Of a stretch of DNA of 39,265 nucleotides, positions 1 through 39,265 are shown piece after piece. Source of the stretch: an uncultured Flavobacteriales bacterium (GTDB taxonomy: Bacteria > Bacteroidota > Bacteroidia > Flavobacteriales > UBA7312); the NCBI GenBank assembly GCA_964009845.1, contig CAXGIQ010000002.1, positions 1 to 39,265 of the forward strand, read 5' to 3'. The translations under genes and the position numbers were made by a program. Under the pieces are notes generated by a model that had not been told where the DNA came from, ran no database searches, and saw nothing but the letters and a program-made list of their open reading frames with translations. The first letter of the stretch is position 1; the number at the start of each line of letters is the position of its first letter.

Positions 1-1
1 T

Positions 2-298
2 CTTATACACTCAGAATACGGAATGACTGAAATGCTATCACAAGCCTATTCTAAAGGAAATGGGCGTTTCAGCACACCTCACTGGATGCATGTGTTTTCT
101 AGAGATATAGAAGATCCTTTTAGCTTAACAAAGAATGGAAAGACAGGAGGGCTTAATATCATTGATTTAGCTAACATACATTCTTGTGCATTCATTGCTA
201 CGCAAGACTTAGGACGTGTATATACCGATCAAACTTTTGAAGTATTAGGGCGTTTTGAACAGTCCGATATTCGAGGATGCAACCTATTAGTTCAATGA
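2..298 (+). CDS. C-terminal fragment of a LuxE/PaaK-like adenylate-forming acyl-protein synthetase (acyl transferase); the 5' end lies outside the window
   Basis: The frame is open from base 2 (LIHSEYGMTEMLSQAYSKGNG...). The YGMTE..SQ motif and the C-terminal EVLGRFEQSDIRGCNLLV recall LuxE-family enzymes. The stop TGA at 296-298 overlaps the next ATG (ATGA). Confidence 0.55.
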   Translation, partial: LIHSEYGMTEMLSQAYSKGNGRFSTPHWMHVFSRDIEDPFSLTKNGKTGGLNIIDLANIHSCAFIATQDLGRVYTDQTFEVLGRFEQSDIRGCNLLVQ

Positions 299-795
299 GA
301 ATAACATTAGCACATCCACAAGATTTAGATGCCATCATGGAGATGTATAACTCCTGTGTGCAGGGTATGCTCGCATTAGGCATTGACCAATGGGATGAGA
401 GTTATCCTAATCGAACAATTATTGAACAGGATTTAAAAGAGGGTTGTTACTATATTGCTATTATAGAGAATGAAATTGTTGCTGGCATGCGTGTTGACAA
501 CATCCAAGATCCAACATACCTTGATATCAACTGGAAAGATAAAACCAACAACTTCATGGTGGTTCATCGATTAGGGTCAAAAACTAAAGTATGGAATAAA
601 GGAATAGGTAAACAAATGATGGATTTTGCCGAAAATATAGCTATTGAAAGTGGCTGCTCTTCATTTCGACTGGACACCTATAGTCACAACCCAAAAGCTA
701 TGGAATTTTATAAAAAACTAGGATATCAGCAATTAGGACATATTAACTTAAAGCCTGACAAAGACATTTACTATTGCTTTGAAAAGGTGTTTTAA
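295..795 (+). CDS. GNAT-family N-acetyltransferase
   Basis: ATG 295 (MRITLAHPQDLDAI...) forms an ATGA overlap with the upstream stop. An acetyl-CoA-binding motif-A-like stretch is present (VHRLGSKTKVWNKGIGKQMMDFAE). The ORF-track start at 277 is possible but overlaps the upstream gene by 22 nt. Confidence 0.8.
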   Translation: MRITLAHPQDLDAIMEMYNSCVQGMLALGIDQWDESYPNRTIIEQDLKEGCYYIAIIENEIVAGMRVDNIQDPTYLDINWKDKTNNFMVVHRLGSKTKVWNKGIGKQMMDFAENIAIESGCSSFRLDTYSHNPKAMEFYKKLGYQQLGHINLKPDKDIYYCFEKVF

Positions 796-819
796 TTAAG
801 GATTTTTTATCTTGCGAAC

Positions 820-1239
820 ATGATTACAAAAGAACAAGTTTTAGCTGCACAAGATGCTTGGGGAAATGGCATTGTAGCAATAGGAAAGGGAGTGCAAGAT
901 GCTCGAGATTTTGTCAATAAAATGTATGTGGCTGGTGCACTTTTCAAGCCAACAATGGCTAAGGAGCAACCATTCAGAATTGAAGAAGATGATGCTGTAT
1001 CTTACTTTGTAGGAGGATGTTGTGCAGAAGATAGTGGCTTTGCTTTAAAACCATGGTCGGCAGTTAGATTTGTGAATGCGGACATTATTATTAATGGTAA
1101 TCAAGCTTTAGCTATGGGTCACTACTTCTTTACCAATAATGGAGAAGAAACAATGGTAGAATATTCATTTGGATACTCTTTAGTAGATGGTGAATTGAAA
1201 ATTAATCTACATCACTCTTCTTTACCTTGTCCGGAATAG
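820..1239 (+). CDS. Small conserved hypothetical protein, possibly NTF2/SnoaL-like fold
   Basis: 139-aa ORF with no signal peptide. The N-terminus (EQVLAAQDAWGNGIVAIGK) resembles small NTF2-like proteins. No function can be assigned by eye. Confidence 0.45.
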   Translation: MITKEQVLAAQDAWGNGIVAIGKGVQDARDFVNKMYVAGALFKPTMAKEQPFRIEEDDAVSYFVGGCCAEDSGFALKPWSAVRFVNADIIINGNQALAMGHYFFTNNGEETMVEYSFGYSLVDGELKINLHHSSLPCPE

Positions 1240-1243
1240 AAAA

Positions 1244-2512
1244 CTACTTTATAATAATTAAGAAGTAATTCTTTTTACCCTTTTGGACTAAAATATATTT
1301 GTTGGAAATCAAATCAGCGCTGCTGATTTGTTTTTCCTCATTTGCCTTCTCTTTATTGATGCTTACGGCATTGCTTTTAAGCATTCTTCGCGCCTCTCCT
1401 TTAGAACCGAAGACTTGTGTTTTCTCGGCTAAGAAATCAACGATTCCACAATCAAAATCATTAGCAGAAACTTCAAATTGAGGCACCCCATCAAAAACGG
1501 ATAAGAAAGTTTCCTCATCTAAAGATTTTAAATCATCCGCTGTTGATTTTCCAAACAAAATATTAGATGCTTTGGTAGCCATATCTAAATCTTCAGCAGA
1601 GTGCACACGCGTAGTCACCTCATCAGCCAATGCTTTTTGTAATACTCTTAAATGTGGCGCGTGTTCATGCTCTGTAATAATCGCATTGATTTTTTCCCGA
1701 GATTTCAAAGTAAATATCTTAATATAATTTTTGGCATCTTCATCAGAGGAATTTAACCAAAACTGATAAAATTTATAGGGTGAGGTTTTAGTCTTATCTA
1801 ACCAAACATTGCCTTCTTCTGTTTTACCAAACTTACCTCCATCAGCTTTTTTAATTAATGGAGTAGTTACAGCAAATGCCTGCCCCCCACCTTTTCTTCT
1901 AATTAGCTCCGTTCCTGTAACAATGTTTCCCCATTGGTCTGATCCACCTAATTGCACCATGCAGTTTTTGTTTTTCCAAAGCCAGTAAAAATCGTAGCCC
2001 TGCACCAATTGATAAGAAAATTCAGTAAAGCTCATCCCTGTTTCTAATCGGCTTTTTACAGAGTCTTTTGCCATCATATAATTCACAGACATATGTTTAC
2101 CTACGTCTCGAATAAAATCAAGAAATGAGAATTCTTTAAACCAATCGAAATTATTCACTACTTCTGCTGAGTTTTCTCCGCAATCAAAATCTAAAAATTT
2201 TTCCAGCTGAGCTTGCATGCACTTAAGATTGTGATTCAAAGTTTCTTCATCCAAAAGGTTACGTTCTTTTGATTTTCCAGAAGGATCACCCACCAGTCCA
2301 GTAGCACCCCCAACCAAAGCAACTGGTTTATGTCCCGCTTTTTGCAAGTGTACCAAAATCATGATTTGTACCAAAGAACCAATATGAAGCGAATCGGCAG
2401 TAGGATCAAAACCAATATAGGCTGAAGTCATCTCCTTTGCAAATTGCTCTTGAGTACCAGGCATGATATCATGAATCATCCCTCTCCATTTTAATTCTTC
2501 TACAAAATTCAT
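1244..2512 (-). CDS. tyrS: Tyrosine--tRNA ligase
   Basis: 422 aa. Class I signatures are present: HIGS (DSLHIGSL) and a KMSKS variant (KFGKTEEG). The C-terminus has an S4-like domain. Confidence 0.95.
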
Positions 2513-2529
2513 TTGCTGTGTGTTTATGG

Positions 2530-2537
2530 CAAATATA
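2530..2537 (-). promoter_or_regulatory. Bacteroidota -7 promoter box (TATATTTG on the minus strand) for tyrS
   Basis: The reverse complement of caaatata matches the TAnnTTTG consensus. It lies 17 nt upstream of the tyrS start codon. Confidence 0.5.
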
Positions 2538-2570
2538 AGTAATGTGATTCTTCAAGGCACATTTTTTCGA

Positions 2571-2578
2571 TACCTTTG
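2571..2578 (+). promoter_or_regulatory. Bacteroidota -7 promoter box (TACCTTTG) for the SDR epimerase gene
   Basis: Exact TAnnTTTG match, only 5 nt upstream of ATG 2584. This implies a leaderless or near-leaderless mRNA. Confidence 0.5.
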
Positions 2579-2583
2579 TTTTT

Positions 2584-3582
2584 ATGATTTTAGTTACCGG
2601 AGGAACAGGAATGGTTGGAGCGCATTTGTTGCTTCATTTACTGGAAAAAGGAAAGAAAGTTAAAGCTTTAAAGCGTAAAAGTAGTCACTTAAGTATTACT
2701 GAAAAAGTCTTTAACTATTACCAGCAATCCGATTTTTTAAAGCATATAGAATGGATTGATGGTGATGTGCAAGACATCCCTTCTTTAGAACTAGCCATGC
2801 AAGGCTGCGAAATAGTTTATCACGCAGCGGCTCTTGTTTCTTTTACATCAAAAGATGTAAAAAAAATGTTAGATATAAATGTGCAAGGAACTAGTAATAT
2901 AGTTAATGTAGCATTGAGTCAAAACATTAAAAAACTAGGATATGTCAGTTCTATTGCAGCTCTTAGTCGCTATGAAGATAATGATGAGGTAACAGAAGAA
3001 AATTATTGGAAACCAAATACAAAAAATTCTAATTACGCTATTAGTAAATACCTTTCTGAACAAGAGGTGTGGCGCGGAATCCAAGAGGGACTTCCTGCAT
3101 TGATTATCAATCCATCGGTTATTTTAGGACCTGGTGATTGGAATAGAGGAAGCGCCAAAATATTTCAAAAAGTTTGGGAAGGATTAAAATATTATACTTC
3201 GGGTGGAACAGGTTATGTAGATGTGGTAGATGTATCAAAATCACTTATTGATTTAATGGATAGTGAAGTGGCAAATGAGCGTTACATTGTTAATAGTGAA
3301 AATCTACTATTTCGAACAGTTTTTGATTGGATTGCTGAAGATTTAAATAAACCAAAAGCTAATATTAAAGTTACACCTTTACTTAAAGAAATCGTTTGGA
3401 GATTAGAAGGTATTCGATGTTTTTTTACTAGAAAAACACCTCTTATAACTAAAGAGACAGCAAATCAAGCCATGGCTAAAATGGTTTACTCTAATAAAAA
3501 ATTAAGCGATTTTGGTTTTAAACATACACCCATCAGAGAAAGTATAAAAAAATACAGTGAATGGTTTTTGAAAGAGGTTTAA
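2584..3582 (+). CDS. NAD-dependent epimerase/dehydratase (extended SDR family)
   Basis: 332 aa. It has an N-terminal Rossmann motif (VTGGTGMVGAHL) and a catalytic YxxxK (YAISKYLSE). Confidence 0.85.
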   Translation: MILVTGGTGMVGAHLLLHLLEKGKKVKALKRKSSHLSITEKVFNYYQQSDFLKHIEWIDGDVQDIPSLELAMQGCEIVYHAAALVSFTSKDVKKMLDINVQGTSNIVNVALSQNIKKLGYVSSIAALSRYEDNDEVTEENYWKPNTKNSNYAISKYLSEQEVWRGIQEGLPALIINPSVILGPGDWNRGSAKIFQKVWEGLKYYTSGGTGYVDVVDVSKSLIDLMDSEVANERYIVNSENLLFRTVFDWIAEDLNKPKANIKVTPLLKEIVWRLEGIRCFFTRKTPLITKETANQAMAKMVYSNKKLSDFGFKHTPIRESIKKYSEWFLKEV

Positions 3583-3917
3583 TTTCCTAAATCCGCCTCT
3601 TGCTTTTGAAGTTGCTCTACAACTTCAGTATAAATTTGTTCTAGCAGGTCTGTTTCTTTTATGCTGTAATAAGTCAAACTACTATCTAAAATTTCCTTAC
3701 TGATGTCATGCTTTTCATATAAAAGCTTAAACAAAGAGTCTTCTTGTAGTTGACTAACAGCTTGTGTTTTTCTCCAAACAGAAATCTTTCCTTTTAATAA
3801 ATGTACATCGCTTAAAATGGAGATCATTTTCTTTTCGGATAGCATCTTTTCTGGCAATTCTTTTTGAGAAGTGTTACAAGCTAAAAGTATAAAACAAATT
3901 ATCACTATAAATCTCAT
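3579..3917 (-). CDS. DUF4296-like small lipoprotein
   Basis: 112 aa. The signal peptide has a lipobox (ICFILLAC). The core EKKMISILSDVHLLKG is typical of the DUF4296 family recalled from Flavobacteriia. Its stop overlaps the convergent epimerase stop by 4 nt. Confidence 0.6.
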   Translation of the reverse strand: MRFIVIICFILLACNTSQKELPEKMLSEKKMISILSDVHLLKGKISVWRKTQAVSQLQEDSLFKLLYEKHDISKEILDSSLTYYSIKETDLLEQIYTEVVEQLQKQEADLGN

Positions 3918-3922
3918 GCAAA

Positions 3923-3930
3923 CAAAGCTA
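3923..3930 (-). promoter_or_regulatory. Bacteroidota -7 promoter box (TAGCTTTG on the minus strand) for the DUF4296 gene
   Basis: The reverse complement of caaagcta matches TAnnTTTG. It lies 5 nt upstream of the start codon at 3917. Confidence 0.45.
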
Positions 3931-3955
3931 AAATATTTATCTGTAAAGAAATAGC

Positions 3956-3963
3956 TATATTTG
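3956..3963 (+). promoter_or_regulatory. Bacteroidota -7 promoter box (TATATTTG) for the Cys-rich repeat lipoprotein gene
   Basis: Exact TAnnTTTG match, 28 nt upstream of ATG 3992. Confidence 0.5.
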
Positions 3964-3991
3964 CAAAAGAACTTGAATCAAATAAAGTAAA

Positions 3992-4477
3992 ATGAAAAAG
4001 ATATTATTTGCGCTAGCTATCGCTACCATGGGCTTAGTTGCTTGTGTTGGAGGAACTCAAGATTCTTCTTCTGAATGTACAACTGAAGCTAAAAAAGAAT
4101 GCTGCTCATCTAAAGAAGCTGAAAAAGAATGTTCTTCTGACGAAGCTAAAAAAGAATGCTGCTCATCTAAAGAAGCTAAAAAAGAATGTTCTTCTGACGA
4201 AGCTAAAAAAGAATGCTGCTCATCTAAAGAAGCTAAAAAAGAATGCTGTTCATCTAAAGAAACTAAAAAAGAATGTTCTTCTGACGAAGCTAAAAAAGAA
4301 TGCTGTTCATCTAAAGAAACTAAAAAAGAATGTTCTTCTGACGAAGCTAAAAAAGAATGCTGTTCATCTAAAGAAACTAAAAAAGAATGCTGTTCTTCAA
4401 AAAGCGATAGCTCTCACTCGCATGACCATGGTGATGATGAAGACCATGATCATAATCAAAATGAAGAAGAAAACTAA
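3992..4477 (+). CDS. Cys-rich tandem-repeat lipoprotein with a His/Asp/Glu-rich tail (orphan; putative metal- or thiol-binding)
   Basis: The lipoprotein signal is MKKILFALAIATMGLVAC. It is followed by 11 units of E[AT]KKECCSSK or E[AT][KE]KECSSD, then SHSHDHGDDEDHDHNQNEEEN. The gene has its own promoter box and its own terminator. Confidence 0.7.
   Translation: MKKILFALAIATMGLVACVGGTQDSSSECTTEAKKECCSSKEAEKECSSDEAKKECCSSKEAKKECSSDEAKKECCSSKEAKKECCSSKETKKECSSDEAKKECCSSKETKKECSSDEAKKECCSSKETKKECCSSKSDSSHSHDHGDDEDHDHNQNEEEN
4085..4402 (+). repeat. In-frame tandem repeat of 11 units (27 or 30 nt) with a 57-nt higher-order period
   Basis: 4229-4285 is identical to 4286-4342. 4085-4141 differs from 4142-4198 at a single base (4121 g versus 4178 a). 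Confidence 0.95.
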
Positions 4478-4504
4478 TTATTAAAAGTTTTTAAAAAATC
4501 AAAA

Positions 4505-4531
4505 GACATCCATTAGGGATGTCTTTTTTTT
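4505..4531. terminator. Bidirectional intrinsic terminator shared by the Cys-rich gene (+) and pyrC (-)
   Basis: Hairpin gacatcc-attag-ggatgtc, followed by an 8-nt T run on the plus strand. An A-rich tract precedes it, which reads as a T run on the minus strand. Confidence 0.7.
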
Positions 4532-5879
4532 ATCTATTAAATAAGAGACGTTGTCCTTTTTGGCTTTCATCAAATACACCGTTATAATAGGCTAAATGAC
4601 CGTTTACCCAAGTATGTGTTACTGATGATTGGAATATAGTGCCTTCAAAAGGTGACCAACCACATTTATACAGCACATTTTCTTTACTAACCTCCCAAGG
4701 ATTTTTTAAATCGACTAAAACTAAATCAGCGGCATATCCTTCACGAATAAAGCCTCTATTCTCTATTTGAAAGCAGATAGCTGGCGCATGGCTCATTTTT
4801 TCTACTATTTTTTCTAAAGTGATATTTCCTTGATGATAAAATTCTAACATAGCTGGAAGCGCATGCTGTACTAACGGACCTCCGGAAGGTGCATTGAAGT
4901 AAGTATTGTCTTTTTCTTCTAAGGTATGTGGAGCGTGATCTGTTGCTATCACATCAATTCTATCGTCTAGTAATGCTTGAAAGACAGCAGCTCTATCAGT
5001 TTCTGATTTTACTGCAGGATTCCACTTAATATGTGTTCCTTTTTCAGCATACTTACTTTCTTCAAACCATAGGTGATGAATACAGACTTCTGCTGTAATA
5101 CGCTTTTCAGCTAATGGGATGCTGTTATCGAACAGTTCCATTTCTTTAGCTGTAGAGAGATGAAAAACATGCAGTCGTGTATTGTGTTTTTTAGCTAACT
5201 CTACAGCCATGCTTGAAGATTTATAACATGCTTCTACGCTTCTTATTTTAGGGTGGTATTCTATTGGAATATCCTCACCAAATTGTGCTTTATACAAATC
5301 TGTATTTGTTTGTACCATTGTTTCATCCTCGCAATGCACCGCTATCAACATTGGTGATTTAGCAAAAATTTCTTCCAATACTGTACGGTTATCTACTAAC
5401 ATATTACCAGTAGAAGACCCCATAAAAATCTTTACAGCTCCAACTCTTTTTGGGTCTGTTTTTAACACCTCTTCTAGATTGTCGTTAGAAGCACCCATGA
5501 AGAATGTATAATTAGCCAAAGACACTTGTGCAGCTCTTTGAAATTTCTCTTCCAATAATTCTTGTGTTAATGATTGTGGCTTCGTATTGGGCATCTCCAT
5601 AAAAGAAGTAATCCCTCCTGCAACTGCTGCCTTAGCTTCTGTATAAATTTCTGCTTTATGTGTTAACCCCGGCTCTCTAAAATGTACTTGATCATCTATT
5701 ACACCAGGGATAAGGTACTTACCACTTGCATCTACTACTTGGTCTGCAACACATTCTATATTTTCTGAAATTTCTTGAATTATCCCATTTTGAAGGAACA
5801 CATCTGATTGAAAAATCTTTCCTTCATTAACAATGGTTGCATTTTTAATGAGTGTTTTTACCATTTGCTTTGCGTTCAA
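4530..5879 (-). CDS. pyrC: Dihydroorotase (amidohydrolase superfamily, Bacteroidota type)
   Basis: 449 aa. Metal-site region is VIDDQVHFREPGLTHKAEI; other matches include AVHCED and ATDHAPH. An alternative start at 5861 (MVKTLIKNATIVNEG) would reduce the overlap with the upstream gene. Confidence 0.85.
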   Translation of the reverse strand: MNAKQMVKTLIKNATIVNEGKIFQSDVFLQNGIIQEISENIECVADQVVDASGKYLIPGVIDDQVHFREPGLTHKAEIYTEAKAAVAGGITSFMEMPNTKPQSLTQELLEEKFQRAAQVSLANYTFFMGASNDNLEEVLKTDPKRVGAVKIFMGSSTGNMLVDNRTVLEEIFAKSPMLIAVHCEDETMVQTNTDLYKAQFGEDIPIEYHPKIRSVEACYKSSSMAVELAKKHNTRLHVFHLSTAKEMELFDNSIPLAEKRITAEVCIHHLWFEESKYAEKGTHIKWNPAVKSETDRAAVFQALLDDRIDVIATDHAPHTLEEKDNTYFNAPSGGPLVQHALPAMLEFYHQGNITLEKIVEKMSHAPAICFQIENRGFIREGYAADLVLVDLKNPWEVSKENVLYKCGWSPFEGTIFQSSVTHTWVNGHLAYYNGVFDESQKGQRLLFNR

Positions 5880-6594
5880 ACTTAGTAAACCAACTTATTA
5901 CTTTCATCTGAATTACTCCAATAAATGCTTCGAGAAAGATATCGGAACTCATCTTAGATTCTCCTTCAGTACGGTCTGTAAAAATCACTGGCACTTCTAC
6001 TACATTAAAGCCGTGTTTCCATGCTTTAAACTTCATCTCTATTTGGAAAGCATAACCCACAAACTGAATCTTGTCGAAATTGATGTTTTCCAACACTTCT
6101 CTTCGGTAACACTTATAACCAGCTGTTGAGTCTTGAATAGGAAGTCCTGTGACAAACTTTACATATTTGGATGCAAAATAAGATATTAGCAATCGACTCA
6201 TTGGCCAATTAACAATATTTACTCCATTCACATAGCGAGAGCCTATTGATAAATCTCCTCCTTCTAAACAAGCGCTATGTAATCTAATTAAATCATTAGG
6301 ATCGTGAGAAAAGTCAGCATCCATCTCAAAAACAAACTGATAATCTCTTTCTAACGCCCATTTAAATCCGTGTATATAAGCCGTTCCTAGACCAAGCTTA
6401 CCTGTACGCTCTTCAACATATAATCCTTGAAATTCTTTTTGAAGCGCTTTTACAATATCAGCCGTTCCATCTGGAGATCCGTCATCAACAATCAATACAT
6501 GAAAAGCTTTTTCCAAGAAAAATACTTTACGTAAAATTCGCTCAATATTTTCTTTTTCATTGTAAGTAGGAATGATGATTAAGCTATCTGACAT
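5845..6594 (-). CDS. GT2 polyprenol/dolichol-phosphate mannose synthase-like glycosyltransferase
   Basis: 249 aa. The sequence IIIPTYNEKENI...LIVDDGSPDGT...FEMDADFSHDP is a typical GT-A/Dpm1-like signature. Confidence 0.85.
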   Translation of the reverse strand: MSDSLIIIPTYNEKENIERILRKVFFLEKAFHVLIVDDGSPDGTADIVKALQKEFQGLYVEERTGKLGLGTAYIHGFKWALERDYQFVFEMDADFSHDPNDLIRLHSACLEGGDLSIGSRYVNGVNIVNWPMSRLLISYFASKYVKFVTGLPIQDSTAGYKCYRREVLENINFDKIQFVGYAFQIEMKFKAWKHGFNVVEVPVIFTDRTEGESKMSSDIFLEAFIGVIQMKVISWFTKFERKANGKNTH

Positions 6595-6611
6595 TATTCT
6601 TTATTAGATTA

Positions 6612-6619
6612 CAAAAGTA
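6612..6619 (-). promoter_or_regulatory. Bacteroidota -7 promoter box (TACTTTTG on the minus strand) for the GT2-pyrC unit
   Basis: The reverse complement of caaaagta matches TAnnTTTG. It lies 17 nt upstream of the start at 6594. Confidence 0.45.
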
Positions 6620-6636
6620 AGGAATTGTAGCGGCCC

Positions 6637-8532
6637 TTAATGAATAGCTCCTTGTTTTATTTCATCCACTACCGAAGGATCTAATAAGGTGCTAGTGTCA
6701 CCAAGGTTACTCGCCTCTCCAGAGGCTACTTTTCTTAATATTCTCCTCATTATTTTACCTGATCTTGTTTTAGGCAACCCACTTACCACTTGTATTTTAT
6801 CTGGTTTAGCAATTGGCCCAATAACTTGTGCTACCTGCTTAAGAATAGCTGTTTTTAATACTTCTTCATTTTCAACTTCATCATCACAAATAACAAAAGC
6901 ATAAATCCCTTGCCCTTTAATTTCATGCGGATAACCAACTACAGCAGACTCTACAACTTCTTCATAAGTGTTGATTGCATTTTCAACCTCTGCAGTCCCT
7001 ATGCGATGTCCTGAAACATTGATTACATCATCCACCCTTCCAGTAATTCGATAAAAACCATCTTCATCTCTTCGGCAGCCATCACCGGTGAAATATTTAT
7101 CTTTATAAGTGGAGAAATATACTTGTCGGCATCGTTCATGATCGCCATATGTTGTGCGTATCATAGATGGCCAGGGATACTTAATACATAAGTTTCCACT
7201 TACACTATTCCCTTCTATCTCTTGCCCATTGGCATCCACTAAACAAGGTTGTATCCCTGGTAAAGGTAAAGTAGCATAGGTTGGTTTCAATTCCGTAATT
7301 CCTGCTAATGGAGAAATCATGATTCCGCCGGTTTCAGTCTGCCACCAAGTATCCACTATAGGGCATTTTTCTTTTCCTATATGTTCGTGATACCATTGCC
7401 AAGCTTCTTCATTGATAGGCTCTCCAACAGTTCCCAACACCTTTAAAGAATTGAGTTTATAAGGTTTTACATAATCCAAACCCTTAGCTTGTAAAGCACG
7501 AATAGCTGTCGGTGCAGTGTAGAAAATATTCACTTTATATTTATCTACAACATCCCAAAAACGACCAGCATCAGGATAGGTAGGAACACCTTCAAACATC
7601 ATGGTTGTTGCTCCTGCAAGTAGAGGCCCATAAATAATATAGGAATGCCCCGTAATCCAACCTATATCAGCTGTACACCAATACACATCTCCATCTTCAT
7701 ATTGAAACACATTACGAAATGAATACTCAGCATATACCATATAGCCAGCTGTAGTGTGCACTACTCCTTTTGGTTTTCCGGTGGACCCCGAAGTATATAA
7801 TACAAATAAAGGATCTTCAGAATTCATCACTTCCGCTGGACGAATCTCACTAGCTGAGATCATTTCTTCATGCCACCAAACATCTCTTCCTTCCTGCATA
7901 TAAGCCTCTTCTTTAGTGCGCTCCAATACAATTACTTTTTCCACCGAATCGCACTGTTGTAGCCCTTCATCTACAATAGCTTTTAATCCTATTGTTTTAG
8001 TTCCTCTAAAAGCGCCATCTGCTGTAACTACAAGATTACAAGAAGCATCGTTAATTCTGTCTGCTAAAGATTGAGCCGAGAATCCTGCAAACACCACCGA
8101 GTGAATAGCTCCTATGCGAGCACACGCTAACACAGCAATAGCCAGTTCTGGCACCATAGGCATATATAGGCAAACACGATCTCCTTTTTTGGCGCCATTG
8201 GAACGCAAAACATTCGAAAATTTACAAACCTCTCTATACAGTTCCTCATAAGATAAGCACCTGCTCACTTCATTCGGATCATTAGGTACCCAATTAATTG
8301 CTGTTTTATCCCCTCTTTTCTTGAGGTGTCTGTCTAAACAATTTTCGGTGATATTAAGCTTACCGCCTTCAAACCATTTAACATTTGGCTCGTTAAAATT
8401 CCAATTCAAAACACTATCCCACTTCTTGTACCAATAAAAACTGTTGGCTTTCCCTGCCCAAAAAAGCTCTGGAGTTGCTACACTCCTCGCATATTCCGAT
8501 TGATACTCTTCATAGGTGTTTATCTTCTTCAT
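6637..8532 (-). CDS. acs: Acetyl-CoA synthetase (AMP-forming)
   Basis: 631 aa. The AMP-binding signature YTSGSTGKPKG is present, and length and end-to-end similarity are typical of Acs. Confidence 0.95.
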   Translation of the reverse strand: MKKINTYEEYQSEYARSVATPELFWAGKANSFYWYKKWDSVLNWNFNEPNVKWFEGGKLNITENCLDRHLKKRGDKTAINWVPNDPNEVSRCLSYEELYREVCKFSNVLRSNGAKKGDRVCLYMPMVPELAIAVLACARIGAIHSVVFAGFSAQSLADRINDASCNLVVTADGAFRGTKTIGLKAIVDEGLQQCDSVEKVIVLERTKEEAYMQEGRDVWWHEEMISASEIRPAEVMNSEDPLFVLYTSGSTGKPKGVVHTTAGYMVYAEYSFRNVFQYEDGDVYWCTADIGWITGHSYIIYGPLLAGATTMMFEGVPTYPDAGRFWDVVDKYKVNIFYTAPTAIRALQAKGLDYVKPYKLNSLKVLGTVGEPINEEAWQWYHEHIGKEKCPIVDTWWQTETGGIMISPLAGITELKPTYATLPLPGIQPCLVDANGQEIEGNSVSGNLCIKYPWPSMIRTTYGDHERCRQVYFSTYKDKYFTGDGCRRDEDGFYRITGRVDDVINVSGHRIGTAEVENAINTYEEVVESAVVGYPHEIKGQGIYAFVICDDEVENEEVLKTAILKQVAQVIGPIAKPDKIQVVSGLPKTRSGKIMRRILRKVASGEASNLGDTSTLLDPSVVDEIKQGAIH

Positions 8533-8575
8533 TTTTACTCATATTTATTTAACTATCAATTCACATTGATAAATT

Positions 8576-8583
8576 CAAATATA
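8576..8583 (-). promoter_or_regulatory. Bacteroidota -7 promoter box (TATATTTG on the minus strand) for acs
   Basis: The reverse complement of caaatata matches TAnnTTTG. It lies about 43 nt upstream of the acs start. Confidence 0.45.
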
Positions 8584-8596
8584 AAAGATAAAATAG

Positions 8597-8604
8597 TAAG
8601 TTTG
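8597..8604 (+). promoter_or_regulatory. Bacteroidota -7 promoter box (TAAGTTTG) for the LTD - TonB receptor - HKD operon
   Basis: Exact TAnnTTTG match. It overlaps the ORF-track GTG start at 8604, which argues for ATG 8631 as the real start. Confidence 0.5.
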
Positions 8605-8630
8605 TGAAGTATAACCAAAAACTACAATCA

Positions 8631-9554
8631 ATGAAAAAGATTATTATTATTCCATTATTTTTAATAGGCTTTGTTGCAATAGCACAAGATTGTTCTAACC
8701 TATTTATTTCAGAATATGTTGAAGGCCCAGGGAATAACAATGCTATAGAAATTTACAACCCCACTACAGAAACAATAAGTTTAGATGGATACTCTATTAA
8801 CAGATATTCTAATGGAGACCCTGACATAGGAGAGACATGGCCCCTTAGCGGATCATTAGAGTCTGGACAAGCTATTTCTATTGGAAATGGACAAGTTGAT
8901 TCTGTTTGGGTTGACGGACTTGGATACTGGTCTTTACCTGTAGACAACGCTTTTTACAATGCCTGCGACCTACATTGTAGTGGAGAGTATCCAACTCCAT
9001 TTTACTTCAATGGAGATGATGCAATAACTCTTGAAAAAGACGGTCAAAAAGTTGATATCTTTGGAAAGATAGAACAAGACCCAGGAGGTGCGTGGACAGA
9101 TGATCCTTCTGCAGGGTTTACTGATGCCAATGGAGGAGATTGGTGGACTAAAAGAAAAACTTTAGTGAGGAAAGCATCTATTAAGTCTGGAGTCTCTACT
9201 AATCCAGTAGTATTTAACCCAACACTTGAATGGGATTCTTTACCTGATGGAACATATGATAATTTAGGATATCATGATTGTGATTGTCCAACAGAAACGG
9301 TAGGTATTAAAGACAATCAAATCTCATATTTTTTATTTCCAAATCCAGCAACTATATCTAATGGTTTTGAAATCACTGCTTCAGAAGAAATACTGTCTTA
9401 TAAATTACACAATATTTTGGGAGGTGTTGTGCTAGAAAATTCTGCTCACACTTTTAAAGCAAGCGTAAATACTTTTGGCCTTGCTAAAGGCATTTACACT
9501 TTAAGTTTAAAATTTGAGAATCAAACGAAACTAGAGAAAATACTTATACAATAA
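8631..9554 (+). CDS. Secreted lamin-tail-domain (LTD) protein with a T9SS type-A C-terminal sorting domain
   Basis: Signal peptide: MKKIIIIPLFLIGFVAIA/QD. LTD pattern at about 8691-9278: LFISEYVEGPGNNNAIEIYNPT...FNGDDAITL...TLVRK...EWDSL. C-terminal sorting domain at about 9321-9551: FLFPNPATISNGFEITAS...AKGIYTLSL. Confidence 0.8.
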   Translation: MKKIIIIPLFLIGFVAIAQDCSNLFISEYVEGPGNNNAIEIYNPTTETISLDGYSINRYSNGDPDIGETWPLSGSLESGQAISIGNGQVDSVWVDGLGYWSLPVDNAFYNACDLHCSGEYPTPFYFNGDDAITLEKDGQKVDIFGKIEQDPGGAWTDDPSAGFTDANGGDWWTKRKTLVRKASIKSGVSTNPVVFNPTLEWDSLPDGTYDNLGYHDCDCPTETVGIKDNQISYFLFPNPATISNGFEITASEEILSYKLHNILGGVVLENSAHTFKASVNTFGLAKGIYTLSLKFENQTKLEKILIQ

Positions 9555-9572
9555 CAACAGAAACCTTCTTTC

Positions 9573-12434
9573 ATGAAATCATTTTTAAGTGTATTTCTGT
9601 GTTTGTTCGCTATACTTTTCTCTCATGCACAAAACATAACAGGAAAAGTGTATGATGATTCTAGTGGGGAACCATTAATTGGAGCAACTGTCACTTTTAA
9701 TGATAAGTTTGGAGCCATCACTAATCTTGATGGTGGGTTTTCGTTTTATATAAATTCCGAAAAAGAAGAATCTCATATTGAAGTTTCGTATGTTGGTTTT
9801 GAACCAAAAAGTCAGATTGTTAATATTAAGAATGAATCTTTATTTCTTGAGTTTAGGTTAAATTCAATACAACTTAATGAAGTTAATGTTGTGGCAGATG
9901 TTGCTCGAGACAGACATACTCCCGTTGCATTTTCTACAATTCCAGTTAAAAAAATAGCTGAAGAGCTTGCTTCTCAAGATGTTCCCATGATTTTAAACTC
10001 TACTCCGGGAGTATACGCAACCCAAAGTGGGGGCGGTGATGGAGATGCGAGAATTACAATTAGAGGATTCAACCAGCGTAATGTTGCTGTAATGATAGAT
10101 GGCATACCTGTTAACGACATGGAAAACGGATGGGTATACTGGAGCAACTGGTTTGGGTTAGACGCTGTAACATCCAACATTCAAGTACAAAGAGGTTTAG
10201 GGGCTTCTAAAATTGCTATCCCATCTGTTGGGGGAACCATGAATATCCTTACGAAAGGAATTAGCAATAAAGAAGAATTTAAAATTAAACAAGAAATCGG
10301 TTCTTTTGGAAAGTTGAGAACATCAATAGGATACAACTCTGGAAAACTAAAAAGAGGATGGGGATATACATTAGCTTCATCCTATAAAAGAGGAAATGGA
10401 TTTGTAGATGAAACTTGGACCGAAGGATTTTTCTACTACACAAAAATTCAAAAAGAATTAGGGAAGCATACCTTTAGTGTTTCAGCAATGGGTGCACCTC
10501 AAAAGCATGGACAACGCTCCTACAAAAGCGATATTGCAACATATGATGCAGATTACGCTTCTTCAATAGGAGTGCATGATTCTACTTTTGGAGAATTCAA
10601 CAACTTAGGAATTAACTACAACAAACATTGGGGATTTTTAAATCGATGGACAGTTAATAACGAAGGAGATACTCTTCATTCAAATAGCACACTTAACACT
10701 AAACAAAATTATTATCACAAACCTCAGTTTTCCATCCGCGATTTTTGGGCTGTAAATAACAAACTATACATATCAAACATCATCTATGCTTCTATTGGTC
10801 ATGGAGGAGGAACAGGCTTAAGCGGAAATTATGACAACTATGATTCAAATGGTCAATACAACTTACAATCTGTTTACGATTTCAATAGCACAAGTATTAA
10901 CGCTGATTATTCTAATGACTTAACCATTGCTGACACTTATATCAGAACTGCAATTAACAATCACTATTGGTACGGCTTATTATCAACTGCTAATTATCAG
11001 GCTAGTGAAGAATGGACATTCTCTGGCGGCATTGACCTACGTTCATATAAAGGTGAGCATTACCGAGAAGTATACGACTTATTAGGAGCAGATTATGTTG
11101 TAGAGGAAGGCGCAAACTTACTTCAAACATCTCAGATAAAAACCTCCGGCGACATTGTCGGATACCATAATGACGGATTAGTAAAATGGAGCGGAGTCTT
11201 TGCGCAAGCAGAGTATAGTAACAATAAGCTTAGTGCATTTTTTAATGTCTCCGGCTCTAATTCTGCTTACAAACGAATTGATTACTTCAAAAAAATGAAC
11301 CTTTTAATAGGTGATGTCGTATTGGAAGACACTTTAGGAACAAGTGTCGCCACTGTCTACAACTACAATGTAGATGGAACAGAAATATCTTCATTGGAAT
11401 ACGATCAAGAATTAGCCTCTTTTTTAACATCAATAACTAAAGAAACTGTTATTGACACAGTATATTACAATGGCATTGCTTACACCATTTTTTCACCGGA
11501 AGCACAACATTCACAAACGAACTGGAAGTGGATAAGAGGATATACTTTTAAAGGAGGAGCAAACTACAACATTGATGATAAACAAAATGTGTTTTTTAAT
11601 ACAGGCTATATTTCAAAAGCACCAAGATTTAACAATGTTTACGACTATAATAATGAGTTATGGGGAGACATTAGGAATGAAATAGTAAAGGCTGCGGAAG
11701 GGGGTTATTCGTATCGATCCCCATCCTTTTCAGCCAACATTAACACCTACTATACTATTTGGGAAAACAAGCCTGTAAATAGTGGCATAACATTAGAAGA
11801 TGATGATGGCAATAGAATTAAAGGAAATATAAACGGAATAGATGCTCTACATAAAGGAGTTGAATTAGATTTTGCAGTCCCTATTAATCGACAGCTTACA
11901 ATTGAAGGTCTCCTTTCTTTTGGCGATTGGCGATGGACTTCAGAAGAAACTATTTTATATTATGATGATTCAGGCAATCCATATATTGACCCTAACACCA
12001 ATGAGCAAGCTACTACATATTTTGACGCAAGAGGCGTACATGTTGGAGATGCAGCTCAAACACAAGTTGGATCAAGCGTACGATTTGAGCCAAGTTCTAA
12101 AACTTATATTAAATTAAGAGGTACTTATTTCGACAGGTACTTTGCTGATTTTGACCCATCGTCCTTAAACGAAGAAAATGCCGGAAGAGCATCTTGGAAA
12201 ATCCCATCGTACAAAACTTTTGACTTACATTGCGGACATACATTTTCTACGTTTCAAAATAGCAAGTTAAATCTCAGATTAAGCATACTTAATCTTTTAA
12301 ACGAAATTTATATTTCTGACGCACAAAATAATGACGGGTATAACGCTAACTATTCAGACTTTGACGCAAAATCAGCAGGAGTGTTTTTTGGATTAGGAAG
12401 ACGCATCAATTTATCCGTACAACTTAAATTTTAA
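9573..12434 (+). CDS. TonB-dependent outer-membrane receptor (CarboxypepD_reg-like N-domain + plug + barrel); no SusD partner
   Basis: 953 aa with a signal peptide. N-domain: ITGKVYDDSSGEPLIGATVTF. Plug: ITIRGFNQRNVAVMIDGIPVND...VQRGLGAS. The C-terminus ends ...LSVQLKF with a terminal Phe. The next gene is not SusD-like. Confidence 0.9.
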   Translation: MKSFLSVFLCLFAILFSHAQNITGKVYDDSSGEPLIGATVTFNDKFGAITNLDGGFSFYINSEKEESHIEVSYVGFEPKSQIVNIKNESLFLEFRLNSIQLNEVNVVADVARDRHTPVAFSTIPVKKIAEELASQDVPMILNSTPGVYATQSGGGDGDARITIRGFNQRNVAVMIDGIPVNDMENGWVYWSNWFGLDAVTSNIQVQRGLGASKIAIPSVGGTMNILTKGISNKEEFKIKQEIGSFGKLRTSIGYNSGKLKRGWGYTLASSYKRGNGFVDETWTEGFFYYTKIQKELGKHTFSVSAMGAPQKHGQRSYKSDIATYDADYASSIGVHDSTFGEFNNLGINYNKHWGFLNRWTVNNEGDTLHSNSTLNTKQNYYHKPQFSIRDFWAVNNKLYISNIIYASIGHGGGTGLSGNYDNYDSNGQYNLQSVYDFNSTSINADYSNDLTIADTYIRTAINNHYWYGLLSTANYQASEEWTFSGGIDLRSYKGEHYREVYDLLGADYVVEEGANLLQTSQIKTSGDIVGYHNDGLVKWSGVFAQAEYSNNKLSAFFNVSGSNSAYKRIDYFKKMNLLIGDVVLEDTLGTSVATVYNYNVDGTEISSLEYDQELASFLTSITKETVIDTVYYNGIAYTIFSPEAQHSQTNWKWIRGYTFKGGANYNIDDKQNVFFNTGYISKAPRFNNVYDYNNELWGDIRNEIVKAAEGGYSYRSPSFSANINTYYTIWENKPVNSGITLEDDDGNRIKGNINGIDALHKGVELDFAVPINRQLTIEGLLSFGDWRWTSEETILYYDDSGNPYIDPNTNEQATTYFDARGVHVGDAAQTQVGSSVRFEPSSKTYIKLRGTYFDRYFADFDPSSLNEENAGRASWKIPSYKTFDLHCGHTFSTFQNSKLNLRLSILNLLNEIYISDAQNNDGYNANYSDFDAKSAGVFFGLGRRINLSVQLKF

Positions 12435-12439
12435 CTCTT

Positions 12440-14596
12440 ATGAGATCATTCAGTATTATTCTTTGCTTATTATTTTCAATCACAAGTACAGCACAAACAA
12501 TAGCAGAAGCTAGAGCTATGGGAGTTGGAGCTACCGTCACAGTAAATGGTATTGTAACAAATGGAGAAGAATTAGGTGATATTAGATATATAGAAGACGC
12601 GACAGCGGGTATTGGTATTTATGAACCAGCAATTATGAATAGCGTAGAGAGAGGTGATAGCATTACAGTAACTGGCGAGTTAGTCGATTTCTACGGACTT
12701 TTAGAAATACAACCCGTTAATAATTTAACTACACATAATAATGGATACTCTATCACCCCTCAGTTGATTACACCTAGCGAAATGGGGGAAGACACAGAGG
12801 GTGAACTAGTTAGAATCAATAACCTAATTTTTGATAATGGCGGAGGTATTTTTAGCTCTGGAACACATGGATTTGTTGCCAATGGAGAGGCGGGCGTAAT
12901 TTATATTAAAAATGGATCTCCATTGGTTGGAGAATTAATTCCTGTTGAAGAAATTGGTTTAATTGGAATTTCTTCTCAATATACATTTACTGGATTTGGG
13001 GGGTATCAATTGCTGCCAAGAGATATAAATGACTTTATATTTAGTGACGGGGTGTTAATTACGAGCCCTTTAACACAATCGAATATTTCAACAACATCTT
13101 TTGACATAAGTTGGAACACAAGTATGTATGCTAGTTCCGAGTGTTTTTATGGATTAACTTCTGCATTAGAACTAGGATTGCTTAGTGAAAGCACTAACAC
13201 GAGCGAACATGTTCTTAATATTAACAATTTGACACCTGGAAATATCTATTATGTCATGGCTTTTTCAGTCGCTAATGGTGATACCGCATTTTCAAATTTA
13301 TCCGTTTTTGCTACAGCATCTCTTTCATCAGGAACAATGAAGGCTTATTTTAATCAATCTGTAGACAATAGCGTTGCGACTATAGAAAATGCTCAAAACA
13401 TTTCTGTGTTTTTTAACGACACAATCAAGGCATATCTTGATCGAGCTAATGAAAGCATAGATATTGCTATCTATAATCATTCTGATGCTCTGATAACAAC
13501 CGCTATCAATGATGCTTATGAAAGAGGTGTTCAAATACGATACATCAGCTGTGGCACTACTGCATCTACAGCTATTGGAGATTTTAACAACAATATCCCC
13601 ACCTTAGAAAGACCTGATGATGGGTCAGGGTTAATGCATAATAAGTTTGTCATTATTGATGCTAACAATGCAGACAGTTCTTGGGTGATTTCTGGCGGCA
13701 CAAATTGGACAAACAATCAACTTTTTGATGACTTTAATAATCTTATTTTAATTCAAGATCAATCATTAGCTAAAGCTTATGAAATAGAATTTGAAGAAAT
13801 GTGGGGGAGCAATAGCTTAATCCCAGATCAATTGAATGCAAAGTTTGGTCCTAACAAATCTGATAATACTCCTCATGAATTTTTAATAAATGGAAAACGA
13901 GTAGAATTATATTTTTCTCCTTCTGATCAAACTACTAATAAAATTATTACTGCTATAGAATCTACTGATAATGACGCACATTTTGGAACATTAGTTTTTA
14001 CAAAAAATGAACTCGCCTGGGCTTTAGAGGATGTTTTTAACAATGACTCTGAAGTAACCGGAATCATTGAGCAAATCAATACTCAAGGGTCTGAATACGA
14101 ATACCTATTAGATTTAGGCATTGATGTTCGGTCGCACATGGGGGTTAGCGGGCAATTTCATCATAAATATTGTGTTATTGATCAAGCTGAAACAACTTCT
14201 GATCCATTAGTAATTACTGGATCACATAATTGGTCAAGCGCAGCAGAAAACAAGAATGATGAAAACACACTTATTATTCATGATGCTAATATTGCCAATC
14301 AATATTATCAAGAATATATAGAACGGTTTAATGAGCTGTCTCAAGCAACACTTGCTTCATGGAATTGTGTAAGTGATGCTTGTATAGATCCAGGTGATGG
14401 TAGTGGAACTTTTAACTCTTTAGCATCATGTGTGGCATCATGTACAAGCAGTATTGAAGAGTGTGAAATTGAAAAAGGAAAACTTTTATACATTACCGAT
14501 GCACTAGGTCGTAAAACAGCAGCCAAAAAAGGAGAAGTCCAATTCTATATTTACCAAAACGGAACAGTAAAAAAACAACTCCAATTAAAACCATAA
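12440..14596 (+). CDS. Secreted two-HKD phospholipase D / Nuc-like phosphodiesterase with an OB-like N-module, Fn3, a 4-Cys module and a T9SS C-terminal sorting domain
   Basis: Signal peptide: MRSFSIILCLLFSITSTA/Q. HKD motif 1 is HNKFVIID at 13637-13660, followed by GGTNWT. HKD motif 2 is HHKYCVID at 14159-14182, followed by GSHNWS. The Fn3-like stretch is at about aa 204-291. The C-terminus reads LLYITDALGRK...FYIYQNGTVKK. Confidence 0.85.
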   Translation: MRSFSIILCLLFSITSTAQTIAEARAMGVGATVTVNGIVTNGEELGDIRYIEDATAGIGIYEPAIMNSVERGDSITVTGELVDFYGLLEIQPVNNLTTHNNGYSITPQLITPSEMGEDTEGELVRINNLIFDNGGGIFSSGTHGFVANGEAGVIYIKNGSPLVGELIPVEEIGLIGISSQYTFTGFGGYQLLPRDINDFIFSDGVLITSPLTQSNISTTSFDISWNTSMYASSECFYGLTSALELGLLSESTNTSEHVLNINNLTPGNIYYVMAFSVANGDTAFSNLSVFATASLSSGTMKAYFNQSVDNSVATIENAQNISVFFNDTIKAYLDRANESIDIAIYNHSDALITTAINDAYERGVQIRYISCGTTASTAIGDFNNNIPTLERPDDGSGLMHNKFVIIDANNADSSWVISGGTNWTNNQLFDDFNNLILIQDQSLAKAYEIEFEEMWGSNSLIPDQLNAKFGPNKSDNTPHEFLINGKRVELYFSPSDQTTNKIITAIESTDNDAHFGTLVFTKNELAWALEDVFNNDSEVTGIIEQINTQGSEYEYLLDLGIDVRSHMGVSGQFHHKYCVIDQAETTSDPLVITGSHNWSSAAENKNDENTLIIHDANIANQYYQEYIERFNELSQATLASWNCVSDACIDPGDGSGTFNSLASCVASCTSSIEECEIEKGKLLYITDALGRKTAAKKGEVQFYIYQNGTVKKQLQLKP

Positions 14597-14602
14597 ATAA
14601 AA

Positions 14603-14630
14603 CCCCCGCAAATGCGGGGCTTTTATTTTC
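14603..14630. terminator. Intrinsic terminator ending the LTD-TBDR-HKD operon; probably also serves the convergent hydrolase gene
   Basis: GC-rich hairpin ccccgc-aaat-gcgggg, followed by cttttatttt. An A-rich tract lies upstream. Confidence 0.75.
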
Positions 14631-14641
14631 TATTTGTTTGT

Positions 14642-15409
14642 CTAATCTGCGATACAAAAACGCAATACCTCATCAAAAAAACGATTAGGTTGTTCCGCAT
14701 GTACCCAATGCCCTGCATCAACAATAGTCACAATCTCCGCCTCTGGAAAATGTTCCAATATCAAATCTTCATCCTCATCCATTATGTAAGCAGAAAAAGC
14801 GCCATCTACAAATAAGCAAGGACCCTTATACTCCATTTTATCAGCTAATACTTTTCCTACCTCTGTTATATTCTCAGCTATTGCCTCTAGGTTAAAACGA
14901 AAAGCCAATTGCTCTTTTTCCACCCAATACAAGCTCTTCAATAAAAACTGCCTAACACCAGCAGCATCAATATGTTCCGCTAATTTTCTGTCAGCCTCAC
15001 CGCGACTCCTTAGCACACTAAAATCTAAACTTTGTAAACCTTCAATAATCTTATCATGATGTACCGGATAAGCTTTTGGAGATATATCAACTACTATCAA
15101 TTTCTGCACCAAATCAGGATGCTTCACAGCAAGCTCCATAGCTGTTTTACCTCCCAAAGAGTGCCCCATCAAAAGCACATTGTTTAACTTATGCTCTTTT
15201 ATATACTTCACCAAATCATTAGCCAACACCTCATAATTAAAAACCGTACTATGTGGCGATCTACCATGGTTTCTTTGATCGATTAAATGTACTTCGTAAA
15301 AATCAGCAAATTTCTTACCTAAACTCAGCCAATTATCCGACATGCCAAACAAACCATGTACAATGAGAAGTGGCTGCCCCTCTCCCATTATTCTTGAAAA
15401 AAGTTTCAC
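14642..15409 (-). CDS. Alpha/beta-fold hydrolase (YbfF-like esterase)
   Basis: 255 aa. The nucleophile elbow GHSLGG is present, with HGLFG near the N-terminus and DAGHWVH near the C-terminus. It overlaps pdxJ by 4 nt. Confidence 0.85.
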   Translation of the reverse strand: MKLFSRIMGEGQPLLIVHGLFGMSDNWLSLGKKFADFYEVHLIDQRNHGRSPHSTVFNYEVLANDLVKYIKEHKLNNVLLMGHSLGGKTAMELAVKHPDLVQKLIVVDISPKAYPVHHDKIIEGLQSLDFSVLRSRGEADRKLAEHIDAAGVRQFLLKSLYWVEKEQLAFRFNLEAIAENITEVGKVLADKMEYKGPCLFVDGAFSAYIMDEDEDLILEHFPEAEIVTIVDAGHWVHAEQPNRFFDEVLRFCIAD

Positions 15410-16119
15410 TGCAATTGGCGTTTATATAATTGTATTGTATTGTCTAAACCTAAGTACAAAGCATCTGAAATCAGCGCATGCCCTATAGAAACTTCTAGTA
15501 AGTTAGGAACCTGCTCTGCAAAAAAAGCCAAGTTATCTAAATTCAAGTCATGTCCTGCATTCAGTCCTAAGCCAAGCTCACCGGCAAGCTTCCCAGCAGT
15601 TACAAAAGGAGCTATTGCCTCTCGCCTATCTTGTACATATCCTACAGCATAGCTCTCAGTATACAATTCCACCCTATCAGTACCACAAGCCAAAGCACCC
15701 TCCACGTGGCGCAATTCCGTATCCACAAATATAGAAGTACGAATACCCACTTCTTTTAGTACGCCAATAACATCTTGCAGCAAATTCTTCTGCCCCACAG
15801 TATCCCATCCAGCGTTAGAAGTCAACACTCCAGGAGGATCCGGCACCAAAGTAACCTGATGTGGTTTGGTAGCCATCACCAACTCCATAAAGCGCTCCGA
15901 AGGGTAGCCCTCCACATTAAACTCTGTTTTCACCAATGGTTTCAATTCCTCTACATCAAGGTAAGTAATGTGTCGTTCGTCAGGCCTGGGGTGCACTGTT
16001 ATGCCGTCCGCCCCAAACTGCTCACAACGCTGTGCAGCCAAACTCACACTCGGCAATTTACCACCACGAGCATTTCGTAAACTCGCTATTTTATTGATGT
16101 TAACACTTAGCTTTGTCAT
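15406..16119 (-). CDS. pdxJ: Pyridoxine 5'-phosphate synthase
   Basis: MTKLSVNINKIASLRNARG...HPRPDERH...GHDLN is a typical PdxJ pattern. The ORF-track TTG start at 16137 lies inside the -7 box, so ATG 16119 is preferred. Confidence 0.9.
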   Translation of the reverse strand: MTKLSVNINKIASLRNARGGKLPSVSLAAQRCEQFGADGITVHPRPDERHITYLDVEELKPLVKTEFNVEGYPSERFMELVMATKPHQVTLVPDPPGVLTSNAGWDTVGQKNLLQDVIGVLKEVGIRTSIFVDTELRHVEGALACGTDRVELYTESYAVGYVQDRREAIAPFVTAGKLAGELGLGLNAGHDLNLDNLAFFAEQVPNLLEVSIGHALISDALYLGLDNTIQLYKRQLQ

Positions 16120-16134
16120 CTCGTATAAAAAAAG

Positions 16135-16142
16135 CAAAGGTA
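16135..16142 (-). promoter_or_regulatory. Bacteroidota -7 promoter box (TACCTTTG on the minus strand) for pdxJ
   Basis: The reverse complement of caaaggta matches TAnnTTTG. It lies 15 nt upstream of ATG 16119. Confidence 0.5.
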
Positions 16143-16156
16143 TAAATACTATTACT

Positions 16157-16164
16157 TATGTTTG
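16157..16164 (+). promoter_or_regulatory. Bacteroidota -7 promoter box (TATGTTTG) for the CBS-domain gene
   Basis: Exact TAnnTTTG match, 10 nt upstream of ATG 16175. Confidence 0.5.
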
Positions 16165-16174
16165 CCACAAGATT

Positions 16175-16828
16175 ATGCTAAGTCAAAAACTCATAGCTAC
16201 CGATATTAGCCCTGCTTTACCTAGCGATAGCGGAATGAACGTCATGTCGTTAATGGACGAATTTAAAGTGTCTCATTTACCCGTTGTAGAAAAAGGACAA
16301 CTGTTAGGGCTTATTTCTGAAGATGACATTTGGGACATGCATAATGAGGAAAAACCCATAAATAGCATCTTGCTCAAGCAGGTATTTGTAACTTTTGAAC
16401 ACGATGTTTTTGAAATAGTCAAAATGGTCAATGAACATGACCTTACACTAATTCCAGTAGTAGATAATAACCGCTATGTGGGCGCTATTAGTGTCCGATC
16501 AATTATCAAAGCATTAGCATCTATAGTAGCCATGCAATCCGAAGGTGGTGTTATAATATTGGAAATGAATAAAAATGACTATTCCATGAGCGAAATGGCA
16601 CAAATTGTAGAAGGAAACAATGCAAAAATTTTAAGCTCCTATGTAAGCAATCATAAGGATAGTAATATGATTAAGGTAACTCTCAAGCTCAATATCAATG
16701 AATTGAGTCCTGTTGTCCAAACCTTCCAGCGCTACGATTACACCATTACAGCTCACTACGACCATTCTCAATCTAATGATGGATTACAAGATCGATACGA
16801 TTCTTTAATGCGCTACCTTAATATCTAA
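16175..16828 (+). CDS. CBS-pair domain protein
   Basis: 217 aa from ATG 16175 (MLSQKLIATDI...). Two CBS-like repeats are present (VSHLPVVEKGQLLGLISEDDI and LTLIPVVDNNRYVGAISVRSI). The 15968 start in the ORF track would run antisense through pdxJ. Confidence 0.8.
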   Translation: MLSQKLIATDISPALPSDSGMNVMSLMDEFKVSHLPVVEKGQLLGLISEDDIWDMHNEEKPINSILLKQVFVTFEHDVFEIVKMVNEHDLTLIPVVDNNRYVGAISVRSIIKALASIVAMQSEGGVIILEMNKNDYSMSEMAQIVEGNNAKILSSYVSNHKDSNMIKVTLKLNINELSPVVQTFQRYDYTITAHYDHSQSNDGLQDRYDSLMRYLNI

Positions 16829-18198
16829 TGAAGAAGTTTTTATCGGCTTTATGCCTGTTATTGAGTACGGCACTGTGCGCTCAAGAATTACACATTCGAA
16901 ACATACAAATTGAGGGACTTAAAACAACTAAAGAAGCTACCGTACTACGAGAGCTCAGTTTTTTCGTAGGAGATCAAATCACTATTCAAGAGCTACATTC
17001 ATTACTAGAGGAAAATAAAAGCAACTTACTCAATCAATGGCTCTTTAACTTTGTCGATTTTACACCCATCATAAAAGGAAGTGAGGTGGACATACTTCTA
17101 AAAGTAACCGAGCGTTGGTATTTATGGCCTTATCCTATCTTCGAAATATCCGAGCGTAACTTCAATGTCTTTTGGGATAGCTTACGACACTCTAACTTCC
17201 AAGATTTCTCAAGACTGAACTATGGAGTTTTTCTAAACTGGTATAATTTCCGTGGGCGCAACGAACTGCTCAAAATTAAATACCGAAAAGGATACAAAGA
17301 GCATTACCTTTTGGAATATGATATTCCTTATCTCAACCAAGAAAAAACATGGGGAGCGATATTTAAAACAGAACTTTTTCGCATGCAAAAGTTTCACTAC
17401 CAAACTACAAATCATCTATTGCTTTACACCCTGCCAAGAGAAAACCTCTTTAAAGAACATAAGTTGTCTTTAGCTTTTCAATACAAGCCAGGCATAAATA
17501 GCACACACAAACTAGAAATAGAAGGTAGTAAAATGAGCACACAATATTCCGTTGAAAACCCTGTTTTCTTTCTTTCAGATTCGTTAAATTTTCAATACGC
17601 TCGATTCGATTACCACTTTATACAAGAAAAGCGTGATTATAAAGAATATCCGCTAAACGGATATATGCGCGAATTATGTGTTGAATTTTTTCATGGTATT
17701 GGAAACAATTATCATAACATAAGTCTTACTGCCAAAGCCGAGCATCATCATCAATTTCATCCGAGGTGGTCAGTTGGAAATAGTATCAAGGCAAAAACTA
17801 GTTCGAAAGACGAAATACCCTATATGCTCAAGCAAGCATTTGGGTTTGAAGATTACCTGCGAGGGTATGAATACTATGTGATTGATGGCAGCCAGTTTGT
17901 AATGACAAAAACTGCAGTAAAATGGGCTTTACTACCGACAACAGAGATACAATTACCCATTATCCCTTGGGAACAATTTAGCAAGACCCATTTTTCTATA
18001 TACTTCAGTATCTTTGCCGATATGGGTTACGTATACAACCAAGAGGTCGTAAATAATCCTTTAAATAATGAATTCTTAATGAGTCAAGGTTTCAGCATAG
18101 ATATTGTGAGCTATTACGACAAACTTATTCGATTAGAATATAGCCGTAATCACCTAAATGAAACAGGCTTTTTTATTCACTTTTCCAATCCTTTTTAA
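16828..18198 (+). CDS. Short Omp85-family outer-membrane protein with a single POTRA domain
   Basis: 456 aa with a signal peptide. The POTRA-like region is IRNIQIEGLKTTKEATVLRELSFFVGDQI. The remainder is rich in beta-strand-like sequence and ends ...FIHFSNPF. It overlaps the upstream gene by 1 nt (TAATG). Confidence 0.7.
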   Translation: MKKFLSALCLLLSTALCAQELHIRNIQIEGLKTTKEATVLRELSFFVGDQITIQELHSLLEENKSNLLNQWLFNFVDFTPIIKGSEVDILLKVTERWYLWPYPIFEISERNFNVFWDSLRHSNFQDFSRLNYGVFLNWYNFRGRNELLKIKYRKGYKEHYLLEYDIPYLNQEKTWGAIFKTELFRMQKFHYQTTNHLLLYTLPRENLFKEHKLSLAFQYKPGINSTHKLEIEGSKMSTQYSVENPVFFLSDSLNFQYARFDYHFIQEKRDYKEYPLNGYMRELCVEFFHGIGNNYHNISLTAKAEHHHQFHPRWSVGNSIKAKTSSKDEIPYMLKQAFGFEDYLRGYEYYVIDGSQFVMTKTAVKWALLPTTEIQLPIIPWEQFSKTHFSIYFSIFADMGYVYNQEVVNNPLNNEFLMSQGFSIDIVSYYDKLIRLEYSRNHLNETGFFIHFSNPF

Positions 18199-18201
18199 TC
18201 A

Positions 18202-19080
18202 ATGAGAATCGCAATTTACGGCAACCCATTCAATCCGGTGAAAGCTAAATATGTGCAACACCTCATACACAAATTGGAAGAACATAATGTTCCCATCATT
18301 ATTGAACATCAGTTTCATGATTTTCTTATTGATCATGTACAGTTTAAAAAGGATGTTGACATTTTTGACACCCCCAAAGAATTACGAGAAAATGCCGATA
18401 TTTTACTTAGTATTGGAGGAGACGGAACGCTTCTTAACACAATTACTTTAGTAAGAGATTCTGGCATTCCTGTTCTTGGAATTAACACAGGAAGATTAGG
18501 GTTTATTTCTAGCGTCTCTACGGATCAAATTGATAATGCTATCAATCAGCTTTTAAAAAAGGAATACACACTTGAAGAGCGAACGCTTTTGCAATTGGAC
18601 ACCAATAATCAATTGTTTGGCGAAACAAATTTTGCTCTAAATGAAGTAACCGTGTTGAAAAAAGACACCTCATCCATGATACGCATACATGCATTTTTGG
18701 ATGATGAATTCCTCAACTCTTACTGGGCTGATGGTTTGATTGTTGCAACACCAACCGGATCAACTGGCTATTCTTTAAGTTGCGGTGGACCGATTGTAGT
18801 TCCGGGAACAGAAAACTTTATTATTGCGCCTATTGCTCCGCACAATCTAAATGTGCGTCCTGTCATTGTGTCTGAAGAAAGAGTGTTAAAGCTAAAGGTT
18901 GAAGATAGAGATGAATTAGCACTTGTTGCTTTAGACTCCCGTTCTAGAGCTATTGATCCCACTCTAGAACTCACAATTCGAAAAGCAAATTTCAAGGTAA
19001 GCTTAATTAAACTTCACAGCCAATCTTTTATCGCTACTATTCGAGAAAAGTTGATGTGGGGTAAGGATAAAAGAAATTAA
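18202..19080 (+). CDS. nadK: NAD kinase
   Basis: 292 aa. The motifs GGDGTLL and TPTGSTGYSLSCGGP are present. Confidence 0.9.
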   Translation: MRIAIYGNPFNPVKAKYVQHLIHKLEEHNVPIIIEHQFHDFLIDHVQFKKDVDIFDTPKELRENADILLSIGGDGTLLNTITLVRDSGIPVLGINTGRLGFISSVSTDQIDNAINQLLKKEYTLEERTLLQLDTNNQLFGETNFALNEVTVLKKDTSSMIRIHAFLDDEFLNSYWADGLIVATPTGSTGYSLSCGGPIVVPGTENFIIAPIAPHNLNVRPVIVSEERVLKLKVEDRDELALVALDSRSRAIDPTLELTIRKANFKVSLIKLHSQSFIATIREKLMWGKDKRN

Positions 19081-19101
19081 GTTCATTCTATCATAAATCC
19101 C

Positions 19102-19109
19102 TATATTTG
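19102..19109 (+). promoter_or_regulatory. Bacteroidota -7 promoter box (TATATTTG) for the DUF6089-uppS-bamA unit
   Basis: Exact TAnnTTTG match. It overlaps the ORF-track TTG start at 19107, so ATG 19137 is preferred. Confidence 0.5.
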
Positions 19110-19136
19110 CTCCTTTATAGGAAAACACACAAAATA

Positions 19137-20042
19137 ATGATAAAAAAGCTGTTTTTACTATGCTTGATTTTTGGGCCTTACACTTCAATACAAGCTCAAT
19201 CTTTTAACCCAACAACTGAGATAGGAGTGCAGTTTGGAGGCTCTTACTACATTGGGGATTTAAATGATGATCATTTTTCACTTACACAACCAGCAATCGG
19301 GATTGCTTATAGAAAAAATCTTGATAGACGCTTTACCTTAAAGGGCTCTGTGTGGGCAGGGGAAATAAGAGGCAATGACAAAATCAACAATGTAGACACA
19401 GCGAAAATCAACAGGAATCTACACTTTAAATCTCCAATGTATGAGGTGTCAGGCCAAATAGAATTTAACTTTTTAGAATATGAAACTGGCAATTGGAGAT
19501 TTCCTTTTTCTCCCTTTGTTTTTACAGGCGTTTCATTTTTTCATTTCAACCCTCAAGCAAGGAGATACGACACTCAAAATCCATTTGATAGAGATGGTGA
19601 AGGAACAAGCAACCCTTGGACAGAATTACAACCTCTAGGAACTGAAGGACAGAACATTGTTCCTGGTAAAGAGCCTTATATGTTATCTCAAATTTCAATT
19701 CCTTTAGGAGTTGGATTTAAACTTAGCTTAGGTGAAAATGTCAATATGATGTTAGAGTATGGTATTCGCAAGACATTTACTGATTATTTAGATGATGTTA
19801 GCGGAACATATGTTAGTCCTTTTGATTTGTATGGTTATGATAGTGATCAAACCACTGTTGAACTTTCTGATCAAAGCCTAAGCCTACAAGATTATATACA
19901 AGATGGGGGTGATATTAAAGATTGGGATCAAAATACCGGTAGAAATAGAGGAAATGAAAACACTTGGACCGATTGGTATTCATTTGCTGGGTTAACACTA
20001 TCTTTTAAAATTGTAAAAACACCTAAAGTCTGCCAATATTAA
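19137..20042 (+). CDS. DUF6089-like outer-membrane beta-barrel protein
   Basis: Signal peptide: MIKKLFLLCLIFGPYTSIQA/Q. Its position between nadK and uppS matches the conserved Flavobacteriia arrangement as I recall it. Confidence 0.6.
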   Translation: MIKKLFLLCLIFGPYTSIQAQSFNPTTEIGVQFGGSYYIGDLNDDHFSLTQPAIGIAYRKNLDRRFTLKGSVWAGEIRGNDKINNVDTAKINRNLHFKSPMYEVSGQIEFNFLEYETGNWRFPFSPFVFTGVSFFHFNPQARRYDTQNPFDRDGEGTSNPWTELQPLGTEGQNIVPGKEPYMLSQISIPLGVGFKLSLGENVNMMLEYGIRKTFTDYLDDVSGTYVSPFDLYGYDSDQTTVELSDQSLSLQDYIQDGGDIKDWDQNTGRNRGNENTWTDWYSFAGLTLSFKIVKTPKVCQY

Positions 20043-20785
20043 TGGCAACAATTAACAAACAAAGAGTTCCTAAACACATTGCTATTATTATGGATGGTAA
20101 TGGTCGTTGGGCGAAAAAGCAGTCTAAGCTGCGCATTTTTGGACATCATGGTGGTGTAAAAGCAGTCAGAGACACGGTTGAGGGAGCTGCTGAATTAGGC
20201 GTAAAATACTTAACACTTTACGCTTTCTCAACAGAAAACTGGAATAGACCTCAAAAGGAAGTCAATGCCTTGATGGAATTATTAGTAAACACTATTGTAA
20301 AAGAAACTGAGACTTTAGAAAAAAACAAAATACGACTACAAGTAATAGGTAACCTTAACAGTTTACCAAAAAACTGCCTAGATAAGCTTCAACTTTCAAT
20401 AAACACAACTAAAGATAATCATCAAATGACTTTAGTGTTAGCTTTGAGCTATAGTGCTAAATGGGAAATTATTGAAGCAACTAAAAAAATTGCTAAAGAA
20501 GTTAGAGATAATAATTTATCTATAGAGGAAATAGATGAGCATTTGTTTAGCTCTTCTTTATCTACACACAATATTCCTGACCCTGAATTGTTAATAAGGT
20601 CAAGTGGAGAATATCGTATTAGCAACTTCTTATTGTGGCAAATAGCGTATTCTGAACTATATTTTACAGATGTCCTGTGGCCTGACTTTAGAAAAGAAAA
20701 TCTAAAACTAGCTATTATAGATTATCAAAAAAGAGAAAGACGATTTGGAAAAACAAGTGAGCAAATTGAGAGTGAACATGCGTAA
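20042..20785 (+). CDS. uppS: Undecaprenyl diphosphate synthase (isoprenyl transferase)
   Basis: 247 aa. IIMDGNGRWA and RSSGEYRISNFLLWQ are present. It overlaps the upstream gene by 1 nt (TAATG). Confidence 0.95.
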   Translation: MATINKQRVPKHIAIIMDGNGRWAKKQSKLRIFGHHGGVKAVRDTVEGAAELGVKYLTLYAFSTENWNRPQKEVNALMELLVNTIVKETETLEKNKIRLQVIGNLNSLPKNCLDKLQLSINTTKDNHQMTLVLALSYSAKWEIIEATKKIAKEVRDNNLSIEEIDEHLFSSSLSTHNIPDPELLIRSSGEYRISNFLLWQIAYSELYFTDVLWPDFRKENLKLAIIDYQKRERRFGKTSEQIESEHA

Positions 20786-23255
20786 ATTACTATTTATTTT
20801 TCTTATATCTTGCTTTAGCATTAATAGCTTAGCGCAAGTTTCTTTAAATAAAGATTTAGAAACAATTTCTTATGCCTCTCCTAAACAGTATATACTAGGG
20901 GGTGTCACTATTTCAGGAACAAAACACTTAGATCATAGTACTCTTATTCAAATTTCAGGATTAGAAGTGGGGAAACTTATTACCGTTCCAGGTGATGACT
21001 TTACTCAAGCAATTGAAAAAATGTGGGAACAAGGCTTGTTTTCTGATGTACAGATTGAAGCAACAAGAATACAAGGTAACAGCATCTTTCTAAACCTTTA
21101 TTTAGAAGAACGACCTAGACTATCAAAATTTAAATTTAGTGGAATTAAAAAAGCTGATATTGATAATTTACGTGACCAAATAAAGCTTGTTAGAGGCAAG
21201 ATAATTACTGAAAATCTTCTAAATAACACTACAAATATCATACGAAGCTATTTTGTCGAAAAAGGTTTTCTTAATGTTGAAATAAGCTTCTCTGAAGAAG
21301 AAGACCCTAACACTCCTAATCATGTTCTGCTTGCTTTCAAAGTAGACAAGAAAGAAAGAGTTAAAATTAGTGACATTTCTTTTAAAAATAACACTCTTTT
21401 CACTGATAAAAAACTGAAAAGATTGATGAAAGACACCAAAGAAAAACACTTTTATAGACTATTTAAAGCATCCAAATTTTTGGAGAACGCATATGATGTA
21501 GATAAAAACAACATCATTGCCAAGTACAATGAAAAGGGGTTTAGAGACGCTAAAATTAACAGTGATAGTATCTGGATAAATGAAGAAGGCTCACTTTCTA
21601 TGATTTTAGATATAAAAGAAGGAAATCCTTATTACTTTGGAAACATTCAATGGGTAGGAAATTCTAAATATTCGAATCAAGAATTAAATGAGATCGTTGG
21701 AATTCAAAAAGGTGATGTTTTTGACCCTACAATTTTGCAAACTCGCTTATTAGGAAGCCCTGACAGCAGAGATGTTCATTCGAAATACTTAGACAATGGC
21801 TACCTTTTCTCGCAAGTAACACCTGTGGAAACAGAGGTTCGTAATGACACTATAGATATTGAAGTTCGAATTTATGAAGGGCAACAAGCCCGTCTTAACC
21901 GAGTATCTGTTGTTGGAAATACTAAAACGAATGATCGAGTAGTTATGAGGGAAATTCGCACAAATCCAGGAGACTTATTCAATCGATCATTAATTATGCG
22001 TTCTCAGAGAGAATTAGCAACACTTGGTTATTTCGATCCTGAAAAACTAGACATTGATGTAGAACCAGATCCTCAAAACGGAACAGTTGACTTAACATAT
22101 GTTGTAGAAGAAAAGCCTTCAGATCAAATTGAGTTACAAGGAGGTTGGGGAGCAGGAAGAATCATTGGAACATTCAGAGTTTCGTTTAATAATTTTTCTG
22201 CAAAAAATATTTTTAACAAAGAAGCTTGGAAATTAGTTCCGTCTGGAGACGGACAAAGAATTAGTTTATCCGCATCATCTAACGGATTATACTATCAATC
22301 ATTTTTAGCTTCTTTCACAGAACCTTGGCTTGGAGGAAAAAAACCAAACTCATTTACAATAAGCGGAAGATATTCTATCCAATCAAACGGATTGGAATTG
22401 GATAATCCAGAACGACAAACAATGAAAATTTCTAGTTTCACGATAGGAATAGGGAAACGTCTAAAATGGCCTGATGATTATTTTTCATTGTATCAATACG
22501 CTAACCTCTCTCAATACAATCTTGACGAATGGGAAGGGTATTCTTCTCTAGGAACAGGGACAGTAAACAACTATAGCTACACATTTGCTTTAAGCAGAAA
22601 CTCTACTGATCAGCCAACATTTCCTAGAAGAGGATCAAATATGAAACTAAATATTCAATTAACTCCTCCATATTCAATTTTTGATGGTATTGATGATTAT
22701 AGTACATTAACAAACTCTGAAAAGTTCAAATGGTCTGAATATCACAAATGGAACATTGGTGCCAATTGGTTTACTAGCTTGGCTGATAAATTGGTTTTAA
22801 AGACAAACTTGGAGTATGGTTTGTTAGGAATGTATAATAGTGATATTGGACTATCTCCTTTTGAAAGATTTTATGTGGGTGGTGACGGACTTAGTGGTTA
22901 TGCTTTAGATGGCAGAGAGGTCATTGCATTAAGGGGTTATGCCAATGGGTCTATGTCTCCATCAACCGGAGCAACACTTTACACAAAATATACTACTGAA
23001 TTACGATATGCACTTTCATTAAATCCTCAGTCGCCTATTTTTGCCCTAGCTTTTCTAGAAGCAGGTAACTCTTGGGATCAGTTTAAGCATTTTGATCCAT
23101 TTAGTGTTAAACGATCAGCCGGAGTTGGTATACGTATTACTATTCCAATGATGGGTATGATGGGAGTTGACTATGGTTATGGATTTGATGAAATACCCGG
23201 AGATCAAGATGCAAACAAAGGACAATTTCACTTCTCTATCAACCAACAATTTTAG
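20778..23255 (+). CDS. bamA: Outer-membrane protein assembly factor BamA
   Basis: About 825 aa from ATG 20778 (MRKLLFIFLISCFSINSLA/Q). It has multiple POTRA repeats and an Omp85 barrel, and ends ...FHFSINQQF. Confidence 0.9.
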   Translation: MRKLLFIFLISCFSINSLAQVSLNKDLETISYASPKQYILGGVTISGTKHLDHSTLIQISGLEVGKLITVPGDDFTQAIEKMWEQGLFSDVQIEATRIQGNSIFLNLYLEERPRLSKFKFSGIKKADIDNLRDQIKLVRGKIITENLLNNTTNIIRSYFVEKGFLNVEISFSEEEDPNTPNHVLLAFKVDKKERVKISDISFKNNTLFTDKKLKRLMKDTKEKHFYRLFKASKFLENAYDVDKNNIIAKYNEKGFRDAKINSDSIWINEEGSLSMILDIKEGNPYYFGNIQWVGNSKYSNQELNEIVGIQKGDVFDPTILQTRLLGSPDSRDVHSKYLDNGYLFSQVTPVETEVRNDTIDIEVRIYEGQQARLNRVSVVGNTKTNDRVVMREIRTNPGDLFNRSLIMRSQRELATLGYFDPEKLDIDVEPDPQNGTVDLTYVVEEKPSDQIELQGGWGAGRIIGTFRVSFNNFSAKNIFNKEAWKLVPSGDGQRISLSASSNGLYYQSFLASFTEPWLGGKKPNSFTISGRYSIQSNGLELDNPERQTMKISSFTIGIGKRLKWPDDYFSLYQYANLSQYNLDEWEGYSSLGTGTVNNYSYTFALSRNSTDQPTFPRRGSNMKLNIQLTPPYSIFDGIDDYSTLTNSEKFKWSEYHKWNIGANWFTSLADKLVLKTNLEYGLLGMYNSDIGLSPFERFYVGGDGLSGYALDGREVIALRGYANGSMSPSTGATLYTKYTTELRYALSLNPQSPIFALAFLEAGNSWDQFKHFDPFSVKRSAGVGIRITIPMMGMMGVDYGYGFDEIPGDQDANKGQFHFSINQQF

Positions 23256-23281
23256 TTAACTTCGCTACAAAATATAATAAA

Positions 23282-23791
23282 ATGAAAAAATTATTATTGA
23301 TTACTTTTCTTGGGTTCTTTTCTATAACCTCATACTCTCAAAAGTTTGCATATGTTGATTCTGATTATATCTTGGAAAGAGTTCCTGAATATCAATCAGC
23401 ACAAGAACAACTTGACAAACTCACTTTGAGCTGGCAAGAAGAAATAGAAATTCTTTACCAAGAAATTGATATGTTATACAAAAAGTATCAAGCTGATCAA
23501 ATCTTGCTTACTCAAGACATGAAAACCAAAAGAGAGGCTGAGATTATTAATAAAGAAAAAGAGGCTAAAGAATTACAAAGAAAAAGATTTGGTCCAGAGG
23601 GGGATTTGTTTGTGAAAAGGCAAGAATTGATTAAGCCTACTCAAGACAAAATATATAATGCTATTCAAGACTTAGCAACAGAAAAGAGATATGACATTAT
23701 TTTTGATAAATCTAGCGAGTTAATTATGTTATATGCAGATACAGATTTAGACAAAAGCGATGAAATTTTACAAATGTTAGGATATAAATAA
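23282..23791 (+). CDS. OmpH/Skp-family periplasmic chaperone
   Basis: 169 aa. It has a signal peptide, the motif KFAYVDSDYIL and a coiled-coil-rich body. Confidence 0.85.
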   Translation: MKKLLLITFLGFFSITSYSQKFAYVDSDYILERVPEYQSAQEQLDKLTLSWQEEIEILYQEIDMLYKKYQADQILLTQDMKTKREAEIINKEKEAKELQRKRFGPEGDLFVKRQELIKPTQDKIYNAIQDLATEKRYDIIFDKSSELIMLYADTDLDKSDEILQMLGYK

Positions 23792-23802
23792 TTACAAATA
23801 AA

Positions 23803-24303
23803 ATGAGAACAACACTTTTAACACTTTGCTTTTTATTCGTTAGCTTCTATTCAGTAGAAGCCCAAAATAAATTCGGATATATTGACTCTAATGAACTATT
23901 AGTTCTTATGCCTGAGAGCCAATCAATGCAAACAGAATTACAAAATTATGCAAATGGATTAGAGTCTCAGCTAACTGCCATGCAAGCGGAGGGAGAAGCA
24001 AAATTGACAGAATTTCAGCAACAGGAAGCTACAATGAGTGATCTTGTAAAACAAGATAAAGTCAGAGAGTTAGAAAGCATTCAGCAAAGAATTCTAGAAT
24101 TTCAACAGAATGCACAGCAAGCCTTAGGAAATAAAGAAAAAGAATTGCTTACTCCTATTATAGAAAAAGCACGAAAGGCGATCGAAGACGTTGCTGAGGA
24201 AGGTAAGTATACATACATTTTTGATGCAAGCATGGGGTCTTTACTTTACGCAGATGAAAGTGAAAACATCTTACCGCTTGTAAAAGCGAAATTAGGATTG
24301 TAA
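23803..24303 (+). CDS. OmpH/Skp-family periplasmic chaperone (tandem paralog)
   Basis: 166 aa. It has a signal peptide, the motif KFGYIDSNELL and a Gln/Glu-rich coiled coil. Confidence 0.85.
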   Translation: MRTTLLTLCFLFVSFYSVEAQNKFGYIDSNELLVLMPESQSMQTELQNYANGLESQLTAMQAEGEAKLTEFQQQEATMSDLVKQDKVRELESIQQRILEFQQNAQQALGNKEKELLTPIIEKARKAIEDVAEEGKYTYIFDASMGSLLYADESENILPLVKAKLGL

Positions 24304-24325
24304 AATCAACAAACACAATAAAAAA

Positions 24326-24352
24326 AGCAGTTCTTTAAGAGCTGCTTTTTTT
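24326..24352 (+). terminator. Intrinsic terminator after the second skp-like gene
   Basis: Hairpin agcagttc-tttaa-gagctgct (8 bp, including one G-U pair), followed by a 7-nt T run. Confidence 0.7.
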
Positions 24353-24367
24353 ATGTAACTTCGAAAA

Positions 24368-25162
24368 GTGAAAAAGTATTTACCCATAGGAATCTTTGAC
24401 TCTGGAATTGGGGGGCTAACTGTAGCAAATGCAGTTAAAAAAGCTCTTCCCAATGAAAGCATGCTTTATTTCGGAGACACAGAGCACCTTCCCTATGGAG
24501 AAAAATCAGCTGAAGCTATACAGCAGTTTTCTAAACGAATTACAGAATTCTTAATAACAAAGGAATGTAAACTGATTATCATTGCTTGTAACACGGCTTC
24601 ATCAGTTGCCTATGATATAGTCAAACAAACGGCTCAAGGAGTTCCTATCATCAATGTGATTGACCCTGTGGTAAAACATGTAGCCACATATTGTCAAAAC
24701 TGCCATATTGGAGTTATTGGAACAAAAGGAACTACTAATTCGCAAGTGTATCCAAAAAAATTACACTTGCTAAATGCTAAAGCAGATGTTACCTCTTTAG
24801 CTACTCCTCTTTTAGCTCCTATGATTGAAGAAGGTTTTTTTAATGACCAACTAAGCCAGACTATTATTGACTCTTATTTAAGCAGCCCACAACTAACGGG
24901 TGTTGATAAGCTCATTTTAGCTTGCACACATTATCCTCTTATTCAAGAAGCTATTCAAAAGTATTATCAAGGAAAAGTTGAAATTATAGATTCTGCATCC
25001 CAAGTAGCCGAAGCCGTAAAAGTACTTTTAGAAAAGGAGTCTTTGTTAAGTAATCAATCAGCAAAGCATCAGTTTTTTGTTTCTGACTACACCGATTCTT
25101 TCGAAAAATCAGCTAAAATTTTCTTTCATGAAGAAATTCATTTAGAAGAGGTTAAACTGTAA
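24368..25162 (+). CDS. murI: Glutamate racemase
   Basis: GTG start. The motifs IGIFDSGIGGLTV, IIACNTAS and LACTHYP are present. Confidence 0.9.
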   Translation: MKKYLPIGIFDSGIGGLTVANAVKKALPNESMLYFGDTEHLPYGEKSAEAIQQFSKRITEFLITKECKLIIIACNTASSVAYDIVKQTAQGVPIINVIDPVVKHVATYCQNCHIGVIGTKGTTNSQVYPKKLHLLNAKADVTSLATPLLAPMIEEGFFNDQLSQTIIDSYLSSPQLTGVDKLILACTHYPLIQEAIQKYYQGKVEIIDSASQVAEAVKVLLEKESLLSNQSAKHQFFVSDYTDSFEKSAKIFFHEEIHLEEVKL

Positions 25163-25667
25163 ACCATGATGCATACATCACATAATTATTAGCAATTCCT
25201 TCGACTAAATGTGCTGTTTGCTCTTCGCTTAACTCTTTCACTTTTTTAGCTGGCACTCCCGCATAAATGCTTCCGCTTTCAATATGTGTTCCTTCTAAAA
25301 CCACCGCTCCAGCGGCAATAATGCTATTGCTTTCAACTACTACACCATCCATTACAATCGCTCCCATTCCTACTAATACATTATCGTGAATGGTACAACC
25401 ATGTACTAACGCATTATGGCCAATAGAAACATTGTTTCCCACATTAGTAGGTGCCTTTTGGTAGGTACAATGAATAACTGCTCCATCTTGTATATTAACC
25501 TTATTTCCTATCTTGATAAAATGCACATCACCACGAACAACGGTATTGAACCAAATAGAACAATCATCTCCCATCTGTACTTCGCCTACTACAGTTGCAT
25601 TTTCTGCTATGTAAACATTTGTTCCAAAAACAGGATACTTACCTTTCACTTCTTTAATTAAAGCCAT
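25152..25667 (-). CDS. Gamma-carbonic-anhydrase-like / hexapeptide-repeat (LbH) protein
   Basis: 171 aa. It has left-handed beta-helix hexapeptide repeats and the pattern VRGDV...IGNKVNIQDGAVIH. Confidence 0.85.
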   Translation of the reverse strand: MALIKEVKGKYPVFGTNVYIAENATVVGEVQMGDDCSIWFNTVVRGDVHFIKIGNKVNIQDGAVIHCTYQKAPTNVGNNVSIGHNALVHGCTIHDNVLVGMGAIVMDGVVVESNSIIAAGAVVLEGTHIESGSIYAGVPAKKVKELSEEQTAHLVEGIANNYVMYASWFTV

Positions 25668-25683
25668 CTTCTTTGATTTGCCT

Positions 25684-25691
25684 CAAAGATA
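25684..25691 (-). promoter_or_regulatory. Bacteroidota -7 promoter box (TATCTTTG on the minus strand) for the gamma-CA-like gene
   Basis: The reverse complement of caaagata matches TAnnTTTG. It lies 16 nt upstream of the start at 25667. Confidence 0.5.
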
Positions 25692-25702
25692 AAAGAATGG
25701 CT

Positions 25703-25710
25703 TAACTTTG
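25703..25710 (+). promoter_or_regulatory. Bacteroidota -7 promoter box (TAACTTTG) for the NifU-like gene
   Basis: Exact TAnnTTTG match. It overlaps the ORF-track TTG start at 25708, so ATG 25729 is preferred. Confidence 0.5.
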
Positions 25711-25728
25711 CAGTTCAAATCTCCAATT

Positions 25729-26337
25729 ATGAGTACCGCAAAAATTCCTATCTCGCTATATGCTGAGGCAACACCAAACCCAAATGTAATGAAGTTTACA
25801 GCTAACAAAATGTTAGTTGACACACGCATTTATGAATTTAATAACCGAGCAGAAGCTATTGATTCTCCTTTAGCCCTAGAGTTATTTGGTTTTTCTTTTG
25901 TGGACAGTGTATTTATCAGCAACAACTTTATATCGGTTAGTAAAAAAGCCAATAGCATTGAATGGGCTGACATTGTCATGGAAATTCGAGAATTTATTAG
26001 AGATTACCTAGTAGATGGTGGTGTGGTAATTAAAGAAAATGCACAAGCCAAAAATGACATCCCTATTGTTGAACACAAAGAAGAGTTAAATAGAGAATTT
26101 ACCCAAATAGAACAAAAAATTGCCGACTTGTTAGATGAATATGTTCGTCCTGCTGTAGAACAAGATGGAGGTTTTATTTCTTTGAAAAAATTCGAAGACG
26201 GCATTGTTACCGTTTCTTTACAAGGCGCTTGTAGCGGTTGTCCTTCTTCTTCTCAAACACTAAAAGGAGGAATAGAAGGACTCTTAAAGAAAATGATGCC
26301 TAACGAGGTAATAGAAGTAATAGCTGACAATGATTAA
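25729..26337 (+). CDS. Nfu/NifU-family Fe-S cluster carrier (Nfu_N + NifU C-terminal domain)
   Basis: The N-terminus YAEATPNPNVMKF matches the Nfu N-domain. The C-terminus has VRPAVEQDGGFISL and the CxxC motif GACSGCPSS. Confidence 0.85.
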   Translation: MSTAKIPISLYAEATPNPNVMKFTANKMLVDTRIYEFNNRAEAIDSPLALELFGFSFVDSVFISNNFISVSKKANSIEWADIVMEIREFIRDYLVDGGVVIKENAQAKNDIPIVEHKEELNREFTQIEQKIADLLDEYVRPAVEQDGGFISLKKFEDGIVTVSLQGACSGCPSSSQTLKGGIEGLLKKMMPNEVIEVIADND

Positions 26338-27049
26338 AAGAATTTTCATTCTTTGTTTTTTTGTTTCCATAGCGCAAGCTCAAGAATACAACTCTTTGTC
26401 TACCAAGATGGGCATTCAGTTTAAACCCATTCTTCCTTCTGCTTATTTTGATGCATCGAGTATTGCGGAGAATAGAGATGATTTTTATTTTACTCTAGCT
26501 ACTAAACAAAGTTATTCTCTTGGAATGATTGTTAGAAAAGAAGTAAATAAAACTTTTGCTGTGGAGTACGGTATCAATTATATCCAACAAAACTTCGCTC
26601 TTGATGTGTCAAATAACATTCATAATATTAGTGATGTTACTAAGTTTGGGATAAGATCTTATGAACTCCCTGTTCAGGGCTTAGTGTATGTAAAAATTTC
26701 TACGGAAATTTACCTAAATGCAGCATTTGGGTTTTCATATAATGTATATGCTTCAGATGTATTTTCCGAAGGAAATAATGACAACCGCTTTTTTCAAAAC
26801 ACTTACCGAAGAAAAAGGCATCAATCAGCACTTATTGCAAATATTGGATCCGAATATAGAACTCATGATAATGGATATTACTACATAGGATTTTCTTTAC
26901 ATAGGCCATGGAAAGATATTGCGAGAGTTTATCCGGAATATGATTTCATAGGCAATGAAGATTTTAATAACAATGCTCCGGGTAATGACGCCTTTTATAT
27001 AGAAATTCTTGGGAATTTTGTTACGCTAGACTTACGCTATTTCTTCTAG
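26330..27049 (+). CDS. Hypothetical outer-membrane beta-barrel protein
   Basis: 239 aa. Signal peptide: MIKRIFILCFFVSIAQA/Q. The sequence alternates in an amphipathic pattern and ends ...TLDLRYFF. It overlaps the NifU-like gene by 8 nt. Confidence 0.55.
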   Translation: MIKRIFILCFFVSIAQAQEYNSLSTKMGIQFKPILPSAYFDASSIAENRDDFYFTLATKQSYSLGMIVRKEVNKTFAVEYGINYIQQNFALDVSNNIHNISDVTKFGIRSYELPVQGLVYVKISTEIYLNAAFGFSYNVYASDVFSEGNNDNRFFQNTYRRKRHQSALIANIGSEYRTHDNGYYYIGFSLHRPWKDIARVYPEYDFIGNEDFNNNAPGNDAFYIEILGNFVTLDLRYFF

Positions 27050-27110
27050 AAAACCACTGTGAACGAGTGAGAACAACTATATTACTACCTCGTTTTTATA
27101 ACTTTATTCT

Positions 27111-27118
27111 TAAATTTG
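27111..27118 (+). promoter_or_regulatory. Bacteroidota -7 promoter box (TAAATTTG) for the T9SS type-B cargo gene
   Basis: Exact TAnnTTTG match, 21 nt upstream of ATG 27140. Confidence 0.5.
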
Positions 27119-27139
27119 AGTAAATTATAAGTCATTTTT

Positions 27140-29683
27140 ATGTTCAGATTTTGTTTATCTCTAATGCTTTTGTGTAAGATCTCTTACACTCAGCCATTAA
27201 CCGATGGGATGGCAATTGTGACTCACTGGAGTCAAAATGGATTATATGATGCTTTTAGCATTTTTGACACACAAAATACTTTGGATGCTCCACTAGGGTT
27301 AAATTGGGGCACTACATTTCACACCCCTGCTGATCCAGCAATTCATGCTCAATGGAAAAATATTGGTGACGTTTTTGGCATTGCTATAGACAACCAAAAA
27401 AATGTTTACTTCACTGCAACTCGATCTATTTCAAGTAGCGGTTCCGCAGGCACTTCAGCAGGTCCTGCTGGTGATGCTGGTGTTTATAAAATGAATGCAG
27501 CAGATTGGAGTATCACTGAATTTATAACAACAGGGAGCGGAGTAAATCAGATGCCTAATTTTGGAGTTGGATTAGGAAACATCTGCTATGACGAATGGAA
27601 TGACCAACTATTTATCACCAATTTTGAAGATGGAAAAATTTACCGCTATAATATGAGTGGCGATTTACTTTCTTCCTTCGATCCTTTTACTGCAGATGAT
27701 GGAAGTAATGGATTTGTTGGACACGGAGAGGCTATTTGGGGAATCAATGTGTTTGGAAACAACCAAGCAAACCTTAAAGTATATTTCTCTCAATGGACAG
27801 AAGACAATTCTTTAAGTGATGCTAGTGGAGTGAATAATTCAGTATGGTCTGTTGAGCTTAATGCCACAGGAGATTTTATGTCAGGGACTGAAACATTATG
27901 CTTCAGTCTTCCCAACATCGAATATGTTTGGGAGACAATAGAAGGCGGTTCATATCCTATTTCTGATATCACTTTTGATTCTCAGGGAAATATGTTTTTA
28001 TGTGAAAAAACACAAGGAGGATGGGGTGCATTCGGAGGGTGGAATGATTGTTTCACACCTGGAGCGCACAGTTCTAGATTGTTTCAATACAGTCAGAATA
28101 GTGGTTCTTGGACATTAGCAGAACACTATGCTGTTGGAAATTATCAAACACCGGATGCTGGAAACAATACTACAGGAGGTGTAGCAATTGGAAATAAAGA
28201 AACCGAAAATGGTATTGACTGTGAAAAATTAATTTGGTGTACCGGTGATGCTTTAAGATTTTCGGGTTACAACCCCCCTGATGGCGGGCAAACTTATATA
28301 TATGGAGCTGCTGCTATTCCTGTAGAAGGAAATTCTTTAGATGTTGGAGCTGCTGACTATGGTCCAACTAGTAGCATATATGTCGATGTAGATTATACAG
28401 GGATGGGTACAAGCGGTGCCATCAAAATGGCTTATGGAGATATTGAGATTTGGTCAGATGCAGTTGCAGAAGCAAGTTTTACTATAAGTCCTGATGAAAC
28501 AATTTGTGAAGGAGGTTCAACTATTTTAAGTGTAACAGGAGGAACTAATTATTCATGGAGTCCATCTACTGGACTAGACGATATAAATAGTGCTAATCCA
28601 ACAGCTAATCCAATCACACAAACCACCTATACTGTAACAGGAGAGGGTGCATGTGGAGGTACTGCTGAGGCAAGTATAACAATTAGTATAGATAACTTCA
28701 ATATTGAATTAGGACCAGATCAAGCAATTTGCGAAGGTACTGAAAGCCCTGTCCTACTAGATGCAGGAATTGCGAATTCGTACTTATGGAATACAAATGA
28801 AACCACTCAAATCATAAGTGTTAATACCCCAGGAGAATATAGTGTTGAAGTAACAAGCCCTAACAATTGCTCGTATTTTGACACTTTAACTATCACCGAA
28901 AGCACTCCTCCTTCTGTTGACTTTTTTGCATCAGACACAGACGAATGTATTCCAGCAAGATTTCAGTTAACAAACCTCAGCACATCAGCTGAAGGGGATC
29001 CAATACAAAATTGGGAATGGAGTTGTAACAACGAAACATCAAACTATATCGACCCTGTTTTCCATATTGATAACCCAGGGACATATGATGTTAGTCTAAC
29101 AACAACTTCAGAGGAAGGATGCGAAAGCACATTTATTATAACTGACTATCTAACTGTTCATCCCAACCCAGTAGCTGACTTTAGTTTTTATCCCGAATTG
29201 ATTAGTCATTGTGAGAAAACAGTAGAGTTTTTTAATAATTCAACAGGATATGAAAGCCTAACTTGGACTTTAGGTGATGAAACAGCTATTAGTGAGGACA
29301 CCTTGTCTTTGTATACTTTCCCTACAATGGGTTGGTATTTTATTCAACTCAACTTAGTTTCTGAATATGGATGTGAAGAAGTGACTAATAGATGGATAAA
29401 GCCAGCAGATGACGAGCCGTTTTATGCTCCAAACGCATTTACGCCAAACAATGATGGCAATAATGATATCTTTAAACCCATCATTGAGTGTGCTCCAAAC
29501 TTTGAATTTTGGGTGTTTAATCGATGGGGGGCTGAAATTTTTTATACCACAGATATTAATGAAGGTTGGAATGGATATTTTCAAGATAAGCTCTGTCAAA
29601 TAGGCAAGTATAGTTGGAAAGTAAAATATGACAATACAAAACCAAACCAAATTGAAACTGGTGAAGTACATTTGATGCACTAA
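27140..29683 (+). CDS. Large T9SS type-B (CHU_C / gliding-motility-associated C-terminal domain) cell-surface protein with Ig-like and PKD-like repeats
   Basis: 847 aa. The C-terminal domain at about 29414-29680 reads FYAPNAFTPNNDGNNDIFKP...FNRWG...GWNG. Ig-like repeats show the pattern ICEGGSTILSVTGGTNYSWSPS. Two PKD-like modules are present. The N-terminal roughly 440 aa is unassigned. Confidence 0.8.
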   Translation: MFRFCLSLMLLCKISYTQPLTDGMAIVTHWSQNGLYDAFSIFDTQNTLDAPLGLNWGTTFHTPADPAIHAQWKNIGDVFGIAIDNQKNVYFTATRSISSSGSAGTSAGPAGDAGVYKMNAADWSITEFITTGSGVNQMPNFGVGLGNICYDEWNDQLFITNFEDGKIYRYNMSGDLLSSFDPFTADDGSNGFVGHGEAIWGINVFGNNQANLKVYFSQWTEDNSLSDASGVNNSVWSVELNATGDFMSGTETLCFSLPNIEYVWETIEGGSYPISDITFDSQGNMFLCEKTQGGWGAFGGWNDCFTPGAHSSRLFQYSQNSGSWTLAEHYAVGNYQTPDAGNNTTGGVAIGNKETENGIDCEKLIWCTGDALRFSGYNPPDGGQTYIYGAAAIPVEGNSLDVGAADYGPTSSIYVDVDYTGMGTSGAIKMAYGDIEIWSDAVAEASFTISPDETICEGGSTILSVTGGTNYSWSPSTGLDDINSANPTANPITQTTYTVTGEGACGGTAEASITISIDNFNIELGPDQAICEGTESPVLLDAGIANSYLWNTNETTQIISVNTPGEYSVEVTSPNNCSYFDTLTITESTPPSVDFFASDTDECIPARFQLTNLSTSAEGDPIQNWEWSCNNETSNYIDPVFHIDNPGTYDVSLTTTSEEGCESTFIITDYLTVHPNPVADFSFYPELISHCEKTVEFFNNSTGYESLTWTLGDETAISEDTLSLYTFPTMGWYFIQLNLVSEYGCEEVTNRWIKPADDEPFYAPNAFTPNNDGNNDIFKPIIECAPNFEFWVFNRWGAEIFYTTDINEGWNGYFQDKLCQIGKYSWKVKYDNTKPNQIETGEVHLMH

Positions 29684-29713
29684 AAAAGCCCTCTTTCGAG
29701 GGCTCTTCTTTTT
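29682..29713. terminator. Bidirectional intrinsic terminator between the T9SS cargo gene (+) and sucB (-)
   Basis: Perfect 7-bp hairpin agccctc-tttc-gagggct, flanked by an A run upstream and a T-rich tract downstream. Confidence 0.8.
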
Positions 29714-30896
29714 ATAATCCTAAACTTTTCTTGATATCTCCCCCAAGCAAATGTGTTGTTGGGTCTTCCAAGCATTCTTTCACTCTACATAAAAATCCTA
29801 CAGACTCTCGACCATCAATAATTCGGTGATCGTAAGAAAGAGCTATGTACATAATTGGGCGAATCTCCACTTTCCCATCCACTGCCACTGGACGCTCAAC
29901 AATATTGTGCATTCCTAAAATAGCCGATTGCGGAGGGTTGATGATGGGCGTAGACAACATAGACCCAAAAACACCACCATTAGTAATAGTAAAGGTACCG
30001 CCAACCATCTCATCTGGAGTAATTTTTCCATCTCTCGCTTTGATTGCTAAACGCTTCACTTCTGATTCTAACTCTTGAAAGTTCATCAGCTCTGCATTAC
30101 GAATTACAGGCACCATCAAACCTTTTGGCGCACTTACCGCAATACTGATATCTGCATAATTATGGTACTGAACTTCTTTACCATCAATCATCGCATTTAC
30201 ATCTGGAAACTCCATTAAGGCAGTAGTCACTGATTTTGTGAAGAAGGACATAAAACCAAGATTTACTTCATACTTTTCTTTAAATACTTCTTTGTACTCC
30301 TTTCTAATAGCATTGATTGGACTCATGTCTACTTCATTGAAAGTCGTTAGCATTGCGGTATCGTTTTTAACTGATACTAAACGCTGCGCTACCTTTCTAC
30401 GAAGCATAGACATTTTCTTACGCTCAATTCCTCTTGGACCATCTGTTTTCACCCCTTCCATCGCCTCAATCACATCTTCTTTCAAGATTTTCCCTCCTTC
30501 TCCTGTTCCAGTAACATCTGAAGGAGAAACATCATTTTGCTTGATATATTCTTTAGCTAAAGGTGTTGCTTTTGCATCTAACGAAGCATTGCTTTTTGGA
30601 GTAGCAGGTGTTGGCTCTGCCTCAGCAGGTTTAGCAGGTTTAGCTTTTGCCTTACCTTTTACACTAGTGTCAATAATACATACTATATCACCAACAGCTA
30701 CTGTTTCGCCTTCTTCCACTACAATTTTAATAGCACCACTTACCTCTGCAGGCAATGCTAAAGTTGCTTTGTCAGAATCTACTTCAGCAATTTCTTGATC
30801 TTTTTCTACATATTCCCCATCTTCCACTAACCAAGTGGCAATTTCTACTTCCGAGATTGACTCGCCCGGACTGGGAACTTTCATTTCTAAGAGCAT
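29712..30896 (-). CDS. sucB: 2-oxoglutarate dehydrogenase E2, dihydrolipoyllysine succinyltransferase
   Basis: 394 aa. It has a lipoyl domain ([14 protein letters not shown]), an Ala/Pro-rich linker and the catalytic motif SYDHRIIDG. Confidence 0.95.
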
Positions 30897-30902
30897 GATC
30901 TT

Positions 30903-33605
30903 TTATTTAAAAACTTGTTCTATAATTATTTTTTGTCGTTTTGCAGAACGCTTGCTTGAACCACTAGCAGTTGCTGCGCTCTCGCTTCTTGCCACTACCT
31001 CGAATGGTAGGGGTCGTAAATTTCTTAAAATATGACTCCATGCACCCATATTCTCCGGTTCTTCTTGAGCCCAAATTAGTTGCTCTGGATTATATTTTTC
31101 AATAATGGTTTTGATTTGTTTTTCAGGCAATGGATATAATTGCTCCATTCTTACAATAGCCACATCGTTTCTATTATTTTCTGTTCTTTCTTGCAGTAAT
31201 TCATAATATAATTTACCACTGCATAATACGAGTTTTTTCACTGATGATGCTTCTATCGTATCATCAATAATTTCTTGGAATCTTCCTGTTGTGAAATCTT
31301 GAATGGAAGAAACACATTGTGGATGGCGCAACAAACTTTTTGGTGTAAACACCACTAATGGTTTACGAAAGTTACGCTTCAACTGTCTTCTTAAAACATG
31401 GAAGAAATTAGCAGGAGTGGTGCAATTAACCATTTGCATATTGTGCTGCGCACACAACTGTAAGTAACGCTCCATTCTTGCACTTGAATGCTCTGCTCCT
31501 TGCCCTTCATAACCATGAGGCAATAACATTACCAAACCATTCATCATTTTCCACTTATCTTCTGCAGCACTTATGAATTGGTCTAGCATAATTTGAGCAC
31601 CATTACTAAAATCACCGAACTGTGCTTCCCAGATGGTTAAAGAGTTGGGCATTGCCATCGCATAACCATAATCGAAACCAAGCACCCCATACTCCGAAAG
31701 CAATGAATTGAATGCTGTAAATTTCGCAGTATTACTCACGCTATTCAAAGGGCATATTTCTTGTTCTGACTCCTCTGACTTCAAGACTGCGTGTCGATGC
31801 GAGAAAGTTCCTCGCTCAACATCTTGTCCGCTAATACGAACAGGGTGTCCTTCTTGTAAAAGTGTTCCATAAGCCAACAACTCTCCCATTGCCCAATCTA
31901 GTTTATCCGTGTCTTCCACCATCTTTTTACGATCGGATAATAAGCGTTGCGACTTTTTGAAAAGTTGTTTTTCCTCTGGTATCTTGTATAACTTTTCAGC
32001 TACAGCTAATAAATCATCTTTGGCTACACCTGTTTCTGGAGAAATATCAAAATCTTCCGATTGTGCTTTCTGAAAGCCTTCCCATTCTTGCTCCATAAAT
32101 GGTGTGATGAATGCCTTTTCTACCTCTTTAGATTCATCAAAACGATCTTGAAGCAATAGCTTAAACTTCGCCTCCATCTCTTTAGCTATGTTCGCTTCCA
32201 CCACACCCTCACTCATCAATTTCTGATTGTAAATTTCGCGTGGATTTTTATGTTTTGAAATCGCCTTGTACAATAAAGGTTGTGTGAAACGTGGCTCATC
32301 TCCTTCGTTATGACCATATTTACGGTAGCATAACAAATCGATAAATACATCTTTACCAAACTTCTGGCGATACTCTGTTGCAATCTGTATTGCATGAACC
32401 ACAGCTTCAACATCATCTCCATTTACATGAAAGACTGGTGATAAAGTTACCTTAGCAACATCTGTACAATAAGTGCTAGAGCGAGCATCTAAATAATTGG
32501 TAGTAAAGCCAATTTGATTATTGATGGCTACATGTATAGTTCCTCCTGTTTTATATCCATCTAATTGCGCCATTTGAACAACCTCATACACTACACCTTG
32601 CCCTGCTAAAGCTGCATCTCCATGTATCAAAATTGGAACTAGCTTTTTGTTGTTTCCAGCGTACTTCTCATCAATTTTTGCCCTAGAAATTCCTTCTACA
32701 ACTGGGTCAACAGCCTCTAAGTGAGAAGGATTTGGAGAAAGTGACATTTTTACTTTCTTTCCATTATCACAAGCCTGTTCCGATGTAAAACCTAAGTGAT
32801 ATTTTACATCTCCATCAAAAAGAGCATCTTCATATTCCTTCCCTTCAAACTCTGTAAAAATATCTTTGTATGTCTTGTTAAAAATATTGGCAAGCACATT
32901 CAGTCTACCTCTGTGCGCCATTCCCATCACATATTCCTCAACACCTAAATCTGCTCCTCTTTCAATCAATGCATCAAGTGCAGGAATTAAAGATTCAGCG
33001 CCTTCTAAAGAGAATCTCTTTTGTCCAACATACTTGGTATGCAAGAAGTTTTCGAAAGCAGCCGCTTGGTTTAGTTTATGTAGAATATGCTTCTTTTGGT
33101 CAACATTAAATTTTGGAGTGTTATTGTTTTGGTGTAAACGATTTTTAATCCACTCTACCTCTTCTGGTTGACGGATGTACATATACTCTACACCAATTGA
33201 TTGACAATAAACTTGCTCTAGGTGCGTGATGATTTCATGCAAAGTTGAAGGGCCAATTCCAACTGTAGAGCCGGCCTGAAAAACAGTTTCAAGATCTTCT
33301 TCTTCTAAATCAAAATGTTCAATCGCTAGTGTTGGCGCATATTTTCTACGCTCACGAACGGGGTTGGTTTTTGTAAAAAGATGTCCTCTTGTACGATAGG
33401 CATTGATAAGATTGATAACACGAAATTCTTTCTTGAAAGTTTCTGGAACCTCATCCTCCTCAGAGTAAACCTCCTTTGCAAAATCGAAACCTTGAAAAAA
33501 GATTCGCCACCCTTCATCTACAGAATCAGGATTTTGGATGTATTGGTCATACATCATCTCAATCATATTGGAGTGCACTGCTCCTAGGAAAGAATACTTA
33601 TCCAT
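30903..33605 (-). CDS. sucA: 2-oxoglutarate dehydrogenase E1 component
   Basis: 900 aa. Length and sequence are typical of SucA (GMAHRGRLNVLAN, HGDAALAGQGVV, HGYEGQGAEHSS). It lies 6 nt upstream of sucB. Confidence 0.95.
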   Translation of the reverse strand: MDKYSFLGAVHSNMIEMMYDQYIQNPDSVDEGWRIFFQGFDFAKEVYSEEDEVPETFKKEFRVINLINAYRTRGHLFTKTNPVRERRKYAPTLAIEHFDLEEEDLETVFQAGSTVGIGPSTLHEIITHLEQVYCQSIGVEYMYIRQPEEVEWIKNRLHQNNNTPKFNVDQKKHILHKLNQAAAFENFLHTKYVGQKRFSLEGAESLIPALDALIERGADLGVEEYVMGMAHRGRLNVLANIFNKTYKDIFTEFEGKEYEDALFDGDVKYHLGFTSEQACDNGKKVKMSLSPNPSHLEAVDPVVEGISRAKIDEKYAGNNKKLVPILIHGDAALAGQGVVYEVVQMAQLDGYKTGGTIHVAINNQIGFTTNYLDARSSTYCTDVAKVTLSPVFHVNGDDVEAVVHAIQIATEYRQKFGKDVFIDLLCYRKYGHNEGDEPRFTQPLLYKAISKHKNPREIYNQKLMSEGVVEANIAKEMEAKFKLLLQDRFDESKEVEKAFITPFMEQEWEGFQKAQSEDFDISPETGVAKDDLLAVAEKLYKIPEEKQLFKKSQRLLSDRKKMVEDTDKLDWAMGELLAYGTLLQEGHPVRISGQDVERGTFSHRHAVLKSEESEQEICPLNSVSNTAKFTAFNSLLSEYGVLGFDYGYAMAMPNSLTIWEAQFGDFSNGAQIMLDQFISAAEDKWKMMNGLVMLLPHGYEGQGAEHSSARMERYLQLCAQHNMQMVNCTTPANFFHVLRRQLKRNFRKPLVVFTPKSLLRHPQCVSSIQDFTTGRFQEIIDDTIEASSVKKLVLCSGKLYYELLQERTENNRNDVAIVRMEQLYPLPEKQIKTIIEKYNPEQLIWAQEEPENMGAWSHILRNLRPLPFEVVARSESAATASGSSKRSAKRQKIIIEQVFK

Positions 33606-33627
33606 TCGTTACCCAAAAATTTGATGA

Positions 33628-33645
33628 CAAAATTATTCAAATTTA
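33628..33645 (-). promoter_or_regulatory. Two adjacent -7 promoter boxes (TAATTTTG and TAAATTTG on the minus strand) upstream of sucA
   Basis: The reverse complements of caaaatta (33628-33635) and caaattta (33638-33645) both match TAnnTTTG. The second overlaps the stop codon of the upstream 128/129-aa ORF. Confidence 0.4.
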
Positions 33646-34029
33646 TTGATTCAGAAGTCCATCTGAACCCCTATTTTCTTGATTAGAAAAATGATGCTTC
33701 ATCAATACTTTTAACAAACATCGTTTCATAAGCAGTTTAGCCACAACATCTGAAAAAGGTTCATCTACTGTTTCTGACATGGCTTTTTGTATCTGTTCCT
33801 CTCCAACATCAACTTGATAAAGGATATTCATCATTTTTTGGTATTGGGCTTGCTCTAGAAAGGAGAATAGTTTTGATAATTGTTCTTGAAGCTCCTCTGC
33901 ACAAGGAGAAATGCTCAATGGTAACTCTAAATTTTGCCAGGATAAATCTTTTTGAATCTGCTGAATAGTAGCTGCTAACCAGTTTTTTTTAGCAAGGTAC
34001 TGCTGAACTTCTTGCTCAGATATTTTCAT
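33643..34029 (-). CDS. Hypothetical small helical protein, translationally coupled to the polyprenyl synthase gene
   Basis: 128 aa from ATG 34029 (MKISEQEVQQYL...), or 129 aa from TTG 34032. It has no signal peptide and no recognisable motif. The TGATG junction overlaps the upstream stop. Confidence 0.5.
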   Translation of the reverse strand: MKISEQEVQQYLAKKNWLAATIQQIQKDLSWQNLELPLSISPCAEELQEQLSKLFSFLEQAQYQKMMNILYQVDVGEEQIQKAMSETVDEPFSDVVAKLLMKRCLLKVLMKHHFSNQENRGSDGLLNQ

Positions 34030-34994
34030 CAACTTTCTCTTTGTAGCAACATGGCAGCAAATTGCTCCAATCCACTTTTATCTCCTTCAATTGCTCCGAG
34101 GTGAGTCATGGCTTTTTGATGATATTCGTGCATTAAATCAGTCGTGATTTTCTTAATCTCTAAACGTTCGTAAATTGCTTTTACAGCCTTTACTTTCTGT
34201 GTTCCATCATATTCTTTAGAAGAAAACCAATGTTGTAATTTCTCTTTTTGCTTCCCCTCTGCAACAGCTAACGACTGTAGATATAGGTAGGTTTTCTTAT
34301 TTGATAAAATATCGCCCCCCACCTGCTTTCCAAACTTATCTTGATCTCCAAACACATCCAGCATGTCATCTTTTAGCTGAAATGCAATCCCCATGTTTCT
34401 ACCGAATTCATACAAATGTTGCGCTTGCTCTTCATTGGCTCCCCCTGTTAAAGCACCTATTTTCAATGCTCCTGCTAAAAGAACTGCCGTCTTATACTCA
34501 ATCATTTTCAAGTATTCAGGAATAGTCACGTCACCGCGTTCCTCAAAATCCATATCCCATTGTTGTCCTTCACAAACCTCAACAGCTGTTTTACTAAAAA
34601 CATCTAATGATTTTTTGAGCACTTCACTAGGTACTTCGGACATGAGTTGATATGCATGCACTAACATAGTGTCTCCAGAAAGGATAGCTACATTTGGGCT
34701 CCACTTTTCATGCACGGTCTGCTGCCCTCTTCTCAATGGAGCATCATCCATAATATCATCATGTAAAAGAGTGAAATTATGAAAGACTTCAATCCCTAAT
34801 GCAGGCTTTATAGCAGCACTTAGATTTTGATTAAATAATTGATGTGCTAGCAATAACAATATTGGTCGCATGCGTTTACCACCTAAACCAAGCACATAAT
34901 CAATAGGTGTATATAAATCAGCCGGATTCTCTGGATAAGAGATGCCAGCTAATTCTTTTTCAATAATTTGTTGAAGTTCTTTTATCGACTTCAT
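34029..34994 (-). CDS. Polyprenyl diphosphate synthase (trans-IPPS, IspA/GGPPS-like)
   Basis: 321 aa. The first Asp-rich motif is LLHDDIMDD and the second is LKDDMLD. Confidence 0.9.
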   Translation of the reverse strand: MKSIKELQQIIEKELAGISYPENPADLYTPIDYVLGLGGKRMRPILLLLAHQLFNQNLSAAIKPALGIEVFHNFTLLHDDIMDDAPLRRGQQTVHEKWSPNVAILSGDTMLVHAYQLMSEVPSEVLKKSLDVFSKTAVEVCEGQQWDMDFEERGDVTIPEYLKMIEYKTAVLLAGALKIGALTGGANEEQAQHLYEFGRNMGIAFQLKDDMLDVFGDQDKFGKQVGGDILSNKKTYLYLQSLAVAEGKQKEKLQHWFSSKEYDGTQKVKAVKAIYERLEIKKITTDLMHEYHQKAMTHLGAIEGDKSGLEQFAAMLLQRES

Positions 34995-35852
34995 TTATTT
35001 TTTCAATAATGACATTAAATAATAACCATAACCACTTTTCAAAAGCGGTTGTGCTAGTTTCTCTAATTGAGCTCCGTCTATAAAGCCCATTTTGTAAGCT
35101 GCTTCCTCAATACAGCCAATTTTTCGACCCTGCCTGTCTTCAATCACCTGCACAAACTGACTAGCTTGCATTAAGGAGTTAAATGTACCAGTATCTAGCC
35201 AAGCTGTTCCTCTACCTAATAGCCTTACCTCTAAATTTCCTCTTTTCAGATACTCTAAGTTCACATCTGTAATCTCATACTCTCCTCTAGCAGAAGGTTT
35301 GATGTTTTTAGCTATTTCTACCACATCATTATCGTAATAGTACAAGCCTGGAACCGCATAATTTGATTTTGGTTTTCTAGGCTTTTCTTCTATTGAAAGA
35401 GCTTTGAAATTTTCGTCATACTCAACCACTCCATATCGTTCAGGGTCATTTACATGATATCCAAAAACAATACCTCCATTAACATCTTTACATGACTCTA
35501 AAACGCGTCTCTTCATATAAAAGATATTATCTCCCAATACTAAGCATACTTTATCGTTTCCAAGAAACTCTTCACCAATTACAAAAGCTTGAGCTAATCC
35601 ATTAGGTACCTCCTGTACTTTATAATGAAAGTTACAGCCAAATTTAGAACCATCCCCTAATAGCTTTTCAAACAATGGTAAATCGTGTGGAGTAGAGATT
35701 ATAAGTATATCCTTTATTCCTGAAAACATCAATGTTGACAGCGGATAATAAATCATTGGTTTATCATAAATAGGCATCATCTGCTTACTCATGGCAAGTG
35801 TCAGCGGATGCAGTCTTGTGCCCGACCCTCCTGCTAAAACGATTCCTTTCAT
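34995..35852 (-). CDS. rfbA: Glucose-1-phosphate thymidylyltransferase
   Basis: 285 aa. [18 protein letters not shown]...LGDNIFY is typical of RfbA/RmlA. Confidence 0.9.
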
Positions 35853-38233
35853 TCTTCTTCATTCTTTAATGTTAGTTCCCCCAAGTCGATATCTTCTTCT
35901 TCATCAAACACATTTAATAACGGTTCTCTGAAGGCTTCAAGATTGATTGATTTTTCCAATGTTAGCAACAAAGCAGGTAATACCACTAAGTTAGACAACA
36001 TTGCTATCAATAGTGTAATAGATACCAACAACCCTAATGCTATAGTCCCCCCAAATTGAGAAGCGATAAAGATAAAAAAACCGAAGAAAAGCACGATAGA
36101 GGTGTAAATCATACTAATACCTGTTTCTTTGATTGCCGCTAATACGGCAGGGCGTATATTGTATTTTCTAGCTTTCATTTCCTGTCTATATTTAGCTAAA
36201 AAGTGAATGGTATCATCTACCGAAATACCAAAAGCAATACTAAAAACCAAAATGGTTGACGGCTTGATTGCCACTCCAAAATATCCCATAATTGCTGCTG
36301 TAAGGAGCAAAGGAATTAAATTCGGAATAAGGGAAACCATCACCATTCTAAAGGAATTGAACATCCATGCCATGAAAATTGAAATAAGAATGACTGCAAG
36401 AAATAAACTCACAAACAAGTTGCGAACTAGATATGTAGTACCTTCTAGAAAAACAACGCTTGTCCCCGTTAGTTTAATATCATATTTTTCTGGGTCAAAA
36501 ATTTGATCTATCTGGCCTCTCAACTTTGTTTTTAGTAACTCCATTTCAGAAGTTCCAATGTCTGCCAAATGTACACTTACCCTTCCTACTTGCATATCTT
36601 CGTCAACATAAGTGTTGGCCCAATCCTGGTGAGACTTGGAGTTTTTAGCGTATGATAAAAGCCAGTTTTTCTCCTGCGAATTAGGTATGTCATAATAGGC
36701 TACATTACCATTATAAAATGCTTGTTTAGAAAACTTCACAACATCTAGAAAAGACAAAGAACGGGACAATTCAGGGTAAGTGGCTAATGTATCTTGCAAC
36801 TGATTCAACCTTCTTAAAGTTGACAGTTTAGTCATTCCGTTTTTACGATGTGTATCTATGATGATTTCAAACGGGAGAACGGATGTAAAATGTTCTTCAA
36901 AAAACTTAGCATCTTGAAATAAGGCTGAAGATTCAGGAATATCATCTGTGACATTTCCAGTAGTATGTACTTTATAAATACCAACAAGTCCAACAATCAC
37001 TAAAAGAATTGTCCAGACATACACTACTGTTCTTCTATGCGTTACCCAAAATATAAATTGTTTAATTACTAAAAGCATCCACTTTCTATCTAAGTGTTCT
37101 GTATGCTTGTCTTTTGGAGGGTTTAAATAGCTGAATATTATTGGAATCAATAATAATGAAAGTAGGAAAACAGCGAAAATATTGACCGAAGCAACTAGTC
37201 CAAACTCTCTTAAGTCTTTACTAGATGTTAAGATAAATGTTGCAAAACCAGAAGCCGTAGTAGCATTGGTTAAAATCGTGACATTCCCTATTTTCTTAAT
37301 CATTCTAGTAAGCGACTTGGCTTTATTGCCGTGTCTTCTAATCTCATTATGATACTTATTGATTAAGAAAATGCAGTTAGGAACGCCAATTACAATCAGT
37401 AATGGAGGTATCAGAGCAGAAAGGATAGTGATTTCATAATCCAAAACTCCCAAGGTTCCAAAAGACCAAACCACACCTATCGCAACCACTAGTATAGAAA
37501 TAAGAACCGGTTTGTAAGACTTGAAAAACATAAAAAGGATGATAGCCGTCACTAACATCGCTAAGAAAATAAACAAGCCAACCTCTTTTCTGATTAATTC
37601 TGAATTAACAATTCTTAGATAAGGTAAGCCTGAATAATGAACATCTATAGATGTTTTGGCGTAATACTTTTTACCATACTCAATGATATACTCAACAACT
37701 TGAACTCTTTCATCCGATTTCAAAATTTGTTGATCAATCTCTACCAACATTGCAGAAGCATTTGTTCCTTCGTTTAAGAATATCCCTTCGTAAAAAGGAA
37801 TATTACGATACGATTGTACCGCTTCATCTAAATCTGCTTGTGTTTGAATAGCACTAAAGACAAGCTCCGTTAAAAATTTCTTGCTTTCAGTGTCTTTTAC
37901 AAAATTGACTGCATCAGCAACGGAAATCACTTCCACAACACCTTGAATATTACGAATGCTATCTGCGAGTTCTTTCCAAGATTGAAAATGATTTAAAGTA
38001 AAAAAGTCTGCATTTTTCACTCCAATAACCATCAAATTATCTCGCTGACCAAAACGCTCTACAAAATAGTCGAAGTCAAGCTGTGTGTCGGAAGTTTTAG
38101 GAAGCAAACGCGCCATCGAATAGGAAAGTTTTGCATTTTTCGACTGCTGCACCATGAAGAATGTCATAGCTACAATCAGCCAAATAAAAATGGCTCTATA
38201 CCTTAATATAACTCGGGCAATTACCGACCACAT
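35849..38233 (-). CDS. RND-superfamily transporter of the MMPL/HpnN/sterol-sensing-domain type (12 TM, two periplasmic loops)
   Basis: 794 aa. There are two blocks of about 6 hydrophobic helices, each preceded by a large soluble loop. No adaptor or outer-membrane factor gene is adjacent. It is shorter than AcrB-type pumps. Confidence 0.8.
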
Positions 38234-38282
38234 AGTGATTAAATTTGCTTGTAAAAATACGGATAATTATAGGAGTAAAAAC

Positions 38283-38310
38283 AAAAAAGCTCGACCGTAT
38301 AGCCGAGCTT
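38283..38310 (-). terminator. Intrinsic terminator after frr
   Basis: On the minus strand the hairpin aagctcg-gctatacggt-cgagctt is followed by a 6-nt T run. Confidence 0.65.
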
Positions 38311-38329
38311 AAACGATAGGTTTACAACT

Positions 38330-38884
38330 TTATACCGTCATAATTTCTGATTCTTTTTTTGTGAAGAACGCATCTACTTTTGATGAGAACTCATTGGTCA
38401 CATCTTGCACACTGTTTTCTGCATCTTTAATAATATCTTCCGACAATCCATCAAGCTTCTTCAACTCATCGTTAGCATCCTTTCTAACATTACGAATACT
38501 CACTTTCGTATTTTCCGCTTCTGCTTTGGCATGCTTTACCAATTCACGCCTCCTTTCTTCTGTTACAGGAGGAACATTGATGATGATCATTTCACCATTA
38601 TTCATTGGGGTGAAACCTAAGTTTGCATCAACAATTGCTTTCTCCATTACCTCCAGCATTGATTTATCCCAAGGCTGTACCGAAATGGTTTTTGCATCTG
38701 GAGTATTGATGTTGGACGCTTGATTTAATGGCGTCATTGCTCCGTAGTAATCAATGATTACATTATCCAACATTTGTGGTGATGCTTTTCCTGCACGAAT
38801 CTTTGAAAAGGCTACTTCTAAGTGCCCTATCGATTTATCCATCGATTCGCGAGCACTATCCAAAATGAATTCTATCTCTTCCAT
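38330..38884 (-). CDS. frr: Ribosome recycling factor
   Basis: 184 aa with end-to-end Frr similarity (FSKIRAGKASPQMLD...PPVTEERRRELVK). Confidence 0.95.
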   Translation of the reverse strand: MEEIEFILDSARESMDKSIGHLEVAFSKIRAGKASPQMLDNVIIDYYGAMTPLNQASNINTPDAKTISVQPWDKSMLEVMEKAIVDANLGFTPMNNGEMIIINVPPVTEERRRELVKHAKAEAENTKVSIRNVRKDANDELKKLDGLSEDIIKDAENSVQDVTNEFSSKVDAFFTKKESEIMTV

Positions 38885-38902
38885 AATTTTGGCTTTTATC
38901 TG

Positions 38903-39265
38903 TTAAAAATTGACAAGCGTTCCGATTTTATCACCTCCTAACGCTTTCAATAAATTTCCTTTTTGATTGATATCGAACACCACAATTGGCAGCTTATTTT
39001 CTTCACAAAGTGTGAAGGCTGTCATATCCATTATTTTCAGTTTTTTCTCATATACCTCTTTGAATGTAATGGTATCAAATTTAATTGCTGACTGGTCTTT
39101 TTCAGGGTCAGCAGTGTAAATTCCATCTACTCTTGTTCCTTTAAAAATTGCATCTGCCTCAATCTCAATAGCTCGTAATGTAGCAGCTGTATCGGTAGTG
39201 AAATATGGATTTCCTGTTCCTCCACCAAAAATAACTACTCTACCTTTTTGCATGTGTCGCATCGC
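38903..39265 (-). CDS. pyrH: UMP kinase, C-terminal part; the 5' end lies outside the window
   Basis: The frame is open to the window edge. [23 protein letters not shown]...VDGIYTADP is typical of PyrH. Confidence 0.9.

What the first reader, a model, noticed from the sequence alone, without database searches (positions are those of the whole stretch)
3992..4477. Orphan lipoprotein made almost entirely of Cys-rich 9/10-residue repeats plus a His/Asp tail: possible periplasmic or surface metallothionein-like protein, or a thiol buffer
The signal peptide is a textbook lipoprotein signal with a lipobox (MGLVAC). It is followed by 11 tandem units, seven of E[AT]KKECCSSK and four of E[AT][KE]KECSSD. 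That gives 18 Cys in 106 residues with no aromatic or bulky hydrophobic residues. The protein ends in SDSSHSHDHGDDEDHDHNQNEEEN, which contains 5 His among Asp and Glu. Vicinal Cys pairs and a His/Asp tail are typical soft- and borderline-metal ligands (Cu, Zn, Cd, Ni). A lipid-anchored, exported, repeat-built protein of this kind is not a family I recognise. It has no CxxCH or ferredoxin-like spacing, and no partner genes such as a maturase or transporter lie nearby.
Basis: partly seen in the sequence, partly recalled or inferred. Interest (0 to 1): 0.65.

Follow-up and report, generated by a model that had tools for sequence, protein, structure and literature searches.

The report
Cysteine-repeat lipoprotein, likely periplasmic metal binder
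A real small gene of an uncultured marine flavobacterium encodes a lipid-anchored, floppy protein in which a short cysteine motif has been copied 11 times ahead of a histidine-rich tail; it is an extreme version of an unnamed lipoprotein family found across the Flavobacteriales and most likely holds trace metals in the cell envelope, although no metal binding has been measured.

Summary
ORF 3992-4477(+) encodes 161 aa: a lipobox signal peptide, 11 tandem units (7 E[AT]KKECCSSK, 4 E[AT][KE]KECSSD; 18 Cys in 106 residues) and a tail with 5 His. It has a conserved Bacteroidota -7 promoter box and its own terminator. The repeat copy number matches read depth, and metatranscriptome contigs lie on the array.

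It is not an orphan. The same slot (DUF4296 | gene | dihydroorotase-like) holds a small lipoprotein with the same signal peptide in two Flavobacteriales families. The mature part changes fast and is usually acidic and Cys-free. In scattered lineages it carries short conserved modules: C-x3-C-x-K-E-C-C, G-C-x5-6-C-L-x-D-H-S-C-C, and HDH...GEDHGHDH tails. In the window's clade the KKECC unit was amplified: relatives have 1-6 units, and two alleles differ by exactly one.

All 21 genomes of the family lack detectable DsbA, DsbB and VKOR, while 20 have DsbD, so exported thiols may stay reduced. There is no surface-export signal, so the protein probably faces the periplasm.

Best reading: a periplasmic, lipid-anchored, metallothionein-like metal buffer whose capacity depends on repeat number (about 0.5). 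Metal binding is inferred, not shown. It is an unannotated family and a new variant of a known kind.

The parts
3956..3963 (+). Bacteroidota -7 promoter box TATATTTG (TAnnTTTG), 28 nt before the ATG
   Evidence: Read from the sequence. A TAnnTT[TA]G box sits at the same place in all 12 orthologous upstream regions aligned and in nearly all of the 20 further family members listed.
3992..4477 (+). Complete CDS of the 161-aa Cys-repeat lipoprotein, stop codon included
   Evidence: Homologues keep this frame, the signal peptide and the tail.
3992..4045 (+). Signal peptide with lipobox (MKKILFALAIATMGLVAC; Cys18 would be the lipidated residue)
   Evidence: Sequence. The signal peptide MK[KN][IL]x[FY]VxAIAxMGLVAC is conserved in positional orthologues of four genera and across the order.
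4046..4084 (+). Conserved non-repeat N-terminus of the mature protein (VGGTQDSSSECTT). It has no acidic pair at +3 to +5, so no lipoprotein export signal.
   Evidence: V19, G20, G21, Q23, S25-S27 and E28 are invariant in alignment A1. The export-signal definition comes from PMC5080379.
4085..4402 (+). Array of 11 tandem units (7 x 30 nt EAKKECCSSK type, 4 x 27 nt EAKKECSSD type; 18 Cys)
   Evidence: Copy number is supported by depth. Metatranscriptome contigs of 87 nt with 0-1 mismatch lie here.
4403..4474 (+). His/Asp/Glu tail SDSSHSHDHGDDEDHDHNQNEEEN (5 His; begins with the family-wide S-HDH motif)
   Evidence: HDH-type tails are present in divergent relatives.
4501..4527 (.). Bidirectional intrinsic terminator hairpin (11 pairs) with T runs on both strands, shared with the convergent dihydroorotase-like gene
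   Evidence: A comparable GC-rich hairpin plus T run follows the stop codon in most of the 20 family members listed.
3579..3917 (-). Divergent neighbour and synteny marker: DUF4296 lipoprotein
   Evidence: Pfam PF14129, E = 1.5e-16. It is conserved next to the gene in relatives.
4530..5879 (-). Convergent neighbour and synteny marker: dihydroorotase-like amidohydrolase
   Evidence: Pfam PF01979. It is 73-92% identical in 23 loci that hold the small lipoprotein.

Best explanation
The gene encodes a small, intrinsically disordered lipoprotein that is probably anchored in the outer membrane and faces the periplasm. It is a lineage-specific derivative of a small acidic lipoprotein found throughout the Flavobacteriales.

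In this clade one short Cys motif (…K-K-E-C-C-S-S…, a remnant of the family module C-x3-C-x-K-E-C-C) was amplified by in-frame tandem duplication to 11 units. The family's HDH-type His/acid tail was kept.

The proposed mechanism has three parts. Vicinal and single thiolates, flanked by Lys as in metallothioneins, together with the His/Asp/Glu tail, bind soft and borderline metal ions (Cu(I), Zn(II), Cd(II), possibly Ni or Co) in the periplasm, buffering or storing them. Capacity scales with unit number, which slippage or recombination changes in steps of one unit. The thiols can stay reduced because the lineage has DsbD but no detectable DsbA/DsbB/VKOR oxidation pathway.

Shown here: the gene, its frame, promoter box and terminator; the lipobox; the repeat structure and its variation; positional orthology; module conservation; the Dsb gene content. 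Inferred: localisation, the reduced state of the thiols, metal binding, and which metal.
For: The gene is real.
- The signal peptide, the N-terminal VGGTQDSSSEC segment and the tail are conserved in 13 relatives from marine metagenomes and single-cell genomes, all in this frame.
- The -7 box and the terminator are conserved.
- Metatranscriptome contigs (87 nt, 0-1 mismatch, depth 2-11) lie on the array in three runs, while the flanking genes have none.

Positional orthology.
- The slot DUF4296(-) | gene(+) | DHOase-like(-) is the same in all four genera of the family.
- It is also the same in a second family, f3.

Cys and His are what is conserved.
- The neighbouring DHOase is 88-92% identical among close relatives, while the mature lipoprotein is 42-80% identical or unalignable.
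- Despite this, the orthologue P0011 keeps 10 Cys and a GHDHADGEDHGHDHADGEDHGHEH tail.
- G013 has 2 x KCCGGTKEDCASK plus HSHDHDHDHSDDEEHSHNH.
- The 16-residue module GCQVEGGTCL[EA]DHSCC is 15/16 identical between families f1 and f3.
- C-x3-C-x-K-[EA]-C-C recurs in at least 8 otherwise dissimilar proteins.

Composition fits a metallothionein.
- There are no aromatic residues, 17% Cys in the array, and Lys next to Cys.
- AlphaFold2 gives mean pLDDT 48 with only short helices, which fits a protein that folds only on a ligand.

Disulfide pairing is not required.
- Mature Cys counts are 19, 10, 8, 9, 6 and 7 among relatives, of mixed parity.
- Single-unit alleles differ by two Cys (L041 versus L043).

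Redox context.
- PF01323, PF13462, PF02600 and PF07884 each match 0 of 21 genomes of the family, while the control genomes match.
- PF02683 matches 20 of 21 genomes, in full-length DsbD-like ORFs. The own copy has 657 aa and a WACVNC motif.
Against: No metal binding, redox state, localisation or protein product has been measured.

No metal transporter, metalloregulator or chaperone gene is linked in any context examined. No operator specific to the Cys/His variants was found upstream.

CxC and CxxC motifs, typical of metallothioneins, are absent; only CC and isolated C occur.

Most family members lack Cys and His altogether, so the core function of the scaffold is something else. The modules could be dispensable decoration.

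The RNA evidence comes from short assembled contigs in repetitive sequence and could include DNA carry-over.

The absence of Dsb genes rests on profile searches of mostly draft genomes. An aerobic periplasm can still oxidise thiols non-enzymatically.
Confidence: 0.5

Rival explanations
1. Periplasmic thiol or redox buffer. The roughly 19 thiols, kept reduced through DsbD, act as a sacrificial or recyclable sink for H2O2, HOCl, photo-oxidants or electrophiles in sunlit surface water. The His tail is incidental.
For: DsbD is present and Dsb oxidases are undetected. One distant relative lies divergent from an Fe/Mn superoxide dismutase gene (P0012/L037 and G021/L054). The protein is disordered and Cys-rich.
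Against: This does not explain the co-retained HDH/His-acid tails, or the His embedded in the C-L-x-D-H-S-C-C module. No periplasmic reductase or peroxidase is linked. The SOD neighbourhood occurs in only one lineage.
Confidence: 0.15
2. Structural envelope protein. Like the chlamydial small Cys-rich lipoprotein OmcA, it forms intermolecular disulfide cross-links that stiffen the outer membrane or tether it.
For: It is a small lipoprotein with many Cys. Its strong promoter and terminator suggest an abundant monocistronic product.
Against: There is no Pfam match to Chlam_OMP3 or to anything else. No Dsb oxidase was detected in 21 genomes. Cys number and parity vary freely and most orthologues have no Cys. 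The His tails are left unexplained.
Confidence: 0.1
3. No specific function for the repeats. The conserved function of the family lies in the lipid anchor and N-terminus, or simply in being a disordered polyanionic tether. The mature low-complexity region drifts, and the Cys-unit array is a recent, nearly neutral slippage expansion.
For: Turnover of the mature region is extreme next to a 88-92% identical neighbour. The units are nearly identical at the DNA level, so they are recent. Copy number ranges from 1 to 11. Most orthologues are plain acidic T/E/V-rich peptides.
Against: Short Cys/His modules are conserved across families while everything around them changes; one is 15/16 identical between f1 and f3. 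Within units, E-C and S-S are invariant and K at position -1 occurs in 57 of 63 units. All length changes keep the frame.
Confidence: 0.2
4. Not this protein. Either the alternative +2 frame (LKKLKKNAAHLKK…, 4038-4484) is the product, or the ORF is a precursor of a ribosomally made, modified peptide with repeated cores.
For: The +2 frame is open for 148 aa. Cys/Ser-rich repeated cores look superficially like multi-core lanthipeptide precursors.
Against: The +2 frame has no conserved start or signal. The lipobox frame is conserved in four genera and beyond. No maturase, protease or exporter lies within ±5 kb here or in relatives.
Confidence: 0.03

Closest known systems
Metallothioneins (operational class; bacterial examples SmtA/BmtA, Pfam PF02069, and MymT of Mycobacterium)
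   Same: Small size, high Cys content, no aromatic residues, Lys and Ser flanking the Cys, vicinal CC pairs, predicted disorder without a ligand, and His contributing as in SmtA (from my own knowledge of the class).
   Different: There is no sequence match. The protein is exported and lipid-anchored rather than cytosolic. It is built from tandem 9/10-residue units with only CC or C, with no CxC or CxxC motif. It has a separate His/acid tail. Metal-thiolate clusters have not been shown.
Periplasmic metal 'sponges' and stores: PcoE/SilE, CusF, CopK and the Tat-exported copper storage protein Csp1
   Same: The proposed role is the same: binding excess or reserve metal in the periplasm. Csp1 uses many Cys thiolates outside the cytoplasm (from my own knowledge).
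   Different: PcoE and SilE use Met and His, not Cys. Csp1 is a folded four-helix bundle. Here no fold is predicted (pLDDT 48) and there is no family match.
His-rich metal-binding tails and proteins (Hpn, and the tails of SlyD, HypB and UreE; the ZnuA His-rich loop)
   Same: The tail SHSHDHGDDEDHDHN and its relatives HDHADGEDHGHDH look like Ni/Zn-binding His/acid stretches (from my own knowledge).
   Different: Those tails are appended to folded cytosolic or periplasmic proteins of known function. Here the tail ends a disordered lipoprotein.
PG1828 family lipoprotein of Porphyromonas gingivalis (NCBIfam NF050142)
   Same: A small Bacteroidota lipoprotein of about 60 residues. The acidic positional orthologues match the whole 59-position profile weakly (25.4 bits, E = 1.8e-5).
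   Different: All scores are below the curated cut-off of 50 bits. The window protein reaches 15.7 bits, and only over its signal peptide. PG1828 is known as a TLR2-stimulating lipoprotein and no cellular function has been established for it.
Chlamydial OmcA (small Cys-rich outer-membrane-complex lipoprotein, Pfam PF03503)
   Same: A small lipoprotein with more than 10 Cys.
   Different: There is no sequence match. OmcA works through disulfide cross-links. Here no Dsb oxidases are detectable and Cys parity is unconstrained.
Modular Cys/His-rich lipoprotein noted earlier in this scan (e1-2427100)
   Same: It is described as the same kind of unannotated, very acidic, lipid-anchored family with interchangeable Cys and His modules in marine Flavobacteriales.
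   Different: That example carried a Cys cluster plus G-D-D-H-D-H-A repeats. The window's protein instead amplifies the KKECC unit 11 times.

Membership tests
Bacterial lipoprotein (signal peptidase II substrate) | N-terminal basic residues, a hydrophobic core, and a lipobox [LVI][ASTVI][GAS]C | tested here: met
   MKK-ILFALAIATMG-LVAC. It is conserved in orthologues.
Surface-exposed Bacteroidota lipoprotein | Lipoprotein export signal C-X-K-(D/E)2-X or Q-A-(D/E)2 at positions +2 to +6 | tested here: not met
   The mature N-terminus is C-V-G-G-T-Q-D. The first acidic residue is at +7 and there is no acidic pair. The definition comes from PMC5080379.
Metallothionein (operational definition) | Low mass, high Cys content, no aromatic residues | tested here: met
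   The mature protein has 143 aa, 19 Cys beyond the lipidated one (17% in the array) and no F, W or Y. Relatives have 56-116 aa.
Metallothionein (operational definition) | Cys arranged in CxC, CxxC or CC motifs that form metal-thiolate clusters | tested here: inconclusive
   Only CC (7 times) and isolated C occur, with no CxC or CxxC. Cluster formation cannot be tested with these tools.
SmtA/BmtA bacterial metallothionein (PF02069) | A match to the family profile | tested here: not met
   The Pfam scan at E <= 1 returned no families.
PG1828 family lipoprotein (NF050142) | Score of at least 50 bits against the NCBIfam model | tested here: not met
   15.7 bits, residues 1-31 only. The best acidic orthologue scores 25.4 bits.
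Chlamydial OmcA / copper storage protein Csp | A profile match; for Csp, a Cys-lined four-helix bundle | tested here: not met
   No Pfam hit. The AlphaFold2 model is unstructured, with pLDDT 48. There is no meaningful PDB sequence hit; the best is Cullin-5 at E = 0.43.
Flavobacteriales small slot lipoprotein (unnamed; defined here) | Signal peptide MK[KN]Lx[FY]… with a lipobox. Monocistronic, with a TAnnTTTG box about 30 nt upstream and a terminator. Located between the DUF4296 and dihydroorotase-like genes. | tested here: met
RiPP precursor with repeated cores | A linked maturase, protease or exporter, and a leader peptide rather than a Sec/SPII signal | tested here: not met
   The neighbours are housekeeping genes here and in relatives. 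The N-terminus is a lipoprotein signal.

The most novel reading that the evidence does not exclude
Flavobacteriales may carry a previously unrecognised class of lipid-anchored periplasmic metallothioneins. In this reading, a universal small disordered lipoprotein scaffold gains, loses and amplifies short Cys modules (C-x3-C-x-K-E-C-C, C-L-x-D-H-S-C-C) and His modules (HDH…GEDHGHDH). Metal capacity would then be tuned within populations by repeat number (1 to 11 units). This would be possible because these streamlined marine lineages have dispensed with the DsbA/DsbB oxidation pathway while keeping DsbD. It would be the first exported, membrane-tethered bacterial metallothionein family and a new element of trace-metal handling by abundant ocean heterotrophs.
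Probability: 0.35. Interest if true: 0.75.

Novelty: new variant of a known kind. Interest (0 to 1): 0.55.

Why it matters
Known bacterial metallothioneins are few and cytosolic, and known periplasmic metal buffers are folded or Met/His-based. A lipid-anchored, repeat-built thiolate/His binder would add a new envelope-level mechanism of trace-metal buffering or storage. The carriers are streamlined marine Flavobacteriales that are abundant in the surface ocean, where Cu can be toxic and Zn, Co and Cd are scarce.

The locus also shows how a functional low-complexity protein can evolve. Short ligand modules are retained, lost or tandemly amplified on a conserved lipoprotein chassis, and copy number varies between near-identical alleles.

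The apparent lack of DsbA, DsbB and VKOR, with DsbD retained, in a whole family of aerobic bacteria deserves attention in its own right.

Tried and rejected
Searches that gave no family match:
- Pfam and NCBIfam scans of the protein and six relatives found no family above cut-off.
- A PDB sequence search gave only spurious Cullin-5 hits at E about 0.4.
- AlphaFold2 with the 7-sequence alignment gave pLDDT 48, so no fold search was attempted.

Literature and names:
- 'KKECC' occurs in no paper.
- Searches for bacterial metallothionein plus lipoprotein plus periplasm, and for related terms, returned only generic reviews.
- A search for Dsb in Bacteroidetes returned nothing.
- The cluster look-up gave no names from any source.

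Context as a clue to function:
- P0007, an SPI-signal (EAKKECTG)n protein, lies beside a two-component system, SecA and a CNNM/CBS protein, which is uninformative.
- In family f16 the context is GlyRS and an S41 peptidase. In f2 it is SOD and an S41 peptidase.
- No metal genes were found anywhere.

Operator search:
- The genus-level GAATTCGAATT-like element and the wider AATTATTAA element downstream of the -7 box occur in Cys-free members as well. They are therefore not evidence for a metalloregulator.

Alternative frame:
- The +2 frame was rejected because only the lipobox frame is conserved.

Assembly artefact:
- Rejected on the basis of depth ratios.

Selenocysteine in the second Cys-rich gene of this genome (in-frame TGA):
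- No tRNA-Sec was found, but only 18 tRNAs were recovered from this incomplete genome. It is treated as a probable pseudogene or sequencing error.

Full report
**1. What is in the sequence**

- The signal peptide MKKILFALAIATMGLVAC carries the lipobox L-V-A-C.
- A short non-repeat segment follows: VGGTQDSSSECTT.
- Then come 11 head-to-tail units: seven of E[AT]KKECCSSK (30 nt) and four of E[AT][KE]KECSSD (27 nt). They cover nt 4085-4402 and hold 18 Cys in 106 residues.
- The tail is SDSSHSHDHGDDEDHDHNQNEEEN, with 5 His.
- The mature protein is made of S, E, K, C, D, A, T, H, G, N, Q and a single V.

Tandem Repeats Finder reports the array with scores of 394-573.

The gene looks like an autonomous unit. 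A Bacteroidota -7 box, TATATTTG, lies at 3956-3963, 28 nt before the ATG. An 11-pair hairpin with T runs on both sides (4501-4527) separates the gene from the convergent dihydroorotase-like gene.

The genome is a 1.32-Mb, 135-contig, 36% G+C draft, about 82% complete. The closest species representative is a single-cell genome labelled "uncultured Bacteroidetes bacterium AG-426-M20". Every public run that holds the sequence is a marine metagenome.

**2. Is the 11-unit array real?**

Short-read assemblies break inside the array. In run X1, however, the depth of each repeat unitig divided by the flank depth of 12 gives 2.39, 1.04, 3.77, 1.31, 2.0 and 3.02. The multiplicities of the same 31-mers in the assembled window are 2.35, 1, 3.77, 1, 2 and 3. 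The copy number is therefore supported by read depth. X1 may be the data set from which the genome was assembled, so this excludes an assembler error but not an amplification artefact.

**3. Is it expressed, and in this frame?**

Three metatranscriptome runs contain 87-nt contigs with 0-1 mismatch inside the array, at depth 2-11. In those runs nothing lies on the flanking DUF4296 and DHOase genes. This is modest evidence, because the contigs are assembled, the sequence is repetitive and the strand is unknown.

The frame is settled by comparison. Thirteen relatives from ENA, JGI and TARA metagenomes and one single-cell genome keep the signal peptide, the CVGGTQDSSSEC segment and the His tail in this frame. 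The open +2 frame has no conserved start or signal.

**4. Repeat-number variation**

Relatives carry 1-6 units, against 11 in the window. L041 (116 aa) and L043 (106 aa) are identical except for one DKANKECCSS unit. All changes are in frame.

Across 63 units, E-C and S-S are invariant. K at position -1 occurs in 57 of 63 units. The second Cys is present in 40 units and absent in 23.

**5. It is not an orphan**

The arrangement DUF4296(-) | gene(+) | dihydroorotase-like(-) | GT2(-) | acetyl-CoA synthetase(-) recurs in all close relatives.

Searching the 21 species genomes of the same taxonomic family with the DUF4296 neighbour showed that the slot always holds a small lipoprotein with nearly the same signal peptide, MKNLxYVxAIAxMGLVAC. 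In most genera the mature part is a 40-50-residue acidic T/E/V/A-rich peptide without Cys.

Within the window's genus:
- G011 has 3 Cys units and a His tail.
- G013 has two tandem paralogues. One is acidic. The other has 2 x KCCGGTKEDCASK plus HSHDHDHDHSDDEEHSHNH.

An exhaustive profile search of 1.84 billion representatives found only nine proteins. Among them is P0011, which sits in the same 12-kb synteny. Its mature part is non-repetitive, with 10 Cys and a GHDHADGEDHGHDHADGEDHGHEH tail.

An order-wide search (401 genomes) matched 72 genomes in 29 of 105 genera. In families f1 and f3 the gene lies in the same slot. In f16 it lies between GlyRS and an S41 peptidase. In f2 it lies between an Fe/Mn SOD and an S41 peptidase.

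Nearly all of the 20 members examined have a TAnnTT[TA]G box about 30 nt upstream, and most have a clear terminator hairpin.

**6. What is conserved**

The DHOase neighbour is 88-92% identical among the close relatives. The mature lipoprotein is 42-80% identical, and those figures are inflated by low complexity.

Against this turnover, three short modules recur:
- (a) C-x3-C-x-K-[EA]-C-C. Examples are GCAADCAKECC, ACAAECAKECC, CAADCKKECC, SCAADCVKECC, ACSEDCAKECC and ECADDCQKACC.
- (b) G-C-x5-6-C-[LV]-x-D-H-S-C-C. This is 15/16 identical between P0011 (f1-type synteny) and G273 (f3).
- (c) Tails that begin with HDH and continue as …GEDHGHDH….

The modules are patchily distributed among genera:
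- g1: Cys and His.
- g2: one genome with a Cys module.
- g3: one genome with 12 Cys and 4 His, one with His only, one with neither.
- g4: none.
- f3: four of nine listed.

The window's unit …KKECCSS… is the last part of module (a), amplified.

**7. Context bearing on mechanism**

- No lipoprotein export signal (C-X-K-(D/E)2; PMC5080379) follows Cys+1, so the protein probably stays on the periplasmic side.
- Profile searches for DsbA (PF01323), DsbA-like Thioredoxin_4 (PF13462), DsbB (PF02600) and VKOR (PF07884) each matched 0 of the 21 genomes of the family, 13 of which are at least 90% complete. The control genomes matched.
- DsbD_TM (PF02683) matched 20 of 21 genomes, in ORFs of about 650-690 aa. 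The own copy has 657 aa, a signal peptide, the membrane-domain Cys residues and a C-terminal WACVNC motif. The envelope therefore has a reducing pathway and no recognisable oxidising one, which makes persistent free thiols plausible.
- Mature Cys counts have mixed parity (19, 10, 8, 9, 6, 7), which argues against obligatory intramolecular pairing.
- AlphaFold2 predicts no fold (pLDDT 48).

**8. Interpretation**

The best-supported reading (about 0.5) is a lipid-anchored, periplasm-facing, metallothionein-like metal buffer or store. Lys-flanked thiolates and a His/acid tail would bind Cu(I), Zn(II), Cd(II) or similar ions, with capacity set by unit number. The composition (Cys, Lys and Ser, no aromatic residues, CC pairs) matches the operational definition of metallothioneins, as I know it from the literature on that class.

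The protein is not a member of any named family. It has no PF02069, no OmcA and no Csp match, and its PG1828-family score is 15.7 bits against a cut-off of 50.

The rivals are:
- a thiol or redox buffer (0.15);
- an OmcA-like disulfide-cross-linked structural role (0.1);
- near-neutral low-complexity expansion on a scaffold whose function lies elsewhere (0.2);
- a wrong frame or a RiPP precursor (0.03).

Nothing in the gene neighbourhood or upstream region points to a particular metal or regulator.

**9. Novelty**

No source names any member and no paper was found. It agrees with what I derived here from the data, but it is not independent evidence.

I rate this as a new variant of a known kind: a metallothionein-like metal binder, but exported, lipid-anchored and repeat-amplified. 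Interest is moderate (0.55) until metal binding is measured.

Noticed in passing
G000 contig C22:13835-14143 (outside the window); relatives L007-L010, L014, L015, L021, L032-L035: A second small exported Cys/Lys/Ser-rich protein family. It has an SPI-type signal and about 120-125 aa, and it ends in KKCSKGDACCTKTGKKxAxCDKKxQGCC. It occupies a conserved slot FtsH-CdsA-Psd-[gene]-M16 peptidase-O-methyltransferase in genera g1, g2 and g4. The copy in this genome has an in-frame TGA after …SNSAKK. No tRNA-Sec was found among the 18 tRNAs recovered, so it is probably a pseudogene or a sequencing error.
   Followed up: partly
Whole taxonomic family (21 genomes); own DsbD at G000 C43, about 919-2892 (-): No DsbA, DsbA-like Thioredoxin_4, DsbB or VKOR profile match in any of the 21 genomes of this aerobic marine family. 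Full-length DsbD is present in 20 of 21. This suggests an envelope without the canonical disulfide-forming pathway.
   Followed up: partly
window 3964-3991 and the orthologous 5' UTRs (L023, L024, L036, L038, L055-L076): Just downstream of the -7 box, genus g1 shows a GAATTCGAATT-like element. Many members across the order show AATTATTAA(T/C)CAA. Both occur in Cys-free members too, so they are not metal-specific. They may be a 5'-UTR or translation element of this highly conserved monocistronic unit.
   Followed up: partly
G013:C7:42909-43416 (locus L024/L050): Tandem duplication of the slot lipoprotein: an acidic Cys-free copy (68 aa) is followed directly by a Cys/His copy (100 aa). This looks like a snapshot of how the Cys/His variant can arise or coexist with the ancestral form.
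   Followed up: partly
L037 (a TARA scaffold) and L054 (G021:C38): In a different Flavobacteriales family, the Cys/His small lipoprotein lies divergent from an Fe/Mn superoxide dismutase gene and convergent with an S41 peptidase gene.
   Followed up: no
L005 (Logan SRR25012948 contig), 3520-3795: An unrelated-looking SPI-signal protein with (EAKKECTG)n repeats ending in CCKKK lies next to a two-component system, SecA and a CNNM/CBS protein. It has a similar EAKKEC unit in a non-lipoprotein context.
   Followed up: partly
window 4038-4484 (+2 frame): The repeat array is also open in the +2 frame, giving an amphipathic LKKLKKNAAHLKK… repeat of 148 aa. It has no conserved start or signal and was judged a by-product of the A-rich codons.
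   Followed up: yes

Follow-up and report, generated by a model that had tools for sequence, protein, structure and literature searches.

The three genes described here, which encode a lamin tail domain (LTD) protein (ORF1), a SusD-less TonB-dependent transporter (TBDT; ORF2) and a double-HKD protein (ORF3), probably constitute an operon for the use of extracellular nucleic acid, most likely DNA, sharing its outer-membrane core with the DNA-utilisation loci ddbABCDEF of gut Bacteroidales (Sharan et al., PNAS 2025, PMC12478041). This reading has three independent supports: the similarity of ORF2 to DdbC (Pv), the DUF5689/HIN-like N-terminus of ORF3 and the nuclease-like character of its HKD halves. 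The capture, degradation and import module proposed in an initial annotation is therefore retained, in the sense that, judged by homology, the trio looks like a kit to catch, cut and import seawater DNA.

Operon structure and conserved gene order

Within the window, the whole 39,265 nt stretch that was analysed, the three ORFs were listed on the same strand with spacings of 18 and 5 nt (Table 1). All three translations open with SPI-type signal peptides, and a GC-rich hairpin with a T-run follows ORF3, in each respect as initially annotated. The hairpin is bidirectional, also serving a convergent alpha/beta-hydrolase gene. A GTG at 8604 was rejected as the start of ORF1, as it overlaps the box at 8597-8604 and orthologues begin at the aligned MKK; on this alignment, the true start is the ATG at 8631.

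Table 1. Features of the three-gene locus, in window coordinates
Feature	Position	Strand	Details
Bacteroidota -7 promoter box TAAGTTTG	8597..8604	+	27 nt 5' of ORF1 ATG; sequence read and cross-locus conservation
ORF1, 307 aa	8631..9554	+	signal peptide 8631-8687; lamin tail domain ~8688-9065; middle region; T9SS type-A sorting domain 9333-9551
ORF2, 953 aa	9573..12434	+	signal peptide; CarboxypepD_reg-like extension 9636-9890; plug 9912-10235; barrel ending in Phe
ORF3, 718 aa	12440..14596	+	signal peptide; DUF5689/HIN-like tandem-OB; FN3-like; double-HKD core; 4-Cys module; C-terminal tail
Tandem OB-fold domain (DUF5689, DdbD-like), predicted DNA binder	12491..13057	+	ORF3 aa 18-206
FN3-like / purple-acid-phosphatase-N-like beta-sandwich spacer	13070..13276	+	ORF3 aa 211-279
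Double-HKD catalytic core	13427..14335	+	motif 1 13637-13705; motif 2 14159-14230
4-Cys module NCVSDACIDPGDGSGTFNSLASCVASC	14363..14443	+	ORF3 aa 642-668
Conserved ~40-aa C-terminal tail in place of T9SS type-A CTD	14474..14593	+	ORF3 aa 679-718
Intrinsic-terminator-like hairpin CCCCGCAAATGCGGGG with T-run	14604..14629	+	6 GC pairs, loop 4

The initial annotation had recognised a single -7 box, but the TAnnTTTG motif alone is present at chance level, since 58 copies were seen in the window against 54±7 expected, with five further plus strand copies inside the operon. Its position 5' of the LTD gene is nevertheless supported by comparison: of 48 non-redundant upstream regions from orthologous loci, 43 contained a TAnnTTTG-type box, mostly 18-39 nt 5' of the LTD gene ATG, against 10.2±2.9 in shuffles. 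Upstream of the TBDT gene there was no excess (3 of 37 regions, 2.6 by chance). The two short gaps, the one terminator and a conserved box before the LTD gene only all point to an operon.

The order LTD, TBDT, HKD recurs in 49 of 57 Bacteroidota loci, carried by Flavobacteriales, Cryomorphaceae, Saprospiraceae, Salinivirgaceae and others, with a median of 12 nt between the TBDT stop and the HKD start (61 loci), whereas the flanks vary: an acetyl-CoA synthetase gene lies upstream in only 21 of the 49 trio loci, and a hydrolase gene downstream in only 15 of 59. Such retention of order amid changing flanks, found on making the synteny check that the initial annotation had suggested, argues for a functional link. 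That the three genes are chance neighbours, or independently transcribed without a joint function, is extremely improbable in view of this order, the very tight gaps and the lack of conservation of any promoter box upstream of the TBDT gene, even though copies of TAnnTTTG lie within the operon and the HKD gene is found without the other two in 8 of the 57 loci, implying that the enzyme can act without them. In place of the TBDT, two lineages have a pair of LTD proteins beside the HKD gene, together with a phytase-like propeller and a phosphate-selective porin.

The LTD protein and the transporter

ORF1 contains an LTD (PF00932, E = 3e-15 against Pfam), aligns with the N-terminal part of ExeM (model NF033680, E = 1e-15) and ends in a Por_Secre_tail domain (PF18962, E = 2e-8; TIGR04183, E = 2e-10); alongside this sorting domain, the T9SS cargo of the genome includes a type-B protein encoded at 27140-29683. 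LTDs are accessory domains of ExeM/NucH/EndA-type nucleases, and the initial comparison with ExeM and NucH accessory modules holds, ORF3 residues 48-127 also matching the ExeM_NucH model (E = 4e-4).

Pfam recognised the CarbopepD_reg_2 and Plug domains of ORF2, which ends in ...QLKF and hence the expected terminal Phe, but not the barrel that had also been assigned to it; nor could any solved TBDT barrel be detected by sequence. ORF2 had no match to the SusC/RagA model TIGR04056, and no SusD-like protein was present among the window ORFs of ≥120 aa scanned against Pfam, in agreement with its description as SusD-less. BLASTP aligned ORF2 over its full length with DdbC_Pv1 of Phocaeicola vulgatus (1-953/5-915, 32.5% identity, E = 1e-145) and gave 32.4% identity with DdbC_Pv2 (E = 7e-140), with local matches only to DdbC Bt1 and Bt2. 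The two published DdbC types are more distant from one another (~25% identity, E = 1e-37 to 1e-62) than ORF2 is from DdbC_Pv1, and among the best 150 matches of ORF2 in 1.84 billion representatives are clusters that share 50-54% identity with Pv1 and Pv2. By sequence, ORF2 is thus a SusD-less TBDT of the DdbC (Pv) family, although its 32% identity to DdbC_Pv falls below the 50% that the ddb authors use as a subtype cut-off (PMC12478041).

For P0252, a transporter relative 48% identical to Pv1, the next gene encodes a 'choice-of-anchor J'/DUF5017 protein, annotated like RA0C_RS04920 of Riemerella (PMC8459023). Distant relatives adjoin a type-I phosphodiesterase, or a 5'-nucleotidase and a nucleoside transporter; others, at 34-38% identity, lack nuclease genes in their neighbourhood or have an uninformative context, which counts against the DNA reading.

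Domains, substrate and export of ORF3

The N-terminal domain of ORF3 matched DUF5689 (PF18942) at E = 5e-6, its 26.9 bits narrowly missing the Pfam cut-off of 28.6, while the orthologue at locus L054 reached 39.5 bits (E = 7e-10). In the AF2 model (pLDDT 91), the top Foldseek PDB matches of this tandem-OB domain were the dsDNA-binding HIN-200 domains of IFI16, MNDA, p202 (including 4jbm), p204 and AIM2 (E = 2e-4 to 8e-3), a likeness that should be regarded as moderate (TM ~0.4). The following spacer has weak Pfam matches to fn3 (E = 0.02) and Pur_ac_phosph_N (E = 0.07) and was modelled as all-beta (pLDDT 88-93).

The double-HKD assignment was corroborated by two PLDc_2 matches (E = 1e-35), both HxK...D...N motifs being intact (H400/K402/D407/N422 and H574/K576/D581/N597) and the catalytic residues invariant across the orthologue alignment. 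By sequence, the halves appear closest to the nuclease members NucT, Nuc and Zucchini: NucT models matched down to E = 1e-17, the only PDB sequence matches were Zucchini/MitoPLD (9e-11) and Nuc (4e-5), and PADLOC returned DrmC. Foldseek matched the HKD pair to PLD and PLD3 at 2e-15, and a single half to Nuc, NucT and Zucchini at TM 0.72-0.80. The fold alone leaves the substrate unfixed, because true phospholipase D and phosphatidylserine synthase are among the best whole-core structural matches, as is the exonuclease PLD3. The substrate might be a lipid or a phosphodiester polymer other than DNA, for instance RNA only, head groups of phospholipids, teichoic-type polymers or polyphosphate, to which the OB and LTD domains would bind; polyphosphate kinase, which shares the HKD fold, is a further structural match, public annotation names the family 'phospholipase D-like' or 'cardiolipin synthase-like', and phosphorus-scavenging contexts suit any organophosphate. 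Such a substrate seems quite unlikely, however, given that the best sequence-level matches are all nucleases, that the N-terminal domain has matches among HIN domains, which bind dsDNA, and in the N-terminus of ExeM/NucH, and that ORF2 is kin to a transporter from loci with verified DNases (PMC12478041).

Downstream of the core, the 4-Cys module is found in orthologues of 716-760 aa, twice in P0022, and is missing from 686-aa forms. The C-terminal tail matched nothing in Pfam or TIGRFAM even at E ≤ 10, and hhalign gave a probability of 1.6% for its alignment with the CTD of orthologues; among the 120 closest clusters, 89 have PF18962 at this position, and around 30, ORF3 included, bear the different, conserved ~40-aa tail. 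Type-A sorting domains had been annotated on both ORF1 and ORF3, with nuclease modules split over two T9SS cargo proteins; the sorting domain was recovered in ORF1, but ORF3, here without a recognisable T9SS domain, is not demonstrably T9SS cargo. Likewise, of the profile matches predicted, LTD, Plug, CarbopepD_reg_2, PLDc_2 and the Por_Secre_tail of ORF1 were recovered, but the barrel and a Por_Secre_tail on ORF3 were not. In most orthologues, a T9SS type-A domain would carry ORF3 to the surface; in this clade, the different tail has taken its place. The same tail also ends three proteins at locus L089, one EEP enzyme, one LRR protein and one uncharacterised protein, and an EEP fragment at L090; the secreted-type EEP and LRR proteins bearing it sit beside T9SS cargo, and the tail is a candidate sorting or anchoring module.

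Without a recognisable secretion domain, ORF3 could remain periplasmic, where it would be unable to serve as a surface lid. Had surface export been lost in this clade, ORF3 might resemble DdbB in finishing imported oligonucleotides, leaving ORF1 alone outside; an SPI signal peptide with no lipobox, the undetectable T9SS domain and the inclusion of a periplasmic nuclease in ddb loci (PMC12478041) accord with this. Yet it is very unlikely: the replacement tail is conserved, its occurrence on unrelated secreted-type EEP/LRR proteins beside T9SS cargo is the behaviour of a sorting or anchoring signal and not of a degenerate remnant, and the trio would then encode no extracellular nuclease.

Proposed function and comparison with known systems

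In the favoured scheme of extracellular DNA use, all three proteins would cross the inner membrane by Sec, in keeping with their signal peptides. ORF1, with its sorting domain, would leave via the T9SS as a surface or released accessory protein, its LTD suggesting a DNA-binding role. In ORF3, the HIN-like tandem-OB domain would hold DNA and the double-HKD centre, its motifs intact, would cut it. ORF3 is encoded 5 nt after ORF2, and its DUF5689 domain corresponds to DdbD, for which a role in binding substrate alongside DdbC has been proposed; ORF3 is therefore likely to form a lid on ORF2, with the nuclease built into it. ORF2, powered by TonB, would take oligonucleotides or nucleotides into the periplasm, as its homology to DdbC suggests, and phosphorus, nitrogen or nucleobases might be scavenged. 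The phytase/porin contexts, the phosphodiesterase and 5'-nucleotidase neighbours and the phosphate response of Flavobacterium johnsoniae would favour a phosphorus theme. 'Nutrient scavenging' may be too simple, because DNA was a poor sole source of carbon, nitrogen or phosphorus for B. thetaiotaomicron (PMC12478041). A further point against the DNA reading is that the Pv-type ddb loci are the less well tested ones: they depleted DNA partially or minimally, and deletion mutants of them are lacking (PMC12478041).

The proposed logic of the trio, namely surface binding, surface cleavage and TonB-dependent import, is that of SusC/SusD PULs, and its transporter likewise has a CarboxypepD_reg extension at the N-terminus, but the trio includes neither SusD nor glycoside hydrolases. 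ExeM/NucH/Xds nucleases of Shewanella, Aeromonas and Vibrio, with a role in extracellular DNA use, contain LTD and OB-type accessory modules, as do ORF1 and ORF3 together, yet have an EEP catalytic domain, all modules in one polypeptide, and neither a dedicated transporter gene nor the T9SS. ORF3 has the HxK...D motifs and fold of Salmonella Nuc, Helicobacter pylori NucT, Zucchini/PLD6 and PLD3/PLD4; Nuc, NucT and Zucchini carry one HKD domain each and dimerise, whereas ORF3, like PLD3, has both halves in one chain, with FN3, sorting and DNA-binding modules in addition. Purines are salvaged from external DNA by NucT, a nuclease associated with the outer membrane.

Under phosphate depletion, F. 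johnsoniae induces LTD-containing nucleases and SusD-less TBDTs (PMC8115612). Its regulon, which includes EndA1/EndA2 (FN3+LTD+Endonuclease_1), the SusD-less TBDT Fjoh_0545 and PusCD, resembles the trio in combining LTD/FN3-bearing secreted nucleases with CarbopepD_reg_2 TBDTs, for organic-phosphorus scavenging; the nuclease (Endonuclease_1) and barrel (PF14905) families differ, and the genes are not in the trio layout (PMC8115612).

The trio could alternatively be an outer-membrane DNA uptake system for natural transformation, not feeding, in which ORF2 and the DUF5689 domain of ORF3 would move DNA through the outer membrane, on the model put forward for Riemerella anatipestifer, and the nuclease would only trim it or make entry-competent ends. 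H. pylori NucT was first linked to transformation, which counts for this alternative. In Riemerella anatipestifer, of the order Flavobacteriales like the trio host, RA0C_RS04915 encodes a CarboxypepD_reg-type outer-membrane barrel with the domain pattern and NCBI-type naming of ORF2, the DUF5689 gene RA0C_RS04920 comes next, as in the plan of the trio, and the pair is essential for natural transformation (PMC8459023); the ddb authors regard the Riemerella and ddb systems as related (PMC12478041). Transformation is nonetheless unlikely, as the covalent joining of a double-HKD nuclease to a DNA-binding domain and the extra LTD protein point to degradation, no ComEC, DprA, ComF or similar competence family was found among the window ORFs scanned against Pfam, and the alternative contexts contain a phosphate porin and a phytase-like protein. 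Moreover, RS04920, which functions in competence, has no nuclease and carries a DUF5017/choice-of-anchor J part that ORF3 lacks, and its tie to the trio is drawn from annotation and from the ddb paper.

The initial annotation knew of no characterised system of this composition; the ddb loci and the Riemerella TBDT/DUF5689 pair are such precedents in plan, although an HKD nuclease fused to DUF5689, with an LTD partner and T9SS delivery, is undescribed in the searchable literature. Like the trio, ddb loci, among them BT3560-3563 (Bechon et al. 2022, PMC8851478), are PUL-like operons in which a SusD-less DdbC is immediately followed by a DUF5689/HIN-like DdbD, for which the same HIN-like fold was reported using 4jbm (PMC12478041), together with secreted nucleases. 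They differ in comprising six genes rather than three including an LTD protein, in encoding EEP-family nucleases (BT3562 and BT3563) rather than a double-HKD enzyme, in keeping nuclease and DUF5689 as separate proteins rather than fused, in surface delivery by lipoprotein signals rather than T9SS domains or a new tail, and in their gut Bacteroidales hosts, the trio being that of a marine planktonic flavobacterium. The HKD-DUF5689 fusion, the LTD partner and T9SS delivery are thus what is new in the trio; the DNA-utilisation logic is that already known from ddb loci.

Organisation, conservation and predicted transcription of the trio

The three genes studied here encode a lamin tail domain (LTD) protein (ORF1), a TonB-dependent transporter (ORF2) and a protein combining a DUF5689 domain with a double-HKD core (ORF3), separated by 18 nt between ORF1 and ORF2 and by 5 nt between ORF2 and ORF3. 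ORF1 most likely starts at ATG 8631, since a typical signal peptide results and the starts of orthologues align there. The trio is flanked by a divergent acetyl-CoA synthetase gene on one side and a convergent alpha/beta-hydrolase gene on the other, while the remainder of the window comprises housekeeping genes (BamA, Skp, UppS, SucA/B, TyrRS and others) and one gene for a type IX secretion system (T9SS) type-B cargo. A search for RNA elements found neither Rfam families nor tRNAs in the window.

Coordinates of the trio, and of C-terminal tail segments in the window and in two fetched genome loci (L089, L090)
Feature	Sequence	Position	Strand	Basis or location
ORF1 (LTD protein)	window	8604/8631-9554	+	ORF read
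ORF2 (transporter)	window	9573-12434	+	ORF read
ORF3 (DUF5689 and double HKD)	window	12440-14596	+	ORF read
Tail, consensus KLLYITDALGRKT..FYIY.NG.V.KK	window	14474-14593	+	ORF3 C-terminus
Hairpin, six GC pairs and T-run	window	14604-14629		downstream of ORF3
Tail-bearing ORFs	L089	7215-8243(-), 6412-7098(+), about 5282-6183(+)		tail profile match
Second EEP-type enzyme, C-terminal fragment with tail	L090	3-239	+	tail profile match

Relatives of ORF3 are numerous, with at least 2,967 clusters for this protein and, in a scan of one genome per species, 413 matching stretches, the best 80 of which were fetched. Upstream sequence reached 4.2 kb or more in 57 loci, and in 49 of these the LTD, transporter and HKD genes stand in the same order and orientation, which bears out the synteny expected from the initial annotation of this DNA; the 49 come from Flavobacteriales, Cryomorphaceae, Saprospiraceae, Salinivirgaceae and other groups. 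The acetyl-CoA synthetase gene is upstream in only 21 of the 49 trio loci and the hydrolase gene downstream in only 15 of 59; the order is kept while the flanks change, so the trio travels as a unit. The alternative that the three genes lack any functional link is harder to reconcile with this pattern than with the other eight loci, which have the HKD gene but not the other members of the trio. Six of the eight are orphans, chiefly in genomes of Marinilabiliales type. At the remaining two, L054 (12318-15554) and L048 (1420-5363), the HKD/DUF5689 gene lies beside genes for two LTD proteins, an SdiA-regulated/phytase-like propeller and a phosphate-selective porin (Porin_O_P); here the porin and propeller set stands in place of the TonB transporter while the LTD-HKD pairing persists, a neighbourhood that points to phosphorus acquisition. 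A Salinivirgaceae locus, L070, has two tandem HKD paralogues (10001-11917 and 12638-14521) after its LTD and transporter genes.

The -7 box previously described as the sole copy at this operon proved to be one of many: TAnnTTTG occurs 58 times in the window, against 54 ± 7 expected by chance, including five further copies on the + strand within the operon. The call of a promoter at the LTD gene was rescued by comparison, as a TAnnTT[T/A]G box is present in 43 of 48 non-redundant orthologous upstream regions (10.2 ± 2.9 in shuffles), mostly 18-39 nt 5' of the LTD start codon. At orthologous loci the region 5' of the transporter gene has the box no more often than chance (3 of 37, against 2.6), and the median gaps are 57 nt from LTD to transporter gene and 12 nt from transporter to HKD gene (61 loci). 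Given the box conserved before the LTD gene, its lack before the transporter gene and these gaps, the best reading would be a single promoter and a three-gene transcript. A scan for sigma-70 promoters was uninformative (36 matches, 28.9 ± 5.6 in shuffles). A second motif resembling TTAAC(C/T)T, found 60-125 nt 5' of the LTD start codon in 11 of the 48 loci (3.6 ± 1.8 in shuffles), may be a regulator site, its enrichment being mild and its position not fixed. Loci with this motif include L040, L045, L046, L053 and L056, it stands out most at loci of higher GC content, and the window's copy is at about 8547-8555 (TTTAACTAT).

Two further observations concern neighbouring genes. On the - strand, the position of TATATTTG (window 8576-8583) suits a -7 box for the divergently transcribed acetyl-CoA synthetase gene, whose start is at 8532, in which case the 98-nt spacer would carry two back-to-back promoters. 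The mechanical ORF of a CBS-domain protein (15406-16137(-)) overlaps pdxJ (15968-16828(+)) by 170 nt on the opposite strand, and the CBS gene itself probably begins at a more downstream position.

Relationship of ORF2 to the DdbC transporters

The ddbABCDEF loci of gut Bacteroidales, classified as subtypes Bt1, Bt2, Pv1 and Pv2, encode a TonB-dependent transporter (DdbC), a DUF5689 protein (DdbD), predicted to cap the transporter and similar to the dsDNA-binding HIN domain of p202, and nucleases that degrade DNA in vitro (PMC12478041). Deletion of the whole locus abolished DNA depletion, the evidence coming from the Bt1 locus, while DNA depletion is partial in Pv1 strains and minimal in Pv2 strains (PMC12478041).

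The identification of ORF2 as a TonB-dependent receptor stands as regards its CarboxypepD_reg-like extension, plug and C-terminal Phe, and lacks a Pfam match for the barrel. No solved relative was detectable by sequence search past the N-terminal extension. The family is large (547 clusters at E <= 1e-30 among 1.84 billion representatives), and was linked to DdbC by BLASTP comparison of ORF2 with the four query sequences printed in Table S3 of the ddb preprint. ORF2 aligns with DdbC of Pv1 at 32.5% identity over about 100% coverage (1-953/5-915, E = 1e-145) and with that of Pv2 at 32.4% identity (E = 7e-140); matches to Bt1 and Bt2 are local only (E = 9e-15 and 2e-7). The two published DdbC types are themselves about 25% identical to one another, and clusters with 50-54% identity to Pv1/Pv2 sit in ORF2's best 150 of the 1.84 billion representatives. 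Because of the full-length Pv1 and Pv2 matches and the Pv-like clusters in this best 150, ORF2 is classed, by sequence, as a distant member of the Pv-type DdbC family. The locus has the DdbC-homologous anchor transporter that characterises ddb-type loci; subtypes are assigned at BLASTp identity > 50% and coverage > 75%, so that an identity of at best 32.5% puts it outside all four.

The ddb authors see DdbC and DdbD as related to RA0C_RS04915 and RA0C_RS04920 (PMC12478041), both of which Riemerella anatipestifer requires for natural transformation (PMC8459023), and a rival explanation of the trio is DNA uptake for competence, as in that species. A transporter of interest here is P0252, a relative from gut Paludibacteraceae that is 48% identical to Pv1. 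The gene after it encodes a 'choice-of-anchor J'/DUF5017 protein, annotated as RS04920 is, and OB-fold proteins come next; the matches listed in a homologue search from P0252 toward DdbC were saturated by close relatives. RS04915 shares an annotation pattern with ORF2. Whereas the DUF5689 partner in the Riemerella pair also bears DUF5017/choice-of-anchor J, ORF3 does not: it has no DUF5017 or NF038128 match, while P0252's neighbour has one. Only the generic OB motif GD-x-V-x-V-T-G-x-L-x-x-Y-N-G aligns between that neighbour and the N-terminus of ORF3, which provides no evidence of orthology.

Among more distant transporter relatives, some adjoin a type-I phosphodiesterase, or a 5'-nucleotidase with a nucleoside transporter; others have no nucleotide or phosphodiester enzymes nearby, and these mixed neighbourhoods give weak support. 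One transporter from outside Bacteroidota, in a Gemmatimonas sp. MAG (locus L085, 7001-12642), is 35% identical to ORF2 and has a 5'-nucleotidase and a fragment of a nucleoside transporter in its vicinity.

Domains of ORF3 and predicted secretion of ORF1 and ORF3

The N-terminal 190 residues of ORF3 match DUF5689 (PF18942) at 26.9 bits, just below the cut-off of 28.6; the L054 orthologue passes with 39.5 bits, and many orthologues have a precomputed PF18942 assignment. As in ddb-type loci, a DUF5689 (DdbD-like, HIN-like) unit is encoded directly after the transporter, here as the N-terminal domain of ORF3, 5 nt past ORF2. The model of residues 18-206 (pLDDT 91) consists of two beta-barrels, whose top PDB matches are the HIN-200 proteins IFI16, MNDA, p202, p204 and AIM2 (E 2e-4 to 8e-3, TM about 0.4), including 4jbm, the p202 entry used for DdbD (PMC12478041); RPA, SSB and tRNA-synthetase OB folds come next. 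A further match, that of residues 48-127, is to the ExeM/NucH model (E = 4e-4), and a sequence search of the PDB with the N-terminal profile gave no match.

The core contains two PLDc_2 stretches (E = 1e-35). In the HKD superfamily, two copies of HxK(x)4D(x)6G(S/T)xN form one active site, and ORF3 has both motifs, on a PLD-fold model; their catalytic H, K, D and N residues are all retained and do not vary between homologues. Among curated models, the nuclease NucT scores best for the core (E = 1e-17), and a sequence search for solved proteins yielded Zucchini/MitoPLD (9e-11) and Nuc (4e-5) and no others; each HKD half superimposes on Nuc, NucT and Zucchini with TM 0.72-0.80 at 21-25% identity. 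That the substrate is a different phosphodiester is an alternative raised by the fold, as the full-length model (pLDDT 76) matches a mixture of two-domain PLD folds, among them phospholipase D, the 5' exonuclease PLD3, F13, PssA and PPK, and the fold therefore does not fix the substrate. The best sequence matches are nucleases only, and this affinity concurs with the DNA-binding domain and the transporter in pointing to nucleic acid. From the intact double-HKD motifs and nuclease-type best matches, the locus is predicted to encode a secreted DNase activity. A defence system was considered and rejected: each protein of the trio has a signal peptide, the surroundings show no sign of defence, and PADLOC returned no more than a generic HKD likeness to DrmC (E = 8.5e-9). 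Between the core and the C-terminal tail lies a four-Cys module, NCVSDACIDPGDGSGTFNSLASCVASC (window 14363-14443), which is doubled in the cluster representative P0022 and missing from 686-aa orthologues.

Both ORF1 and ORF3 have SPI-type signal peptides and no lipobox. ORF1 has an LTD (Pfam, E = 3e-15) that matches the N-terminus of the ExeM exonuclease model (E = 1e-15), and its C-terminus is the T9SS type-A sorting domain ascribed to it initially, above both curated cut-offs (PF18962, 35.1 bits against 27; TIGR04183, 40.2 bits against 23). The window also encodes an 847-aa protein with a PKD domain and a T9SS type-B sorting domain (27140-29683; CHU_C/TIGR04131), so the genome puts T9SS to use for further cargo.

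The type-A domain likewise claimed for ORF3 is not found in the window's protein, which has no Pfam or TIGRFAM match to one at E <= 10, and whose tail aligns with its own orthologues' sorting domains over one strand only (hhalign probability 1.6%). Orthologues at about 55% identity do have a recognisable Por_Secre_tail/TIGR04183 domain, and a YPNP-type Por_Secre_tail occurs in 89 of the 120 closest clusters. About 30 of the 120, including the window's ORF3, instead have in the same place a conserved tail of about 40 aa, KLLYITDALGRKT..GEVQFYIYQNGTVKK. It may be a shortened type-A domain, for or against which the one-strand alignment does not decide. When a profile of this tail was searched against the protein collection and all fetched DNA, it ended 0-2 residues ahead of the stop in every protein found; in L089 its carriers, all within 3 kb, are an Exo_endo_phos (EEP-family) enzyme, an LRR protein and a protein without assigned function. 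No Pfam or TIGRFAM model covers the tail on any of these proteins. Since it ends unrelated secreted-type proteins and substitutes for the T9SS domain position for position, the tail behaves like a compact sorting or anchoring signal, for which it is a new candidate, conceivably as a minimal T9SS signal. The rival view, that ORF3 is periplasmic in the window's clade, would fit its lack of a type-A domain and leave this substitution unaccounted for.

Proposed mechanism and comparison with known systems

The earlier functional reading, of a module for the capture, degradation and import of DNA or another phosphodiester, is largely right, with the secretion of ORF3 unconfirmed in the window. ORF1 would be exported and bind DNA, ORF3 would bind and cut DNA at the cell surface, and ORF2 would import the fragments. 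ORF3 probably docks on ORF2, as its DUF5689 domain is the counterpart of DdbC's proposed lid and its gene abuts the transporter gene. The gain would be phosphorus, nitrogen or nucleobase salvage; the phosphorus theme is suggested by the porin/phytase-like contexts, the phosphodiesterase and 5'-nucleotidase neighbours of distant transporters, and F. johnsoniae, whose phosphate-starvation regulon counts FN3+LTD nucleases and SusD-less transporters among its members (PMC8115612). A joint proposal, that a DNA-binding lid fused to a nuclease cuts DNA directly above the transporter pore and is surfaced in the window's clade by an undescribed sorting or anchoring tail of about 40 aa replacing the T9SS type-A domain, is put forward tentatively, as a possibility we consider rather unlikely to hold in full.

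Membership of a SusCD polysaccharide utilisation locus was rejected, the analogy being kept: ORF2 has no SusC/RagA TIGR04056 match, and no scanned window ORF of at least 120 aa has a SusD-like Pfam match, in agreement with the initial description of the locus as SusD-less. ExeM/NucH/Xds nucleases carry EEP, LTD and OB modules in one protein, whereas the trio has no EEP domain and has its LTD and OB-type modules on separate proteins.

We know of no dedicated DNA uptake route in planktonic flavobacteria, and the trio, if this reading is correct, would be one. Dissolved DNA is a large marine pool of organic phosphorus and nitrogen, in the turnover of which Bacteroidota are repeatedly implicated (PMC8289736). 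The system is widespread in marine flavobacteria and open to direct testing, and offers a compact, testable model of a TonB-dependent transporter handling a polyanionic polymer; the tail could be a new sorting signal, a short C-terminal end common to unrelated secreted proteins.

The initial view that such a system lacked precedent is out of date, as a DNA-utilisation locus combining a TonB transporter, a DUF5689 DNA binder and nucleases is a principle known since 2025, through the ddb loci (PMC12478041). In the literature searched, no such locus was found with an HKD nuclease, with one fused to a DUF5689 domain, with an LTD partner, with T9SS delivery or with a marine planktonic host range. 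The surface proteins of ddb are SPII lipoproteins, unlike the SPI-type ORF1 and ORF3, the former with its T9SS domain. If correct, the trio would extend the ddb principle from gut to ocean through a different engineering solution, in which substrate-binding lid and nuclease form one chain delivered by T9SS.
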